NCBI GenBank assembly: GCA_963729605.1
Contig: CAVSNY010000003.1
Location: forward strand, 320,001 to 384,000
Direction: 5' to 3'
DNA: 64,000 nt
Origin: an uncultured Gammaproteobacteria bacterium
GTDB taxonomy: Bacteria; Pseudomonadota; Gammaproteobacteria; DRLM01
In this document: in pieces, positions 1-64,000 of the stretch
How positions within the stretch are numbered: position 1 is the first letter of the stretch
How the letters are laid out: each line of letters starts with the position of its first letter
The notes under the pieces: model-generated
What the model saw: only the letters and a program-made list of their open reading frames with translations
Told to the model about the DNA's origin: nothing
Databases searched by the model: none
Made by a program: the position numbers and the translations under genes

Positions 1-131
1 ATTGCGGAAATAACGCACCCGCTCCGCGTCGTATCTCATATCGGTTACGCAAATGAAAAAATCCGCCCTGATTTAACCTATACTTTTCCTGTTGGTTTAG
101 TACGCCACTGTTCATCATGGAGGAATAAGAC

Positions 132-638
132 ATGACCGCCAATAAATCACCTGTTGTCCAAAAAACCTCATCGGAACTGAGACCTAGCCGTGGTACGGCG
201 TTGACGCCTTTTGACGACGTGGATAGATTGTTCGACGCCTTTTTCCCGGCGAATTGGTCACGTTTGACCCGCATGGGCTGGCCGCGCTGGGCCGAGGCGA
301 TGCCTCGTTTGCAGGAAAAATCGCCCTCGGTGGACATGATTGAACGCGAGGATCAAGTCATTGTCCGCGCGGAGATGCCCGGCGTGAATAAAGACGATAT
401 CGAGGTTTCCATCAACGGCAATGTGCTGACCCTGCGCGGCAATAGCCGGCGCGAGGAAACCAAGGAAGAAGGGGAATATTACCGCCGGGAAATTTATCAA
501 GGAGAGATTTCGCGCAGCCTGACGCTGCCCGCGGAAGTGGACGGCGACCATGCCAAGGCCACGTTTAAGGAGGGGGTGTTGGAGTTGACGATACCCAAGA
601 TATCCTCCTCAAAACGCCGTTCCATTAAAGTTGAATAG
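132..638 (+). CDS. Hsp20/alpha-crystallin small heat shock protein
   Basis: VDMIERE..VRAEMPGV, ATFKEGVLELTIPK and C-terminal IKVE motifs; GGAGG RBS. Confidence 0.95.
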   Translation: MTANKSPVVQKTSSELRPSRGTALTPFDDVDRLFDAFFPANWSRLTRMGWPRWAEAMPRLQEKSPSVDMIEREDQVIVRAEMPGVNKDDIEVSINGNVLTLRGNSRREETKEEGEYYRREIYQGEISRSLTLPAEVDGDHAKATFKEGVLELTIPKISSSKRRSIKVE

Positions 639-806
639 TGTTGTGAGCGGTCGCCCGCCCGGCCGGCGGATCATCATAAAGATGACGTCGGTTGGGAAGG
701 GCGTACCGTGCCGGCATACTCCGCGGTCAACCGATATTTATTTTTGTATTGAAAAACCCGATCGGACATACTGAACGCTTATCACCCTTATTCAAATAAG
801 TCGTCT

Positions 807-1589
807 GTGGAATTCACTTTTCTCGCATATCCGGTCGTGGGGTTGCTCAGCGGCATGCTGGCGGGTCTGCTGGGCATTGGCGGCGGGCTCATCATCGTCC
901 CCGCCTTGTTGTTTATTTTGCCCTATCAGGAGGCGTCCCAAGTCAGTTCGATGCACGCGGCGGTCGCCACGTCATTGGCTACGGTCGTCATGACCGCCAC
1001 CGTCGCGACTTACAGCCATCACCGCCGCGGCGCCGTGGTGTGGCCGGTCGTCGCACGGATGGCCGGCGGCCTGGCGATAGGGGCCGGCAGCGGCGCAGTG
1101 CTGGTGGATGCCTTGCCGGCGGAGGTTCTGCGGAACTGTTACGGTGTTTTTGCCCTCGGCATAGCGGTTTATATGGCCTTAAATCCTCAATTCACTGGGA
1201 AAAGGGCCTTGCCTGGTTGGCCGGGTTTATTGGGCATAGGCACGCTGATTGGCCACTTATCTGCCATCGTCGGTATCGGTGGCGGTACCTTGACCGTCCC
1301 TTTTTTGCGCTGGTGCCGACTCTCGATCCAGCATGCGGTGGCCACCTCTTCGGCGTGCGGTCTGCCCATCGCGCTGGGCGCCACCTTGGGTTTTACTCTT
1401 TTGCACAATAACTTGAACGACTCTGCGCCCGGTTATATTCATTGGCCCGCTGCCTTGGGTATCGGTTTGACCAGTGTCCTGGCGGCCCCCTGGGGGGTAA
1501 GGCTGGCCCATCATGTCTCTACGGTGACCTTGAATGCCATTTTCTCGATATTTTTGGCTGTTATCGGGTTTTATTTATTGTTCGGTTAA
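807..1589 (+). CDS. Sulfite exporter TauE/SafE family membrane protein
   Basis: Duplicated GIGGG..VP motifs (GLLGIGGGLIIVP; GIGGGTLTVP), AVATS motifs, hydrophobic. Confidence 0.92.
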   Translation: MEFTFLAYPVVGLLSGMLAGLLGIGGGLIIVPALLFILPYQEASQVSSMHAAVATSLATVVMTATVATYSHHRRGAVVWPVVARMAGGLAIGAGSGAVLVDALPAEVLRNCYGVFALGIAVYMALNPQFTGKRALPGWPGLLGIGTLIGHLSAIVGIGGGTLTVPFLRWCRLSIQHAVATSSACGLPIALGATLGFTLLHNNLNDSAPGYIHWPAALGIGLTSVLAAPWGVRLAHHVSTVTLNAIFSIFLAVIGFYLLFG

Positions 1590-1697
1590 GTAGGTCGTTT
1601 CCGGCCCTGTGAAGGCCGTCACAATCCCGCCAAATCACCCTGTTTAGGAGATCACCCCCGGCCGATAACGAGGCATGGGCTGGTTCTACTATGAGGT

Positions 1698-2081
1698 GTG
1701 AGTATGGGAAAAAGAATTTTCGCGACCGCAGGTATGCTGCTGGGGATGGTGATCGGCGCCACGACTGTTCAGGCCGATTCCTATTCAGATGCCTTTGCCG
1801 CCGCTGAAAGGGGTCACTACGACCAGGCATTGAGATTGTTTACCCCGTTGGCGGAGCAGGGCAATGCCCAGGCTCAATTCAATCTGGCGCTTATGTATCA
1901 CGGTGGTTTGGGCGTCAAGCGCAGCGAACAACAGGCCGTTGCGTGGTATCAACGTGCCGCCAGCAACGGTTCGAAAGAGGCCCAGGAATTTTTGGCCGTG
2001 GGTTATCAGGAAGGCTGGTTCGGATTGCCGCGCGACACCCAACAGGCCAAGTATTGGTTCGAGCGTCTGAAAGATTCTTAA
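1698..2081 (+). CDS. Secreted Sel1-repeat protein
   Basis: Signal peptide then AEQGNAQAQFNLALMY..G and LPRDTQQAKYWF Sel1 repeats. Confidence 0.9.
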   Translation: MSMGKRIFATAGMLLGMVIGATTVQADSYSDAFAAAERGHYDQALRLFTPLAEQGNAQAQFNLALMYHGGLGVKRSEQQAVAWYQRAASNGSKEAQEFLAVGYQEGWFGLPRDTQQAKYWFERLKDS

Positions 2082-2119
2082 ACCCCTCGTCAGACTCAAC
2101 AACGGTTTATCAAAATAAC

Positions 2120-2151
2120 GACCACCGTCCGGTAAACACCGGGCGGTGGTC
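2120..2151 (+). terminator. Stem-loop, possible terminator after the Sel1 gene
   Basis: GACCACCGTCCGGT-AAAC-ACCGGGCGGTGGTC; weak U tract. Confidence 0.4.
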
Positions 2152-2273
2152 ATTTATCTCCGTGATAGCTATACGGCAAGAAAAAACCCGGCGTTTGCCC
2201 GATAAATGGATGATAGATTCACAAACTTCCTGCTAGAATGGGCCATCGCCTGCTCGCTGGAGGGTCATCCATC

Positions 2274-2729
2274 ATGTTACAAGAACAAAAAGTCGGCGGA
2301 GAACGTCGGGTCCGCTCTTCCAATCTGATCGGTAAATTGGTGGACGCCCGTACGGAGATGCTCTCCCTGTACGGCGAGTTGATCGGCAAGCGCCCCTTTA
2401 AAGGGGACGCCAAAGTTCCCGCGCTCATTCAGCGTTTTTGCCAGTCCTTGGTGGACTACACCGCGCAGGCCCATTTCCAGCTCTACCGTCACTTCGCTGA
2501 AAACCGCGAACGGCGCGTAGTGGTGGTGGCGATTTCGGAAGAGATTTATCCGCGTATCCTGGAAATCACCCGTCTCACCCTCGATTTCAACGACAAATAC
2601 GACTGCGAAGACCATTGCGAAGTCCTTACTTCGCTGGACAAAGACCTGTCCCTGCTGGGCGAGCAACTGGCCGACCGCATCGAATTGGAAGATCGCCTGA
2701 TCTCGGCCCTGATCGGCAGCCGCTCATAA
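2274..2729 (+). CDS. rsd: Rsd/AlgQ family anti-sigma70 factor
   Basis: FCQSLVDY..HFQLY, LDFNDKY, LGEQLADRIELEDRLI motifs; start taken at ATG 2274. Confidence 0.92.
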   Translation: MLQEQKVGGERRVRSSNLIGKLVDARTEMLSLYGELIGKRPFKGDAKVPALIQRFCQSLVDYTAQAHFQLYRHFAENRERRVVVVAISEEIYPRILEITRLTLDFNDKYDCEDHCEVLTSLDKDLSLLGEQLADRIELEDRLISALIGSRS

Positions 2730-3103
2730 CTCCGCCACCGCTGAATCCCCGACTCCCAAGAAAACACCGGTCGGCGCCGCGTGCCCAAGCCTATCGGCAT
2801 CATGAACACCGACCGGCATTATAGAACCGGATTGGCAAATCAGCGACACCGCGCAATCACTCGCCGAATACGGCCTTAGCCAGCCCATCGAACCGTTTGG
2901 TTAACGATTTTAATGATCCGCGGCATTCCAGGACCCATTATCAACAATAGGTGGGCGAAGCGGGTCTGTCCGCCGACAAATGCCAAATCTCATGGGACAA
3001 TGGGGCCGGTCGTTACACCCTTAGGCCAAATAGTGGTAAACCATGACGGGAGCGTTCCGCGGCGGCGAACTTCTCCGGATGAAGGACACTCTACAGAACA
3101 ACT

Positions 3104-5308
3104 ATGGTTAGCGTAACCGACAAAAAGACCGGCACCACCAGCAAGGAACTGCTGGATATCGAACAATGGCTCACCGCGCTGGAAGGGCAGCGCACACCGG
3201 AAGAGCTGGCGCTGCTCCGCCGGGCCTGCGCGGTGGCGGAACAGGCCCACGCCGGTCAGTTGCGGGCCTCGGGCGAGCCCTACCTGCAACATGCCCTGGC
3301 GGTGGCCAACATCCTCGCCGGTCTGCAACTCGACGCGGAAACCCTCGCCGCCGCCGTGCTGCACGACGTGGTGGAAGACACCGAACTCACCCTCGCGCAA
3401 ATCGAAAAAGACTTCGGGCCGCGGGTCGCCCAATTGGTGGACGGCGTCACCAAGATGGAGCTGATCCAGCATTGGCACACCGCCGGCGACAGCGGCAAAC
3501 GCGAACTGCGCCAGGCCGAGACCTTGCGCAAAATGCTGCTGGCCATGGCCGACGACGTGCGGGTGGTGCTGATCAAACTCGCCGATCGCACCCACAATAT
3601 GCGCACCCTGGATTATCTGCCGGCCGACAAACAGCAGCGCATCGCCGACGAGACCCTCTCCATCTACGCGCCCCTCGCCAATCGGCTGGGGATTTGGCAT
3701 ATCAAGTGGGAATTGGAAGACCTCTCGTTCCGTTATCTGCACCCTGACCGCTACAAACAAATCGCGCGGATGCTGAACGAGCGGCGGGTCGATCGTGAAC
3801 GCTACATCAACCAGTTCATGAAGACTCTGGGCGATGCCTTGACGCGGGTCGGCGTGCGCGCCGAAGTCACCGGCCGGCCCAAACACATCTACAGCATTTG
3901 GCGCAAGATGAGCCGCAAGAACGTGGACTACAGCCAAATCTACGACGTGCGCGCGGTGCGGGTGCTGGTGGACGAGGTGCGCGACTGCTACGCCGCACTG
4001 GGCATCGTGCACGGCCTGTGGCAATACATCCCCGGCGAATTCGATGACTACATCGCCACGCCCAAGGAAAACAACTACCGTTCCATCCACACCGCGGTGA
4101 TCGGCCCCGAAGGAAAAACCGTCGAGGTGCAGATCCGCACGCACGGCATGCACCAGCATTCCGAGTTGGGTGTGGCGGCGCATTGGCGTTACAAGGAAGG
4201 CACGGCGCAAGATGAAGGCTTCGACCGCAAGATCACCTTGCTGCGGCAATTGCTGGAGTGGAAGGACGACATCGCCCACACCGAAGACGACGGCGATCTG
4301 CGCACCGATCTGTTGGAAGAACGCGTCTACGTCTTTTCGCCCAAGGGCGACATCATCGATCTGCCCGCCGGCGCGACGCCATTGGATTTCGCCTATCACA
4401 TCCACACCGAACTGGGACACCGCACCCGCGGCGCCAAGGTCAACGGCCATATGGTGCCGCTCACCTACGCATTGCAAACGGGACAACAGGTGGACATCCT
4501 CAGCGTTAAAAAAGGCACGCCCAGCCGCGACTGGCTCAATCCGCATCTGGGTTATTTGAAAACCTCCCGCGCGCGCGGCAAGGTCCAGCACTGGTTCAAG
4601 CAGCAAAATCTCGAGGCCAATATCGCCGCGGGCCGCACCGCCTTTGAAAAAGAACTGCAACGTCTCGGCCTAGCCGCGGTGAATTTCGAAGACGTCGCCC
4701 GCCGCCTGCATTTCCCCCACGCCGATGACTTTTTCGCCGCCATCGGCCGCGGCGATTTGAAGATCGCCCAAGCCGTGCACAGCGTGCAACAGGCGCAGGA
4801 ACCCGCGCCGCATCGGCTCGACAATTTACCCACACCCGCGGCGACACCGCGCCGAGAAGGCAGCGGCATCCAAATCATGGGGGTTGGCAATCTCATGACT
4901 CATCTTGCCCGTTGCTGCAAACCGGTACCGGGCGAACAGATCGTCGGTTTCATTACCCGCGGCCGCGGCGTGACCATTCATCGCCGCGATTGCAGTAACG
5001 CCCTGCGTTACCGCAACGACAGCCCGCAGCGGCTCATCGAAGTGGAGTGGGGCGGCGCGGCGGAGACGTATCCGGTGGATATCCGCGTCGTCGCCAACGA
5101 CCGGCAGGGCCTGTTGCGGGACATCAGCTCGGTGCTGGCCAATGAAAAGATCAACGTCATCGCCGTCGAAACGATTTCGGACAAGCAGAAAAACCTGGCC
5201 TATATGACCTTGACCGCCGAGATCGGCGGCATCGGTGAACTGAGCCGCATTTTAGATAAAATCGGCCAGTTACCGAATATCATCGAGGTCAAACGAGAGA
5301 CGCATTAG
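3104..5308 (+). CDS. relA: GTP pyrophosphokinase / (p)ppGpp synthetase RelA (HD, synthetase, TGS, ACT domains)
   Basis: HDVVED, GRPKHIYSIWRKM, DDYIATPKENNYRSIHT, TGS (TPLDFAY.IHTE), CCKPVPG, ACT. Confidence 0.96.
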   Translation: MVSVTDKKTGTTSKELLDIEQWLTALEGQRTPEELALLRRACAVAEQAHAGQLRASGEPYLQHALAVANILAGLQLDAETLAAAVLHDVVEDTELTLAQIEKDFGPRVAQLVDGVTKMELIQHWHTAGDSGKRELRQAETLRKMLLAMADDVRVVLIKLADRTHNMRTLDYLPADKQQRIADETLSIYAPLANRLGIWHIKWELEDLSFRYLHPDRYKQIARMLNERRVDRERYINQFMKTLGDALTRVGVRAEVTGRPKHIYSIWRKMSRKNVDYSQIYDVRAVRVLVDEVRDCYAALGIVHGLWQYIPGEFDDYIATPKENNYRSIHTAVIGPEGKTVEVQIRTHGMHQHSELGVAAHWRYKEGTAQDEGFDRKITLLRQLLEWKDDIAHTEDDGDLRTDLLEERVYVFSPKGDIIDLPAGATPLDFAYHIHTELGHRTRGAKVNGHMVPLTYALQTGQQVDILSVKKGTPSRDWLNPHLGYLKTSRARGKVQHWFKQQNLEANIAAGRTAFEKELQRLGLAAVNFEDVARRLHFPHADDFFAAIGRGDLKIAQAVHSVQQAQEPAPHRLDNLPTPAATPRREGSGIQIMGVGNLMTHLARCCKPVPGEQIVGFITRGRGVTIHRRDCSNALRYRNDSPQRLIEVEWGGAAETYPVDIRVVANDRQGLLRDISSVLANEKINVIAVETISDKQKNLAYMTLTAEIGGIGELSRILDKIGQLPNIIEVKRETH

Positions 5309-5525
5309 AGCGCTGTCCAGCATCGGCGGCAACGATAGTAAAGAACGATGGGTGAGCGATGTCGATAGGAACGGAGGTATCCTTCGCAAAAGACGTTCAA
5401 CCCGGACGGCGCTCACTGACATGTCATTAACGCAGGGCGTTTTTTGATACCCTCGCTCCCAGCGTATCCCCGGCCTTGAGCGTGGCTCGTGAAAGCCGGA
5501 GTAAACAGGTGCGAAGGAGCCTATC

Positions 5526-5900
5526 TTGTATCACCTTCTCGCGGACATCGTCATTGTCATACACCTGGCGTTTATTATCTTCGTCATCGCGGGTGGGCTG
5601 CTGCTGTTTCGCCGGCCGCGCCTTGCGTGGCTGCATCTGCCCGCCGCGGCGTGGGGTGCGCTCGTCGAGATCATGGGGTGGACTTGTCCGCTTACGCCCC
5701 TGGAAAATAGTTTCAGGGAGCTCGGAGGCGGCACGTCTTATGAAGGTGATTTCATCGCACATTATCTGCTACCGATCATCTATCCTGAAAACCTGACCGC
5801 GACGACTCAGTTGATGCTTGGCGTGATCGTCATCGCAGTGAATGGCGTGATTTATATGCGAGTGTTTTTCCCGCAGAAAATAAGGCGGAACCGTGAATAG
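5526..5900 (+). CDS. DUF2784 family membrane protein
   Basis: LAD..IHLAFI.FV, WTCPLTPLE, FIAHYL.PIIYP motifs. Confidence 0.85.
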   Translation: MYHLLADIVIVIHLAFIIFVIAGGLLLFRRPRLAWLHLPAAAWGALVEIMGWTCPLTPLENSFRELGGGTSYEGDFIAHYLLPIIYPENLTATTQLMLGVIVIAVNGVIYMRVFFPQKIRRNRE

Positions 5901-6035
5901 ATTTTCGCCGGGAGAGGTCGTGAACCGTCTGTGGGCCGATGGCGCAGTGCGGACAGAGGTGGAGGGTACCGCTAAAATTCCACCCGGGATACACGGGTAA
6001 TTCGTGTCCCCGGGCTGAGTGATATTTTTTTCCGC

Positions 6036-6476
6036 TCACCAGGCTTTATAAGGCAAAAATTTGCCGTTGAGCGTGACCACCACCCGATCTCCTTTGGGAT
6101 TTTCCTCCTTGTCGATGTGCATGGAGAAGTCGATAGCGCTCATGATGCCGTCGCCGAATTTTTCATGAATGAGTTCCTTGATGGTTTCGCCGTAGACCCC
6201 GACGATCTCATACCAGCGATAGATCAGCGGATCGGTGGGCACGGCCTGGTCCCAATGTTTATGCGGACATTTGGTCAAGGCGACGGCGACCTCGTCGGGA
6301 AGTTCGAGCATCTCACATACGGCCATGGCCTTGTCCAGCGGCATGCTGTTCATACCCAGGCAAGCCGAAGTGGTCCATACGGGCGACATGCCGATCTTTT
6401 CCGCGATGTCTTCCCAACTCAAACCCGAGATGTCTTTGGCGACGAGTATTTGTATCTTCATTTCATCTTTGGTCAT
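6036..6476 (-). CDS. cynS: Cyanate hydratase (cyanase)
   Basis: PTDPLIYR.YE, HEKFGDGIMSAIDF, GKFLPY signature. Confidence 0.97.
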   Translation of the reverse strand: MTKDEMKIQILVAKDISGLSWEDIAEKIGMSPVWTTSACLGMNSMPLDKAMAVCEMLELPDEVAVALTKCPHKHWDQAVPTDPLIYRWYEIVGVYGETIKELIHEKFGDGIMSAIDFSMHIDKEENPKGDRVVVTLNGKFLPYKAW

Positions 6477-6487
6477 GATGCGTACTC

Positions 6488-7444
6488 CTATGCTGAGGTG
6501 GATGTCGGCTTGAGATGATCGATTGCCTGCGCCCGCGCGGTACGGCGTTTGAGCGCGAGATCGGGTATTCCGCTATTTTCCAACGATGGATCGACTTCGA
6601 GGGGTATCGTCGCTTGGTCAGTATCCATGCTTTCTCCCGACTGCGCCGCATGGTCCGTCAATTCCCGCGAACGGCTTAATAAAAATTCCACCAAATGATT
6701 GCGGATGCGGTAATAGGCGGGATGGTGGATGACGCTGTTGCGGTCGCGCGGCCGGGGGATGGCGATCTTCACCGACTCGGCGACGCGGGCATGCGGCCCG
6801 TTGGTCATCAGCAGAACGCGGTCGGAGAGCAGGATCGCCTCATCCACGTCGTGAGTGATCATGAACACGGTTTGTTTGGTTTCATGCCAGATCTTCAGCA
6901 GCTCCTCCTGGATCACGCCGCGGGTAAGGGCATCCAAGGCGCCGAAGGGTTCGTCGAGCAGCAGCAGTTGCGGCTGAGTGGCGAAGGCGCGGGCGATACT
7001 CACCCGCTGGCGCATGCCGCCGGAGAGTTGCGCGGGTTTGCGATTCATCGCATCTTTTAAGCCGACCAGTTCCAGGAATCTCATACTGTGTTCGGTGACT
7101 TGCCGTTTATTCCACTCCGGCCAACGGGCGCGCACGCCGAAGGCCACGTTGTTCAAGGCGCTGAGCCAGGGCAGCAGACTGTAATTTTGAAAGACCACGC
7201 CGCGTTGCAGGCTGGGGCCGGCCACTTCCTTGCCGTTCATGATCACCGTGCCGGCGCTGGCCTCGTCCAGACCGGCCAGGACGTTGAGGATGGTGGATTT
7301 GCCGCAACCGGAGTGGCCGATGACGCAGACGAATTCGCCTTTTTCCACGGTGAAATTGGCGTCTTCGAACACCGTGAGCCGTCCCTTGCCGTCGGGGGAG
7401 GGGTAACGTTTAGCCAAACCTTGCACTTGTAAAAAATGTTTCAT
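6488..7444 (-). CDS. cynD: Nitrate/cyanate ABC transporter ATP-binding subunit
   Basis: GHSGCGKST, LSGGMRQR, LLLDEPFGALDALTR; adjacent to cynS. Confidence 0.9.
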   Translation of the reverse strand: MKHFLQVQGLAKRYPSPDGKGRLTVFEDANFTVEKGEFVCVIGHSGCGKSTILNVLAGLDEASAGTVIMNGKEVAGPSLQRGVVFQNYSLLPWLSALNNVAFGVRARWPEWNKRQVTEHSMRFLELVGLKDAMNRKPAQLSGGMRQRVSIARAFATQPQLLLLDEPFGALDALTRGVIQEELLKIWHETKQTVFMITHDVDEAILLSDRVLLMTNGPHARVAESVKIAIPRPRDRNSVIHHPAYYRIRNHLVEFLLSRSRELTDHAAQSGESMDTDQATIPLEVDPSLENSGIPDLALKRRTARAQAIDHLKPTSTSA

Positions 7445-7454
7445 GGGTGCGCTC

Positions 7455-8285
7455 CTATTCCTGGTAACGGACCAGGCGCGTCACCGCCGACAAGGCCATA
7501 TCGAGCAACATCCCCACCAGACCGATCATCAAGATCGAAAAAATCACGCTGGTGAGATCGAGATTGTTCCACTCGTTCCAAACGTAATAGCCGATGCCGG
7601 TGCCGCCCACCAGCATCTCGGCGGCGACGATCACCAGCCAGGCGATGCCGATGGAGATGCGCATGCCGGTGAGGATGGTCGGCGCCGCGGCGGGCAGTAT
7701 TACCGTGAAGGCGGTACGCAAGGGACTCAGTTCGTGAGTGCGCGCCACGTTGATCCAATCCTTGCGCACGCTGGCGACGCCGAAGGCGGTGTTGATCAGC
7801 ATCGGCCAGATCGAGCAGATGAAGATCACGAAGATCGCCGAGGTCTCCGAATCCTTGATTATGAACAAGGCCAGCGGCATCCAGGCCAGCGGCGAGATCG
7901 GCCGCAAGACTTGGATGAACGGGTTCAGGGATTTGTACATCAGCGGCGACATGCCGATCAGAAAGCCGCAGGGAATGGCCACCAGCGCCGCCATGAAATA
8001 GCCGGACAATACCCGATATATCGAATAGGCCAGCTGTATGCCGATGCCCTTGTCGTTGGGACCGGCATCGTAGAACGGATCGCTCAATTCCTGGACGGCG
8101 CGCTCGATCACGGCGGAGGGCGGAGGCACGCGCGCCTCCTGTTCCGCGCCGCCCATCAGCAATTCATATTCGGATTTGGCCGTCGACCCGGCCGGCGCAT
8201 GGCTGTTTATTTCCCACAGGCCGAGCAACACCGCCAGAAACAGCAGAGAAACCACGGTGGCCCGCGCATTGAGTGAACGCAGCAT
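7455..8285 (-). CDS. cynB: Nitrate/cyanate ABC transporter permease (NtrB/CynB type)
   Basis: GPNDKGIG, LRPISPLAWMP, AWLVIVAAEML motifs. Confidence 0.92.
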   Translation of the reverse strand: MLRSLNARATVVSLLFLAVLLGLWEINSHAPAGSTAKSEYELLMGGAEQEARVPPPSAVIERAVQELSDPFYDAGPNDKGIGIQLAYSIYRVLSGYFMAALVAIPCGFLIGMSPLMYKSLNPFIQVLRPISPLAWMPLALFIIKDSETSAIFVIFICSIWPMLINTAFGVASVRKDWINVARTHELSPLRTAFTVILPAAAPTILTGMRISIGIAWLVIVAAEMLVGGTGIGYYVWNEWNNLDLTSVIFSILMIGLVGMLLDMALSAVTRLVRYQE

Positions 8286-9680
8286 CAGGTCCTCCGGATC
8301 TTGAAGCTTTGGATATATTGCTCGGGTTTGCTGTAGTCGAACTCCTTGCCCATGATGGTGTGGTTTTTATAGGCCTTGGCAGGCGGGGTGTAGCCCAGCT
8401 CCTTCATTATCTTGCCGGCGTCGGCGGCGAGATACACCTTCTTCGGCGATGCGCCGGTAATCCAGATCGCCCTTCGATATAACCCCAGCGTTTCATCTGG
8501 GTGAGTATCCACACCGCCATGGACTGCCAGGGGAACGGGTCGAAGTCGATGCGGTTCGGCTCGTCGCGCACATTGCCCAGGCCGTCGGCATAACGGCCGG
8601 TGAGGACCTGCTCGATGACCGGCACCGGCTGATTGAGATAATTCTTGGGCGCGATGGCCTCGGCGATCTGCGCACGATTCTGCGGCTTGGCCGAATATTC
8701 CGTGGCATCGACGATGGCCTTGAGCAGCGCACCGTAAGTATTGGGCAACTCGGTGGCGAATTCCTTGCTGCACGCGAAGGCGCAGCAGGGATGACCGTCC
8801 CATATCTCCTTGGTCAACAGGTGGATGAAGCCGATCTTCTCCCACACCGCCCGTTGGTTGAACGGATCGGGCGACAGATAGCCATCCAGATTGCCGGCGC
8901 GCAGATTGGCCACCATTTCCGGCGGCGGCACCACGCGAATCTGAATGTCGTGTCGGGGTCGAGGCCGTGTTCCGCCACGTAATAGCGCAGCAGAAAATTG
9001 TGCATGGAATAATCGAAGGGCACGCCGAACTTGAAACCCTTCCATTGTTTGGGATCGCGCTTGTCCTGGTGATCCATGCGCAACACGATGGCCTGGCCGT
9101 TGATATTCTCCACCGCGGGCATCACGAAAGGTTTGGCGCTGGAACCGACGCCCAGGCTCATGGCCAGCGGCATGGGCGTGAGCATGTGCGAGGCGTCGTA
9201 TTCCTTGGCCAGGGATTTATCGCGCGCCACCGCCCAGCCGGCGGTCTTGATCACATCGACATCGAGACCGTGTTTACTGTAAAAGCCCAGCGGATGCGCC
9301 ATGATGATCGGCGTCGCGCAGGTGATGGGCACGAAGCCGATGCTGAGTTTGGTCTTCTCCGGTTTGCCCAATTTATCGAGGAGGGCGGCCTTGGCCTGTT
9401 CCATGGGAAACAGGCTGGCGAGAATGGCGGCGGCGGTGCCTCCGCCGATCAAACCTAAAAACGCGCGACGGCTGAGTTCATTGTGACCGAAGACCTCGCG
9501 TACCACCGCGCTCTCGATGGCCCGCTCCATGATGGCGTCGGAAGACAAGGCGGCGCCCGTTTCGGGCGTGCTCCCGTGATCGAGCGCCGGGCGACCCGCG
9601 CAAGCGGTACAGGAACAACCCGCCGTGTGGCTGAGCGTGATGTCGGGATTGTAAGGATCGCCGAGACTTTTAAAGGTCAT
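8285..9680 (-). CDS. cynA: CmpA/NrtA family ABC substrate-binding protein (cyanate); frame broken near 8950 and 8440-8475
   Basis: Three overlapping ORFs join into one protein: SRRAFL, GFVPITCATP, PPPEMVANLRAG, WDGHPCC, DFDPFPWQSM, IMGKEFD. Confidence 0.88.
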
Positions 9681-9803
9681 GATTTAGCCCCTCTGTGGAT
9701 GTACTGAATTGGTTCATGGCCACCCCATGTCGCACAAGCCCGGTGCATGCCTCATCGTCATGCTATCCGTGGTCGCCGCTGTTTCATCTTGCCGATCACT
9801 CAG

Positions 9804-9819
9804 TGCACTCGCTGTGCCA
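9804..9819 (-). promoter_or_regulatory. sigma54 -24/-12 promoter of the cyn operon
   Basis: TGGCACAGCGAGTGCA (GG-N10-GC); IHF-like TAACTTGTTGAC near 9837. Confidence 0.8.
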
Positions 9820-9887
9820 GCGGATCAAATTCGGCTTAACTTGTTGACGTGAAGGGTATTGACCGTAATAAAGTGAAACCGGCGGCC

Positions 9888-9941
9888 TACGTTATCTCGT
9901 AGTTAGACGAACTCGCGTAGCGGCGATTACGTCATTTCGTA
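9888..9941. promoter_or_regulatory. Three TACG-N6-CGTA palindromes, probable enhancer (UAS) sites
   Basis: TACGTTATCTCGTA 9888, GACGAACTCGCGTA 9906, TACGTCATTTCGTA 9928. Confidence 0.65.
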
Positions 9942-9997
9942 ATTTGGCATGGCGGTTGATAATCATTGGGGGTCACCCCAACAGTCATTCAGCGACC

Positions 9998-11932
9998 ATG
10001 GCCGATTCACCATTTTATTCGAGGGATGTCTTCACCCACGCGAGCGATGCGATGCTGGTGATCGATCCTTATCAGGACCGTCTGCTGATGGCCAACATCG
10101 CCGCTTGCCGCTTGCTCGACTATCCGGAGCAGGAATTACTGAACATCCGGGCCAGCGCCTTGTGCGGGCGGCACATGCCGGCCTTGATCGTCTTCACCCA
10201 AGAGGTCAGCGAAAAGGGTACGGGCTGGCGCGACGATATTCCTCTGCGAGCCCGGCACGGCGGTCAATTGGAAGTGGAGATTTCAGCCGCCGCGTTCGTC
10301 GAGGGGGAACGGACGCTCTTGATCTTCACCGTCCGCGACGCGGAGAAAATCCGCCGCTGGCGGGAATTCAACGAGGCCAACGGCTTTCACCGGCGCGGCC
10401 TCGCCCAGTGGAAAACCATAGAAGGGGTTTTTCAAGAAATAGAACGGGAAAATCAGCTGATCTTGCGCGCCGCCGGCGAAGGCATCTACGGCGTCAACGC
10501 CGACGGCGCAACCACCTTCGTCAACCCGGCCGCCGAGCGCATGTTGGGCTGGCGCGCCGACGAATTGATCGGCAAGAACATCCACAGCGCCATTCACTAC
10601 AGCAAGGGTGACGGTTCGCATTATCATCACCGCGACTGCCCGATCTACGCGGCCTTTCGCGACGGCGAGGTGCGCCATGTCGATGACGAGGTGTTTTGGC
10701 GCAAGGACGGCAGCGCCATCGCCGTGGAATATACCAGCACGCCGATCCGCGACCACGGCCGGCTGGTGGGCGCGGTGGTGGTGTTCCGCGACATCAGCGA
10801 CCGCAAACGCGCCGACGCCCGGTTGCGCAGCGCCTTGGCCGAGGTGGAAGCCCTGCGCCATCGTCTCGAAATGGAAAACGCCTATTTACAGGAAGAAATC
10901 CGCGCCGAGCACAACTACAAGGAAATCGTCGGCAAGAGCGCGGCGATCATGACCCTCATTCATCAGATCGAACTGGTGGCGCCCACCGACGCCAATGTGC
11001 TGATCAGCGGCGAATCGGGCACCGGCAAGGAATTGATCGCCCGCGCCATCCACGAAAGCAGCCAGCGCCGCGACCGGCCGCTGATCCGGGTCAATTGCGC
11101 CTCGATTCCCCGCGAGTTGTTCGAGAGTGAATTTTTCGGTCACGTGAAAGGCGCTTTTACCGGCGCGGTGGCCGACCGTGCCGGCCGCTTCTCGCTGGCC
11201 GACGGCGGCACTTTATTTCTCGACGAGGTGGGCGAGATTCCGCTCGAATTACAGAGCAAGCTGTTGCGGGTGTTGCAGGAACAGCAATTCGAACGGGTCG
11301 GCGACACCCGCACGCAGCGGGTCAACGTGCGGGTGATCGCGGCGACCAACCGCGAACTGAAGCGGGAAGTGATGGACCATCGCTTTCGCGAGGATCTGTA
11401 TTTCCGGCTCAACGTCTTTCCCATCGAGTCGGTGCCGCTGTGCGAGCGCATCGAGGACGTCCCCTTGCTCGCCAGCCACTATCTCGAGCTCGCCCGCAAG
11501 AAATTCAACAAGGCCGAACTTAAACTGAGCATCGCCGACATCAACCGCCTGCAGGCCTATCCGTGGCCGGGGAATATCCGCGAGCTGGTCAACGTCATCG
11601 AGCGGGCGGTGATCCTTGCCCAACAAGGCCGTTTGCATTTCGTGCTGCCGGATGCGCCGCTGCGGCCATCCGCGCCGTTGCGGGAGAACACCACCATAGG
11701 GCAACCCGCCGTGCCGCTCATCATCACCGACTCCGAACGCGAGCGTCGTGACCGGGAAAATCTCATCGCCGCCTTGCGTACGACGCGGGGTAAAATCTTC
11801 GGTCCCGGCGGCGCCTCGGAACTGCTGGGTGTCAAACCCACGACGCTCGCGTCGCGCATCAAGCGACTGGGGATTAACAAGACCGTCTTGTGGTGCAGCG
11901 CAACACCGGCTGAAAACGCGCAGGAAGCTTGA
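9998..11932 (+). CDS. Double-PAS sigma54-dependent activator (bEBP), divergent from the cyn operon
   Basis: Two PAS domains, [30 protein letters not shown], Fis-type HTH; start taken at ATG 9998. Confidence 0.93.
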
Positions 11933-12007
11933 AGCCGCGCCGTGCGCGGCGGGGATTTTTGCGTGCGGGATTGCCGCCGATAATTCGCCGCGCTCAAATC
12001 GAATCGC

Positions 12008-12364
12008 TCATTTGCCGGTTTTTTTGGCGCGAGTCTTCTTCGCGGTTTTAACCGGCTTGCGGTCCGCCGGGATTTTATTCCGCTCGGTGAATTGCGTCTT
12101 GATCTCGGCCAGCTCGGTTTTCAGCTGCGCCACTTTGGCCTGGCGTTGCGCGACCCGTTCATTCCAGCGGATCAGCACCTCGTCGCGTTCCTTGACGGCG
12201 GATTCGACCTCGGCTTGGGCGCGGGCCAGGGTCTGCTCTTTATCCTTGAGCAAGGTTTCCAGGGAAGGCGTCTTGCCGCCGCGCGCCGCCTCCAGATTTT
12301 GCGTGAGTTTGGCCACGAGGTCTTTTTGCAGTTTGAGTGCCTGGTCCAGGCTCTTGATGTCCAT
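12008..12364 (-). CDS. Coiled-coil hypothetical protein with Lys-rich tail; last gene of the eCIS operon
   Basis: AAGGAG RBS, 10 nt after the DUF6519 gene; heptad-like composition. Confidence 0.75.
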   Translation of the reverse strand: MDIKSLDQALKLQKDLVAKLTQNLEAARGGKTPSLETLLKDKEQTLARAQAEVESAVKERDEVLIRWNERVAQRQAKVAQLKTELAEIKTQFTERNKIPADRKPVKTAKKTRAKKTGK

Positions 12365-12374
12365 GCTGCGCTCC

Positions 12375-15300
12375 TTAAATGCGTACGTTGAAATTATTGA
12401 TCGGCGCCGGCGTCACGGTGCCGACATTGATGTAATCGCCGGTGGTGATGTTGCCCATCAGCGCGACCTTGTTGCGGTTGGCCAAGGACATGGCGTTGAC
12501 GCCGGCCGGGCCTTTGACGTGATTGCCCATGGCGATCAGATGGCCGCCCCACAGACGCACGGTGGCGCCGAGATCGCCGGCTTCCGCGCCGAGGTGATCG
12601 CAGAGATTGTTGTTGAAGGTCACCTTCTCGAAGCGGAAATCGATGTTGTCGGTGAGCACGATGCGCATGAACTCCACCAATAGACTGCGGCCGGGGCCGC
12701 GGAAGTGATTGCCGTCGACTTGCGCGCCGCCGAACATGTATTCGATCACCGCCGCGCCGGTGGCGAAGCGGATGCCGAGCGGCCCCAACAGTACCAGGGC
12801 GCGGTGTTCGTTGAGCGGATCGAGACCGGGAAGGGCTTGGCTGTAACCGATTCGATTGCCGGTGATTTGGCAGGCGGCCAGCCAGCCGGCGATGCCGACC
12901 GCGTTAGCGGCGGTCAGCTGCGTACCGTCGGCCGAGATACCGGTGTCGATCACTTCATTATTTTCGAGGCGCACATGCGCGCCGGAAGGCGCCAGTAATT
13001 CTTCGGTGTAAACGGCGATGCCCAAAGACACCGCGCGGGTGTAGCCGCAATTCATCACGCGGTTGTCGAGCAGCGTGACGGCGCCGCGCACGAACAGCAC
13101 CATGCCGGCGAGCATGGCCGATTGCAGGGTATTGCCGGCGATTTCCAGCGCGCTTTCCTGAGTGGCGGCGATGCCGATGGCGGTTTGCGTAACGCGATTG
13201 TCCGCGATACGGTTGCGTTCGCCGTCGCTGAGCTGCACGCCGAAAAAGACTTCGTCGATGTTATTGCCGGCGATGTCGGCCTCGCTGCAATCGTCCACCC
13301 GCACACCGTACCAGCCGGCGGCGCCGCCGTCGATGTGATTGGCGCGGACCACCGCAGCGGCGATACGCGAGACGACGATGCCCGACTGCGGGCCAAGCAA
13401 CTGATTGTCGCATATCGCGGTATGATCGGCGGCGCGGCCCGCCGCGGCATCGGCCAGACAATAAATACCGGCGGGTACCAGCGTTTGAGTTATTTTCGCG
13501 GCGGCTTGCAGGACATTGTCGGAAATATGGGCATGGGCGCCGCTGACCCGCACGCCGCCCCAGGCCGCCGACAATAAATCGATGCGATTGCCGCGCACCG
13601 TGCAATCGGCGGCCTCGACATCGATGGCATACAAGCGGGTGTCCAGGTATAAACGCAATTGCGTGACATCACTGGGCGGCGTGTCCTGCGCCACGCCGTC
13701 GCTGCGGGCGATGTGATTGCCGGCGATCAGCGATCCCCGCGCCGGGCGGCGCAGCGCGATGCCGGTCCAGAAATGCCGGATGCGATTGTCCTCGATACGA
13801 CAAGCGAACGTGTGTTCGCTATCGATCAAAATGCCGTATTGACCAGTGGAGGCATCGACTTGGCCGAGAAAACGGCCGGTGATACCGATGAGATCATTAC
13901 CGGTAATTTGTAAATCGCCGTGATAGTCGCTGACGCTGATGCCGACCAGCAGATTGGCGAGCCGGTTGGTCAGTAAACTAATGTCCGCGACCTGATTGAG
14001 ATGGATGCCGGCGTAAGACGGTGTCGTTTGACCTTCCGGCGTGAGCACGCTCAGTGTGCAATGTTCCACCCGTACCCGCGTGCAGTTTTCCAGATACAAC
14101 ACGCTGCCGAGATCGGCCGCGGCGCCGGCCGCTTCGAAACCGATATCTTCGACGACGATGTCGCTGACCGGAAGATCAGCGGCGCCGATCTGTAAGAGTC
14201 GGGGCAGGCCCGCCGCGCGAACGATGACGCCGGGACTCTCGCCGCGCAGGATGATGCGCGAGCCCATGATTTCCAGCGTCGCCTCGATATCGTGCACGCC
14301 GGTCTTCAAACAGACGCAGCCGCCTTCGTCCGGCAGAGAATCGATGGCGGCCTGGATATCGTCGCCCGGCGCCACGCTGACGGTGCAGCAGCCGCCGCAG
14401 GCCGGCGGCCAAGGCGTGCGGCAATCGGTTTCGTCGTCGGGGAAAGTGACGATGGCGAGCCGCGTGTAATGACGATGGATGCCGCGCGGCGGCGCGAGCG
14501 TGAACGTTTCTACCGAAGTGTCGGTGGTGCGCGCGGCGGATACCCAGTAATCGCCGCAGTGAAATCCGCCGCCGCCCGCGGCGACGCCGAACTGCACCTG
14601 CACACCGTTTTCCAGTACCACCCACACGCCCGCCGCCGGCACTGGAATCAATCCGGTGCTGCCGGCCGCGTCGAGATTGACGATGACGTTGTTATTGGCG
14701 TCGCGCACCGTGCCCTTCTGGTCCCAGCGCCGCACCCGGGTATGGCGCGCGGCCAGGGTGTCGGCGCCGCCACCCGGTATCAGATTCGCCGGTAAGGCGG
14801 GGGAGAAGCTGACGGTCTGCTTCGCGTCGTCAACGGTGATCTTGCGCATCACGCCGCGGCGCAACAGGGGATCGCCGTTTTCGCCGGCGAGTTCGCGGCG
14901 GTCGTCGAGCACCTCCACCCAGTCGCCGGTGTTGAAGCGCAGCACCGCGTCGCGGCCGAGGCTGGCGAGTTTGAGTTCGGTGGCGGTGGCGGTGTGCGAG
15001 ACGATCTCCACCACATTGCTCGCGACGCTGGCGTTGTCGCGCGACCATTTGAAGGTCGCGGTGCCGACCGCGCCGCCGTCGTGGATCTCGATGCGATAGA
15101 GCTGATTCTCCAGGCCGCGATAACCGCCGCTGGGCGGCAGTTCGCAGGGATCGAGGTCGGGCGCCACGCCTTCGGCGCGGATCGACATGCGGCCGGCCGA
15201 AGGCGCGATCAGCGTTGACCAGCCCGCCACGTCACCGTCGGGCGTGATGCAATCCGCGCCGCCGACATTGGCCAACAAGCGTACCTGCCACACGGTTTGC

Positions 15301-15812
15301 AAACGCGTGGTGGTATCGACGCCGACCGCGGACTCCACGATCCCGGGCCGTTGCACGTGAGTGAGCTCGCGTTGCCACACTTCGAGATAAGTGAGATGCG
15401 GACCGCCGCCGGGCAGCGCGGGCGGCGCGGGAAAATAGGGCTGCTGGTCATAATTCAGCGCGGTCTGGCCGCGCGGCTCCGAGAGCAACGGATCGAATTC
15501 GGGCGCGCCGCCGCCGTGATTCTCCGCGAGCAGTCCGTCCACGTACATGCGGCCGCGACCGATGGTGATCGCGCCGCCGGTCGCGTCGATCTTGAAGGCG
15601 TCGGGCGTCTGCGGCGAGACCACCGCCACGCCGCTGACGCCGGGTACGGTAGACACGCCGAAGATATCGACGGTCTCGGCGCGCAGCCGCCGCTCCAGCA
15701 CCGCCACCCACTCGTTCCAATCCGAGTCCAATTGCACGCGCCCCTGCTGCATCAGCACACCGGCGATATCGACGCGGGGATCGAAACGTACTCGGCTGTA
15801 ATCTCCACTCAT
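12375..15812 (-). CDS. DUF6519 protein with C-terminal right-handed beta-helix (putative fibre/spike)
   Basis: QQGRVQLDSDWNE, GGYRGLENQLYRIEIH, FKWSRDNAS, GDYW..AART; then G.N.I/D.N.I beta-helix repeats. Confidence 0.88.
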   Translation of the reverse strand: MSGDYSRVRFDPRVDIAGVLMQQGRVQLDSDWNEWVAVLERRLRAETVDIFGVSTVPGVSGVAVVSPQTPDAFKIDATGGAITIGRGRMYVDGLLAENHGGGAPEFDPLLSEPRGQTALNYDQQPYFPAPPALPGGGPHLTYLEVWQRELTHVQRPGIVESAVGVDTTTRLQTVWQVRLLANVGGADCITPDGDVAGWSTLIAPSAGRMSIRAEGVAPDLDPCELPPSGGYRGLENQLYRIEIHDGGAVGTATFKWSRDNASVASNVVEIVSHTATATELKLASLGRDAVLRFNTGDWVEVLDDRRELAGENGDPLLRRGVMRKITVDDAKQTVSFSPALPANLIPGGGADTLAARHTRVRRWDQKGTVRDANNNVIVNLDAAGSTGLIPVPAAGVWVVLENGVQVQFGVAAGGGGFHCGDYWVSAARTTDTSVETFTLAPPRGIHRHYTRLAIVTFPDDETDCRTPWPPACGGCCTVSVAPGDDIQAAIDSLPDEGGCVCLKTGVHDIEATLEIMGSRIILRGESPGVIVRAAGLPRLLQIGAADLPVSDIVVEDIGFEAAGAAADLGSVLYLENCTRVRVEHCTLSVLTPEGQTTPSYAGIHLNQVADISLLTNRLANLLVGISVSDYHGDLQITGNDLIGITGRFLGQVDASTGQYGILIDSEHTFACRIEDNRIRHFWTGIALRRPARGSLIAGNHIARSDGVAQDTPPSDVTQLRLYLDTRLYAIDVEAADCTVRGNRIDLLSAAWGGVRVSGAHAHISDNVLQAAAKITQTLVPAGIYCLADAAAGRAADHTAICDNQLLGPQSGIVVSRIAAAVVRANHIDGGAAGWYGVRVDDCSEADIAGNNIDEVFFGVQLSDGERNRIADNRVTQTAIGIAATQESALEIAGNTLQSAMLAGMVLFVRGAVTLLDNRVMNCGYTRAVSLGIAVYTEELLAPSGAHVRLENNEVIDTGISADGTQLTAANAVGIAGWLAACQITGNRIGYSQALPGLDPLNEHRALVLLGPLGIRFATGAAVIEYMFGGAQVDGNHFRGPGRSLLVEFMRIVLTDNIDFRFEKVTFNNNLCDHLGAEAGDLGATVRLWGGHLIAMGNHVKGPAGVNAMSLANRNKVALMGNITTGDYINVGTVTPAPINNFNVRI

Positions 15813-16044
15813 GGCTGTTCTCCTGCTTTTCTAGTTCTGTGCTTCAAAGGTCCGTGTTTTAACGTCGATTAAATACGTTCCTTCCCTCTGCGAGCGGGAA
15901 GGCCATAACGCGAGCGCTGTTCGTTCCTGCACCGCGCCCATCCGCTGCGCTATTTCATGATTCCGGCATCGCAAGGAGCGAAAACCCGGTTGTTCCAGCC
16001 ACAGGCGTCTCTGGCGGTCTGGTGCGATATGTTCACTCGCCTTA

Positions 16045-18099
16045 TCAACTCCCATAAATCACCCCCGCCTCCAGACCGAAGCGCAGATATTCCTCCATCC
16101 GCACGCGCAAATTGCCCTCGCGCTGCGGTTGATACAGGCCGTGCAGCACGCCCATCTCGCTTTCGTCGTGGGCGCCGCGGCGGATCTTCTCCGACGTGCT
16201 TTGCCGCAGTTGACAGTAGCCGCCGTCGCCGTAGCGCAGCGAGGTGAAGTGCGGCCGCGGCTCGAGTGCATCGCCTTGCGGCTGGCAATGAAAGCGGCGC
16301 GGTGTACGCGAGGCGGGCGGCACGTAGGAAAACCGCACGCAACCCCGCTGACGGCGTTCGGCCCACAGCGGCGCCTTCCATGCGTCGCCGCCGGTGATCA
16401 GCGAGGCGGCGAAGATGCAGTCGCTCGCCAACGTGAGCTGTTGGGTGTGGACCTTGCCGATGACGGTGCAGCTCTCCATACGGAGCGCGCCGCCCGCGGC
16501 GAGGGCATCGGCGCCGGGTCCGCGATAGGCGACGCGGTCTTGCGCCGTGGCGTCGATGATGCACTCGTTGAGCGATATCTGCGCATCGGCGGCGATATGT
16601 ACGGGTGCGCTGATGCAACGTTCCAGTTCCACTGTGGCGAAGGCGTGCGCCACCACCAGGCCCGGGTCGTCGGCCAGCGGCGGTGAGCCGTTGCCCTTGC
16701 TGCGCGGGCCGGGCACCAGGGTGCAGTCGCGCAGGGTGAGATGACGCGGCTGACTGTCGGCGGAGGCGGGCAGGATCAGCGTGCCGCCGCTGATCACCCA
16801 GCCGTCGAGTATCAAAGTCGATTCGGCGCCGAGGCTGAGATCGATGTCGCCGTTCGCCGCCAGCAGGGGCCGCGCGCCGTTGACCGCGCGCAGCACCACG
16901 GTCTTGCCGGCATTGACGGTGATGCTCGGCGTCTCGACATAACGGAAGCTGTCGATCACCTCCACCGTGCCGCCGTTCTGCACGGCGTCGAGCGCGGGTT
17001 GCAATGCCGCTCCGCCTTGCACGGTCTGCACCGGCGTGACCAGCACGGCGGGGGCGCCGCGCTCATATTCGCCGCCGCCGATGGCGATGGTGAATCCATA
17101 ATGAAAACTCGCGAGCACGGTTGTGCCCGGCGCGTCGGCGAAGGCGATGCGGCCCAATACCGGATCGATGGCCACTCTGCCCGAGCCCGCGGCGGGTTGA
17201 TGGGCCCAGGCGATCACATTGCCGCCGCCGTCCTTGATGTCGCTCAAATCGCAGATATGAATAGCGCCGCGCGGTATGAGCTGCGGCGGATTGCCCGCCA
17301 ATTCCAGGCACAGGCTCTTGCCGATGCCGTAATCATCGTCGAGATGCGCCTTGAGCCGGCGCCGCGTGAGCGGCAGCGGGATATTGCGCGGCTCGGCGAG
17401 GTGAGTGATTTCTTCCTCGGTCTCCGGCGTGTTGTAGAGCGCCAGGTCGGTGCCGAGCGGATTGAAGCGGAAACGCAGGCCGCCGCCGATGACCGGATCG
17501 ATGACCGCGGGCGAGCGGGTGAGGGGAAAGGCGCGCACGCGCCAGAGATAAAGTCCGATGTTATGGATGTTGTGACGCGCGGCGCCGCTGCTTATCCGCC
17601 GCACGTCGATGGTATGCGCGAGGGTGTCGAAGGCGGTGTCGCGCCACTGGAGCTTTTCCCAGTCGCGCAGATCGGGCGCGTAATGCGCAGTGGCGCGCAG
17701 GTGATTCATGTATTGCGTCCAGCCCAGCAACTGAAAGAACTCCACCGCCCGCGCCGGCCAGCCGGTGACGTCGCGCGCGAGTTGTTCGAGCATCGACGCC
17801 GTGCCTTTGCGGCGGCGATAGCGAATGGTGTTCGCCACGTCGGCGCGCGGCGAGGCCACGTGGGGCGCGACGCCGTGCAGGCTGCGATAGCCGATGAGAT
17901 CGCCGATGTAGGGCGCCGCCCACGCGGCGCAGGTCTCGATGAACTGATCGTCGTAGAGCTGTTCGAGGTTTTCCTCCATGGCCGCGACTTGTTCGGCGAT
18001 GACGCTTAGCAGCTCGCGCAAAGGGTAACCCTGTTCGGCATCCCGGATGCGGTGGATGGCGGGGAGTAATTGGTAGAGGCGGTCGGCGGTGTCGGTCAT
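16045..18099 (-). CDS. eCIS baseplate wedge / phage-tail-like protein
   Basis: DRLYQLLPAIHRIRD, QLYDDQFIETC, YRRRKGT, SEMGV..NLRVRMEEYLRFG; start reassigned to ATG 18099. Confidence 0.85.
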   Translation of the reverse strand: MTDTADRLYQLLPAIHRIRDAEQGYPLRELLSVIAEQVAAMEENLEQLYDDQFIETCAAWAAPYIGDLIGYRSLHGVAPHVASPRADVANTIRYRRRKGTASMLEQLARDVTGWPARAVEFFQLLGWTQYMNHLRATAHYAPDLRDWEKLQWRDTAFDTLAHTIDVRRISSGAARHNIHNIGLYLWRVRAFPLTRSPAVIDPVIGGGLRFRFNPLGTDLALYNTPETEEEITHLAEPRNIPLPLTRRRLKAHLDDDYGIGKSLCLELAGNPPQLIPRGAIHICDLSDIKDGGGNVIAWAHQPAAGSGRVAIDPVLGRIAFADAPGTTVLASFHYGFTIAIGGGEYERGAPAVLVTPVQTVQGGAALQPALDAVQNGGTVEVIDSFRYVETPSITVNAGKTVVLRAVNGARPLLAANGDIDLSLGAESTLILDGWVISGGTLILPASADSQPRHLTLRDCTLVPGPRSKGNGSPPLADDPGLVVAHAFATVELERCISAPVHIAADAQISLNECIIDATAQDRVAYRGPGADALAAGGALRMESCTVIGKVHTQQLTLASDCIFAASLITGGDAWKAPLWAERRQRGCVRFSYVPPASRTPRRFHCQPQGDALEPRPHFTSLRYGDGGYCQLRQSTSEKIRRGAHDESEMGVLHGLYQPQREGNLRVRMEEYLRFGLEAGVIYGS

Positions 18100-18474
18100 T
18101 GGATATCTACCCCTCTCCCTGGCCCTCTCCCACAAGGGGAGAGGGGACGCACACAAACGTGTTTGAGGAAACTGTATCGCAATCGCACGAGTTAGCGAGG
18201 CAAGCGTGCCTGCTCATTGCCGCTCGCCGGTTGCGCGTCTCCCGTTTCCCTCTCGCCGCGAAATAAAAAAAGACGCTCTTATTTTCACCCTCCATCTCAC
18301 AGCGGGGCGATAGCGCCGCCGAAGGAGGCTGGACGGCCAGGGTGGGGGTGAAGACTCGATGAATACATGGTCCGGCCGTATCACGTCGGCCAGAGTTTAC
18401 TCGTATCCCTGCTTGGCTCCGGTAAGGGGAAAGTAGTGACAGGGCGCGACTCGAAAAAGCAACGGCATTGCGTC

Positions 18475-21471
18475 TCACGGCATCTCCTCCAGATAATCGA
18501 ACGGCCCGTTGTCGAGCAGCAGCAACTCGGCGGCGACGGCCTTGCCTTGCGCATCCACCGTCGCGGCGTCCGGGCTCAGACGCTGCTCCAGACCGATCGT
18601 GGCGCCGCGATAAAAACGGTCGAGGTCCACGCCCACTACGCCTTCGACCTCTTGCGCCGCGGCGATGACTTCCGAACGCGCCACGCCTTGGCCGAAGTCG
18701 CGCGCGTCGAACGAGAAGGTCTCGCGCAGCGCGGCCTCGACATCCGCCAGGACCTTCTTGCTCTCGAAGTCCGGGTCGCGTTTGATGCGCAGCGCGAGGC
18801 GAAATCTCGCCTCGCGGTAGGCCGCCAGCTCGCAGTGCACCAGCGGGTCGCCGTTCTGCTTGAGGGCGGCGAGCAGCTTGTTCAATGTGGTGGCCGGCGG
18901 TGATACACCGTCATCGCCGGCGACGGTGACGAATACCGTGCGGCCGGCGCGGGTGTTGAGCACGCGCACCTCGGCCTTGGCGAGGCCGGTGTAGGCGCGC
19001 GCGTAGTCCGCGTAGTCCTGCACCGACACCACGCGGCCGAGGGTGCGCACGCCGAGCGGCATATTGCGGCGCGCATGGGCGCTGCCGTCGGCATCGACGC
19101 CACCCGCCGCGGCTAGCGGGTTACTCACCGCCTTCAGGCCCAGCGGCCGGGTGAGCAGTTGCGAGAGTTGACCGGCCTGCACGTTGCCCGCCGCGCCCAA
19201 ACCCTTGCGATAGACGGCGCGCACATTGTCCTGACCGGTCGGCAGGCGCGCGCCGCGGCGGCCGTCGCCGAATTGAATCACGCCCGCGCCGTCTTCATCG
19301 ACGCGTAGCGCATAAACGCGGTCATTGCCGTCGGTTTGATAAAGCGTCGGCGCCTCATGCCAGAGCAGGTCGTTGACCCGCACCTCCAGCGCCGCCTCGG
19401 CGCCGCTCTCGTTTTCGGCGCCGACGTAGGTGAGCGGGGTATGTTTGAGCTTGAAACGCTGATGGCTTTGCCGGGCGGCGCCGCCGCCGAGGATCTGATG
19501 CACGGTCTCGCCGTGGGTGGCGAGCGCGACATTGGCGTAGAGAGTGACGGTGTCGCGCTGGTATTGCCCTTGCAGGGAGGTGGTGAAGTAGAGCTTGGTG
19601 GTATCGCCCGCCGCTTCGGTCTTGAGCAGGGTCAAGACTTCGCTCATGGTCGTGCCGTCGATAGTATCGCCGCTCAAGATGAGCTTGCGTCCCTCGGCGA
19701 GGTCCGCGACCGCGGTTTGCAGCGTAAGACTGTCGCCGGTCACCACGTCGGTGATCGGTGTCTCGGCGAGATCGAGCCGTTCACTCTGCGCGAATACCGC
19801 GGTCTCGCGCAATTTCTCGTTGAACAGTTCGCGCAGGTTCTCGCCCTTCAGCACCACTCGCGTGGTCTTGCCGGTGAGGGTGAAGCTCGCGCGAGCGTCC
19901 TCGCCCGCGCTGTCGACGCGATACAGCTCCTGATATTCGGGTATCGACAGCACCAGCCAGCCGCCGGCGACGATCTGCGCATAAAGCGCGTCGAGGTGAA
20001 CGGTGTGGACATTGCGCGGATAGAGCCGGTTTTGCGGGATGATCTCCTTGGCCAGCCCCGGCGGTGTCCAGAATAATTTAATCAGCGCCGCGCCGCCGTT
20101 CTCGTAATACTCGAGCCGGATGTCGTATTTCTTGCCGGCGACCAGCGCGATGCTGCCGCTGTTCTCCGTCGCGCCGTGATCGGTCCAGTTGTTGATGATC
20201 AGTTGATCGTCGACCCACAGGCGCACGCCGTCGTCGGACATGGTGTGAAAGCCGTAGCTGCCGGAGACGGGGGCTTGCACCCAGCCGCTCCAGCGCACCG
20301 AGAAAGTATCGCCGCCGATTTGCGGGGCGGGCGAGCCGCCGCCCCAGTCGAAGTTCACCGTGGCGTCGTTACGCGTGAGTTTGCGCGCCGAGAGATTCTT
20401 GTTGTCGAAATAGTCGCCGCAGAGGCCGCTGCCGGTGGCGGCGCCGGTGGGCGGATCGGAGATGTCGGCGATGGTGAAACCGGGCCATTCGCCGGCGGTG
20501 ATGGGATCGCTGGGGCCGAGGCCCAGATAGCCGCGCTTGATCGCGTCGGACATCACCCGCCAGTCGGGCGCGTTGTGGCCGAACAGCGAGGCGCGCTGGC
20601 GCAGCGCGTAGACCTTGGGATTCGCCGCCGGGGTAACGAATGGCGAAGCCGTGCCGAGGCCGCGCTCCAAGGTCACGACGGTATGATCGGCATCGGAATC
20701 GAGCTCCACCGCGGTGACACGGCGGAAATCCCAGTTCTCGTTGCCCGAGTCGTTTTCGCGTTCACTGCCGACCAAGAGCAGGGCATCGCCGGGTCTGAGC
20801 CGCGTCGCCGTGCCTTGCAGATAAAGGGTTTTGGTGCCGAACACCGGCAATATCAATTTACGGGTCTGCGGTTTGAGGGCATTCCACGCCGGCCGCGCCT
20901 CGATGCGCTCGATGGTCTCGAATGTTTGCGGCTTTTCATCGGGGCCGGGCATGCTCTGCACCTTGACGCCCATGTCCAGCGTGATCTTGGCGGGCACGCC
21001 CGAGGCCTGTTTGGGTTCAGCGCTCGCGGGCTGCGGCGGCGGCTCTTGCAAGGTGAAGGCGAGATAAGTCTCGGCGGCGACACCGGGTTTGAGGCGATAG
21101 CCGATCAGCCGCGCCAGTTCGCTCAGCGACAAGCGTTCGGTGGCGGTGCGCAAATAAGCCTCGTTGGCGAGACGCTCCTGATAGAAGCTCAACACATCGG
21201 CCATGCAGGCGTAGGCATCGAGCAGGGCGATGGAGAAATCATCGCCGTCGCGGGTGCGCAGCTTGGCGAGCGCGGGATGATCCTGCGACGACAGCCGCGC
21301 CCACAAGCTCGCGTACACCTCGGCATGGGTGCCGATGCGATAGGCGATGGCGGCGAGCCCGGGCCGGTTGTAGAGTACGGACGGCGCCTGCACGCTCACG
21401 CCGTCGCAGCCGCCGCAGCCGCCGCAGCCGCCGCAGGCGTCTTGAGGCGAGGATGTCGCGCTAATGGTCAT
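18475..21471 (-). CDS. Baseplate J-like assembly protein with internal PA14 domain
   Basis: DVLSFYQERLANEAYLRTATER, NVALATHGET, FGDGRRGARLPTG, RVVSVQDY; PA14 at about 20018-20433; start ATG 21471. Confidence 0.9.
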   Translation of the reverse strand: MTISATSSPQDACGGCGGCGGCDGVSVQAPSVLYNRPGLAAIAYRIGTHAEVYASLWARLSSQDHPALAKLRTRDGDDFSIALLDAYACMADVLSFYQERLANEAYLRTATERLSLSELARLIGYRLKPGVAAETYLAFTLQEPPPQPASAEPKQASGVPAKITLDMGVKVQSMPGPDEKPQTFETIERIEARPAWNALKPQTRKLILPVFGTKTLYLQGTATRLRPGDALLLVGSERENDSGNENWDFRRVTAVELDSDADHTVVTLERGLGTASPFVTPAANPKVYALRQRASLFGHNAPDWRVMSDAIKRGYLGLGPSDPITAGEWPGFTIADISDPPTGAATGSGLCGDYFDNKNLSARKLTRNDATVNFDWGGGSPAPQIGGDTFSVRWSGWVQAPVSGSYGFHTMSDDGVRLWVDDQLIINNWTDHGATENSGSIALVAGKKYDIRLEYYENGGAALIKLFWTPPGLAKEIIPQNRLYPRNVHTVHLDALYAQIVAGGWLVLSIPEYQELYRVDSAGEDARASFTLTGKTTRVVLKGENLRELFNEKLRETAVFAQSERLDLAETPITDVVTGDSLTLQTAVADLAEGRKLILSGDTIDGTTMSEVLTLLKTEAAGDTTKLYFTTSLQGQYQRDTVTLYANVALATHGETVHQILGGGAARQSHQRFKLKHTPLTYVGAENESGAEAALEVRVNDLLWHEAPTLYQTDGNDRVYALRVDEDGAGVIQFGDGRRGARLPTGQDNVRAVYRKGLGAAGNVQAGQLSQLLTRPLGLKAVSNPLAAAGGVDADGSAHARRNMPLGVRTLGRVVSVQDYADYARAYTGLAKAEVRVLNTRAGRTVFVTVAGDDGVSPPATTLNKLLAALKQNGDPLVHCELAAYREARFRLALRIKRDPDFESKKVLADVEAALRETFSFDARDFGQGVARSEVIAAAQEVEGVVGVDLDRFYRGATIGLEQRLSPDAATVDAQGKAVAAELLLLDNGPFDYLEEMP

Positions 21472-21517
21472 ATATTCTTCCCCTCTCCCTGTCCCTCTCC
21501 CGCAAGGGGAGAGGGGA

Positions 21518-21833
21518 CGTACATGCAAGGGTTTTGCTTGAAACCCCGATCTTGCCGCCGTCGATGATGAACACGCCCTCGTGAGGGAACGTGCATCCAA
21601 GACCTTCGCTCAAAACCCCTCTCCCCTCGCGGGGAGAGCGCAGCGAGGGGGGCGAAGCCGGTTGGGGAGAGGGGGCGTACATGCAAGAGTTTTGCTTAAA
21701 ACCCCGATCTTGCCGCCGCCGATGATGAACACGCCCTCGTGAGGGAACGTGTCTCCAAGGCCTACGCTTAAAGCCCCTCTCCCCTTGCGGGGAGAGCGCA
21801 GCGAGGGGGGCGAAGCCGGTTGGGGAGAGGGGG
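21518..21833. repeat. 158-bp tandem duplication containing CCCTCTCCC/GGGGAGAG palindromes
   Basis: CGTACATGCAAG... starts at 21518 and 21676; near-identical copies. Confidence 0.85.
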
Positions 21834-21912
21834 AGTGGATACAACTCGGATACTCCGGCTTTATCCCTCGCCGCGTCCATCGTCGATGGACATGAGGCAT
21901 GACACGGCCCGC

Positions 21913-24658
21913 TCATTTTCCACCTCCCACCGACAGTTTCAACACACCGCGTTCCGGAAAATTGGGATCGTTGTCGAGTCGTGCGATCTCCAGGCGGTCC
22001 AGGTTCAGCACGCCGTCGTCCAAGGGTTTCGGGTCCGGAAAACGCAGGCGCTGAAAGCTGTCGATCACCACCGAGGCCACGCCTTGCACCGCCTGCGCCG
22101 CTTGGTACAGCGTGCTGAGATACACGGGTTGACCGAAGGTGAAGTTGTCCGGATGGAACAGGGCGCGTGAGCCGTCGGCCAGCCAGCCGCGGCTGAACAC
22201 CCGCATCAGCGCGGCGCGCACGTCGGCGCGGAAATAATCGGGTTTGACGCACACCGTCATCGCCACCTGCAACGGCACGTAGCGCGGACCGTCGACTTCG
22301 AGATCGTAGCCCGCCATGCGGTAGCGCTCGACGTGTTCGCGTATCCCTTGTTCATATTGCGCGTCCACCTCGCCGCCGCCCTTGCGGTCGACGGTGAGAA
22401 ATACCGTGTGCCAGCTGCCGGTCCAACGGAAACTCGCGGCGGCGCGCTGCACGCCGGCATGGCGCTCGGTGATCTCGGCGTAATCGGCCGGGGTGACGGC
22501 GCGCTCCTGCACGCGAAAGGCCTCGGGCGCATCGCGGCGGATGTCCTCGGCGCTCTCCGGCTCGCTGCCGCCCTGCGCCGGCAGCGGATTGGCGATGCGC
22601 AACAGGCGCGCGTCGTTACTGACGACGTGCGCCAGCGAGTCCAGGCCGATATTGCCGGCCGCCCCGTTACCGATGCGGTAAGTCGCGGTGAAATGCGGTG
22701 CCGCTGTCCGGGCGTTTGCCATGGACGTCGTCGCCGAAACGCAGCAGGGCGCTGCCGTCGTGTTCGCTCTCCACCACGAATTCGCTGGCGGCCGCGTCGC
22801 TCGCGAGCAGGTCGAGGCGCGGCCGCCACGTATCGGGCGTGCCTTGATAAAGACTGGCGAGCGTGATGGCCGGCCGCGCGCGCCGCGGGTCGGCGGCGGT
22901 GATCAGCGCGGCGGCGGCATCCAGTGGATACACCAGCACCAACCCGCCGGCGAGCCGCAGGCGATAGGCATCGACGCCGTCGGCCACCGACCACAGGCCG
23001 TCGCCGCCTTGCACGACCGCCGGGCCCGCGTCCAACACCACGCCCTGCGCCTGCAAGGCCGCGCGCAGCGCCGGCGTGAACGCGCGCGTCTGCAAGGCGG
23101 TGATGACGGCCGCCGTCGCGGTGAAGGTGAATAATGGCGCGGCGGTGAGCGGCAGGGCGCGGGTGAGCGGCCGTTCCGCGAGTGGTGGCCGGAAACGCGG
23201 CGGTACGCCTTGCAAGGGCGGTCGTTCGCAACTCAGCGTCTCGTTCACCGTCGCGAGCGTGAGCCGCGAGGCGGACACCTCGCCGAGGTCTTCGCCCGCG
23301 AGGGTGCGGCCGTGATCGGCGAGCACGATGTTGCCGTAAGCGACGCTGACTTCGTCGAGATAGACCGCGCCTTGATCCTGGTCGGTGATCGTGGAGAGAC
23401 ACAAGGGAAGGGGCAGCGCGTCGTGTTCCGCCCACTGTATCTCCGTCACGTCCAGCGGATCGTTGTTGGGCACCGGCAGGAACAGGCCGCCCGACGGGTC
23501 TTGCGCGAGGCGCGCGTCGGTGAGGCGCACGGCGCAACGGTGCGCGCGGGCGGCGTCCTCGGCGCGACCGGTGCGCGGCCCGAACTCTTCGGCGAACACC
23601 AGCACGTCGCCGGCCTTGAGGTTGGGATAACGGCCCGCGAGCGTGGCGCGCGTCGCGCCCTTGGGCAGGCAGCATTCGCGTTCGCCCCAGCTGTAGAACG
23701 TGATGCGCTCGTGCGCCTGATAGAGCAGGGTGTCTTCCACCGTCTCGAACACCACCGGGCCGAGCGCCAGGGCATCGCGCAGTTGATCGCCGGCGGGCGC
23801 GATGCGTTCCGGCAGATCGGCGACGCGGCTCAGCAGCGGCGTGGCGCGCGGCAACGGCACGCCGTCGTCGTTGACGAACACCCGCACCCAGACGCGCGCG
23901 TTGCAGCCTTCGTGTACTTGATAATCCACTAGGCGCGCGTGGCGGCGCAGCGAAATGCGGCGGCGCGCGGTGCCGAGATAGGCCTCGGTGGCGACGGCAT
24001 CCTGCTGATACGAGAGTTGATCGCCGACGTAGGCCAGCAGCTCTACCAGGGTGACGCCGGCATCGGCGGGATTGCGGCTCCGCCATTCGGGCATCAGCAC
24101 GCTCATGCGGTCGAGCATCAGGCGGCGGAAGCTCGGGTAGTCCTTGGCGAGATAGTCGAGGCGCGGATTGATCGCGGGCGGGGTGGGACAGGGCGTGGCG
24201 CTCGCGCAGTCGAAGTCGGACTCGCACTGCACCTTGAAGGAAAACTGGATTTCACTGAGACGCGGATCGAAGCCCGCGGGCGGTGCATTGCTGCCGGCAC
24301 CGCTCACCAGCCGCAGGTTGTAAATCGAGAAATCGCCGTAAAACTGGGTGCGGATCACCAGGAATTCGTTGAGCGGCGCGAGGCCGTCGACCAGGCTCGC
24401 CGGTTCGCCGGCGGGCAGGGCGTCGGCGACCGCGATCCAGTCGATGTCCACCGTCTTGATGCGCTCGCCGCCGTCGATGCGGATATTCTCTTTACCGAGC
24501 GAGGGCACCGGCCGCAGAAATTTCACGAACAGCGTGAGCTGGCGGGTGACATCGCCGGGGAAGCCGCTGTCGCGCACCTCGAGATAGTCGAGGCCGTTGA
24601 GCGTGCCGTTGAGCTTGACGACATCGAGGCGGCGTTGGTCGCAGCAGTGATATTTCAT
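21913..24658 (-). CDS. Baseplate J-like assembly protein; frameshift near 22690
   Basis: DYLAKDYPSFR, LSYQQDAVATEAYLGTARRR, LRFGDD; continues as FTATYRIGNG..QERAVTPADY in another frame. Confidence 0.88.
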
Positions 24659-24680
24659 AATAATGCGCCTCCCGCCGCCG

Positions 24681-25049
24681 TCATATCGCGCCTCCCGGTG
24701 CGTTGATCCGCGCCGTACCGCGCTGCCGGCTGCGGTTTTCGATGTATTGCACGGTGATGAGCAGCGCGCCGTCCTGCGCCTCCACGCCCACCGCCTCGAC
24801 GGTGATGAGATCGCTCAGCCATTGCTGCAAGGCGCCCTGCACCAGGAATTGGGTGGTCGCCGCGACTTCCGGACTCGCGGCGGCGAACACCAGTTGCATC
24901 ACGCCGCTGCCGAAACCGGGCCGCATCACCCGTTCGCCCGGCGCGGTGAGCAAGACCTGTTCGATGAGATCGCGGATATGGCCGGAGCTGTCGGTCTCCG
25001 CCGTGCGGCCGCGGCCGTCGAAGTGGAAGGGATAGTCGATGTTGCTCAT
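24681..25049 (-). CDS. GPW/gp25 baseplate protein
   Basis: IDYPF, IEQVLLTAPGERVMRPGFG; start ATG 25049. Confidence 0.9.
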   Translation of the reverse strand: MSNIDYPFHFDGRGRTAETDSSGHIRDLIEQVLLTAPGERVMRPGFGSGVMQLVFAAASPEVAATTQFLVQGALQQWLSDLITVEAVGVEAQDGALLITVQYIENRSRQRGTARINAPGGAI

Positions 25050-25363
25050 GTCGCAAGCACCCGGGGTTGCACGACCAAAGGCAATAAGCCGGTGCCCGTT
25101 GGCACACACACCGCCGTGCCGGTTTGCAACAATACCGGCGCGCCGCCCGCCAGCACCCGCACCGCGCCCACCACCCATTGCGCGGTGACGCAGGGCGGGT
25201 TGGGTGTGCCGGTGAGGGCACAGCCGGTGATGGCGTACGGCGTGGTCAGCGTAGTCACCGGCTGGCCGCTCACCAACACGCGCGGAAACGGCGTGAGCGG
25301 TGTCGCCGGCCCCGCGTGCATGCAGGTGATCGTGGCACCGAGATGGAGGATGGGCGCGGGCAT
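25046..25363 (-). CDS. PAAR-like spike tip protein
   Basis: LHLGATITCMHAG, GC..PPC, CVPTG metal-binding residues; position after the spike gene. Confidence 0.8.
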   Translation of the reverse strand: MPAPILHLGATITCMHAGPATPLTPFPRVLVSGQPVTTLTTPYAITGCALTGTPNPPCVTAQWVVGAVRVLAGGAPVLLQTGTAVCVPTGTGLLPLVVQPRVLAT

Positions 25364-25387
25364 TAGTGTTTGCTCTCGATCTTTCTA

Positions 25388-25645
25388 CCCCTCTCCCCCG
25401 GCCGGCTTCGCCCCCCTCGCTGCGCTCTCCCCTCAAGGGGAGAGGGGAGGAAAGAGAGGGTCGCGGTTCGATGCTGTTCTACGTCTTTATAAATGAGTTG
25501 ATTTAAAACCCCTCTCCCTTCAAGCGAGAAAGGTCGGGGAGAGGTGCTGGGGGAGAGGGTGGCGGTTCGATGCTGTTTTACGTCTTTATGAATGAGCTGC
25601 TTTAACACCTCTTTCTCTTCAAGCGAGAGGAGTCGGGGAGAGGGG
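25388..25645. repeat. Palindrome cluster with about 99-bp degenerate tandem duplication
   Basis: GCGGTTCGATGCTGTT at 25463 and 25562; CCCTCTCCC...GGGAGAGGG hairpins. Confidence 0.75.
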
Positions 25646-25695
25646 AATAAATTCACTGCACCGGCGCTGTTCGTCATGCTGCCTATCTCCTTTCC

Positions 25696-26211
25696 CTATA
25701 CCACCGTGAGTGCGCCGAGATTGATGTCCACCGTCGGCCCGGTGAGATTGATCACCGCGCCCTTGCCGTTGGAAATCAGGATGCCGATGTCGGTCACCGA
25801 GATCATGGCGCCGGTCGCGGTCTGGATCTGGATGCCGCCGGTGGGGCCCGGCACATCGCTGATGACGATGCCGTTCTTGAGTGGTGTCTGCAGGGTGATG
25901 CCCGGCACCACCGGCGGCACCATGCGCGACAGCACCGGCACCTCGGCCGCCGTGCCCCAGAATCCGCCGACCCAGATCGGATAGTCGGGATCGCCCTGTT
26001 CGAACTCCACCCACACGCCGGAGCCGATCAGTGGCAGGGTGAACATACCCATATTGATGCCCGCCACCGGTGCGCAGGGCATGGCCCAGCTCGACAACAT
26101 CAGGTTCGACACGTCGGGCACCATCACTTGAATGCGGGCGATCTGCATGGGGTCGATGTTGTTGACCACCGTGCCGCGGTATTTGCCGTAGTAGTGCTTG
26201 CTCTCGCTCAT
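25696..26211 (-). CDS. Phage baseplate assembly protein V / gp5 OB-fold (VgrG C-terminal half)
   Basis: YYGKYRGTVVNNIDP, WAMPC, VWVEFEQGDPDYPIWVG. Confidence 0.92.
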   Translation of the reverse strand: MSESKHYYGKYRGTVVNNIDPMQIARIQVMVPDVSNLMLSSWAMPCAPVAGINMGMFTLPLIGSGVWVEFEQGDPDYPIWVGGFWGTAAEVPVLSRMVPPVVPGITLQTPLKNGIVISDVPGPTGGIQIQTATGAMISVTDIGILISNGKGAVINLTGPTVDINLGALTVV

Positions 26212-26345
26212 CGTGGCCTCTGACTCTCGTCTTCTTTAAGCCCCTCTCCCCTTGAGGGAAAGGAGAGGGTGAGAGAGCAACACCCTGCGCGATCTCTGCA
26301 ATCTGGCCCCTCTCCCCTTGAGGGAGAGGGGAGGGGGAGAGGGGA

Positions 26346-26450
26346 AGTGGAAAAATACTCCGCAATCCTTTCCAGCACCGCCACCGTTTCATTCAACACT
26401 TCGGTGTTCCAAAAACGCAGCACGCGAAAACCATGTTTATTCAACGTCAT
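26346..26450 (-). pseudogene. C-terminal fragment of a DUF559 (Vsr-like) endonuclease flanked by palindromes
   Basis: LNKHGFRVLRFWNTEVLNETVAVLERI matches the DUF559 C-terminal motif. Confidence 0.75.
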
Positions 26451-26603
26451 TTTTATTTCTCCCCCTCTCCCCCGGCCCCTCTCCCGCGAGGGGAGAGGGG
26501 GGGAAGCGCGATGTCCTGAAAGCCATGAGATGAACTGTTTCAAAGCCCCTCTCCCTTGATGGGAGAGGGGGTGGGGAGAGGGTGAGATAATTCAAGCCCT
26601 CGC

Positions 26604-27734
26604 TCATGCCGGCACCCTCGCTACGGTGGACAACAAACCATTGCGCACCAGCGTGAAACCCTGTTTGTATTCGCCGTGTTTGATGCTGTGAGTGACGCTT
26701 TTGACGTAATAGAGTCCGTCATACGCCGCGCCGACGCCGCGCACGCCCACCAGTTGCCGCGCCTTCAATATCCGGCCGTAGCGCACCACGTTGAGCGTAC
26801 CGGTGCCGGTCACCGCATCGGCGTGTTGCGAGGCGTAGGCGAGTCCGGTCATCACCGCGCTCAACGGCGACTGCTTGGCGGTGTCGTTGAGAAATTTGAT
26901 CTTGGGCGGCAGCGGCGGCACCAGACCGAGCGGCGGATTGAGCGGCGTGATGTCGGGGATGGGAATCGGGATAGGAATCTTGGTGGCCTGATTCTGAATG
27001 AAGACCACCGGCAGTTCCTTCGTTTCTTTATCGAAAGTAAACGACAGCGACTCCACGTTGGTATGCGCGTCCATGTCGGTGTTGAGCGCCGGTTGCGGCG
27101 CGCCCACTTTGATCTCCGGTCCCCAATAGGCGCGGCTGGTGCCGGGCAGCGGGCCGGGGTCGATATAAAACACATAGCCCGCTTCGAGCGCGAGCCGCTT
27201 CACATAGCCGTAGTCCGTGCCTTGCTGGCGCGGGATGCGTTCGATGGGGATGGGGATATCTTCCACCACGCTCGGGATCACCAGCGGTATCACGCCGAAG
27301 GCGGCGTATTTGGCGAGGGTGATCAACACCCGCAGCGCCGGCGGCATGGCGGGGAAGGGGATGCCGTCGAGTTCGATGAAGTCCATCAGCGCGCTGAGAT
27401 CCTTGCCCTTCACCACCAGCGTGGATTTGCCGCCGCCGGCGCCGGGCCGCACCTCGTGATGGGTCATCACACCGTCCATCAGCACCTCGGCGTTGGCGCC
27501 CATCATCGCCACGATCACGACGCGCACGATGGGAATACCGCCACCGCCGGTGAGCAGAAACAACGTGTGCAGCGGCGAACGTTTGGACAGCGTGAAGGTG
27601 AGTTCGAAACCGCTTTGAGTATCGCCGCCACTCACCTGCACCTGCACCTGTTCCAGCGCCTCGATCACCTCGCGCGGCGCCGGGATGGGTACGGCGGGGC
27701 CGATGTAGAGTTGCAGGTTGATCCCCTTAAGCAT
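26604..27734 (-). CDS. gpD/gp27-like hub protein (VgrG N-terminal half)
   Basis: GFELTF, GKDLSALMD, GTGTLNVVRYG, YDGLYYVKSVTH; start ATG 27734. Confidence 0.85.
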   Translation of the reverse strand: MLKGINLQLYIGPAVPIPAPREVIEALEQVQVQVSGGDTQSGFELTFTLSKRSPLHTLFLLTGGGGIPIVRVVIVAMMGANAEVLMDGVMTHHEVRPGAGGGKSTLVVKGKDLSALMDFIELDGIPFPAMPPALRVLITLAKYAAFGVIPLVIPSVVEDIPIPIERIPRQQGTDYGYVKRLALEAGYVFYIDPGPLPGTSRAYWGPEIKVGAPQPALNTDMDAHTNVESLSFTFDKETKELPVVFIQNQATKIPIPIPIPDITPLNPPLGLVPPLPPKIKFLNDTAKQSPLSAVMTGLAYASQHADAVTGTGTLNVVRYGRILKARQLVGVRGVGAAYDGLYYVKSVTHSIKHGEYKQGFTLVRNGLLSTVARVPA

Positions 27735-28089
27735 CGCTCGCCCCCGGCACGCCTTCCGGCAGTGTGATGGCGATGGGTGCGCCCGGCGCCGCGGTGAGTT
27801 CCGCGGGTCGCAGCGCGCCGTTGGCATCGCATAACCGCCAATAGAGTTCCGCGTCGCCGAGATAACGCGCGGCCAAATTATCGAGGCGGTCGCCCTGGGT
27901 TACCGTGTGGAGTTGCAACACCGCGAAATTCTCCGGCGGCGGCACGAATCGGCGTTTGAGATAGGCGACGGGTTCCTGATTGGTTTGTTCGAGGGTCGTC
28001 ACCGCAATGCCGTGATACCGGCTATTGGACGGAAACGGCGAGGTGTTCAGCACCCCCGCTTGCAATAAGGCCTGTAAGGGATCGCTCAT
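27727..28089 (-). CDS. LysM-domain eCIS protein
   Basis: SRY, HTVTQGDRLDNLAARYLGD..YWRLCDAN. Confidence 0.9.
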   Translation of the reverse strand: MSDPLQALLQAGVLNTSPFPSNSRYHGIAVTTLEQTNQEPVAYLKRRFVPPPENFAVLQLHTVTQGDRLDNLAARYLGDAELYWRLCDANGALRPAELTAAPGAPIAITLPEGVPGASDA

Positions 28090-28748
28090 GACAATGCCTC
28101 CAAACCCAAGGTCGCCAAGCTCGCGCCGGGCGCCTTGCCCGCCAGCGCCTCTTTGTTTTTGAGATAACTCATGAACAGGCTGCCGCCCTTGTGGCTGAAG
28201 CCGAGATCGTCCACCGACAACACCCGCATGCCGAGACTCACCTTGGCGCGGATGGGATTGAGCAGCGGGTCGAAGGCCTCTTCGGTGACGGAAAACTCCG
28301 TGATACGCACCGGCACCGCACGCTGCTTGCTCCAGACGAAGATCGTGAGCGCCGCCTCCATCGGCACGATCTCGAGCGCGCCGCCGCCGGCGAGCGTATT
28401 GTTCGCCTGCAAGGCACCGCTGCTCGGATAGATCAGCGTCTCCAGCGCCGCGAGTTGCGGGTGGATGCCGTGCTGTACGGCGGTGCGGTGTTGATCCGGG
28501 AATTCGAGCTGATCGGTCGCGTCGATTTCGGCCTCGAGCTTCAATGTCTCGATGGGCGGCCCCTTCACACGCAGCGCCTCGGAGCGGTCGCCGCCTTCGG
28601 CCGTGAAGGCCTGCACCTGCAAGGACCGATTCAAACTGTCGGGGTTGTATTGCAGCGAGATCACGCGCAGCACCTGGCCGCTGGACGGGTCCATCAACAC
28701 GAGGCCGCCTTTGAGCAGGGGAGGTGAGCCGGGAAACGTGGTCGTCAT
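28086..28748 (-). CDS. CIS tube initiator-like protein
   Basis: LQYNPDSL.RSLQ, FVWS..R.VPVRITEFSVTEEAFDPLLNPIRAKV. Confidence 0.85.
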   Translation of the reverse strand: MTTTFPGSPPLLKGGLVLMDPSSGQVLRVISLQYNPDSLNRSLQVQAFTAEGGDRSEALRVKGPPIETLKLEAEIDATDQLEFPDQHRTAVQHGIHPQLAALETLIYPSSGALQANNTLAGGGALEIVPMEAALTIFVWSKQRAVPVRITEFSVTEEAFDPLLNPIRAKVSLGMRVLSVDDLGFSHKGGSLFMSYLKNKEALAGKAPGASLATLGLEALS

Positions 28749-28770
28749 GCCGTCATTCCTTTTGATCGAG

Positions 28771-31700
28771 TCAATCGAGCGGGCTCAGCCGGTTCTTTTC
28801 CACCGGGATGAACGGCGGTTTGAGTTGGTCGCGCACCTCTTTCATGGGGACCTGCTCGCCCGCGCGTTTCGCGATCTCCTCGCTGTAACGCGCGAGCCGG
28901 CGCTGATAGGCCTTCCAGTAATAGATCCACAAGGTCGCCGCGCGCGGGCCGTAACTCAGCCGCACCAGCTTGCGCCGCATCTTGGGATCGCGCACCTGGC
29001 TGCTGATCGAACGCTGCTCGGCCTCGATCGATGCCAGCCGCGACTCGACCGGTTCGAGCGCCTTGGCGTAGGCCGCCGCGTGCGCCTCGAGGTGCTCGAG
29101 CAGCTCGGCCGCGGCGATCGAGCTGCGTTTTTTGTCGCCGGCCAATTGTTGCTCGAGTGCCGCCCACGCGGCCGGCGCCTCTTCGTTCCAGAACTTGAGC
29201 GTCACGTCGTTGTGCATCTCGCGCATGCGTTCGGTGACGGCGAGGTAACGGTTGTGGAACGCAAAGGTAAGGCTGTCCTTCTTTTCCGAAGCCGGTCCGA
29301 ACAGCTTGGTCGTCGCCGTGGTCTGATAAAAATCCCACAACTTGCGCTGCGCCTTCTTGGGATCGTCGCCGACTATCGGCACGTCCTTGACGACGAAGGG
29401 CATGTCGAGCGGGCCGCTGATGAATGACGAACTCGCGATCTCGCCGATGAACTGGGTCTCGTCGCGCGGGCCGGGCGGATGCTGCTCCGTCTCGATGGTG
29501 ACCATGCCGGTCTCGTCGGAGACCTTCTTGGTTTCGGTGTAGGCCTCCCAGTCTTTGCGGATGTCGCGCCATTTCTCGGCGCTGAGCTCCTCGTAATGGT
29601 CGTTGTGGATGAGATAGGCCGGCAAATCGTCGCCGTCGATGACGAGCGCGATGTGCGCCGGCAGCAGGACGAAACGGAAACGCAGCTTGAGCTCGTTGCG
29701 CACCAGCGACAGGATATAGGCCGCGCGCAAGGCATAGACCCCGCAGTCATGCACCAGCTGGCCGCTCAGCGCGCGCGGGAAATCGCGGTTGAGATAGTTG
29801 TCGCCGATGTCGTAGACGTTGGTGTAGCGCGCGTGCTCGGTGAAGGCGCGCAGGTAGGTGAACAGCAGGTCGATGACGGCGTGCAGGGCCTCGGCGGGTT
29901 TGCGCCGCAGTCGGCGCGTGCCGGTCAGCGGCGGGTCGATCATGTCCTGGTATTTTTGCAGCACGAACTCGCGCCAGTCGTCGTCGCTGTGCAGGCGCAG
30001 ACGGCCGCCCTTGAGGTGCTTGAGCGTCTCGGCATTGCGTTCAGCGTCATCGCCGATGGGGCTGTCGAAGGGTTTTTCTCGCGGCAGGATATCCACCGCG
30101 CCGTAGATGCGCGCCAGCACGTTGATCTGATTTATGCGCGCCTGATAAAGCCGCTCCAGCGACATATGGAGTTCCCGCGCGACCTCGTGGCGCGGGTCGT
30201 AGGTCGTGATGGGTAGGGTGCGGCGCTTGGCCTGCTTGCCTTTGGCGAAGGGATCCGAGATCGTGCCGTGGCCGGCCTTCTTGATCCGGGTGCGCGTGAT
30301 GGGTATGCGCAGGCCCGCGATGTCCTTGCCGCGATCGCTGGGGAACAGCGCGGGCCGCAGCTCGCTGTCGAGTAGTTTGCGCATCAGCGCCAGCGTGGCC
30401 GAGCCTTGTTGATTTTCAAGCTCGGTCGCGGCACCGTCGATCATGGTTTGCAGCAGGGTCTCGATGCCGCCGCCGAACAGCAGCTCGAGCTGTTCGGTCA
30501 GTGCGTCATAATACTCGATGCGGGTCATCCACGGCCGCAGCACGATACCCCGGCCGTCCATGCGCCGCTCCCAGGCCAGCGCCTCGTAATCGATGGCGGC
30601 GATCGCGTCACGCAGCGGCACGAAGGCACGTACCAGGAATTTGAATGAAGCGGCGGTCGTGTCGGGGGTCGAGGTATCGATCGCCGCCACGGCAAGTTCA
30701 GTCAGCCGTTTAAAAAACTCCACGGTGCGGCGATCGGCGCCGGGGTCGTAGCCGGGCGAAAACGCGGCCTTTTCGCCGTAGTGGCGGCGCAGTTTGGCGC
30801 TTTCATCCGCCAAGCCGAGCTCGATCATACGCGCGGCCAATTCGATCATGAGATCGCGGCTGATGGTGCCGAGGTGAAAGCCGATGTCGGCGTCCATGAA
30901 TACGTCGAGCAGCTTCGGTATGTCGGCACTGCGCTTTTGATCGACGGCCTCGCACAGGGGCAACAAGGCCTTGAGTCCGCGATAATTGAGATGTTCGATG
31001 ACCAGGAAGGGCGATTGCGCGGCCTGCGCGGCCATGCGCTGGTCGTGGTCGGCGATGGCGTCGATCACGTATTGATAAAACTTGGTCGGTACGATCCCCG
31101 GTTTTTTCTTGCGTTGAATCACCGCGCCGCCGAAACCGGGCTGGGTCTGTTGCACGACGTGCGCGAGTTCGTGCGCGAGCAGATGACGGCCCTGCGGCGT
31201 GTGCGGCGAATAGCGCTGCGCCGCGAACACGATGTGTTCGCCCGCCGTGTAGGCAAATGCGGCGACCGCGTCGGCCGATGTGGCGGCGCGGCTGTCGGTG
31301 TGAATGCGCACGGCGCTGAAGTCGCGGCCGAAGCGCGCCTCCATGTAGCTGCGCGTGGCAGCATCGAGCGGTTGGCCCGCGCCGTCCAGGGCCTCGCGCA
31401 CCGAGGGCGGCACGGCGCTGATATCGCCGTCGCCGCTGGCCTTGCGCTGGATGCCGACTTCCTCTTTTTTCTTCGGTTCTTCTTTGAGATCGGGCGCGGC
31501 CTCGCCGAGCGGCTTGAGTTTGAGTTCCTCATCGAGCAGAGAAAAGGGTTTGGGTTTGAATTCGAACTTCGGCTGCGGCAATTGAAACGGCGAGGGCGCG
31601 GCATAAGGCGGCACGCCGCCGAGCTCCGGCAGCCGCGGCAACTCCTTTTGCAGCGGCAATAACCCGAAGCGTTGCAGCGCCTCGGGCGAGCCCGGTTTGT

Positions 31701-32364
31701 AGCGCAAGCCCGCACGGAAGCGCGCCTGCTCGGCCGCCATCTTCGCGTTCTCCTCGCGCAGCCGCTCGGTCTCGGTCTTCACCGGTTTTTTCTTGCCGCC
31801 GAGCTGCTCGCTGTAGCTGAAACTGATCATCGCCTTGGTCGGTTTGTCGACCGGCCCTTCGTAGGTGATCTTCACCTTGAGGCCGGGCGTGATCTTGTCC
31901 AGAGCGATCTCGGGGAGTTGGGCGGGCAGGGGCCGGTGCGTCGCGGCCAGCGCCGCAACGGCGCCCGCGGCGGCGGTGCCGGTGATGATCTTGCCCGGCA
32001 AGCTACCGATGAAACTTTCGCCGGCCTCCTTGGTGCCTTTGACCAAGGGGTCCTGCCCGGCCTTTTCCTTGAGCTTTTTGCCGAGTTCGGTGGCGAGAAA
32101 GGCCTCGCCCAGTTTTTCCGCCGCCTCCTTGTATTTTTCTTCCTCGGCCTTCGGTTTCTCGTCGCGCTGTACAGCCGATACCGGGACACGCGATAGCAAC
32201 AAGTCGTCGCGCGGGACGGGCCGGCCGCTCGTCACCGCCTGGGCGGCGCGGTCGGCCTCGCGTTCGTACGCGTCATTCGGCGCGCCGATGCGCAAACTCG
32301 TCTTGCGTTGCAGCCAAGCGGCGTTGCGGCTACTCACCTTGGTCCGCCGCGTGCGTTCAACCAT
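28771..32364 (-). CDS. DUF4157 (eCIS core domain) protein with large C-terminal putative effector region
   Basis: IGAPNDAYEREAD, GQPLD..R.YMEARFG.DFS.VRIH, LLAHELAHVVQQ; later DCGVYA/AHIALV/HND; start ATG 32364. Confidence 0.88.
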   Translation of the reverse strand: MVERTRRTKVSSRNAAWLQRKTSLRIGAPNDAYEREADRAAQAVTSGRPVPRDDLLLSRVPVSAVQRDEKPKAEEEKYKEAAEKLGEAFLATELGKKLKEKAGQDPLVKGTKEAGESFIGSLPGKIITGTAAAGAVAALAATHRPLPAQLPEIALDKITPGLKVKITYEGPVDKPTKAMISFSYSEQLGGKKKPVKTETERLREENAKMAAEQARFRAGLRYKPGSPEALQRFGLLPLQKELPRLPELGGVPPYAAPSPFQLPQPKFEFKPKPFSLLDEELKLKPLGEAAPDLKEEPKKKEEVGIQRKASGDGDISAVPPSVREALDGAGQPLDAATRSYMEARFGRDFSAVRIHTDSRAATSADAVAAFAYTAGEHIVFAAQRYSPHTPQGRHLLAHELAHVVQQTQPGFGGAVIQRKKKPGIVPTKFYQYVIDAIADHDQRMAAQAAQSPFLVIEHLNYRGLKALLPLCEAVDQKRSADIPKLLDVFMDADIGFHLGTISRDLMIELAARMIELGLADESAKLRRHYGEKAAFSPGYDPGADRRTVEFFKRLTELAVAAIDTSTPDTTAASFKFLVRAFVPLRDAIAAIDYEALAWERRMDGRGIVLRPWMTRIEYYDALTEQLELLFGGGIETLLQTMIDGAATELENQQGSATLALMRKLLDSELRPALFPSDRGKDIAGLRIPITRTRIKKAGHGTISDPFAKGKQAKRRTLPITTYDPRHEVARELHMSLERLYQARINQINVLARIYGAVDILPREKPFDSPIGDDAERNAETLKHLKGGRLRLHSDDDWREFVLQKYQDMIDPPLTGTRRLRRKPAEALHAVIDLLFTYLRAFTEHARYTNVYDIGDNYLNRDFPRALSGQLVHDCGVYALRAAYILSLVRNELKLRFRFVLLPAHIALVIDGDDLPAYLIHNDHYEELSAEKWRDIRKDWEAYTETKKVSDETGMVTIETEQHPPGPRDETQFIGEIASSSFISGPLDMPFVVKDVPIVGDDPKKAQRKLWDFYQTTATTKLFGPASEKKDSLTFAFHNRYLAVTERMREMHNDVTLKFWNEEAPAAWAALEQQLAGDKKRSSIAAAELLEHLEAHAAAYAKALEPVESRLASIEAEQRSISSQVRDPKMRRKLVRLSYGPRAATLWIYYWKAYQRRLARYSEEIAKRAGEQVPMKEVRDQLKPPFIPVEKNRLSPLD

Positions 32365-32638
32365 GGCCGTGCTCCGGCGCCGCGGCGATCGCATCGGTGA
32401 CGATACACGCCAAGGCGGCACTCAATTGCGCGCCGCTGCAATCGGCGGGCAGATCGATGTTCGCGCGTACATGCGGCACGGCGGCCGTCCGCGAAGACGG
32501 CGGCAGTGCGGGCAAACGGTCGCGCAGCGCCGCCTGCAACGCGGCTGTGATGGTCGCGGCGTCAATACGCGTGTAGCCGTGCAGTACCAGACGGTCGATA
32601 TGCAGATGGACGGCGACGGCCGTCGCGGGCGTCTTCAT
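32357..32638 (-). CDS. Small eCIS-associated hypothetical protein
   Basis: VHLHIDRLVLHG motif typical of eCIS small genes; overlaps both neighbours. Confidence 0.75.
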   Translation of the reverse strand: MKTPATAVAVHLHIDRLVLHGYTRIDAATITAALQAALRDRLPALPPSSRTAAVPHVRANIDLPADCSGAQLSAALACIVTDAIAAAPEHGHG

Positions 32639-33491
32639 TTGAACAAGTCCGTATCCACGTATTTTTGCTTGACCATCGACCAGAAGTCGTCGGCCAAGCC
32701 CGCTTCGACATACCTGTAGGGCAGCCAGCCGTAACCGTGGTCACCCCAGCCCTTGCCCCAGGAATTGCGAATCAGCAGGGCGCCTTTATGAGGACCGATT
32801 TTTTTCTTGTCGTCGTAACCGACCGCGAGCACCGCGTGGCCGCCTTCGAGGGTGTCGCCTTTGGTGGGGTAGGGAATCTCGCCCTTGCCGTCGCCCAGCG
32901 GCGGGATGGAGCTGTAGACCGAGAAGCCGAACATGGCCGGCAGTTCGGCGGCGAGATAACGTTTGATCTCGCCCAGCACCTTGCCCGGCACGGTGCCCGG
33001 CGGATCGAGACGGTAATACTGCACCGCCAGATAACTCTGGGCGAAGGAATAGCAGAAGGCGGTGGGTTCGTCGTTGAACTTGCTGGTGTAGTAGGGCCAA
33101 TATTTTTCCGGCGGCACGCCGAACAACACCATGGCCTTCATGGTGTCGCGCAGATAGGCGCCGTCGTCGCCCTTGACATCCCATCAGATTGCGCGTGACC
33201 TTGTAGAGAAACAGGCGCGAGGCGTCCATGTGTTTGCCGAAGGCGCGCCGCTCGTAATATTCCATCATGCCTACCGCCGCGTGGGCGGTGCAGGAATCCG
33301 AGGCTGCCTTGATCTTCGATCGGCGAACACCAAGGGCGCAAATCGACGGCGGTCGGCGCGGCCTTGCGGGCTTTTTTAAGCGGCGTGGATTGGCTCAGCA
33401 ATTTATCGACGGCTTCCGACTCCGGCGTGTAATCTCGCACGTCCGGCAGATCGTGCTGCCAACCCAGACCTAGGCCGTGTATCGTCTTCAT
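32635..33491 (-). CDS. C1 (papain-family) cysteine peptidase; two frameshifts near 33297 and 33180
   Basis: GW..DLPD.RD, VDLRPWCSPIEDQGSLG(SCTAH), SRLFLYK, GGHAVLAVGYDD, RNSWG..WG..GY. Confidence 0.88.
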
Positions 33492-33666
33492 CGTTGTCAC
33501 TCCTTCGTATTTAAATTTTCACCCGCATGTTTGGAATCCGGTTCACCCTGGGCCTCTCCCGCGAGGGAGAGAGGGTGTCTTATCCGCGTCGTCGCGTTTG
33601 AGCGCGCGCGCCCATCCTGGAATTCCGAGCAAGAGAAGATTCGTAGCCGACTATTGAATTTCACGT

Positions 33667-35567
<1,901 letters not shown>

Positions 35568-35571
<4 letters not shown>

Positions 35572-36887
35572 GCGGGGATGTTCATCCTTTGCGTGATATC
35601 GAATTGCGGCGGCGTGAGTTCGCGGTTCACCAACACGCTGTCCGCGCCGTCGACGCGCAGCCGCAGCCATTGCTGACCGGCGCCGAGCGCGGGGAAGATA
35701 AAATCAAGGGTGCCGGTTTGTACGGTGATGTCACCCGGCGCTTCGTTGCCGCCGGCATTGAGGCTCACGGTTTGTCCCGGCCGCACCTGCGGAGTAAAGG
35801 TTAAGGAGATCGTCACCGCGCCGCTGCCGGCGTCGCGCACGGCGCTCGAACCGGGAATATCAAGGCGCGGCGCCAGCAGCAGGGGCAGGCTGTTGCTGCT
35901 GCGGTCGAAGGTCTCGCCGGGACGTTGCAATATCACCGTGACGTTCCAAACGCCGGGCGGCCAGGCGAGCCGGGCGGCGGCGTCATTGGGCAGGGTCACG
36001 GTGATGTTCTCGCCGTTGGCGTTGAGGCCGAGATTTATCTCGATGGGGTTGACGAGGCGCGGGTGTTCGAAACGCACGCGCACATTGCCGCCTTCGAGGT
36101 TGTGGCCTTGCAGGGTGACGACGTCGCCCTGCTGCGCGGCGATTTGCTGGTGAGGCAGGGCGATGGCGGTGAGCATGGGATAGGGCGGAATCAAACCTCC
36201 CACCGCCACCACGCCGCGTTCGCGGCCGGTCGCGAGGTCGCGTTCGCCGCGCGTCAGCACCGGCAGGGCGTTGCGCGTCGCGCGGCGCGATTCGATCAGC
36301 ACCACCGAGAGGTGGTAGGCGGCGGTGGGACGATAATGGCCCTGGATCGCCGACCAGAGTTTCGACATCTCTTCGGTGCTCAATGTCTCCGGCGTAATTT
36401 TGATTTGCTCGACCTGGTCGGCGAGATCGGCGGCGGCGAGGGCCTGAAAGGCGGGCGGCAGGATGGAGCTGTCTATCGTACCGCCGCTCAGCGCGGTGCG
36501 GATCGCCTGGCGGTCGAGCACCGGCGTCTCATGCAGCAGATGCATGGCGTAGCCCAATAAGATTTCGCTGTGCAGTTCCGCCGCGCCGTAGGCGGTGAGC
36601 AAATAGTGCAGGTCCAACGCCAGCGGTGGATTGGCGAGACGCGTGCCGCGCTCGTCGCGCGAGGGCAGGCCGACGTTGCGCCAGCCGGCATTGGGCGTGA
36701 CCTGGTACAGAAACAGATTGAGCTGGGTGCGGGCGTTGGTGCCGTCGATGGCGATGCTGTCCGGCGGCACGGCGGTGACCGTGACGTTATTGCCGAGCGC
36801 GCCGGTGATGTTGTGGTCGATGAGGCCGTTGTTGAGCAGATCGCGCAACACGGCGGTGACGGCGGCGAGGGCGAGCGGGCTGCTCAT
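35568..36887 (-). CDS. DUF4255 / Pvc16-like tail terminator with Ig-like extension
   Basis: ALAAVTAVLR.LL, LNLFLYQVTPN.GWRN, PLALDLHYLLTAY; start ATG 36887. Confidence 0.92.
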
Positions 36888-37027
36888 GGCCGCGCTCCGT
36901 CCGATGTCGATCGCGGCGGGACGAGTTTCGCGCGGCATGCCATCGGCGGCGGATACGAATACGCCGTGGCGCGGACGGCGCGCGCTCGATACGCTGCGAC
37001 GGTAATGATGATCGGCGCGCCGTTCAT
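36884..37027 (-). CDS. 47-aa ORF with ATGA overlaps at both ends
   Basis: MNGAPIIITV...DGARP; starts in the upstream stop and ends in the DUF4255 start. Confidence 0.4.
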   Translation of the reverse strand: MNGAPIIITVAAYRARAVRATAYSYPPPMACRAKLVPPRSTSDGARP

Positions 37028-37794
37028 GGTTTGCCTCCGCCGCGTTTGAGGTAGTCGGCGAGCGATTGCGTCGGTTTGGGTTCAGTCCGCGGACGTGACG
37101 CGGGCGGCGGCGCGGTGTTCGCCCGCACTTCGATACGGCCGATGCTGATGTGTATCGTCGGCGCGGCCGAGCCATGCCGATCCGCCATGTCGGCGGCGAA
37201 CGCGGAGGGCGCGGGTGTTTCGCTGGAATTCATTTTATTGGCGGGGACCAAGGGCGGCTGCTCCCTCTCCCCTACCCCCTCTCCCGCGAGGGGAGAGGGG
37301 AATGAAGAGGTCGGCGCGTATTTTGACGCATCCGCGGTAAATCCTGAGTTACTTGTCGGCACACTGTTTTGTGTATCGCCCGGCACAAGCCCCTCTCCCC
37401 GCGCGGGAGAGGGGTTGGGGAGAGGCTGAGCCGACATGTGAGCGACGGAGGTAAAAGCCGCATCGTCACTTTTCCTTTGCGGAACGTCCGGTTTGTTATA
37501 CGCAGCGGTTTTCTCCCCTTCTCCCGTAAAGGGGAGAGGGGACGCATATACCGCGTTCGGTGCTTTTGCGTTCCCTCCCTCCGCGCGGGGAACGCGCAGC
37601 GAGAGGGGCAGAGCCGGTTGAGGAGAGATAGAGAGAGCGTCATCGGTTCCAGACGCATTCTGTGAAATGAGACTCGAGATATCACGCGCCGCGCCCTCGT
37701 GTTCGAAGGGCGCGAACAGACTCGGCAGCCGCGGCGCGATCAAAGGCGCCGTTCCCAAACTGCGTTGCGCGAGACGGCTGAGGAAATCGCTCAT
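37024..37794 (-). CDS. eCIS hypothetical protein with repeat-derived linker
   Basis: MSDFLSRLAQR..PRLPSLF N-terminus and IHISIGRIEVRA..SLADYL C-terminus; start ATG 37794. Confidence 0.75.
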   Translation of the reverse strand: MSDFLSRLAQRSLGTAPLIAPRLPSLFAPFEHEGAARDISSLISQNASGTDDALSISPQPALPLSLRVPRAEGGNAKAPNAVYASPLPFTGEGEKTAAYNKPDVPQRKSDDAAFTSVAHMSAQPLPNPSPARGEGLVPGDTQNSVPTSNSGFTADASKYAPTSSFPSPLAGEGVGEREQPPLVPANKMNSSETPAPSAFAADMADRHGSAAPTIHISIGRIEVRANTAPPPASRPRTEPKPTQSLADYLKRGGGKP

Positions 37795-38519
37795 GACGCC
37801 ACTCTCTGTAAATAAGCGGCGCGGCGCGCGGGGCTCAGCGCGAGGATGTCGGCCTCGCGCCAGCCGTAGGCGCGCGCCAGCAGGTGGACCTCCAGCAACA
37901 GGCGTTGCGCGCGCGCGGCGACTTCGCTCCACAGGATGTGCACGATGTCCAATAACGATTGCCAGCGATGGGCGCAGGCGGGACAGTGGAGGTCCAGCAG
38001 CAGCTCGGCCCCTGGATCGGCGGCGAGCGCGGCCTCGGCGAGCGCGTCGCGCAGGGTCGGTGGCAAGGCTTCGGTATCGATCACCTCGTCATCGCGGCGG
38101 GCTTCGACCACGCAGCGCTGCATCAATAAACGCCGGGCCTCCGTGACATCAGCGGCGGTGGCCGCGGCGGCGAGATCGAAGCTGTCGAGCGGGCGTATGC
38201 GCAGCGCGTAATTGTTTATTTCGAATGTGCATGCATGCGTGTCGTCGGGCAGTGCTTGCAGCGAACCGCAAGAGAGATCGAACTCCACCGTTTCGTTGCA
38301 CTGCGGACACACGCCGCGGCCGCCCAGCCGGTCGCCGAAGTTCAGTCGGCGCAAAATGAGCAGGCGCTGATTGCGTACACCCAGAGGCAGCGCGGCCAAT
38401 TCGTCGCGTGAACACCCAGGCTCCGCCGCCGTCAGCAAGGCCAGCGCCTGATCGACGGGGTGCTGGTGCTGCGCGGTCTCCCAGAGTTGAAGGATGTCGT
38501 GGGCGGCGAGGGCGCGCAT
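37791..38519 (-). CDS. T4 gp26-like baseplate/chaperone protein with two CxxC pairs
   Basis: LQLWE, CPQC, CPAC..W, LLLEVHLLARAYGWREADIL. Confidence 0.85.
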   Translation of the reverse strand: MRALAAHDILQLWETAQHQHPVDQALALLTAAEPGCSRDELAALPLGVRNQRLLILRRLNFGDRLGGRGVCPQCNETVEFDLSCGSLQALPDDTHACTFEINNYALRIRPLDSFDLAAAATAADVTEARRLLMQRCVVEARRDDEVIDTEALPPTLRDALAEAALAADPGAELLLDLHCPACAHRWQSLLDIVHILWSEVAARAQRLLLEVHLLARAYGWREADILALSPARRAAYLQRVAS

Positions 38520-38525
38520 ACAGAC

Positions 38526-39050
38526 TTACGCCGGCTCCGTGAAACTGGGTTCGCCGGGTTCGGTCACGTCGTAATCGCGTTCCCAGCCCTCGTTCTCCAG
38601 CTTGATGTGCTGGATGGCGACGGCGTTGGCGTTGGCATCGAGGTCGGGCAGGGCCTGGAATTCGGACACCCAGCAGCGATAGACCTTGTACGCCATGGCG
38701 AGCTGGCCGGCCTCGTTGTAGACCTCGACGATGAGGTCCTTGCGGAAATCCTTCAGCGAGACCTCGCTGCCGAGACCCGAGCCGTAGTTCCACACCTTGT
38801 TGGCCCACTTCTCGAACTCGGTGTCGTGGGTGACGCCGCGCTCGAGGGTGATGGCCTCGTATTTGGTGCGGCCCGGTGATTTACGCCCGCTGGACGGGTC
38901 GCCGCCTTCGCGGTGCTCGACGACTTCGGTACTGCGCTTCAAGGCGCTGACCTTGGAGACCCCCGCCACATAGCGGCCGTCCCATTTGACGCGGAATTTG
39001 AAGTTTTTGTACGGATCGAAACGTTGTGCGTTAACCGTGAATTGAGCCAT
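38526..39050 (-). CDS. Tail tube protein (T4 gp19 family)
   Basis: DPYKNFKFRVKWDG, PGRTKYEAITLERGVT, LENEGWERD. Confidence 0.96.
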   Translation of the reverse strand: MAQFTVNAQRFDPYKNFKFRVKWDGRYVAGVSKVSALKRSTEVVEHREGGDPSSGRKSPGRTKYEAITLERGVTHDTEFEKWANKVWNYGSGLGSEVSLKDFRKDLIVEVYNEAGQLAMAYKVYRCWVSEFQALPDLDANANAVAIQHIKLENEGWERDYDVTEPGEPSFTEPA

Positions 39051-39100
39051 GGACTTCTCCTTGTTTCAAAGGCGGCGCGGGCGGGGTGTGTCGATCGAGA

Positions 39101-39460
39101 CCCCTCTCCCTGTCCCTCTCCCGCGAGGGGAGAGGGGACGTAGTAAAGGAACGTGAACGAGACGTGTCTGTCCCTCTTCTCTCTTGATGAGAGGGAACGT
39201 GAGCAAGATGTGTCTGTTTCTCTCTCCCTTGATGAGAGGGGGCGTGAGCGAGAGGTGCCTTCTCTTTCCCCTCTCCCGCAAGGGGAGAGGAGACGTAGTA
39301 AAGGAGCGTGAAAAAACATGTCTCTGCCGCTGCTCTCGTGATGAGAGGGGACGTGAACGAGACTTGTCTGTTTTTCTTTCTCCTGATGAGAGGAAACGTG
39401 AACGAGAGGTGTCTTCTCTTTCCCCTCTCCCTCGATGGGAGAGGGGCAGGGGAGAGGGTG
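39101..39460. repeat. Degenerate tandem array (about 41-54 bp units) of CTCTC..GAGAG hairpins
   Basis: Recurring TGATGAGAGG(G)AACGTGAACGAGA..TGTCT units bracketed by CCCTCTCCC/GGGAGAGGG. Confidence 0.8.
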
Positions 39461-39487
39461 AGTAATTAAACCGCACACGCATCGTTA

Positions 39488-41071
39488 TCACGTCTGGATC
39501 TGCCCGGCGATCTGTTGGATCTTGATCACCACGAACTCGGCGGGTTTGAGCGGCGCGAAGCCGACGACGATGTTGACGACCCCCGAGTTGATGTCGTTCT
39601 GCGTGGTGGTCTCCTTGTCACATTTGACGAAGTAGGCGTCGCGCGGACTGCTGCCTTGAAATGCGCCCTGGCGGAACAGGCCCTGCATGAAGGCGCCGAG
39701 GTTGAGACGGATCTGCGCCCACAGCGGTTCGTCGTTGGGTTCGAACACCACCCACTGCGTGCCGCGGAACAGGCTTTCTTCGAGAAACAGCGCGAGGCGC
39801 CGCACCGGCAGGTATTTCCACTCCGAGGCGAGCTGATCGGCGCCGCGCAGGGTGCGCGCGCCCCACACCACGCGGCCGATCACCGGAAAGCTGCGCAGGC
39901 AATTCACCGCGAGCGGATTGAGCTGGCCGTTTTCGCCGTCGGTGAGTTTGGTGGTGAGTTCGACCACGCCGTTGAGCACCGCGTCGTTGCCGGCCGGCGC
40001 CTTCCATACGCCGCGCTGGCCGTCGGTGCGCGCCATCACGCCGGCGACCGCGCCGCAGGGCGCGAAGTCGGCGAGGCGGTTTTCCTGCAAGGGGTCGGGC
40101 AGGCGCAGGCGCGGGAAATACAATGCGGCGTTTTCGCTGCGCGCCAGCCCCCAGGCCGCGCTGTCGAGACCCGCGGCGCCGGTGAGATCGGAGTGCAGAT
40201 TCCAGGTGCTGAGCGGATCGACCACGTACATCGCCCGGCGCTGTTTGCAGTATTGCGCGGCGGCGCTGCGGGTCTGCGCATTGACGTCGCCGCCGACCTC
40301 GCGGGTGAGCGGCGGAATGCAGAGCAGATTGAACAGGTCCGCCTTTTCCAGCGCCCAGATGCCCTGTTTCGCCGCTTCCAATGCGGCGAGCGAGATCTGG
40401 TTGTCGGTGATCGCCGCGCCTTCGTTGCCGGTGGCGGTGAAGGCGGTGGACGAGGCGTTGTCGAGCAGGGGATCGGCGCCGGCGGGCGGATTGCCGTGGG
40501 CGACGGGGCGCAGCGCCGGCACCGTGCCCGGCGGCGTGACGATGCGCACGAGCTGCGATTCCTGCTCCAATACCCGCGTGACGAAACGGGCGTTGTTGGG
40601 ATCGGTGGAGAGATTCACGTAGCGTTCGGTGACGCCGGTGGTGGTGTCGCGCACCGCGAGATTGAACAGGCTATTGGCCGGATCGGTGGCGAGCGACGGC
40701 CGCGTGTTGTGATCGACGCGCACTCGCAGTTTTTCGCCCCAACGCCCGGGACTCGCCGCGACCAGATTGAAACCCGCCGCGAGGGTGAGGGTGGCGGCGG
40801 CCGCGCCGTTGTGCACGCGCACGATCAGGGCGTCGGTGCCGCCGTTCTGAAAGAATTGCTGCACCGAGTAACTCATGCTGCTGTCGCGCCACAGGCCGCC
40901 GAAGACGCGCTCGAATTCGGCGTAGCTCTGCACGCGTACCGGCTCGTTGGCGGGCCCGCGCAGGGCGCGGCCGACGAAGGCGGTGATCGAGGTGGCGACG
41001 CCGGTGATGGTGCGGACCCCGCTCGGCACTTCTTCGATGTAGACACCGGGATAGGATAGGGTGACGGGCAT
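39488..41071 (-). CDS. Contractile tail sheath protein
   Basis: YPGVYIEE, FFQNGG, RGVWKAPAG, VWGARTL, WVVFEPN, FAPLKPAEFVVI. Confidence 0.97.
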   Translation of the reverse strand: MPVTLSYPGVYIEEVPSGVRTITGVATSITAFVGRALRGPANEPVRVQSYAEFERVFGGLWRDSSMSYSVQQFFQNGGTDALIVRVHNGAAAATLTLAAGFNLVAASPGRWGEKLRVRVDHNTRPSLATDPANSLFNLAVRDTTTGVTERYVNLSTDPNNARFVTRVLEQESQLVRIVTPPGTVPALRPVAHGNPPAGADPLLDNASSTAFTATGNEGAAITDNQISLAALEAAKQGIWALEKADLFNLLCIPPLTREVGGDVNAQTRSAAAQYCKQRRAMYVVDPLSTWNLHSDLTGAAGLDSAAWGLARSENAALYFPRLRLPDPLQENRLADFAPCGAVAGVMARTDGQRGVWKAPAGNDAVLNGVVELTTKLTDGENGQLNPLAVNCLRSFPVIGRVVWGARTLRGADQLASEWKYLPVRRLALFLEESLFRGTQWVVFEPNDEPLWAQIRLNLGAFMQGLFRQGAFQGSSPRDAYFVKCDKETTTQNDINSGVVNIVVGFAPLKPAEFVVIKIQQIAGQIQT

Positions 41072-41098
41072 GTGTTCTCTCCTTTGGTGGACAGGTTT

Positions 41099-41464
41099 TT
41101 ACGGCGTGGCGTCGCGCCCGATCAGGATTTCGATGACCGCGTCGGCGCCCGTGTTATTGGTGAAGGTCAGACTGGTGGCGCCGCCGAGCAGGCCGACGGC
41201 GCCGGTGCCGATGAACACCTGCGGGCCGTCCAGGGGCACGTCGTTGCCGTTGACCTCGTAGCTCAGGTCGGCGCTGGGCGCTTGCGGATTGATAATGAGC
41301 AGCGCGACATCGGCGTTCGGTACCAGATCGACCTGTTGTGTCACGCCGTCTTCGATGCCGACTTCGAGTTTGTCGTAGGCGTCCACTTCCAGGTCACCCG
41401 CCGCCGAGAGGCTGGGCCCGTTGAGGGCCTGCGCCACGTAATTCCAGCTGATTTTTTCTGCCAT
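41099..41464 (-). CDS. Beta-rich hypothetical protein upstream of the sheath gene
   Basis: AAGGAG RBS, biased codon usage, operon position. Confidence 0.8.
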   Translation of the reverse strand: MAEKISWNYVAQALNGPSLSAAGDLEVDAYDKLEVGIEDGVTQQVDLVPNADVALLIINPQAPSADLSYEVNGNDVPLDGPQVFIGTGAVGLLGGATSLTFTNNTGADAVIEILIGRDATP

Positions 41465-41546
41465 GCCTTATCTCCTTACAATATTTGGTGCGGATGATGG
41501 CGGCGTTCGGGGCGCGATGCGGGTCCATCCGCGATTTTTAAAAAGC

Positions 41547-41807
41547 CTACGGAATCGGTTTGGCCCGCGCCGAGGAATAAATCACACGGCTATCCGGCAA
41601 TATTTCCTTGCTAACCACACCGCGCTGGATCAGGCGCTCCAAGGCCCGCTCCACCTTGAACGACGTCGCGGCAAGCGGCATACAAGTCAACCACCAGCTC
41701 CGGATACCTTCCAGACTGTCTTTGCTGCGAGGGTGCTTTTCGAGGTATTGCTCAATCTCCAGCGCGATAGCATTTACCTCGGCGTCGTTGTCCGCGATTT
41801 CATTCAC
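41547..41807 (-). CDS. Small winged-HTH-like protein, first gene after the eCIS promoter
   Basis: YLEKHP.SKDSLEGIRSWWL..VERALERL..G; start reassigned to GTG 41807 with GAGG RBS. Confidence 0.75.
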   Translation of the reverse strand: MNEIADNDAEVNAIALEIEQYLEKHPRSKDSLEGIRSWWLTCMPLAATSFKVERALERLIQRGVVSKEILPDSRVIYSSARAKPIP

Positions 41808-41855
41808 CGTGTGGCCTCGGCTGCGTGCGGCAACGCCGCGTCTGGCGATCACTAT

Positions 41856-41871
41856 CGCAAGCGACATGCCA
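41856..41871 (-). promoter_or_regulatory. sigma54 promoter of the eCIS operon
   Basis: TGGCATGTCGCTTGCG; IHF-like TAACTGATTGTTT at 41886-41898. Confidence 0.85.
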
Positions 41872-41933
41872 TTAACTTTGGTTTTTAACTGATTGTTTTA
41901 TATGTTTCAGAATTGAGTAAGGGGAGGGTGATC

Positions 41934-42037
41934 GGGTGAAAAAACACCCATTTTTGCCTTTCGATATCTAGGCGATTGGATTTGATGCAAAAAATTAAGT
42001 GGGTCGATTTTATCCCGGTGACGGTAATTAAATACCC
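41934..42037. promoter_or_regulatory. Three GGGT-N8-ACCC-like palindromes, candidate UAS
   Basis: GGGTGAAAAAACACCC 41934, GGGTCGATTTTATCCC 42001, CGGTAATTAAATACCC 42022. Confidence 0.55.
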
Positions 42038-42168
42038 AATTGCGACAGGCAGTTCTTATCAATTTTTCGATGAATCCTTGAAGACGTATTTACGCGCTTT
42101 CAGTTTTAGCGCGCGCCTAGTCTACGTATCTTCAACGTCGACGACAATATTTATAAATCAGTTTTTTG

Positions 42169-43203
42169 CTAAGAAGACTTAGGTAAACGCTTGAACTCCG
42201 TCCTGGCGAGTCCGTATTTTTTGATGAGCTTGCCCAGGGCGCTGCGTTCCTTGCCGGAAAGGTCGGCGGCCAGGCTGACATTGCCATGAGTTTCACTCAG
42301 CAAAGAGGAGAGGTAGGATTTTTCGAATTGGGCGATGGCGCGGGCCTTGGCGGTCTGAAAATCGCCGAGTGTGATCCGGCTGAGACTGCGCTCGGCCTTG
42401 CGGCGATCGTACACCGGTTTAGTCTCATCGAGACTAAACCGGATCAACGGATCATCGGACACCAGGAATTGCCGGTGGATGAGGTTCTCGAGTTCGCGCA
42501 CATTGCCCGGCCAACTATAACGTAGAAAGGCGCTGATGTTATCGGGATGCAATGAGCGTGGTGCTTGTTGGTATTCCTGGGCGAAGCGCGCGATGAAGTT
42601 TTCCGCGAGATGCAGCACATCGTCGCCGCGTTCCCGCAACGGCGGCAAATCCAGACATACCAGATTCAATCTAAATAACAGATCTTCGCGGAAGAGGCCC
42701 TTGTTCACCATGCCTCGCAGGTCGCGGTTGCTCGCGGTGATGATCCGCACGTCGGCGTGGCGGATGCGCCCGCCCACCGGGCGATAGGCGCGATCTTCCA
42801 AAAAGCGCAGCAACACGACCTGCGCCTTGGGACTCATGACTTCCACCTCGTCGAGAAGCAGGGTGCCGCCCTCGGCCTGCGCGATGATGCCGGCCCGCGC
42901 GACCTTGGCATCAGTGAATGCGCCGCGTTCGCAACCGAACAGTTCGCTTTCGAGCAAACCATCGGCGATGGCGCCGCAATTGATGGGAATGAAGGGTTGA
43001 TCGCTGCGCGCGCTAGAATAATGAATGGCGCGCGCCACCAATTCTTTACCGGTCCCCGTCTCGCCTTGGATCAACAAGGTGGCGTCGCGGGTGGCCAGTT
43101 TTTTAATCAGAGACAACACGTGTAAAAACGCCGGGGAGCACCCCACCAGCTGAGTATGCGTGCACTTTTCCGCGGGATTATTGAAATGAGACCCGAGCGC
43201 CAT
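42169..43203 (-). CDS. sigma54-dependent activator lacking an N-terminal sensor domain
   Basis: AAA domain begins within about 20 aa; GETGTGKE, GAFTDA, WPGNVREL, Fis HTH. Confidence 0.92.
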   Translation of the reverse strand: MALGSHFNNPAEKCTHTQLVGCSPAFLHVLSLIKKLATRDATLLIQGETGTGKELVARAIHYSSARSDQPFIPINCGAIADGLLESELFGCERGAFTDAKVARAGIIAQAEGGTLLLDEVEVMSPKAQVVLLRFLEDRAYRPVGGRIRHADVRIITASNRDLRGMVNKGLFREDLLFRLNLVCLDLPPLRERGDDVLHLAENFIARFAQEYQQAPRSLHPDNISAFLRYSWPGNVRELENLIHRQFLVSDDPLIRFSLDETKPVYDRRKAERSLSRITLGDFQTAKARAIAQFEKSYLSSLLSETHGNVSLAADLSGKERSALGKLIKKYGLARTEFKRLPKSS

Positions 43204-43427
43204 CCGTGCGTTTTCCTTGTAATGGAAGAATCCGAACTCCTCTGTATCGCTAAGAGGGTTCTAAATCCAGCAGGAAATTCCATCCGGTCATGTCAATTCG
43301 TGACAACACCGACGATGACAGTGTAGGCGTCTTAGTGAAGCTCGATCAAGATCAATGTTGTAATGATGGGGGGCTTGAGCACCGGGAAAATATCCGATGA
43401 AAATACTCAGGACCTCCATCGCTGTGC

Positions 43428-43787
43428 TTATTTAACCGGTGCTTGGCGGCGATGACGATATTTGATGGTGACGTGGGGTTGAGGATCATTCCGCTGTCCA
43501 TCCAAAGGCGCATCGATCGGCTGTTCCGCGTCATGATTCGGGTTGGCATGGTATGCGGCGGATCCGGCGGGAGGGGTTTTATTGTTGCGGCGTAGACGCA
43601 AATAACCCCGGCGACCCGACTCCTGAGAGACTTGCGGTGAGCGTGCTTGAAGCACCTTCACTTGAACGGGAACCCCTTTATCGACCGCACTGAGAGTTTG
43701 TACGGCCCGCTGTATATCGGTGTGATGAAAATATTGTTCCAATTGCATGGGGGAAGCTTGAGAAAGGTCAATGGTAATGATGATCAT
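43428..43787 (-). CDS. Hypothetical protein
   Basis: ORF only; no recognisable motif. Confidence 0.3.
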   Translation of the reverse strand: MIIITIDLSQASPMQLEQYFHHTDIQRAVQTLSAVDKGVPVQVKVLQARSPQVSQESGRRGYLRLRRNNKTPPAGSAAYHANPNHDAEQPIDAPLDGQRNDPQPHVTIKYRHRRQAPVK

Positions 43788-44139
43788 TGGTTGTTCGTGC
43801 TACTTAAATTAAGAGATTAAATGGGACGGCTATGTACTTCAAAACTTTTTAAGCATGAAAAACGATTGTAAGCGTCACGTTATTCATTATGAGCAGTGGG
43901 ATGCTAAATCACCTTTTAAATATTATCCATCACCAATTTCATTATTGCGCGATATTCCCGATTCCATTTCAAATGCGGAGGATATGGACTGAATAAACCC
44001 AAGCCATTTTTTGCCGCCTTTAATCGTAACGAACGATTGTTTGGCGCCATCTTGGTGCGCCGGGGTTGCATATCGGCTTTGTCCCGGTTGGGAACGTACA
44101 AAAATCCGCTCTTGTCTGGCCTTTGGGGGTCCATCCTAT

Positions 44140-44167
44140 TATGCGCATAATCATTACGGTGGTTGAA
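44140..44167 (+). other. Degenerate dif-like site (left junction of the integrated element)
   Basis: TATGCGCATAA-TCATTA-CGGTGGTTGAA; shares TGCGCATAATCATTA with 45956-45970. Confidence 0.8.
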
Positions 44168-44520
44168 CTCGGCATGGTCATATTGCCCCCCTTGTGAGCA
44201 AAAAATAAAGGTTTTCGCAATGAAAAAAGCCTGTGCCTGCCCCAAAAGCGGTTTTGCAGGCGCGGGCTGACCTTGTAGAACACCCCTCGGCAGATGCCGC
44301 GCCGCCGCCGCTGCGGTAATTCGAGGCGTGGCAGGAAGAGTTAACAGCTTCGCTCCGCTACGCTCACCGGAGCGCCTTCGTCGCGATTGAATACCCACTG
44401 CCGTGGCAGGACACGAACGGCGCGGGTACGGTGGCTCGTGCCTCGCCATCCGGATCCGCGCCGCTGCGGCTACCCGTATCTCGGATCCTGATGCGACGGC
44501 TGTTTTTAACGATGCGGACC

Positions 44521-45108
44521 TCATACCACGTCATCCAGCGGTTGAGTGCATCGAAAGAAATCGTTGATCTCAAGGGACGGGTTATGCGTCATGTCATCCG
44601 GCCAGTCCTCGGGATACTCACCCAGGCGCTCGATGACCACCCGCCAGTCCCCCATGAACTCGATGCTAGCCACAATCGCCTGGGTGCCCACCGGCCAAAA
44701 GGCCCAAAAGGCCTCCTCCGGCGGTCCCCAGGGCGCGACCACCCGAAACTCGGCATGCAAAAGGCGCATGATGCGCCAGGGTTCCTTGGCGAGCAGATCC
44801 ACCAATTCGGAATGCGACGACACGCCAAACCACGCTTGAGACTGGGTGGGGACAGGCCCTTGCAACGGCACCGCAACCCCGGCGGCCTTGAGAATGGCGA
44901 GATGCTGAGGCCAGAGGGCAGGGGAGACCCGTTTACGGGCCTCCGCCCAACCCAGGGCGTTGGCAAGACACCACGTACCGTAAGCCCCACCCGCGAGCTC
45001 CGCCGGATCGGCCAACAGAGGGGCACCCACCGACGGCGAGAACACGGCGACCTGACACGCCTGGATCAGTCCAGCCGCAAAGACCCCTGAAATAAGATGG
45101 TCATTCAT
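44521..45108 (-). CDS. Hypothetical protein with a segment resembling the C-terminus of gene II/X-family Rep proteins
   Basis: GGAGG RBS; AYGTWCLANALGWAEARKRVS..W..HLAILKAAG. Confidence 0.6.
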   Translation of the reverse strand: MNDHLISGVFAAGLIQACQVAVFSPSVGAPLLADPAELAGGAYGTWCLANALGWAEARKRVSPALWPQHLAILKAAGVAVPLQGPVPTQSQAWFGVSSHSELVDLLAKEPWRIMRLLHAEFRVVAPWGPPEEAFWAFWPVGTQAIVASIEFMGDWRVVIERLGEYPEDWPDDMTHNPSLEINDFFRCTQPLDDVV

Positions 45109-45527
45109 GGCTCAGACCTCCCCGATTGTGGTGGTGAGAATCAGGGCGAAAACCCGAAAGTGAGCCACCATGGCTCAAGAGTCCACTGGTTATAGTATGT
45201 GGACTCTCGTCATGCACCACGTCGGTGCAAGACGAAAAAGTGGGTACTTGCTCATGGCTCAGACCTCCCCGATTTGGGATGAAAAAGTCCCACCCGTGAG
45301 ACAAAGTGGGGGTTGTTACAGGGGACCCCCACTTAGCCGCGGCGATCACAAAGCGACCTTCATGCCAAGCTTCGGACTGGGTGCGTACTGACCCTTGAAA
45401 GGGGGAGGTGGCGGGATGCTTATTCATGGTTCAGCCCTCCCCGATGGTGGTGGTGAGTGCCACCCATGGCACTTAGTGCGGGTGTTACTGTTACCCGCAC
45501 ACCCCCGGCGATCACAAAGCGGCCTTC
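45103..45527 (-). repeat. Three tandem modules: origin-like hairpin pair plus repeated RBS/ATG
   Basis: TCATGGCTCAGACCTCCCCGATT at 45105 and 45252, variant at 45424; hairpin pairs at 45161-45207, 45287-45334, 45456-45500. Confidence 0.85.
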
Positions 45528-45916
45528 TTGCGTTGAAGCCTGTCCTGATTCCATTCGAGCTCCGCCTGGCCGAGCTGGTGGCGATAGTCGCGGATGAGCT
45601 GGTACAGGAAGGGCAACACCTGGATATCGCCCGGGGCGAGCCCACCCTTGGCGAAGCCCGGCGGGAACAAGTAGCCGTTGTGCACCTCCCAGCCGTCCCA
45701 GCCTGGCCAGGGCACATAGCCGGCCTGAATAGCCAGCAGTCGGAGCGCCGTGGGATTCACCGGCCGGTCGCGACCCCAGCGCCGGTAAGTCTGCTTGGCG
45801 ACCAGACAGAGGGCCGCCGCTTGCACGGTGCTGAGCCCGGCCAGCGTCTGCAAGGGCCGCGGGGTGGTCAAATTGCCCTGATAACCTGCTTGAAGCAACT
45901 CGGTTAACTCCCTCAT
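45512..45916 (-). CDS. HTH + DUF3653-like protein (XafT-like Xer activation factor)
   Basis: GLSTVQAAALCLVAKQTYRRW HTH then WPGWDGW...GYLFPPG; lies 37 nt from the dif-type site. Confidence 0.75.
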   Translation of the reverse strand: MRELTELLQAGYQGNLTTPRPLQTLAGLSTVQAAALCLVAKQTYRRWGRDRPVNPTALRLLAIQAGYVPWPGWDGWEVHNGYLFPPGFAKGGLAPGDIQVLPFLYQLIRDYRHQLGQAELEWNQDRLQRKKAAL

Positions 45917-45953
45917 GAGGTAGGCCCTTTATCGGATTTTGGCCCCCTCGCAT

Positions 45954-45981
45954 AGTGCGCATAATCATTATTATGTTAAAT
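45954..45981 (+). other. dif-type XerC/XerD recombination site
   Basis: AGTGCGCATAA-TCATTA-TTATGTTAAAT versus E. coli GGTGCGCATAA-TGTATA-TTATGTTAAAT. Confidence 0.92.
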
Positions 45982-46123
45982 TATGGAAGGGCCCAAGGTA
46001 ACAAAAGGTTTCTCCCACGAATTTTTCCTGCCCCACCACCATCGCGGAGCACCATGATTTCGCGGACAGCAATCGTCTGCTCGGACCTGGAATCATTCGC
46101 CGAAGCCAGCCGTGATCATGGAC

Positions 46124-46260
46124 CTAGTCCACTGGGTATTCCATACGCACATAGCGATGAAACGTCGAATGCGGCCATTCGCGCATTCGTTGTACCCATC
46201 CATGTTTCACGGGGGTGTAATGGATGTAGTTCACGCATCGCCCCAAGTCCGCTTCGGCGC
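46124..46260 (-). pseudogene. C-terminal remnant of a REP-associated tyrosine transposase (RAYT)
   Basis: VNYIHYTPVKHGWVQRMREWPHSTFHRYVR; GTAG REP at about 46315-46348. Confidence 0.8.
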
Positions 46261-46314
46261 GGACCGGCGCGGTGTTCCCACAGGCCATATTCGCCTTTTC
46301 ACTACGGCGTTTAC

Positions 46315-46348
46315 ATTCGGCGGATCGCGTTGCACGCATCTGCCCTAC
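46315..46348 (-). repeat. GTAG-family REP
   Basis: GTAGGGCAGATGCGTGCAACGCGATCCGCCG. Confidence 0.65.
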
Positions 46349-46529
46349 GGCCCTTGGCCTCCCATGATCGCGTCATAAAGGAGTTTCCTTTTTAAGAACA
46401 TTGCCTTCTGTCAAATCAAAAAGCATCTCAAAAAGTTTTTCAGAATCCAATTCAGTAGAAAAAATTTCCAACCACAAGCCATCATGCCCCTGAACCGCCC
46501 CGTGTTTTGCGGAGGCTGTTTGGTTTAAG

Positions 46530-47381
46530 TCATGCTGCAATCGCAGCATGACGGCGGTATTGCCTGTAGTAGTTTGCCTCAGCTTCTGCTGGAGGGATAT
46601 ACCCCAGAGGCTCTAATAGCCGGTGGTGGTTAAACCACGAGACCCATTCCAGGGTCGCCAGCTCCACGGATTCCCGGGTTTTCCAGGGTCCCCGACGATG
46701 GATCAGCTCGGCCTTGTACAGCCCGTTGATCGTCTCGGCCAATGCGTTATCGTAGCTGTCGCCCTTGCTGCCGACCGAAGGCTCGATGCCGGCCTCGGCC
46801 AGTCGCTCGGTGTAGCGGATCGAGACGTATTGCGAGCCCCTGTCGCTGTGATGGATCAGGGCATCCTCTGGTTCGGGCTGCCGGGCGTACAGAGCTTGCT
46901 CCAGTGCGTCGAGCACGAAGTCCGTGGCCATGGTGCGGCTGACCCGCCAACCGACGATGCGCCGGGCGAAGACATCAATGACGAAGGCCACATACAGCCA
47001 GCCCTGCCAGGTCGACACATACGTGAAATCCGACACCCAGAGCTGGTTGGGCCTGTCCGCCTTGAACTGTCGATTGACCCGGTCCAGCGGGCGTGGCGCC
47101 GAGTGGTCAGGCACGGTGGTGCGAACCGCCTTGCCACGGCGCACACCCTGCAGGCCCAGGCGCTTCATCAGACGCTCGACCGTACAACGGGCCACCTCGA
47201 TGCCCTCGCGGTTCAGCTGCCGCCAGACTTTGTCGGCGCCGTACACCTGCAGGTGGGTGTGCCAGACACGCTGAATATGCGACATCAATACCTCATCGCG
47301 CTTGGCCCGGGCGCTGCGCAGATCCGGATCGCGCCGCCGGGCCGCATGGCGCCGGTAGGCCGATGGGGCAACCTGCAACAC
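46530..47381 (-). CDS. IS3 OrfB (DDE integrase core)
   Basis: WVSDFTYV, HHSDRGSQY, DNALAETING. Confidence 0.95.
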   Translation of the reverse strand: MLQVAPSAYRRHAARRRDPDLRSARAKRDEVLMSHIQRVWHTHLQVYGADKVWRQLNREGIEVARCTVERLMKRLGLQGVRRGKAVRTTVPDHSAPRPLDRVNRQFKADRPNQLWVSDFTYVSTWQGWLYVAFVIDVFARRIVGWRVSRTMATDFVLDALEQALYARQPEPEDALIHHSDRGSQYVSIRYTERLAEAGIEPSVGSKGDSYDNALAETINGLYKAELIHRRGPWKTRESVELATLEWVSWFNHHRLLEPLGYIPPAEAEANYYRQYRRHAAIAA

Positions 47382-47434
47382 CTTGCAGATCGGCTCGACC
47401 CCATAAGCATCCCGGTGCTGGTCGATGTAGGTAT

Positions 47435-47758
47435 TTACGACTTCAGTTTGCGGTCGAGCTCCGCCTGTGCGAAAAAAGCGCTGGCGGTACGCAGTATCTC
47501 ATTGGCGCGCCGCAACTCCTTGTTCTCGCGCTCCAGCTCCTTGATGCGCTGTGTCTCGGACGTGGTCGTGCCAGGACGCGCTCCGGCATCGGCCTCCGTA
47601 CGCTTAACCCACTCCAGCAGCGTCCCGGGTACACAGCCAATCTTCGGGGCGATCGACTCCACGGCCATCCACAACGACGGGTATTCCCCGCGATGCTCCT
47701 GCACCATTCGAACCGCACGTTCACGGACTTCAGGTGAAAACTTGTTCGACTTTTTCAT
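47435..47758 (-). CDS. IS3 OrfA
   Basis: [28 protein letters not shown]; TTTTTTC frameshift window. Confidence 0.95.
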
Positions 47759-48063
47759 GGCTCCATTCTCTCAAATGTTGGAGCCTCCTCAAAACCAGGG
47801 GCGGTTCACCCCTATTAATAACAAAGCGGCTATGTTTTACAAATTCTTTTGCATTTTCGGAGGAATCCCCAAAATCGTCTTTAAATGAATGTTTCAGAAA
47901 TTCCAATGAGCTTGGGTCAGCATATAGAACAAAGAGAGTCTCATTGCCGGAGATATTCCATGAGCCCGCGTAGGGCAATGAAATGGACTCCTCCCTCCTA
48001 ATCGGCATCGATGTGCCAGACTGTTGTTTGTAAGCAAACAGTCAATAGCAAGGAGGAGTCCAA

Positions 48064-48987
48064 ATGAAGCTTAAACGAATCGGTATTGATCTGGCAAAGA
48101 GCGTATTTCAGGCGCATGGCGTAGATAGTCATGAGCACGTCATGTTGAAGAAAAAGTTGAAACGTCATGAGGTGCTGAATTGTTTTCGCCAGATCGAACC
48201 CTGCGTGGTTGCGATGGAGGCTTGTGGCAGCGCCCACTACTGGGCTCGGGAGCTTGAGAAGCTCGGCCATCAGGCAAAACTGATTGCCCCACAATTTGTT
48301 AAGCCCTATGTGAAGAGTGGCAAAAACGACGCCAATGATGCCGAGGCTATCTGCGAGGCGGCCAGCCGTCCCGCCATGCGCTATGTTGCAGTGAAAACTG
48401 CCGAGCAACAGGCCGGACAGGCCTTGCATCGAGTCAGGAGCCGATTGGTCAAGGCACGCACCGCGCTGGAGGATGGCGAGAACGAGCTGCCGGGACCGAT
48501 GCGAGAACTGCTCGCTCAACTGTCAGAAGAGCTTGAGCAGAAAGATGTCCACATTGCCCTGCTGGATCGGCAGATCAAAAATCAGTGCGCTCAAGATGAG
48601 CGCATCAGACGCCTGATGGCGCTCGAAGGTGTCGGCCCCATCAGCGCCAGCGCGATAGTCTCAGCCATCGGTGATGCCCGCCAGTTCAAGAGTGGCCGGG
48701 ATCTGGCCGCCTGGTTGGGGCTGGTTCCCAGTCAACACTCCAGTGGTGGCAAGGAGCGATTGGGGGCGATCTCAAAGCGCGGCGACACATACCTGCGCAC
48801 CTTGTTGATTCATGGAGCACGCGCGGTGATCAGCCGCTGCGAAAAGAAAGAGGATCGTAAGAGCCAATGGCTCAAAGGAATCATGGCGAGGCGCAACAAG
48901 AATATCGCCACGGTAGCGCTTGCCAATAAAAACGCCCGTGTTATCTGGGCAGTTCTCAGTCGCGGTGAAAATTATCAGCCGGCCTGA
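48064..48987 (+). CDS. IS110-family transposase, probably with an in-frame internal deletion
   Basis: IGIDLAK, MEAC, KNDANDAEAI, GLVPSQHSSGG, SKRGD.YLR. Confidence 0.93.
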   Translation: MKLKRIGIDLAKSVFQAHGVDSHEHVMLKKKLKRHEVLNCFRQIEPCVVAMEACGSAHYWARELEKLGHQAKLIAPQFVKPYVKSGKNDANDAEAICEAASRPAMRYVAVKTAEQQAGQALHRVRSRLVKARTALEDGENELPGPMRELLAQLSEELEQKDVHIALLDRQIKNQCAQDERIRRLMALEGVGPISASAIVSAIGDARQFKSGRDLAAWLGLVPSQHSSGGKERLGAISKRGDTYLRTLLIHGARAVISRCEKKEDRKSQWLKGIMARRNKNIATVALANKNARVIWAVLSRGENYQPA

Positions 48988-49257
48988 GAGGGTGAGCACG
49001 TTGTAAGAAATAGGTTTTGCAGGAGAAGGAGCGTTCCACCACGATTGCAAAGTGAATTGTATTGATGACAACCGGTCGAACCGGCACGTGTGAAACCTGA
49101 CTATTGCATGGGCCCTCTGGAAACAAGGCCGCTAGGGCGATCAGCTACACGTGAGCGGATATTCATCATGGCTCTGGGTATAAGCACCCTGTACAGAAGC
49201 CGGATATACGGAAGCAGTCGTACTTGGGTTGTCAGAAAAACAGTTTGCTTGCAAAAC
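48988..49257 (+). ncRNA. 3' non-coding region, expected seekRNA/bridge-RNA locus
   Basis: Position between the transposase stop and right IR, as in IS1111 elements; structure not verified. Confidence 0.6.
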
Positions 49258-49273
49258 GGGAGGAGTCCATATA

Positions 49274-49353
49274 CGCAATAACCGCAGGGCATTGCGCCGG
49301 ATGTATCAAGATTTCATTCGGCGCAATACGGCTATCGCCTATTGCGCCCTACG
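49274..49353. repeat. Inverted REP doublet (first copy split by the IS)
   Basis: GTAGGG|CGCAATAACCGCAGGGCATTGCGCCG and inverted GTAGGGCGCAATAGGCGATAGCCGTATTGCGCCG. Confidence 0.8.
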
Positions 49354-49461
49354 AGTTCTATCCGTGCCTGAAATATAACCTCCTGGACCGTTGCCGCCCG
49401 TCATAGAGCCGAATAATCCAAACCCGATGAATTACCGCTTCGCGGTCATCTGCTACCCGCC

Positions 49462-49914
49462 TTACGAAAGTTCAATCCAGTTTGGATGATCGCGAAGAGG
49501 AAAATTCTTTTTTAAATGTTTTTTTACTGAAGATAAATCTATATTGTCACAATCTGACGGGGATAACCCTATAGAAAGATTTTCCTGAGCAAGTTTAGAC
49601 TTCGCTTTTCTTAATAAAGGATTTGCGTAACAAATAAGGTATCTTTTATCTTCTTCTTGATACCGATGAGATAATCCAATTAGTCGGATAGCCATTTCCA
49701 AATTTTCAATGGCAGCTTGGTCTGCGGAAGTCGCATAACATAAAAAACCTTTTAGCAAATGGTATTCAGCCTTTTTACCAGAAAAATGTTGATCAATTTT
49801 CTCTAACTGCTGTAGAGCGGACTGGTAGTCGCCTTTCGACGCAAAATCAAGACTTCTGACCCATCGTAAAGCTATGCCAGGCGCTATAAAAATCTTCTTG
49901 AAAAAATAAGTCAT
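49462..49914 (-). CDS. TPR-like putative immunity protein
   Basis: AT-rich, 8 nt after the RHS stop; GDYQSALQQL..AEYHLLKG..AIENLEMAI. Confidence 0.7.
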   Translation of the reverse strand: MTYFFKKIFIAPGIALRWVRSLDFASKGDYQSALQQLEKIDQHFSGKKAEYHLLKGFLCYATSADQAAIENLEMAIRLIGLSHRYQEEDKRYLICYANPLLRKAKSKLAQENLSIGLSPSDCDNIDLSSVKKHLKKNFPLRDHPNWIELS

Positions 49915-49922
49915 ATTGAAAC

Positions 49923-52900
49923 CTAATCCTTAAATACCTCAAATATTATTCTAACAATCTCCACAGCTTTTTCACCAAAGGTCCTCGGCGCAGGCGTAGG
50001 TTTTTGAGCCTCAGCAGCCCGTTTCAGACCCTCAAATAGCTGCGATTCAGCATACTTTACATCCAGAGTTCCAGCCTTAATTTTAGAAGCATTTATTTCG
50101 CACTGTTTTCGTAATAAGAGCTTTTGGGCGGGACTAAGACTTTGTCCAGCGACTTCCTTCAACAAAAAATTCAATTCACTCGTATTGCCTCTTAGAACAG
50201 CTTGGTAGACTGCCCCCTCAATTGAGTTCTTGGGTATGATCAAACCAGAGGGGTCGGTTAAATTAATCGGATCATTGAGCACGTAGGCATAAAGATTAGT
50301 TCCATCGCCTGCAAATAAAATCGGATCCTTCGCCGTCCACCTCCCCGTCTCCGCATCATAATCCCGCGCGCCGAAGCGGGTGAGCTTGGTATGCTGATCA
50401 TAGATACCGCCCGCAAAGCCAAACGGCTGGAAGCCGGGGTTGGTGTCTTGGGTAATATAGCCGAACTCATCGTAATCCAGTCGTTGAGCGATGGCTCCGG
50501 TGGTCGTATTGACGACCAGTCTCGGACTGCCCAAGTGATCAGAGAGAATGCGGTAGGTCTCGCCGCCTTTGATCAGGTAGTCCGGCACGTTGAGCTTGCT
50601 GCCGTAGACGAAGCGGGCGACGACGGCGCCGCTGCCGTTGAGTTCGGCGACGGGGTTGAGTTGGTCTTGGTAGAGGAAACCTTGAACCAGCGTGCCGTTG
50701 AGCTTTTTACCGACGCGACGGTTGCGGCCGTCGATGAGGTAGTCGATGATCGTGCCGCCGGGTAACGCGACGTGGCGCAGATTACCGATCACATCGTAGC
50801 TGTAAGTGGTGGTTGTTCCGGAAACGGTTTTGCTTAGCAATTCGCCGTTGGCGGTGTAGCCGTAGGCGGCGCCGTTGTAGCCGGTTAAACGATCTTGGGC
50901 GTCGACAGTGGCGGTGATGGCGCCGCGGCGGTCAAAGCCGCCGAGGCGGTTGCCGTTGCTGTCGTAGCTGTAGCTGGCGACGGTGGCGCCGTTTTGTTTG
51001 ATTTGGTAGAGCCGGCCCGGCGTGTCGTAGATGTAGTCATAGGTGGTGGTGACACCGGCTTGGGTCTCGATCTTTTGGGTGATGCGGCCGAGTTTGTCGC
51101 GGGTGTAAGCGGCGTTGTAAAGCGCGCTGCCGCTGTACGCCGCCGAGTGGCCGGCCAGTTCGGCGAAGCCATTGTAGCTTTGCGCGGTGCTGAGGTTGCC
51201 CAAAGCGGTGGCGGTGAGCAGGCCGTTCTGCGCATCACGAGTGAGGGTTACCGCGCCGGCTAGTGTCAGCAGGCCGTCGTTGTCGTAAGCGTAGTTGATG
51301 GCGCTGCCGTTGACGGATAAGCCAGTCACTTGAAACATGTTGTTGTAGGCGCGGCTGACGCTGCCGGCCACCGCCCCGCTCCAGGTTTCATTCACGGGCA
51401 GGAAGCCGTCGTAGGTGTAATCGAGGGTATCGCCCGACGGCGCGGTGAGGCGGGTCACTTGCCCACGAGTGGGATCATAGCTCACGGCGATTTGCCCCTG
51501 CGGCAAGACGACCGCGCTCAAACGGCCGCCGGTGTCGTAGCTGAAATCGATGCGCTGATTATCCGGCCGGGTGATTTGGGTGAGCTGCTTGTCGAGGTTA
51601 TAGCTGTAATGCGTGACCGTCGCGCCGCCGGACAGCGCGGGCGGCGTGTAGTGGTCTTGCTGATCGACGGCGGTGTAACTGAAGGTATGGGCGCCGCGGC
51701 CCGGCGGGGTGATCGAGGTCACGTTGCCGTTGGCGTCATAGCCGTAGGCGATGTGACGGCCGTCGGGCAAAGTCTGTTGCGTCACCCTGCCCGCGAGGTC
51801 GTATTGGAAGTTCATCGCCCGGCCGAGGGCGTCGGTGAGCGACGCGACGTAGCCGCCGGGGTTGTAGGCCAGCGCGACGGAACGCGCCGCCGCGCCCGTT
51901 CCCTGATTGATGCCTTGCAAACGGCCGCGGGCGTCGTAACTCCAATTGATCGCTTCGATACCGCTTGCCTGGGCAGTAACCAGACGGCCTTTGACGTCGA
52001 GGACCGCGCTGCTCTGCCGCGACAGCGGCGTGGTATCGGTGAAGGTGCGGTCGGCGGCGTTATAGCTGCTGGTATAACTGCGGCCGTTGATGCTGAGGGT
52101 CGTGGTCTCACTGGTCAGGCTGAGCGGATCGTGCGCCGTGGCGAGCGTGGCCGTGCGGGTGATCGTGGACGTTGATGTCAAACCGCTTGGCGTGGTGATG
52201 GTGGTATTTTTAGGCAAGGGCGCCTGCATGCCGAAGCGCGGATCGGGACCATGCAGGACGCTGATCATGGTGCCATCCGGTTCCAGCCGCGTCTCCGTGC
52301 CGTCGGGCTTGACGGTGGTAATGGCAAGGGTGCCGTCGGGCGCGGTGTTGGTGCGGCGCACATCACCGATCGGCAGCCGTTCCACCGCGTAACTGGTGGT
52401 GCGGCCCAGGGCCGAACTCATGCTGACGTGGTAGCCGGTTTCGAGATCGGCGCGGGTCAGGTTCCAGAAACCGCCCGCGGCGTTTTCATCGCGGGTCAGG
52501 CGACCGCGGGCATCATAGGTCATGTGCGAGGTGTGATTGCGCGGGTCGGTGAAGCTGAGCAGCAAGCCGTCGGCGGTATAAGTCGCTTGATAGGATTCGC
52601 CGGCGGGATTGGTGATGTGAGTGAGGTAGCCATTGGCGTTTAAGCTCAACGTAGTGCGTTGGCCGTCGGGCGCGACGATGGCGGTGGGTTGGCCAAGGCT
52701 GTCGCGTTCCACGGTAGTAACGTTATTGGTGCCATCGGTGACGGTGGTGAGGTAGCCATTAGCGTCATAGCTGAACTGGTAAAGCACGGCGCCGGTGCGA
52801 GCGTCAAGGGTGCGGAGATGGCGGCCGGAGGCGCTGAAGTGATAAAGTTCGGTGCCGTCACGCGATGCAATTAGAAAGTCACTAAGTGATATGCCCGGGA

Positions 52901-55900
52901 GAGTAGATGCTACCTTGCGGATACGAATATTGAATAAGTCCGCAATGTACAAATTGCCTTGTGCATCCGTTACTACACTTCGGGGGTTAAAAAACCTCGC
53001 CTGGGTGGCCGGTCCACCGTCGCCGCTGTAGCCCGGCGTACCTGTGCCTGCCAAGGTGGTGATACGCCCGTTGGAATCCACCTTACGGATACGCTGGTTG
53101 CCAGTGTCCGCAATGTACAGACTACCCTGTGAGTCCAAAGTTATGTCGGTAGGATTTGCTAGCCCGGCTTCGGTAGCGGGTCCGCCATCGCCGAAATTGC
53201 CAAAGTTCCCCCCTGCGACGGTTGTGATGTCTCCATTAGGACTTACCTTGCGGATGCGCTGATTGTTTGTGTCCACGATGTATAAATTACCCTCGAGGTC
53301 CAGCGCTATACCATGAGGTTGATTTATTTTGGCCTGTAAAGCCGGTCCGCCATCACCACTGTAGCCATCCACGCCTGTGCCTGCGATGGTGGTAATGCGC
53401 CCGGCGGGGTCTACTTTGCGGATGCGGCTGTTGAATGAGTCCGCGATGTAAAGATTGTTCTGGCCATCTACCACTACACTCCGAGGGTTAGAAAGTCTGG
53501 CCTGGATGGCGGGTCCGCCATCGCCACTGTAGCCCTGCTCACCTGTACCAGCTACTGTGGTGATGTACCCGGTAGGGTCCATTTTTCGGATGCGCTGGTT
53601 GCCAGTGTCCACGATATACAGATTACCCTGGGTATCCACTGCCACATCGGAAGGAGCAGCAAGCATAGCCTGGATGGCGAGCCCGCCGTCCCCGGCGTAT
53701 CCTGATTCACCGACACCAACTACAGTGGTGATTATTCCGGTGGGATATACCTTGCGTATGCGCTGGTTATTTAAATCTGCGATGTAAAAACTGCCCTCTG
53801 CATCCACCGTCACTGCCCATGGGGAATAAAACATAGCCTCAGTGGCGAGTCCGCCGTCGCCGCTATTGCCGAAAGCTGTCTGACCTGTTCCCGCCACGGT
53901 AGTAATTACCGTATCAGCTCCATTTCCCTGGCTAATTCTAGTGGTGCCGTCGCCTATTTGGAGCACTAAGCCTGCGCTGTCATACTGATGGTGCACATTT
54001 AATGTCCATCCACTCATGCCGTGAGCTTTAACATCCTCGTTTTTTATCGACTTAGAATGGTTTTGCCATAACGTGATTTCCTGACGGGCGATATTTCCAG
54101 TCATAGGCGTACCATTTGAAAAAGCGGCAAATGCCGATCCCGATGATAATGATATTGGGGTTAGATAAACTCCGTTATAAACATAACCGATCTTAATCGT
54201 CCCTGTTTGTGTACCCTGCAACGAGTTACCGTAGTCATCGCTGCCATCCCAGATAAAAGTGTAGTGTTGATTCGGCAGTGCGGCGAAGCTTTGAAAAAAT
54301 CGCTGCCCTGCCACCTCGATGATGAGTTCGATACGCTTGAGGCTGGCGGGCACGGTGGTGTTGCTCAAAGGGATGTTCACCGTGTAGCCGGCTTTGTGGC
54401 CGGGCACGCGGTCGCTGCGATAATGCAATGAGAACGGGGTGCCGGTAATGGGCACGGTCTCACCGAGCACCTGGTTCTGGCACTCGATAATGGAGCCCTG
54501 CTCACACTCCGGCTCGTCTTCTTTGATTTCGACCTTGGGAGGCGACGGTGGATTGGGTGGCGTCGCGTCCGGCGGCGGGCCGAAAGGCCAGTTGCAATCC
54601 CAGGGTGTGAAGTGGATGACGGGCACGCGCCACAGGCTTTTGCCGGGCGAATACAGCGTGGCAAGTTGGGCGCGTTCGGCGTCGGTGATGGTGAGCGCCG
54701 CGAGGGCGGCGGCGTTGGCGGGGTTGCCGCTGCCGTCAAGGTCGAGATTGGCGAGGCCGTTGTTGATGCTCAGCACCTTGATGATGCGGCCGTTGTCGGA
54801 CGGGATCCACGCCGCTCGTTCGCGGTTGTAATACCCCGCCGGCACGATGCCGCCCACCGGAAAGTTCAGGAAATTATCGACGTAGAAATAAACCGGTTGA
54901 GTGAAGCGCACGTCTTTGGCGCCGGCGGCGATGGCTTCGTCGACGCTGAGCTCCACGGCGTAGGTGTAACCGCTATTGGGCGGCAATGCGCCGGGCATGG
55001 TGTTGGGACCGTTGGCGCCCACGGTGTATTCGGTGGCGCGCACGTGCAAGCTGGTCAAGGGCTGCGTCGAGCCGTCTGCCAGCACCATCTCCGCTTGCGT
55101 GCCTTGCGGGAAGAGGATGGTGGCCTGGCGGGTGCCGTCGCTGTCGGTGACCACGTTGCCCCGCGCCGCTTGCATGGGAATGGCGGCTTGCAGATTGATG
55201 GCCGTCACTTGGCTGTCGACCGGAATCATCACTACCTCGGGCAGCCAGGCGTAGTCCTGCCAGGGCGCGTTGACTTGGCGCTGTACCGGCAGGTAACCGT
55301 CTTTTTGATAGTTCACGGTGAGATAACCGCCGCCGTTGACGGCGAGATCGAACATGCCGTCGGCACGGCTCAAGGTCTGACCGAATTCGGGGTGTTGATG
55401 AATGGTGACGGTGACGCCGCCGAGTGCGGCATTGTTGCGATCCAGCACCTTGCCGCGCAATACCGCGGCGCGGCGGGCTTCGATGGTACCTTGCGTCACG
55501 CCGGTTTGAATGGGGTTGCTACCGGTATAAAGAAACTTAGTCGCGGCGAAAACCGTGGTGGCGACGGTGGGGTCCACCGGCGGTGCGACGGTCGCCGGAT
55601 CCGGCGGCAGCGATGAAGTTACCGAGGTGCTGGCGGGCGCGCTGGTATTGCCGGCGGTGTCATTGACGCGGATGGTCAAGGTATCGCCGCCCTGCGCGGC
55701 GATGTTGGCGTTGAAGGCGCCGAGGCTGTTGGCCGTCGCCATCACGATGTCGCCGGTGCGGGTGTTGGTGAGGGTGACCCGTGCGCCCGCCTCCACGCTG
55801 CCGGCGGCGCCGGTGACGTTGACGATGCCATTGCTCGGTTCACTCACCGATACCGATCCCATCTGCACGGCGGCGGGTGCCTGGGTGTCGAGCACCAGGG

Positions 55901-57602
55901 CGAATAACTTCTGCGCGGTTTCTCCACCGGTGGCGGTGGCGATGAAAGTGAAGTTGTTGTTGCCTTCGCTCAACGAAACGTTTTTGGTGAAGCTGTTATC
56001 GGCGGCCACGGTCAACGGTGCGTTGTTGACGATGAGGGTCGCCGGTTTGCTGAGATGGCCGCTGATGGTTTGCGCCGCGAGATTGGTGACGTAGCCAGTG
56101 GGCGGCGTGTCGATGGTGACGCTCAGTGGGATGATGCCGTATTTCGAAAGAAATATATCGGTAAGGCCGACCGCGCTCCGGGAATCAATGGCGGTGCCGG
56201 GATCAAAATCGATGGTCCCGCCAAAATCACCCGTGATGTAAGCGGCGGTTGCCGATGCCGCCACCGCATTGACGGCCGGGTTACCGGAACCGCCGATGCT
56301 GCGGGTCCATTGGTAGGTGCCGTCGGCCTGAAACAAAGTGAGAAAGGCGCCGGTTCCCGCGGGAAGGCTGCGTATATCCTGGCCCGTGCCGGGATCGAAA
56401 TCCACCGTTCCTGCGAACACGCCGCTCACCAGGACACCTTCGCTACTCAGGCTTACCACGCCCCGCCCCTCGTCTTGACCGGCGCCGCCGAGGGTGCGCG
56501 TCCAAAGGTAATTACCGTCAGCCGCCAATTTGGTGAAAAAGATATCGTTAACGCCGTTGCTGGCGCGGACATCAGTGCCGGTGCCGGAAAAATCGACACT
56601 GCCGGTGAATTTACCGGTCACGTAAACCCCACCACTGCCGTCTACCGCGACACCTTTACCCTCACCGCTGCCGGAGCCGATGAAGGTGCGGGTCCAGCCG
56701 TAGCTGCCGTCGCCAAGATATTTGCTGACGAACACGTCGCTGCCGCCGGAGGAGGTATGGATATCGGTGTCGGGACCGGGATCGAAGTCCGTGTTGTTCT
56801 GGTAATAACCGGTGATATACGCGGCGCCGCTGGCATCCACCGCGACACCCTGGCCCGCGTCCCAGTGCGTGCTGCCAACGGTGCGCGTCCAGCCATAATC
56901 ACCGTTAGGCAGCAGTTTGGTGAGAAAGATGTCGTAGCCGCCTACCGCGTTGCGAATGTCGGGCGGACCACCGGCATTAAAATCCACATTGCCATTGAAC
57001 CGCCCGGTGAAGAAGATGTTGCCGGCGGCATCCACGGCGACGGCGTAGACCGCGTCCGGACTTGCACCGCCGAAGGTGCGGACCCAGCCATAACTACCGT
57101 CGGCATTCAATTTGAGCAGAAAACCGTCGTAACTGCCGCTGGTCGTGCGATTGTCCACCCCCGGACCCGGATCGAAATCCACCGTGCTGCTCGAAAATTC
57201 ACCGGCGACGAACACATTCCCGGAAGCATCCACGGCAACGCCATAGGCGAAATCGCTGCTGACACCGCCTACGGTTTTGGTCCAGCCATAACTACCATCC
57301 GCGTTGGTCTTGGTAATGAAGATATCGTCGAGACTGCCCACCGCAGTACGCTGATCGATACCGGTGCCTGGATTGAAATCGACCGTACCCCGGAAGGAGC
57401 CCACATGATAAATATTACCTTGGCCGTCGACGGCGACACCTTTGCCGGAGTCTGACTTACTACCGCCGACAATAGTTGTCCACTGGTAGGTGGGGTCGGC
57501 TTGTGAAAACGCGGGGATTAATAAGAAACCAAGAAAGGTTATGAGGGTGAACAGCCCATGCGCCACTCTACGCACGGCCGCTCCATGCCGGATAGGGTTC
57601 AT
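49923..57602 (-). CDS. Secreted teneurin-like RHS/YD protein (SBBP propellers, Ig, FN-plug, NHL, YD shell, C-terminal toxin)
   Basis: Signal peptide, VDFDPG repeats, [19 protein letters not shown] repeats, YD repeats, [10 protein letters not shown]; start ATG 57602 with GGAGG. Confidence 0.92.
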
Positions 57603-57980
57603 CGTCTCCTCCCTGATCAACGATAAATTTTGTTATTCTGGCTCGTTCTTTTATAGCTCGATTACTTTTTTCGCTTCACGCCTTGTCCCTGGCGCGACCC
57701 CTGCAACGAACTTTTATTACAACCAGTAAATTAGCTTGTTCTTAATTTTTCATGAATAACGCGCGATAGTCATTTTTCGAAAAGCCTAGTACCAAATTTT
57801 ATAAAACGCAAATTTTTAAAGACACCAACGACCCTGCGTGCCATCCCTCCTTGCGACAAGCGGATAATAACATCACCAGCAACGGCGGCCACGCGGTTCG
57901 AAACGAGTCGAACGGTCAACACTTCAAATGCTGACGGGCCGCCGGCAGTGGAAGATTACGTCAATGATCTATATTGTTCC

Positions 57981-58334
57981 TTAGCGGTCACCGGGAAAAA
58001 TCAAACTTTTGTCGCCGGATCGCAACGTGGCAAGCGGCGCCGCCGGCGTCTCGCTCACGCAACGCTGACATTCAAGACAGACATCCGCTGCTGCGCGGTG
58101 GGTCAATAACTGTGGGTTACCGATACAGGATAATAAGAACAACTCGCGCATCAATGCATGCAGATTCGCACGGGCCGCACATTGATGATCTTCGCTACAG
58201 CACGGTAAATCGGGGTCGGGTTGAATGAGGCCTGAACGGTAGCGCCAGTGCAGCCGCATCGCACCCGAATCCGTATCGAAGACCCGCAAGCGAGGTTCCC
58301 CTTGGAGTAGATTGGCTTCGATCCTAAAAGGCAT
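57981..58334 (-). CDS. Small Cys-rich hypothetical protein, likely Fur-regulated
   Basis: GGAGG RBS, start ATG 58334; CC..C, LFLLSC, CLECQRC. Confidence 0.6.
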   Translation of the reverse strand: MPFRIEANLLQGEPRLRVFDTDSGAMRLHWRYRSGLIQPDPDLPCCSEDHQCAARANLHALMRELFLLSCIGNPQLLTHRAAADVCLECQRCVSETPAAPLATLRSGDKSLIFPGDR

Positions 58335-58356
58335 GATACATCCTCCATCTTTTAGA

Positions 58357-58393
58357 TGAGAATGATTATCATTTATAATAAGCGCATTGTCAA
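58357..58393 (-). promoter_or_regulatory. Fur box overlapping a sigma70 promoter
   Basis: TGAGAAT-G-ATTATCA 58357-58371; TTGACA-17-GATAAT on the minus strand. Confidence 0.75.
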
Positions 58394-58431
58394 GAAGCGT
58401 ACGCACAGCGGGACGGCCATCGTTATTCCGC

Positions 58432-60591
58432 TTAAAACATGGCCTGTAATCCGACGATGAATGCGCGGGGCTGACCAATGAAATAACGGTAATCGCCGAA
58501 GGCGAAATCGGCACGGTCGGCGTATTTTTCATCGGTCAGATTGGTGAGCCTGGCGGAGACTTCCAACTTGGGCGTGGGCCGAGTGGCCAGGCGCAGATGC
58601 AATAAATCATGGCCGGCGTAGCGGCGCTGGTTGGCCTCGTCTAGATAATATGGCCCGACGTGCACCCATTCGAGTTCGGCGCGGTGCGCGTCGCGGATAG
58701 CCCAGGCCAAACGGGTGGCGGTGATGATCCTCGGCGCTTGAGGGATGTCTTTGCCCTCTTCCATGAGGTCGTTGTCCGCATCGAATGAATGCACGGCGTA
58801 GGTACCGTTAAAGCCAAGCTCCAGCGTCGACGTGAATCGGTAGGCCATCGCCGTTTCGATGCCGTAATGGCGGGTGCGGCCGCCGTCGATCATGAAAAAA
58901 TTGGAATCGGGGAAGATGAAATTTTTCTTGCGCATGAAGAACAGCGCGGTATCGTATTGAAAAGCGCCGGTCTCGCCGCGGCCGCCGATTTCGAGACTGT
59001 CCAAACGCTCGCTATCGATGTCGGCGGTTTGCTGGCCGCGTTGTAAACGGTAAAGCTCGCTGGTCTGCGGCGCGCGAAAGCCGCGCGCGAGTTTGGCGTA
59101 GACCGATTGCGTCGGCGTCAAACGATAGCTGGCGCCCAGCTGCGGGCTGAGATTGCGAAAAACATCCTCGCGATCGGCCGGACGATTGTACAAACAGGGG
59201 TTGGGCGAGCAGGCTTGGCCTCGATCATCCACATTGCCCGGCGGCAACCGACTGGTGTAATCGTAACGAATGTAGTCGTAGCGCACTCCGCCGCTGGCAC
59301 GCAACTTAGGTGTGAACTGCCATTCGCCATGCACGAATGGCCCCACGCTAAGCGCATCCACGTCGTAATCATAATGTTTGCCTTGATAACGGTGAAAGCC
59401 GCTCACGGAATTGTCCGGGCCAGCTTGAATTTCCTCGAGCTCGCCGTGAGTAAATTCAAGGTCGGCGCCGGCCAGCAGGCGGTGTCCGCCGGCCCACTCG
59501 CGCTCCCACATCGCCTGCGTGCCGCCGCCGCCATGGGAATTTTTTTCGATGACATTGCCCGGCAACCAATGCATGGAAAATTCCATATCGTTGCGGCGCA
59601 CGTAAGGCGTGAGCCGCAGAACGCTTTGCTCGTCGAGATAATGTTGCCACTCGACGGCGCCGCGCAGACTCACCGCATCACGATAAGCCGAGGGATTGCC
59701 GTTTTGCCGGCTGAGCGCGCGGTCCCGGTAATTCTCGAAACCCTCCACGAACGCCCCAGGACTGTCTCTCAGATTCATGAGCGAGACGAGAGTCTTAATC
59801 CGACCGTCATCACGCGCGAGGTCGTGACGAAAAGTCAATTTCTGCTGCCGCAAGCCCGCATCGTTTTGAAATGCGCCACTGTCGGTGGCGAGGGCGTTGA
59901 GCCGCCAGCCCTGATCACCCTCGCTGTCGGAACCCGTCACTTTAAGCCGTTTGAAATCGAAATTTCCCGCTTCCAAAGCAACGCCGTATTCCGCCGTGCG
60001 CGAGGGCGGTTTGCTGAAGACGTTGACCAGACCGTGCAGTGCGTTGGAACCGTAATAGGCGCTGCCTGGCCCGCGCATGATTTCGATGGCGCCGGCTTGC
60101 TCGGTATTGATGCTGAACAGCTCGTTGACATTGCAGAAGCCGCGGCCGCTGACCGGGATGCCCTCTTCCATGAATAGAAATGCACCGCAGGCGCCCGGGC
60201 CGTTCAAGGACGGCGAGCGCAGCGCAGTGAGATGGCCGGCGGTGCCGGCGCTGCGAGTCAGCCACGCCCCCGGAACGCGCGCGGCGACTTCATCGATGTG
60301 CGGTGAACCGATCAACTCGAGTTCTGCGGATTCTACGCGCGTGGTATTGCCCGCCAGGTCGAGTAGCGTGCCCGCGCCGCGCGCCGGCGTCACCACCACG
60401 GGATCCATGAGGAAGGCGTCGTCCGCCACGGCGATCTGCGCGGTGAAAAAGATCAACAGAACCGCGCTTTCCATTCGCATAAATTGACTCGTTCTAGGAC
60501 TGATTCCGCGGATGCGGGGCTGGCTTCCGACCGTCAACTCACAGACCGCGTTTGCGCCGCCCGTGAGGATTGGGCGCACACGCGATAACAT
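58432..60591 (-). CDS. TonB-dependent receptor (true start may be near 60480)
   Basis: DPVVVT TonB box, IEIMRGPGSAYYGSNA plug, GFRAP, NLTDEKY, terminal F. Confidence 0.93.
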   Translation of the reverse strand: MLSRVRPILTGGANAVCELTVGSQPRIRGISPRTSQFMRMESAVLLIFFTAQIAVADDAFLMDPVVVTPARGAGTLLDLAGNTTRVESAELELIGSPHIDEVAARVPGAWLTRSAGTAGHLTALRSPSLNGPGACGAFLFMEEGIPVSGRGFCNVNELFSINTEQAGAIEIMRGPGSAYYGSNALHGLVNVFSKPPSRTAEYGVALEAGNFDFKRLKVTGSDSEGDQGWRLNALATDSGAFQNDAGLRQQKLTFRHDLARDDGRIKTLVSLMNLRDSPGAFVEGFENYRDRALSRQNGNPSAYRDAVSLRGAVEWQHYLDEQSVLRLTPYVRRNDMEFSMHWLPGNVIEKNSHGGGGTQAMWEREWAGGHRLLAGADLEFTHGELEEIQAGPDNSVSGFHRYQGKHYDYDVDALSVGPFVHGEWQFTPKLRASGGVRYDYIRYDYTSRLPPGNVDDRGQACSPNPCLYNRPADREDVFRNLSPQLGASYRLTPTQSVYAKLARGFRAPQTSELYRLQRGQQTADIDSERLDSLEIGGRGETGAFQYDTALFFMRKKNFIFPDSNFFMIDGGRTRHYGIETAMAYRFTSTLELGFNGTYAVHSFDADNDLMEEGKDIPQAPRIITATRLAWAIRDAHRAELEWVHVGPYYLDEANQRRYAGHDLLHLRLATRPTPKLEVSARLTNLTDEKYADRADFAFGDYRYFIGQPRAFIVGLQAMF

Positions 60592-60649
60592 CGCATGCCA
60601 TTAGCGCCGGATAGACACCGCACTGGCGCGCCATCTCGCCCGCACTTTT

Positions 60650-60943
60650 CTATGCCCGGTATTTACGTGCCAGCTTGAAGGCACGCCACACGGTAAACAC
60701 GCCGCTGCTCCAGGATAGCAGCTTACGGCGGCGCGGCCACCATCGCGGCCACCATAATGCCGCGCTCGCCGTCAGCAACAGACGATGGGAGCGAATCGCC
60801 TTGACCAACGCCAGTCCCATATCCACGATCCGCAACCGTTCCTGTATCCGCAAGGCGAGGTAGGACACTTCACTGCGCTGGGCTTCTGCTTGCGAGATCA
60901 AAAATTCGCGCCGCCGCCGTAGATATTCCTTTTTGGCGTTCAT
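60650..60943 (-). CDS. yqjK: YqjK-like protein
   Basis: L..RRE.L...E.QR motif; operon with yqjD/yqjE homologues. Confidence 0.75.
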   Translation of the reverse strand: MNAKKEYLRRRREFLISQAEAQRSEVSYLALRIQERLRIVDMGLALVKAIRSHRLLLTASAALWWPRWWPRRRKLLSWSSGVFTVWRAFKLARKYRA

Positions 60944-61329
60944 CAGCGCGTCAGATGTTCACGGTCCTTGTCGAGTTCCGCCAGGGTGGCGGCGAACAAG
61001 GGTGGTCGAGTCTTAAGTTTGTGGCGGATTATCAAGACCGCGATAATGCCCCCGGCCAGATAAAAAAACGCGAAGATCCCCAATACAGAAGGACCGGCGG
61101 TTTCCCAGAAGAGCGCGATGATGAACAGCGTCAGCAACAACAGGCCGAATCCGAGGAAAAATAACGACGCTACGCCATAGAGAATTAACTCCCGAAACCT
61201 GACTACTTCCTCTTCGATTTCCGTGGAAAGGAGTTCGCCTCGAGTATGCAGTATCTCGACGAAGGTCGCGACCAGCCGCCGCAATGACGCCAGCAGGCCG
61301 GACGCCGAACCGCTATCACCGTCGCTCAT
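60943..61329 (-). CDS. yqjE: YqjE / phage holin family membrane protein
   Basis: TR.EL...EIEEE, two TM helices, F.ATL.ELDKDR. Confidence 0.85.
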   Translation of the reverse strand: MSDGDSGSASGLLASLRRLVATFVEILHTRGELLSTEIEEEVVRFRELILYGVASLFFLGFGLLLLTLFIIALFWETAGPSVLGIFAFFYLAGGIIAVLIIRHKLKTRPPLFAATLAELDKDREHLTR

Positions 61330-61333
61330 GCAT

Positions 61334-61645
61334 TTAACGTCGCGAACTTAACATGCCGAGCAGGAACCCAACCGCGGTGCCTACGGCAACCGATTTCCAA
61401 GGATTCTCATGCACGAGTTCATCGGTGGCCTTGGCGGCCGCCCTGGTTCGCTCGACCAGCGTGCCTTCCACTTCGCTCAGCCTGCGGCGTGCCTCGCGCA
61501 GATTCTCCTCGGCGCGCGCCCGCACCGCGGTGATTTTATCGCCGGTCTGGCTGGCGGTGGCCTTGAGCAGCTCTTCCGCGTCTTGTATGACGACTTTGAA
61601 ATCTTCGACCAATTTATCTCGTGCGGCTTGAGTTTCTGTAGCCAT
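61334..61645 (-). CDS. yqjD: DUF883 / YqjD-ElaB family protein
   Basis: DAEELLKATA..ATDELVHENPWKSVAVG..VGFLLG..RR. Confidence 0.92.
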   Translation of the reverse strand: MATETQAARDKLVEDFKVVIQDAEELLKATASQTGDKITAVRARAEENLREARRRLSEVEGTLVERTRAAAKATDELVHENPWKSVAVGTAVGFLLGMLSSRR

Positions 61646-62025
61646 TGGGTATTCCTTTCTTTACGGGTGGGTTTGAAATTTTTACGTGGATTTGAAAATT
61701 AGGCACGTCGAAAATAGCGCGATCCGTCTGTCCTGCCGACCTATCAGTCGAGTTCGATGAAATGTCGGCACATGATTAAAGCTTAGTGCAGTGTAAACGG
61801 ATTTGCATCCCGGCGGGGATTCCATGCGGAATGAAGAAACGCGGGTCGCTGAATCACCGCGGACCGAATCCTTGGGCTAATTCCTCAATAACGTCCTATG
61901 GGATAGGGTGGCATAGCTGGCGTTCGATGACAAGTCATCCGATAAAATCGCGGGCGATTCGATAAGCGTCCCGCAGATACGGATCGTTTATGACCAGAAA
62001 AATATCGGGTAAACATCGCGTCGAT

Positions 62026-62847
62026 TTATCCATTGATTACCCGCGCCGGCCCGCTTTCAGCGGCCAGCCGGTCACGCATATGCAGCCCACTGCCGGCATG
62101 GCGGACCATGACGATTTCACCGATGATGCTGAGCGCGATCTCCTCCGGCGTGCGCGCGCCGAGATCGAGACCGGCCGGCGCCATGACGCGTGCCAGCGCG
62201 GTTTTATCGTAGCTTTCTTCGCGCAGATAATCCAATACCAGCCGCGAGCGTTTGCGGCTGGCGATCAAAGCGATGTAGCCGGCCTGCGAATCCAGCGCCC
62301 GTTTCATCGACTCATGATCGCCCTTGTGCTGAGTGGCGATCACCACGAAGTCATTGGCCGACGGCGTGAGCTGCGAGTAATTGATGTCGTTGGTGATTAG
62401 ACGCGCCGCGGCGGGATAACGCTCACGATCGGCCAGGGTATCGTTGACCACCACGCTCAACTGCATCATGTCCCCCAGCGCGCACAGGCACTCGGCGACG
62501 CGGCCGTGGCCCATGATCCACAAGGTGGGTTTGGGCAACACCGGCTCGACGTAGACCCGCATACTGCCGCCGCAGGGCATGCCCGCGCCCAGCACCTCGT
62601 CGTTCAAATCGATGTCGATCACCGTGGTCCGGCCGCTCTTCATGCATTCCAAGGCGGTGTGACAGGCGGTGGATTCGGCGCAACCGCCGCCCACCCAGCC
62701 GGCCACCACCCGCCCGTCTTGATCGATCACCGCCTTGGCCCCGGTCTTGGCCGAGGCCGAACCCGCGGTCTCGATCACCGTGGCCACGGCGAACGGTTCA
62801 TGTTTGGCCCGCATCTCCACCAATACATCGAATATCTCTTTTGCCAT
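62026..62847 (-). CDS. XdhC/CoxI family molybdoenzyme accessory protein
   Basis: GWVGGGCAE, MPCGG, YIALIASRKR, PAGLDLGARTPEEIALSI. Confidence 0.92.
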   Translation of the reverse strand: MAKEIFDVLVEMRAKHEPFAVATVIETAGSASAKTGAKAVIDQDGRVVAGWVGGGCAESTACHTALECMKSGRTTVIDIDLNDEVLGAGMPCGGSMRVYVEPVLPKPTLWIMGHGRVAECLCALGDMMQLSVVVNDTLADRERYPAAARLITNDINYSQLTPSANDFVVIATQHKGDHESMKRALDSQAGYIALIASRKRSRLVLDYLREESYDKTALARVMAPAGLDLGARTPEEIALSIIGEIVMVRHAGSGLHMRDRLAAESGPARVING

Positions 62848-62868
62848 GACACATCACCTCGTTAGGCA

Positions 62869-63492
62869 TTACGACGCGGCGGTCCGCGCGGGGACTTCCG
62901 CCAAGCGCCGTTGCAGCTGCCGGTAATCTTCAGGCGTATCCAGATCGACAACGAAATGATCGTTGTCCATCGCCACCGTGGTGACCAACTCCGGGTTGTT
63001 CTCGATGAGTTTTTTGCAGCCCAGATTGCGTCCGCCGCCGAGTATTTGTTCGCGCTGGGCGGCGGCCAATACGATGGGATTGCCGCGCCGGCCCTGATAA
63101 GTCGGCACCAGAATGGCGCCGCCGCTTCGCGTGTAAGCGTCGATCAGCGCGTCGATGTCCCGGGAGGTGAGCAAAGGCTGATCCGTGAGGCAGATCATCA
63201 CGCCGTCGCACGGGCGCGACAACGCCTCCAAACCGCGATGCACCGAACTCATCTGACCTTCGCGGTACTCGGCGTTGTATATCGTTCGCACTTCCAACCC
63301 TTGCAATACACTCCTCGCCTCCTCCATCTCATGACCGAGCACCACCACCAGTTCGGTCAAGCGCGAGGCCTGTAAGGTGAGCACGGTGCGGCGTAGCAGC
63401 GGCTGGCCGTCTACCGGCAGCACCATCTTGTTAACCCCTCCCATGCGCCGGGACTCACCCGCTGCCAACAAAATACCCGACACCGCGCTCAT
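62869..63492 (-). CDS. mocA: Molybdenum cofactor cytidylyltransferase-like NTP transferase
   Basis: LLAAGESRRMG..K, GQMSS, DQP, RGNP, DLDTPEDY. Confidence 0.85.
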   Translation of the reverse strand: MSAVSGILLAAGESRRMGGVNKMVLPVDGQPLLRRTVLTLQASRLTELVVVLGHEMEEARSVLQGLEVRTIYNAEYREGQMSSVHRGLEALSRPCDGVMICLTDQPLLTSRDIDALIDAYTRSGGAILVPTYQGRRGNPIVLAAAQREQILGGGRNLGCKKLIENNPELVTTVAMDNDHFVVDLDTPEDYRQLQRRLAEVPARTAAS

Positions 63493-64000
63493 TGACCCGC
63501 CTTCAAAAATCGTTCCGGTTCTTTTTCAAAACTGTGTTTGCAACCGGCGCAGCAAAAGTAATAAGTGTCGCCGGCATAGACGCTGCGATGTTCGGCGCTC
63601 GCCGTCGCCACGCTCATGCCGCACACCGGATCGATGACCTCCACCGCTTGCGTCTTGGCGCCGCCGCAACAACCGGCCGCCGCGGCGGCCTGCACCGGCG
63701 CCGCTGTTTTCACCGGCTGCGGCGGCACCGCGGCCACACCGGCGCGGCGCGCCTGCACCACGCCCGCCAATACCGACAGCGCGATCTCCTCCGGCGTGAC
63801 GGCGCCGATCTCGACACCCGCCGGCGACATAATCGCGGCGATCCGCGCGGCGTCGTGGCCGCGTTCATTGAGGTATTGTTTGAGTTTTCCGGCCTTGCGC
63901 TCGCTGGCGACGAAGGCGATGTAGTTCGCGCCGGTGGCCAGCGCGGCCTCCAGTCCTTCCTCGTCGCGTTTGCCCTGGGTGGCGACCACCACGAAATTCG
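63489..64000 (-). CDS. XdhC family protein with C-terminal YHS domain (5' end outside the window)
   Basis: IGAVTPEEIALS then DPVCGM..YYFCCAGCK..F..EP. Confidence 0.9.
   Translation of the reverse strand, partial: NFVVVATQGKRDEEGLEAALATGANYIAFVASERKAGKLKQYLNERGHDAARIAAIMSPAGVEIGAVTPEEIALSVLAGVVQARRAGVAAVPPQPVKTAAPVQAAAAAGCCGGAKTQAVEVIDPVCGMSVATASAEHRSVYAGDTYYFCCAGCKHSFEKEPERFLKAGQ

Follow-up and report, generated by a model that had tools for sequence, protein, structure and literature searches.

A probable Rep-less, helper-dependent TLC-type IMEX of 1.8 kb at the single dif site of an environmental gammaproteobacterium

The TLC satellite has a genome of several kb, encodes its own Cri replication protein, and carries XafT, which activates XerD without FtsK. 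Most known IMEXs with XafT-like factors come from pathogens of the genera Vibrio and Xanthomonas. RS1, the satellite of CTX-phi, and the Ff miniphages are deletion derivatives of filamentous phages that kept the signals needed in cis for replication and packaging, a helper providing the virions; RS1 retains its own Rep (RstA), and the Ff miniphages have duplicated origin regions and are not integrative. Compared with TLC, the element described here was only 1.8 kb long, resided in an environmental gammaproteobacterium with the dif spacer TCATTA, and had no Rep, only a module resembling the Rep C-terminus in its second gene (ORF2). Compared with RS1 and the miniphages, the trans-acting gene that it retained was the integration factor; the duplicated origins of the Ff miniphages were paralleled by two hairpin copies in the element and in one of its siblings (L024).

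As described in the accessible portions of the primary sources, TLC-phi integrates at dif, and its attP combines a conserved XerC arm with a host-matching spacer and a strongly degenerate XerD arm, all features shared by the present element (PMC6744903, PMC9226527). Both encode an HTH plus DUF3653-type protein beside the XerC arm, and neither has an integrase or virion genes, within the same portions of those sources (PMC6744903, PMC9226527). Published DUF3653-bearing dif elements, to the extent that the available text covers them, have the DUF3653-family gene in a terminal position beside a dif-like site, as here, and occur in tandem arrays with a subclass-specific orientation to dif; they are whole phages or unspecified IMEXs, in contrast to the elements of 0.6-1.8 kb found here, which are reduced to the xafT-like gene alone or to that gene and a single further one. 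In the literature that was accessible, neither the hairpin nor a two-gene xafT element lacking Rep was found described; members of the family may be listed in PMC6744903, in its supplementary Figures S3-S5 and its tree.

The element was located in the window, the whole 64-kb stretch of DNA that was analysed. Its right end was the functional chromosomal dif (attR; 45954..45981, + strand), with arms AGTGCGCATAA-TCATTA-TTATGTTAAAT, the XerC arm being derived from the element and the XerD arm being canonical. The first-pass annotation had described this site as a dif with canonical arms and had called for the skew terminus and other dif sites to be located. Among 7 contigs the right site alone had zero mismatches to both dif arms, the next best sites having 5 mismatches, and it lay at C3:365954, about 10 kb from the cumulative GC-skew maximum of the same contig at 376367. 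It was therefore the only canonical-arm dif of the genome, close to the switch in skew. The unusual spacer had been taken to indicate either a variant or a secondary dif: TCATTA proved to be a native variant of the lineage, and a secondary dif was rejected because the site was the sole canonical-arm dif, stood at the terminus and had the native spacer. Spacers of dif varied among close lineages (TCATTA, TGTTTA, TGTATA), and the spacer of the element was that of its host.

The left end was an attL-type hybrid site (44140..44167, + strand; TATGCGCATAA-TCATTA-CGGTGGTTGAA), with a chromosomal XerC arm and a degenerate XerD arm from the element. Both site sequences bore out the earlier description of a partner with the TCATTA spacer and a degenerate XerD arm, which differed from TTATGTTAAAT at 7/11 positions; 8 bp deviate in the XerD arm of TLC, in the accessible part of its description (PMC9226527). 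The conserved XerC arm, identical spacers and degenerate XerD arm were those of a TLC-type element. The two sites formed a direct repeat with a start-to-start spacing of 1814 bp (repeat family D6). Their XerC arms were of different types, chromosomal at the left (TAT..) and of the element at the right (AGT..), as expected of integration, and the outer TAT of the left arm was that of the empty dif of a same-genus genome, TATACGCATAA (L008).

A 494-nt contig of a close relative (run X3) joined 44128 to 45956 with 12 other letters between, so that one TCATTA dif stood there without the element, and its flanks were 97-98% identical. One contig of run X1, which stems from a different study, likewise lacked the element. 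The same-genus genome G001 had a bare dif beyond the homologous left flank, and the element was not found in 3/3 same-genus genomes searched. Because the close-relative contig joined the flanks through one TCATTA dif, the 1814-bp segment was a precise insertion; because that empty site carried TCATTA, TCATTA was the native spacer of the lineage. The island boundaries first proposed were thus those seen in relatives. As in other IMEXs, the insertion was at the chromosomal dif, was bounded by dif and a dif-like direct repeat, and was polymorphic for presence, with the empty dif exactly at the element boundaries. No recombinase family was found in the element ORFs, and host XerD (386.6 bits) and XerC (370.7 bits) were encoded elsewhere, both above curated cut-offs. 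Compositional foreignness was rejected; the GC content of the element (57-65%) was near that of the genome (61%), and only the flanks were AT-rich.

Half-sites do arise by chance. The two sites had the XerC-arm core and the spacer in common, and their shared 15-mer TGCGCATAATCATTA had 6 matches with ≤3 mismatches in the window against 1.21 expected (0/100 shuffles reached 6), and 5 sites with ≤2 mismatches genome-wide, two of which were the element sites. A fortuitous or segmentally duplicated left site, with ordinary chromosome in between, was nonetheless judged extremely improbable: the exact 15-mer occurred twice in the window and twice in the whole genome (3,475,565 bp), relatives lacked exactly the segment between the sites, and homologous genes stood at dif in 32/37 loci of other organisms. 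In those 32/37 genome loci the xafT-like gene was 22-472 bp from a dif-like site (an XerD arm with ≤3 mismatches), in the same relative orientation.

The xafT-like gene (45512..45916, - strand) encoded 134 aa, comprising an XRE-type HTH, the DUF3653-like motif PWPGWDGWEVHNGYLFPPG and a long C-terminal helix, and started 38 bp from the XerC arm of dif. The XerC arm AGTGCGCATAA was identical to the junction arm of TLC-Kn1; the gene pointed away from it, whereas xafT of TLC-Kn1 points toward it. The 182- and 170-aa overlapping ORFs were rejected as genes, having no family matches and being alternative frames of the xafT-like gene.

That an HTH and DUF3653-like ORF lies beside dif, as first annotated, was upheld by family and profile comparison and not by a direct match to Pfam or to PF12375. 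The Pfam scan of the 134-aa protein returned 0 families at E ≤ 1, and a PF12375 search of the whole genome gave no match at this ORF, so that the protein lies below the gathering threshold of that family. PF12375 was matched by 9/27 close family members (E ≤ 10, best 1.1e-4) and by 10/39 distant ones (E ≤ 0.01, best 2.3e-8). With hhalign, the family alignment (A1) matched the VC1465-like protein of TLC-Kn1 (probability 95.5%, E 1.4e-8) and a protein that passes PF12375 (probability 95.5%, E 1.6e-8). The comparison of A1 with a PSB15-like protein that has DUF3653 only (G391) was not significant (probability 0.7%, E 0.087), so that the HTH common to the proteins may account for much of both significant profile matches. 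Among 50,697 phage records, tblastn found only the TLC-Kn1 gene labelled similar to VC1465 and a CTXphi record, and the similarity to the TLC gene was remote (36.8% over 60 residues, E 2e-3). VC1465 is XafT, according to the accessible part of the source (PMC6744903). The combination of HTH and DUF3653 that marks XafT homologues was thus seen at the profile level only, and the DUF3653 relationship of the protein, as judged from its sequence, is a remote one, apparent at the family level and in profile comparison only. As the family falls below the Pfam DUF3653 threshold, HMM-based XafT screens would miss such genes.

A fold search (BFVD) with the AF2 model of the protein gave generic XRE-type HTH proteins only, the PDB sequence search with A1 gave none below E 0.18, and no A1 relative was found in IMG/VR viral contigs. 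In PHROGs the ORF matched only phrog_6106 (unknown function) and phrog_1668, at E of about 3e-5 and in the HTH region; the label of phrog_1668, tail assembly protein, was not adopted. Pairing host XerD with the XafT-like family in a complex prediction gave no answer (score 0.00), which counts neither for nor against binding.

PSB15 of Xanthomonas phage phiLf-UK shares with the present element the beta-hairpin motif PW.G[FW]...G.L..P.G, an integrative filamentous-phage setting and a hairpin nearby; in the portion of the source available, it has no HTH, in contrast to the fused XafT architecture of the element protein, binds both the membrane and thioredoxin, and is not required for integration (10.1101/2024.03.19.585677). 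Since integration does not require PSB15, DUF3653 alone does not imply Xer activation. The 134-aa protein could be a PSB15-type protein acting on the adjacent double hairpin, either as a packaging-signal-binding factor or as a regulator; integration would then take the XerC-first route of CTX/VGJ, with no XerD activation. In PSB15 the DUF3653 domain is reported to bind a hairpin of the packaging signal, and integration does not need it, as far as the available text goes (10.1101/2024.03.19.585677), a conserved hairpin adjoins the xafT-like gene, and the failure of a direct PF12375 match and the HTH-only fold search agree with such a role. It was considered improbable, because a single protein combines HTH and DUF3653-like motif, which is the XafT arrangement, those of Xanthomonas phages being separate ORFs in the accessible part of the description (10.1101/2024.03.19.585677), and because the degenerate XerD arm and fully homologous spacer are as in TLC, within what was available of that source (PMC9226527). 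The closest phage-borne relative of the gene was, moreover, the VC1465-like gene of TLC, and solo-gene elements of 614-744 bp, hairpin-free by scan, were nevertheless flanked by dif-type sites.

In the preferred reading, the circular form would be of 1814 bp, with an attP of AGTGCGCATAA-TCATTA-CGGTGGTTGAA, in which a good XerC arm and a degenerate XerD arm flank a host-identical spacer. Recombination of this attP with dif would be the work of the XerC and XerD of the host. The HTH and DUF3653-like protein probably takes the place of FtsK, recruiting XerD or activating it in the manner of XafT in TLC. XerD activation, with the strand-exchange order that goes with it, would permit a complete two-strand exchange and therefore, it is proposed, excision too. 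The circle junction was not seen in the assembled contigs of runs X1, X2, X3 and X12; as only contigs were searched and each run held ≤0.25 of the sampled words, this absence is uninformative on excision.

Two copies of a double hairpin followed the gene. Copy 1 (45447..45504, - strand; z -3.36) lay directly past the xafT-like stop codon and comprised the stem GTGCGGG/CCCGCAC with a ..GTAACA loop, the linker TAAGT and a second hairpin, GTGCCA-TGGG-TGGCAC. Copy 2 (45279..45336, - strand; z -2.50) comprised the stem GTGGGGG/CCCCCAC with a ..TGTAACA loop, the linker TTTGT and the second hairpin TCTCAC-GGG-TGGGA. The stretch of G021 homologous to copy 1 was 88% identical, compared with 68% for the gene. 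Covariation was seen in 12/13 pairs of the double hairpin, and 93.8% of cells paired compared with 72.5% in shuffles, helix 1 of the alignment having been selected for pairing. A perfect 7-bp stem around GTA[AG]CA was present just past the gene in 16/21 cases and elsewhere in the same loci in 6/131; a hairpin near the xafT-like gene was present in 15/46 loci only. In sibling elements a gene for a rolling-circle Rep of Cri/G2P type followed directly after the hairpin. The double hairpin may be a cis-acting origin, a packaging signal, or both.

The second hairpin copy, a repeated SD-ATG and a spurious 108-aa ORF were generated by a tandem duplication of about 166-172 bp (unit 45339..45506, no strand assigned; repeat families D1 and D3). 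The 108-aa ORF (45101-45427) was rejected as a gene, having no family matches and spanning the 166-bp duplication, which is absent in relatives. A variant about 95% identical in run X2 skipped from 45339 to 45506, and the relative L070 had a single copy of the tandem unit. Upstream of ORF2, an inverted repeat GAGTCCAC-N12-GTGGACTC (45179..45206, unstranded; ssDNA fold z -3.87) was identical in L070. The Rfam scan gave no match at E ≤ 1, no sigma-70 promoter emerged from a scan for them, and terminator-like sites were no more frequent than expected by chance.

ORF2 (44521..45108, - strand, 195 aa) comprised a helical N-domain with a Cri/G2P-type Rep C-terminal module and an SH3-like beta-barrel C-domain, and had no nuclease domain. 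It had no Pfam or PHROG match and no tblastn match in the 50,697 phage records. By hhalign it matched the Rep of L030 (probability 95.9%, E 5.8e-9), which is a Phage_CRI protein (E 1.5e-13), and the Rep of L061 (probability 94.1%, E 1.2e-7), the module resembling the Rep C-terminus covering about 40-60 residues. Five homologues were found besides ORF2 itself, with an equivalent position in L024, L026, L044 and L027. The AF2 model (mean pLDDT 79.9) had as its best fold match VIA-wide the SH3-like FeoA, over residues 113-195 (Z 6.0, a middling score), and Foldseek against the PDB gave none at E ≤ 0.001. The top Foldseek rows were WYL-type regulators (DriD, PafBC; E about 0.02), a weak lead.

Beyond ORF2 lay a tail of 353 bp (44168..44520, unstranded) with no convincing ORF and no Rfam match at E ≤ 1, which in the excised circle would be upstream of attP and the xafT-like gene. 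The alignment with L070 was about 84% identical from the repeat region through ORF2 to most of this tail. An imperfect palindrome, GGTCATATTGCCC (44177..44189, unstranded), 10 nt inside the degenerate XerD arm, is a candidate operator or accessory site; a similar box was at the equivalent position in L026, L027, L044 and L024 (as GGGCAATATGCCC). The element was not gene-poor junk: beyond the xafT-like gene it carried a second gene and a double hairpin, both of them conserved.

Sibling elements were 0.6-5.7 kb long. In 17/35 loci a partner site whose XerD arm was degenerate lay 614-5722 bp away, with the spacer almost always identical. In the 744-bp (G008) and 614-bp (L056) elements the xafT-like gene was alone between the two sites, and the scan of these solo-gene elements found no double hairpin; they fit a gene dedicated to integration. 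The two-gene layout with open frames was also present in L024, L026, L044 and G021, with protein identity of 32-60%. In L061, the 3' part of a mini-element was followed by an attP-type site and then a full inovirus, in the order xafT-like gene, hairpin, Cri Rep, small gV-like ORF, gIII-like ORF and Zot-like ATPase (the gV-, gIII- and Zot-like labels were given from sequence, without family search). The xafT region of L061 was 96.5% identical to that of the mini-element L024, in which the hairpin was present in two copies. Both L024 and L061 retained Rep-start fragments beside the hairpin, which points to a deletion origin.

The element itself had no Pfam-detectable Rep, Phage_CRI was found neither in it nor in the genome, no Zot was found anywhere in the genome, and no helper phage was found in this 94.5%-complete genome. 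It differs from an inovirus prophage in that 1.8 kb leaves no room for the Zot/pI ATPase, coat and ssDNA-binding protein, and from TLC-phi proper in having no Cri-type rolling-circle replication protein of its own. The proposal of a TLC-type IMEX without Rep or morphogenesis genes was supported by the att anatomy, the profile match to XafT and the lack of a Pfam Rep.

The same losses would be expected of a dead remnant, an internally deleted, XafT-bearing filamentous prophage fixed at dif and immobile, its ORFs still open since decay was recent. The absence of Rep, Zot and coat genes from element and genome agrees with this reading, as do the internal 166-bp duplication with its spurious ORF, the deletion origin indicated by the Rep-start fragments of L024 and L061, the frameshift of ORF2 in the relative L070, and a circle junction not seen in assembled contigs. 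The reading was nonetheless held to be unlikely. The two-gene layout was present with open frames in at least 5 diverged elements, and dN/dS of ORF2 against L070 was 0.11 in the N-domain and 0.46 in the C-domain (from just 8 and 26 substitutions). Both att sites were intact with identical spacers, close relatives differed in presence and absence with a clean empty site, and a sibling mini-element was in tandem with a complete phage, as expected of a satellite.

With no replication or coat genes and a distant relative of the XafT activator, the element is a pared-down representative of a type already known. It is probably a Rep-less, helper-dependent TLC-type IMEX in the single dif of its host, derived by deletion from a XafT-bearing filamentous phage. 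Its origin would be that of a deletion-derived satellite of such phages; integration would be autonomous, and replication and spread, hence mobilisation, would depend on the Rep and coat of a helper phage.

A further reading, possible and rather doubtful, is that these elements form an undescribed class of hyper-reduced satellites of filamentous phages that bear XafT (1.3-1.8 kb, with xafT-only forms of 0.6-0.75 kb), the smallest phage satellites known, with a toolkit of three parts. The first would be attP together with the XafT-like gene, sufficient in themselves for Xer integration. The second would be the double hairpin, read by the Cri Rep of the helper and perhaps also by the DUF3653-like domain. 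The third would be ORF2, which would dock on the origin or the helper Rep and divert replication to the satellite.

Newly noted here were the pairing of the ORF2 modules, the duplicated covarying hairpin, the size range of the siblings and the sibling-phage tandem. The element extends the XafT-IMEX principle to gammaproteobacteria from the environment, and the names of the related records point in many cases to organisms of Chromatiaceae type. A limit of reduction is suggested, in that attP plus one small gene appears sufficient to occupy dif; engineered mini-TLC constructs of attP plus xafT reportedly exist in the literature and agree with this sufficiency. The hairpin and the Rep-derived ORF2 are testable candidate cis and trans signals by which satellites of filamentous phages may exploit their helpers.

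The right site (45954-45981, AGTGCGCATAA-TCATTA-TTATGTTAAAT) and the left site (44140-44167, TATGCGCATAA-TCATTA-CGGTGGTTGAA) formed a direct repeat 1814 bp apart, and, as the first-pass annotation had read them, paired a canonical-arm dif with a partner of identical spacer and degenerate XerD arm. Their common 15-mer (TGCGCATAATCATTA) had only two exact copies in the 3,475,565-bp genome, both within the window. In a scan of all seven contigs the right site alone matched both arms perfectly, and every other site had at least 5 mismatches. The right site is the primary dif at the terminus, because it was the sole perfect site genome-wide and lay (C3:365954, on the contig carrying the window) 10 kb from the cumulative GC-skew peak of that contig (376367); the earlier suggestion of a secondary dif was rejected on the same two grounds. 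XerC and XerD genes were both found in the genome, each above the NCBIfam cut-off. The 10 kb from dif to the skew peak contained an IS3-family transposase pair (minus strand, 46530-47381 and 47435-47758) and an IS110-family transposase (48064-48987), and mobile DNA collects at the terminus. Also near dif, a truncated ORF (46124-46339, minus strand, within 46086-46354) resembled by reading the C-terminus of a REP-associated tyrosine transposase and had no match in Pfam; a repeat of about 50 bp beside it (46305-46354) recurred on many relatives' contigs and had very high summed depth in the sequencing runs. To the left of the element, a 344-aa sigma-54 activator (42169-43203) had AAA+ and Fis-type HTH domains, without a recognisable N-terminal sensor or receiver domain.

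The 1.8-kb segment was not found in any of the three same-genus genomes searched, and a search of 40 relatives gave no match to it at length. The left flank was conserved to about 43941 in G001, a same-genus genome, with a bare dif (TATACGCATAA-TGTTTA-TTATGTTAAAT) within about 35 nt after. A 494-nt contig from X3, a public sequencing run from another study than run X1, joined 43899-44128 through 12 other letters to 45956-46134 (7 of 230 nt and 4 of 179 nt differing from the window flanks); where the window has the two sites and the element, it carried a single TCATTA-spacer dif. A contig from run X1, which is not independent and may be the window's own source, joined 44151 to 46178 through 91 other letters; X1 also contained low-depth pieces with 100% identity to the element. 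Because of these contigs lacking the element (X3, and X1), the two sites mark the precise limits of the element, and the TCATTA spacer is native to the lineage, as against TGTTTA or TGTATA in relatives. Across the relatives' loci (L008, L020, L024-L060) dif spacers were TCATTA, TGTTTA, TGTATA, TGTGTA, TATATA, TGGGTA and TGTAGA, and the partner-site spacer equalled that of the adjacent dif in 15 of 17 bounded elements. The XerC arms differed (left of chromosomal type, TAT..; right, AGT..), the pattern that would be expected of attL and attR when an element brings its own XerC arm. Between the end of same-genus homology and the left site, about 198 bp (43942-44139), present also in the X3 relative with the empty site and including a decayed XerC-arm-like word (ATTGCGCGATA), may be what an older IMEX left behind.

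The xafT-like ORF (134 aa, 45512-45916, minus strand) started 38 bp from the XerC arm. It had been described as an HTH plus DUF3653-like ORF, and that likeness held through family members and profile comparisons but not by direct search, in which the ORF matched no Pfam family at E ≤ 1 and a genome-wide search with the DUF3653 profile (PF12375) had no match there. None of 33 homologues carried a precomputed PF12375 (PF01381 in 2, PF13384 in 3), and 9 of 27 aligned homologues matched it at E ≤ 10 (best 1.1e-4). Searching 1.84 billion representatives with a profile gave 853 relatives at E ≤ 0.001. Among 150 of these listed, 38 were chosen (3 mid-list, 35 from the remoter third; the majority had 100-190 aa and aligned with both profile halves), and with the query added PF12375 was matched by 10 of 39 at E ≤ 0.01 (best 2.3e-8). 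With hhalign, the family alignment (A1) matched a protein passing PF12375 (G159, 39.9 bits; probability 95.5%, E 1.6e-8). It also matched the VC1465-like protein of TLC-Kn1 (probability 95.5%, E 1.4e-8), there over 70 columns that cover the HTH and the GW motif. The gene for this protein ('similar to VC1465') and a record of CTXphi were the sole tblastn matches among 50,697 phage records (E 2e-3); VC1465 is XafT according to PMC6744903. Comparison of A1 with a DUF3653-only protein was not significant (probability 0.7%), so much of the profile signal may stem from the HTH. The AF2 model (pLDDT 83.1) had an HTH, a beta-hairpin at WEVHNGYLF and a long C-terminal helix, and its fold search returned generic HTH proteins only. 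The family falls under the Pfam threshold.

At 32 of 37 genome loci encoding a relative, the gene had a dif-like site (XerD arm with at most 3 mismatches) 22-472 bp upstream, oriented relative to it as in the window; the remaining five were a 528-bp contig, a dif in opposite orientation, and three degenerate or shifted arms (two of them internal to arrays). At 17 of 35 loci a partner site 614-5722 bp away shared the XerC core and the spacer but had a degenerate XerD arm. Two loci (L030:1518-6569; L051:5921-10976) each held at dif two tandem copies of a 2.5-kb element (periods 2512 and 2514 bp) with a xafT-like gene, the hairpin and a Cri-type Rep, and in L056 a 614-bp unit was flanked by two degenerate sites. 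In G008, of the host's family, an array (L020:308-1530) at the dif of that genome (TGTGCGCATAA-TGTATA-TTATGTTAAAT, position 1503) consisted of a 744-bp element and a 451-bp remnant, each bounded by TGTATA-spacer sites with degenerate XerD arms and containing solely a xafT-like ORF (102 and 67 aa); the ORF of the 744-bp element matched A1 (hhalign probability 97.6%, E 4.2e-12). In TLC xafT is transcribed toward the XerC arm, whereas genes of the present family are transcribed away from it; orientation differs between subclasses (PMC6744903).

Directly 3' of the xafT-like gene was a double hairpin, with a 7-bp G+C stem and a loop ending GTAACA, a TTTGT-like linker, and a 5-6-bp hairpin with a YGGG-type loop. 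Over 20 instances, 12 of 13 pairs changed on both sides, and paired cells were 93.8% versus 72.5% in shuffles and 35-52% with the partner slid; helix 1 had been selected for pairing, and the unselected helix 2 covaried in 6 of 6 pairs. In an unselected count at the same loci, a perfect stem surrounded GTA[AG]CA in 16 of 21 words just after the gene versus 6 of 131 elsewhere. In 15 of 46 loci the motif occurred close to the gene, and in Rep-bearing siblings it adjoined the Rep start codon. The window had two copies owing to a 166-172-bp tandem duplication, which was absent from a ~95% identical X2 variant and from L070; a 108-aa ORF was discarded as a by-product of this duplication. Both copies had stronger folds than shuffled sequence (z of -3.4 and -2.5), as had an inverted repeat at 45179-45206 (-3.9).

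The second gene, ORF2 (195 aa, 44521-45108), had no match in Pfam or PHROG and five homologues besides itself. Homologues lay at the equivalent position in the 1.3-1.5-kb elements of L024, L026 and L044, and in L027 and G021. Its residues ~16-79 resembled a non-catalytic region at the C-terminus of the Rep proteins that larger siblings encode (L030, probability 95.9%, E 5.8e-9; L061, 94.1%, E 1.2e-7), the L030 Rep itself being Phage_CRI/G2P (E 1.5e-13, residues 7-225). The AF2 model (pLDDT 79.9) had a helical N-domain and an SH3-like C-domain, with FeoA as a middling best fold match (Z 6.0). Relative to L070, which is ~84% identical and has a frameshift between the domains, dN/dS was 0.11 in the N-domain and 0.46 in the C-domain, on small counts. 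Just inside the degenerate XerD arm, a near-palindrome (44177-44189; GGTCATATTGCCC or GGGCAATATGCCC) was conserved at the equivalent position in mini-elements L024, L026, L027 and L044; a second element group (L029-L051) had a CTGTCAAT box there instead.

Phage_CRI and Zot had no match in the window's genome (94.5% complete), and this Rep-C-terminal-like stretch of ORF2 was the only Rep-like part of the element, in agreement with its description as Rep-less. Metagenome contig L061:1-6128, which ends before the far end of the phage, placed part of a Rep-less mini-element in tandem with a complete filamentous phage: the N-terminal piece of a Rep running into an ORF2-like gene and tail (94.6% identity with the L024 mini-element), an attP-type site with degenerate XerD arm, a xafT-like gene with hairpin (96.5% identity with L024), a full-length Cri Rep, and a small gV-like ORF, a gIII-like ORF and a Zot-like ATPase, named by reading alone. 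L024 retained the first Rep codons between its two hairpin copies. This order and these codons indicate that these mini-elements arose from such phages through internal deletion, and that they can share a tandem arrangement with them.

The element is most likely a TLC-type IMEX. By homology with TLC (PMC6744903, PMC9226527), the XafT-like protein would let host XerCD do without FtsK in recombining dif with the attP and its poor XerD arm; because the spacers are identical, both strand exchanges and hence excision would be possible; and a helper inovirus would supply replication and packaging, acting on the hairpin. In a preprint (10.1101/2024.03.19.585677), a DUF3653 protein is reported to bind a packaging signal and not to be required for integration, so the 134-aa protein could act on the hairpin instead of, or besides, XerD. 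Its fused HTH, the likeness of the att sites to those of TLC and the elements that carry the xafT-like gene alone speak for the XafT role. The first-pass annotation is borne out: the finding is real, and its interpretation in essence right. Earlier work has shown XafT-like IMEXs next to dif to be widespread (PMC6744903; PMC12715192). The article texts searched gave no description of the two-gene form, ORF2, the hairpin or the sub-threshold family; what is new is a reduced, Rep-less two-gene form with a Rep-derived ORF2, a covarying hairpin and a xafT-like family under the Pfam threshold.

Follow-up and report, generated by a model that had tools for sequence, protein, structure and literature searches.

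[quoted passage not shown] Such an element would amount to a natural miniphage, or satellite of filamentous phages, residing in the chromosome. The element, a frame that was absent from the preliminary description of this DNA, is 1.84 kb long and occupies the chromosomal dif between attL (45954-45981) and attR (44140-44167). We classify it as a Rep-less, TLCphi-like IMEX because it contains two genes only, encoding a XafT-like protein and a 195-residue protein (p195), and because the host genome lacks Rep, Zot and any additional origin module. The parts of the element described below are all given on the minus strand.

A two-gene element occupies the chromosomal dif site

The left border of the element, attL (45954-45981), reads ATTTAACATAA-TAATGA-TTATGCGCACT and is a complete dif-like Xer site with XerD arm, central region and XerC arm. 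It is present as a single copy in both the window and the genome, lies ~15 kb from the cumulative GC-skew maximum of its contig (C3), and is probably the present-day chromosomal dif of the host. The right border, attR (44140-44167), reads TTCAACCACCG-TAATGA-TTATGCGCATA and consists of the chromosomal XerC arm, the same central region as attL, and a degenerate XerD arm that matches at 4 of 11 positions; the junction sites between tandem copies of two related elements (L008 and L029) share this design. We found two further views of the right border. A contig from one sequencing run (X1; the evidence from the four runs used, X1 and X2 among them, consists of contigs only) joins the right flank to an unoccupied dif exactly at the attR base, and in a genome of the same genus (G001) dif adjoins the same right flank, with the element absent from the site. 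Among the run contigs we saw neither a circular form nor an excision joint of the element.

Next to attL lies the XafT-like gene (45512-45916; 134 aa), whose product has a helix-turn-helix (HTH) and a tryptophan-rich DUF3653-like part and is presumed to activate XerD. Its family alignment matches a TLC-Kn1 coding sequence annotated as "similar to VC1465" (hhalign probability 95.5, E = 1.6e-8, 70 columns), a tblastn search gives E = 2e-3, and VC1465 is identified as XafT in PMC6744903. DUF3653 itself is matched by 7 of 22 family members (best E = 1.1e-4), and the window's own protein has no Pfam match. The association with Xer sites recurs across the family: a dif-like site is present at 30 of 37 related genome loci, in 29 of them upstream of the homologous gene and on the same strand, and beside the XafT-like gene in 33 of 56 metagenome loci. 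We found no relative of the family in IMG/VR. When the XafT-like and Rep alignments were run against the sequences of solved structures, nothing significant came back (best E = 0.37 and 0.016, respectively), and we took the match at E = 0.016, to p53, as chance. Where both ends of an element were found, the paired end sites are 1.0-1.8 kb apart in 10 of 23 cases, and the locus is one of this class of 1.0-1.8-kb mini-elements.

Between p195 and attR, the 3' part of the element (44168-44520) is non-coding. No packaging-signal-like hairpin stood out in the single-stranded DNA (ssDNA) fold of 44130-44540 (z = -0.89), and no minus-strand origin was identified in the element. A 202-aa open reading frame at 43916-44524 is probably not a gene, because the frame crosses attR. 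The preliminary description had looked to DNA searches of inovirus and plasmid records for replicons matching the individual modules; such a search with the 1.5-kb region gave no match among phage records and, among plasmids, the Xer site as its sole match (12 records).

The array holds origin modules of two classes

Each of the three modules comprises a stem-loop followed by a second, shorter hairpin. Module 1 (45161-45207; Ff-like class) reads (A)GAGTCCAC-ATACTATAACCA-GTGGACTC(T)-TGAGCCA-TGG-TGGCTCA, with the stretch from GAGTCCAC onward at 45206..45161. Module 2 (45287-45334; IMEX class) reads AAGTGGGGGT-CCCCTGTAACA-ACCCCCACTT-T-GTCTCAC-GG-GTGGGAC, with its AAGTGGGGGT/ACCCCCACTT stem at 45334..45304 and its second hairpin at 45302..45287. 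Module 3 (45456-45500; IMEX class) reads GTGCGGGT-AACAGTAAC-ACCCGCAC-TA-AGTGCCA-TGGG-TGGCACT, with its GTGCGGGT/ACCCGCAC stem at 45500..45476 and its second hairpin at 45473..45456. TAAC is present in the loops of all three. On re-reading, the double hairpins, stems, positions and TAAC loops given in the preliminary description proved correct to the base.

The first stems of all three modules are perfect over 8-10 bp. In minimum-energy ssDNA folds, both hairpins form in module 1 (z = -5.17) and module 3 (z = -3.15), and none of 200 shuffles folded as well as either. The module 2 fold is closer to its shuffles (z = -1.61; 11 of 200 as good), and its second hairpin, which contains one G-T pair, is absent from the minimum-energy fold. 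Modules 2 and 3 may not differ in specificity, because their first stems differ by a single compensated pair.

A covariance model (R2) trained on 15 modules from other loci, with none from the window, detected module 2 (48.4 bits, E = 1.3e-10) and module 3 (47.7 bits, E = 1.9e-10) and did not detect module 1. The pattern GAGTCCAC-N9-14-GTGGACTCTTG, which describes module 1, occurs once in the window and in none of 100 shuffles. Judged by sequence, the modules thus fall into two classes of inovirus plus-strand origin, one represented by module 1 and the other by modules 2 and 3, and the description of the three as different modules holds in that all are non-identical. A further covariance hit at 56216-56306, within a large repeat-protein gene, we take as spurious (24 bits with a 31-nt insertion for a second model, R1, and 19 bits for R2).

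The modules resemble origins that precede Rep genes

We checked the f1/M13 origin given in the preliminary description against NC_003287, where it reads GAGTCCAC-GTTCTTTAATA-GTGGACTCTTG-TTCCAAACTGGAACA. The M13 core and module 1 share the same 8-bp stem and the same GTGGACTCTTG. As in the modules, the plus-strand origin of Ff phages (M13/f1/fd) is a nick-loop stem-loop with a short inverted repeat immediately after it, and then comes the Rep gene. The Ff origin differs from module 1 in its loop and second hairpin, module 1 belonging to a ATACTATAACCA subclass, and from modules 2 and 3 in class, in that a model built from the latter class does not find M13. It also differs in what follows, as there is no Rep gene behind the window array.

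The Ff-like pattern is present in 45 IMG/VR contigs, 22 of which encode a relative of the IMEX Rep. Seven of the contigs have the identical stem and loop of module 1, and these seven also have a TG...CATGGTG...CA second hairpin. In five contigs (L109, L115, L123, L133 and L146), a reading start of the form ATGAT[TC]GA.. lies ~10-25 nt past the second hairpin. A module stands directly upstream of a G2P/Cri-family Rep gene in L008, L029, L040 and L030, and in the IMG/VR contigs L108, L109, L115, L123, L133 and L146, whereas the gene behind the window array is p195, which has the Rep C-terminal motif only. Modules of the IMEX class abut Rep in L008, L029 and L040 (PF05144, E = 1.5e-13 and 1.3e-17; phrog_702, E = 3e-36), and L040 carries a full inovirus gene set with a gpV-type protein (PF02303), Zot (PF05707) and coat B (PF05356). 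These comparisons bear out the earlier assignment of the modules to Ff-type plus-strand origins of inoviruses: the stem and loop of module 1 equal those of origins fronting gene II in uncultured inoviruses, and the counterpart of modules 2 and 3 in relatives precedes G2P-type Rep genes.

Within the origin structure, compensatory changes occur at 14 of 15 base pairs, but this count is too high, as only perfect hairpins were taken as seeds. Conservation extends to the loop sequence GTAAC/ATAAC, and all 47 R1 matches at E ≤ 1e-3, of which 18 are seeds, lie on the strand of the XafT-like gene. We place the putative nick in the modules by alignment with the loop of Ff and its nick site, and nicking in the TAAC loops by a cognate Rep is predicted from relatives. 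The consensus pattern of the IMEX class was found in no IMG/VR contig, and the Rep of L008 has no match among phage records (tblastn, E ≤ 1e-5). Among the genomes searched, the window's own was alone in having the Ff-like pattern, which was absent from all 11 others of the order and from all 400 sampled from the class; these pattern searches yielded no candidate helper for module 1 in the lineage.

p195 retains only the C-terminal motif of Rep

The gene behind the array (44521-45108) encodes p195, which combines a Rep C-terminal motif with a small beta domain. The G2P-type Rep of the family and p195 share a homologous motif of 41 residues, located at residues 275-315 in Rep and 39-79 in p195 (hhalign probability 97.6, E = 2.7e-12). 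The C-terminal half forms the small beta domain, which stands alone in the smallest relatives. An exhaustive profile search with p195 recovered 119 cluster representatives, and ~20 of the matches are proteins of 328-403 aa matched at their C-termini. One relative (P0038) is a read-through protein from the XafT-like gene into p195; the module count at that locus is taken from the protein alone.

p195 has no Pfam or PHROG match. Its AlphaFold2 model (pLDDT 78) matched no structure in the PDB and nothing in BFVD at E ≤ 0.001; the best PDB folds were the HTH-WYL proteins DriD, PafBC and CapW (E ~0.03), and the best folds for the C-terminal half were SH3-like or FeoA domains. The model hints that p195 might combine an HTH with an SH3-like domain, which we treat as a weak lead only. 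In Ff phages, pX is the C-terminal part of pII and modulates replication. The motif of p195 is not recognized as Pfam Phage_X, and the possible analogy between p195 and pX is drawn from the position of the motif in Rep, not from sequence.

In the host genome, which is 94.5% complete, we found no PF05144 or PF05707 protein, no relative of the L008 Rep except p195, and no further origin module, and thus no helper phage as judged by Rep, Zot or another module. The earlier description of the element as Rep-less was therefore borne out at this level of completeness. p195 is absent from all 11 other genomes of the family.

The array formed by deletions in a tandem array

The spacers between the modules contain parts of genes. 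Behind module 3, the unit-3 leader and stub (45366-45455) comprise a ribosome-binding site (RBS), an ATG (45427) and a p195-like stub, MNKHPATSPFQGS..VRTQSEAW, which compares with p195 residues 81-93 (tblastn, 69% over 13 aa at 45403-45365). It is followed by a copy of the 3' end of the XafT-like gene (45328-45365), a remnant of a second element; this repeat (D2) spans 38 nt, is 82% identical to 45494-45531, and has its copies 166 nt apart. Behind module 2, the unit-2 leader and stub (45208-45286) comprise an RBS, an ATG (45255) and a short open-frame stub. Behind module 1, the p195 leader (45109-45160) contains an RBS and is 88% identical to the unit-3 leader. The leaders form a repeat family (D1, ATCGGGGAGG.CTGA.CCATGA) with three copies of 70-88% identity.

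Because gene stubs sit between the modules, we conclude that the array is a chimera, produced when deletions joined parts of three or more different IMEXs that stood in tandem. Several points of the preliminary description stand on this evidence and that given above: the XafT-like identity of the upstream gene agrees with the hhalign match to the VC1465-like coding sequence, the common RBS/start leader after each module corresponds to D1, and the copy of the XafT-like 3' end corresponds to D2. Serial tandem integration and deletion, which it had offered as an alternative to a collection of origins, is supported as the route of formation by the p195-like and XafT-like stubs.

Relatives show the same process. 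In L040, a complete inovirus prophage and a p195-type element form a tandem. L002 is built like the window element but with two modules: its XafT-like gene and first module are 96.5% identical to the L040 phage and are followed by 17 nt of the Rep start of that phage, then the second module, then a p195-like gene. At three independent junctions, two in the window and one in L002, the deletion starts ~20-110 nt past a module and ends 0-40 nt before the next one, with hundreds to thousands of bases lost; the argument that end points hug modules comprises these three junctions only. In a metagenome relative from run X2, modules 2 and 1 are kept (4 of 57 and 2 of 55 letters different), unit 3 is missing, the unit-2 spacer (45208-45286) is replaced by 30 other letters, and 41 nt of the p195 leader are missing. 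Unit 3 could be removed by simple recombination, because it is flanked by direct repeats with a 16-nt common core. Neighboring modules recur in L002 and L030, and relatives with one, two and three modules were found, in keeping with the expectation that module number would vary.

Comparison with known systems

The element differs from each of the systems that it most resembles. Interfering particles of f1 with duplicated origins were reportedly described in older work. Like the Ff and Pf miniphages (PMC7064744), which are defective interfering particles whose Rep-less mini-genomes retain the origin and the packaging signal and exploit a full-length helper, the window element is small and lacks Rep; those miniphages, however, are episomes that arise during serial passage in the laboratory and hold copies of one origin, whereas the window element is natural and chromosomal, brings an Xer activator and an att site of its own, and carries origins of different classes. 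With TLCphi it shares integration at dif by way of an attP whose XerD arm is poor, a XafT (HTH plus DUF3653) beside the site, small size, the lack of morphogenesis genes and a presumed dependence on a helper filamentous phage. Unlike TLCphi, which has its own rolling-circle initiator Cri and repressor TlcR (PMC6744903), the window element has no Rep, only a protein with the Rep C-terminal motif, and three origins. The true TLCphi look-alikes are the 2.5-kb relatives L008 and L029, which contain a XafT-like gene, a Rep and an XRE repressor. The tandem arrays of CTXphi, RS1 and TLC likewise arise by serial IMEX integration at one dif and subsequent rearrangement (PMC6744903 and PMC12715192; compare L008, L029 and L040). 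What they are known to yield is whole prophages, or satellites that carry an RstA or Cri of their own, whereas the window array has been reduced to a single pair of genes and the adjoining origins of three elements.

Interpretation of the array

In the mechanism that we propose, the XafT-like protein would activate XerD, and the attP used for integration and excision of the element would be one whose XerD arm is degenerate. Once excised, the circle would replicate only if a co-resident inovirus or Rep-bearing IMEX supplied a G2P-type Rep. Binding at the second hairpin, this Rep would cut its cognate module in the ..TAAC.. loop, so that three non-identical modules could make up to three kinds of Rep usable. 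p195 may target either the origin or the Rep of the helper, much as pX modulates replication in Ff, and helper coat and assembly proteins would serve packaging and transfer. The steps of nicking, Rep specificity and XerD activation we infer from relatives. A selected "multi-helper adapter", in which mini-IMEXs capture the origins of neighboring phages or IMEXs by fusing deletions, is possible but somewhat doubtful. If this were true, several Rep specificities would let any of several helpers replicate and spread the element, or would drain their Rep; p195 would serve the satellite as a factor of its own for binding origin or Rep; and the array would be a readable record of past helpers.

We think it rather unlikely that the modules are instead inert debris, left by serial dif integrations and deletions in a dead remnant that keeps a usable dif. 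Debris would fit the gene stubs and the 38-nt copy of the XafT-like 3' end between modules, the placement of unit 3 between direct repeats that make it removable, a host genome without helper, Rep or Zot, and a module number that varies among relatives as under ongoing gain and loss; tandem IMEX arrays are also common, being found in 12.6% of Vibrio genomes according to PMC12715192. Against it stand the perfect first stems, the intact open frames of both genes, the deletion ends that hug modules at three independent junctions, the X2 relative in which modules were conserved while spacers changed, and the adjacent modules in L002 and L030. An anti-inovirus function, in which the array and p195 would benefit the host as a decoy by soaking up or blocking the Rep of incoming filamentous phages, appears improbable. 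The element is stable at dif without a helper, p195 lacks the nuclease part of Rep, and Rep-less miniphages with duplicated origins are said to outcompete the full-length phage for Rep. Laboratory miniphages without Rep also draw on what the full-length phage produces (PMC7064744). Against this reading, the window element keeps its mobility features, the XafT-like gene and both att sites, and a decoy is not a conserved host trait, because the element is absent from 11 of 11 related genomes.

Last, the hairpins, instead of being DNA origins, could terminate or attenuate transcription or form regulatory RNA structures in the interval from the XafT-like gene to the gene behind it, a reading to which we give very little credence. 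TTTTT follows the second hairpin of module 2, which is called terminator-like, and T-runs follow the second hairpin in several relatives. We nevertheless rejected terminators: module 2 is the only one of the three modules that qualifies, and the regional count of 3 is not above that of shuffles (2.1, sd 1.4). The conserved GTAAC/ATAAC loop would be needless in a terminator, and the stem and loop of module 1, whose core M13 shares, are base for base the element ahead of gene II in inovirus contigs. An origin region in a Rep-less, TLCphi-like IMEX is the reading that we prefer.

The known satellites of filamentous phages comprise a few cases in Vibrio, which carry their own replication initiator. 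To our knowledge, miniphages without Rep are known only as laboratory cheaters. Our full-text literature search turned up neither a Rep-less IMEX nor a stack of heterologous inovirus origins, though the DUF3653 tree and tables of PMC6744903 may list some such elements. A conserved origin motif emerges from this work, with which genomes can be searched for inovirus origins and their satellites. If the origins work, the element would offer a simple model, open to testing, for the way in which a satellite extends its range of helpers or blocks several phages, and natural origin/Rep pairs for studying the specificity of G2P-type initiators. Together with its 1.0-1.8-kb relatives, the locus suggests a natural class of Rep-less, Xer-integrating miniphages that can stack origins from neighboring elements at dif.

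The origin array lies in an element integrated at dif

The preliminary description placed the array of three Ff/M13-like double-hairpin origins in no dif context; we find it inside an element at dif. A complete dif-type Xer site, attL (ATTTAACATAA-TAATGA-TTATGCGCACT; 45981-45954, minus strand), lies 65 bases upstream of the gene for the 134-aa XafT-like protein. It occurs once in the window and once in the 3.48-Mb genome, and the cumulative GC skew of its 482-kb contig peaks ~15 kb away. A second site, attR (TTCAACCACCG-TAATGA-TTATGCGCATA; 44167-44140, minus strand), has the central region of attL and a XerC arm, and its other arm agrees with the XerD arm at 4/11 positions. Together, attL and attR enclose a 1.84-kb insertion at dif. 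A relative's contig from sequencing run X1 follows the right flank at 92% identity (11/138 letters differ), then gives way, at the precise XerC-arm edge, to a complete dif that is unoccupied and whose central region reads TAAACA. A dif with this central region also adjoins a homologue of window 42425-43941 in the same-genus genome G001. Because the unoccupied dif in both carries TAAACA and most related loci carry TATACA, the TAATGA found at both att sites (45954-45981 and 44140-44167) seems to be element-derived. DNA matches to the region in the plasmid collection were to Xer sites only, and relatives of p195, the 195-aa protein encoded behind the array, were absent from all 11 other genomes of the family.

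The attR-side chromosomal flank encodes a sigma-54-dependent activator without a receiver domain (42169-43203; PF00158 E 3e-59, HTH_8), conserved beside dif in G001. Between attR and the G001-shared flank, ~200 nt (43942-44139) are missing in G001 and present in the X1 relative, and may reflect ordinary divergence or a remnant of an older insertion. The attL-side flank has no counterpart beside dif in G001; immediately beyond attL it holds transposase genes (46530-48987), first a pair of the IS3 family (46530-47381, with an rve domain, and 47435-47758) and then one of the IS110 family (48064-48987). By eye, a minus-strand gene run at 35568-41464 resembles a contractile injection system or phage-tail-like cluster, with a sheath-like 527-aa protein (39488-41071, minus strand), a tube-like 174-aa protein (38526-39050, minus strand), and short SPLP/GEG-rich repeats between their genes (38939-39491).

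The 134-aa protein itself has no Pfam match. Its family comprises 33 cluster representatives, which their record titles assign to purple sulfur bacteria and unclassified Gammaproteobacteria; 7 of 22 aligned members match DUF3653. The family profile matches a CDS of Vibrio phage TLC-Kn1 annotated "similar to VC1465" (probability 95.5, E 1.6e-8), which bears out the earlier label "XafT-like"; this CDS adjoins a "left dif sequence". VC1465 is XafT, the XerD activator of TLCphi (PMC6744903). A dif-like site was found at 30 of the 37 related genome loci, in 29 of them on the gene's strand and upstream of it, and at 33 of 56 metagenome loci.

The array joins two classes of origin

Reading the minus strand of 44700-46000 confirmed every sequence detail previously reported for the array. 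Modules 1 (45206-45161), 2 (45334-45287) and 3 (45500-45456), all on the minus strand, share one layout: the first hairpin has a perfect stem of 8-10 bp and a TAAC-containing loop of 9-12 nt, and 0-2 nt further on comes a second hairpin of 6-7 bp with a 3-4-nt loop. For modules 1 and 3, both hairpins appear in the minimum-energy ssDNA fold (z -5.17 and -3.15; 0/200 shuffles as good); for module 2, only the first does (z -1.61; 11/200 shuffles as good). Modules 2 and 3 have unlike loops and second hairpins, but their first stems are distinguished by one compensated pair only. Two repeat families accompany the modules: D1, a leader with ribosome-binding site and ATG (three copies, 70-88% identity), and D2, a 38-nt copy of the XafT-like gene's 3' end (82% identity, 166 nt apart).

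Modules like 2 and 3 recur in Rep-bearing relatives. In two loci, L008 and L029, a 2.5-kb element is repeated in tandem; the order is attL, XafT-like gene, module, 348-aa protein, second module, XRE repressor on the opposite strand, and a junction site whose XerD arm is degenerate. Matches to PF05144 (E 1.5e-13) and phrog_702 (E 3.3e-36) assign the 348-aa protein to the G2P/Cri family of initiators. In the metagenome locus L040, a XafT-like gene, module and Rep in this arrangement are followed by genes for gpV-type ssDNA-binding, DUF2523, Zot/pI and coat B proteins; together they make up a complete inovirus prophage. In all three loci the module stops a few bases short of the Rep start or overlaps it, as the Ff origin does before gene II, and relatives such as these place the window modules among inovirus origins. 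A second, different origin-like module lies downstream of Rep and before the repressor (L008:3371-3434, L029:7708-7772); a termination site, a second origin and a remnant are all conceivable.

Eighteen modules align nearly without gaps, conserving the loop GTAAC/GTAGC and flanking CAC-TTT-GT. Their inner stem positions vary with compensation at 14 of 15 pairs (91.5% of cells paired vs 37-50% for slid partners), a count inflated by the choice of these seeds as hairpins. With a covariance model built on them (R1), 94 sources yielded 47 matches at E<=1e-3, the 18 seeds included, all on the strand of the XafT-like gene. A model built from other loci only, with the window excluded (R2), scores modules 2 and 3 at 48.4 and 47.7 bits. 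The one covariance-model match held to be spurious, 56216-56306, lies inside a 2565-aa open frame (49923-57620) which by eye is rich in YD/RHS-like repeats and diverges at its C-terminal end.

Model R2 matches neither module 1 nor M13, and module 1 belongs to a different origin class. The M13 origin (NC_003287) reads GAGTCCAC-GTTCTTTAATA-GTGGACTCTTG-TTCCAAACTGGAACA, and module 1 equals it throughout the 8-bp stem and the following TTG, so the comparison in the preliminary description was correct. The pattern GAGTCCAC-N9-14-GTGGACTCTTG is present in 45 IMG/VR contigs, mostly of 4-10 kb; seven contain the exact module 1 loop ATACTATAACCA with a like second hairpin, TG...CATGGTG...CA. In five (L109, L115, L123, L133, L146), a reading frame starting ATGAT[TC]GA.. 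begins about 10-25 nt past the second hairpin. None of the 45 carries a XafT-like gene, and 22 encode a relative of the IMEX (integrative mobile element exploiting Xer) Rep at 22-28% identity, which begins just beyond the module in the two where coordinates were compared (L108, L115). The array thus joins two origin classes served by Reps of only distant relationship, an arrangement compatible with, though no proof of, differing Rep specificities. Just past module 1 (45141-45152, minus strand), GGTTTTCGCCCT is similar to GGTTTTTCGCCCT, which sits just 5' of the M13 origin hairpin; the two lie on opposite sides of the hairpins, and the likeness is possibly chance.

p195 and the absence of a Rep

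The sole other gene within the element encodes p195 (45108-44521, minus strand), which has no Pfam or PHROG match. The family Rep aligns, over its residues 275-315, with residues 39-79 of p195 (probability 97.6, E 2.7e-12). An exhaustive profile search found only 119 cluster representatives at E<=0.001: two-domain proteins, proteins with the N-domain or the C-domain alone, and about 20 Reps of 328-403 aa, in which the match falls at the C-terminus. The AF2 model (pLDDT 78) has a helical N-half and a small beta C-half, with weak fold matches. The description of the element as Rep-less held: the genome (94.5% complete) has no PF05144 or PF05707 match, no relative of the L008 Rep besides p195, and no module beyond the array.

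The array probably formed by deletion between tandem elements

Past module 3 lie the leader, ATG, MNKHPATSPFQGS, a match to p195 residues 81-93 (9/13 identical), and then 38 nt resembling the XafT-like gene's 3' end. These remains look like the expected trace of a deletion that began inside the p195-like gene of one element and reached as far as the XafT-like gene's end in the next. Past module 2, the leader and ATG open a short frame running directly into module 1. Another locus, L002, has this design, and its parents can be identified. Its XafT-like gene and module a match the L040 prophage at 96.5% identity and are followed by 17 nt of that phage's Rep start; its module b and p195-like gene match, at 94.6% identity, the mini-element in tandem before that prophage. 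L030, and more weakly L054, likewise has neighbouring modules.

Relatives of variable module number, which the preliminary description proposed looking for, do exist, with one, two or three modules. L044 and L004 have one each, and P0038, a read-through protein relative whose p195 part is 74% identical, leaves room for one. A contig from run X2 (544 nt, depth 8.2) reads XafT-like gene 3' end, module 2, 30 other letters, module 1, 5 letters, p195; its aligned pieces differ from the window at 4/127, 4/57, 2/55 and 9/268 letters. It lacks unit 3, and 16 letters at the joint fit either side.

As to whether the array is selected or debris, the comparative data tilt slightly towards constraint on the modules. 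At three independent junctions the loss of hundreds to thousands of bases stops within ~20-110 nt past one module and 0-40 nt short of the following one; both spacers are altered in the X2 relative, which kept the modules; and the stems are perfect, whereas the unit 3 stub has further deletions. Against constraint, the cases are few and possibly recent, the genome (94.5% complete) offers no helper, no packaging signal was found, and there is no sign of activity. That the array is an adaptation to multiple helpers we consider a tentative and rather unlikely reading.

Proposed cycle and relation to known systems

By analogy with TLCphi (PMC6744903), the XafT-like protein would activate XerD, and attP, with its degenerate XerD arm, would recombine with dif. 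Judged from its sequence, attL retains full XerC and XerD arms, so the chromosome keeps a usable dif. The excised 1.8-kb circle could then be replicated by a G2P-type Rep from a co-resident inovirus or Rep-bearing IMEX, which would nick the loop of the matching module. We place the predicted cut before AAC of ..T-AAC.. by alignment to the Ff loop and its nick position. p195 may bind the origin or Rep through the shared motif, and packaging would fall to the helper; no packaging signal was found in the element.

The element has the testable features of a XafT-type IMEX. In the proposed cycle it resembles TLCphi in integration and an Ff miniphage in replication. Unlike TLCphi and RS1, it has no initiator; unlike laboratory miniphages, it occurs naturally, is integrated and carries a Xer activator of its own; and none of these stacks origins of different classes, as it does. 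Searching the main text of the papers covered, we found no description of such an element.

Small elements of this kind recur and form a class. Two sites lie 998-1814 bp apart in 10 of 23 elements with a second site found, leaving no room for a XafT-like gene plus a 1.05-kb Rep. Among eight small loci whose frames were listed, the window left out, six (L002, L004, L022, L044, L048 and, by eye, L091) have a small frame related to p195 or its C-terminal half alone after the XafT-like frame; none was seen among the frames listed for L046 and L088. Xer sites only 998-1562 bp apart bound L088, L046, L048/L055, L004, L022, L044 and L091; of these, L004, L022, L044, L048/L055 and L091 pair the XafT-like gene with a small protein akin to the C-terminal half of p195, and in some the covariance model found no module. 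One metagenome contig (L040:1-6128) holds a p195-type mini-element and the prophage (XafT-like gene, origin module, G2P Rep, gpV-type protein, DUF2523 protein, Zot, coat B) in tandem, with a junction site bearing a degenerate XerD arm between them, making it a candidate natural satellite-helper pair. The mini-elements with 998-1562-bp site spacing are, to judge from the papers searched, an undescribed class of minimal IMEX.
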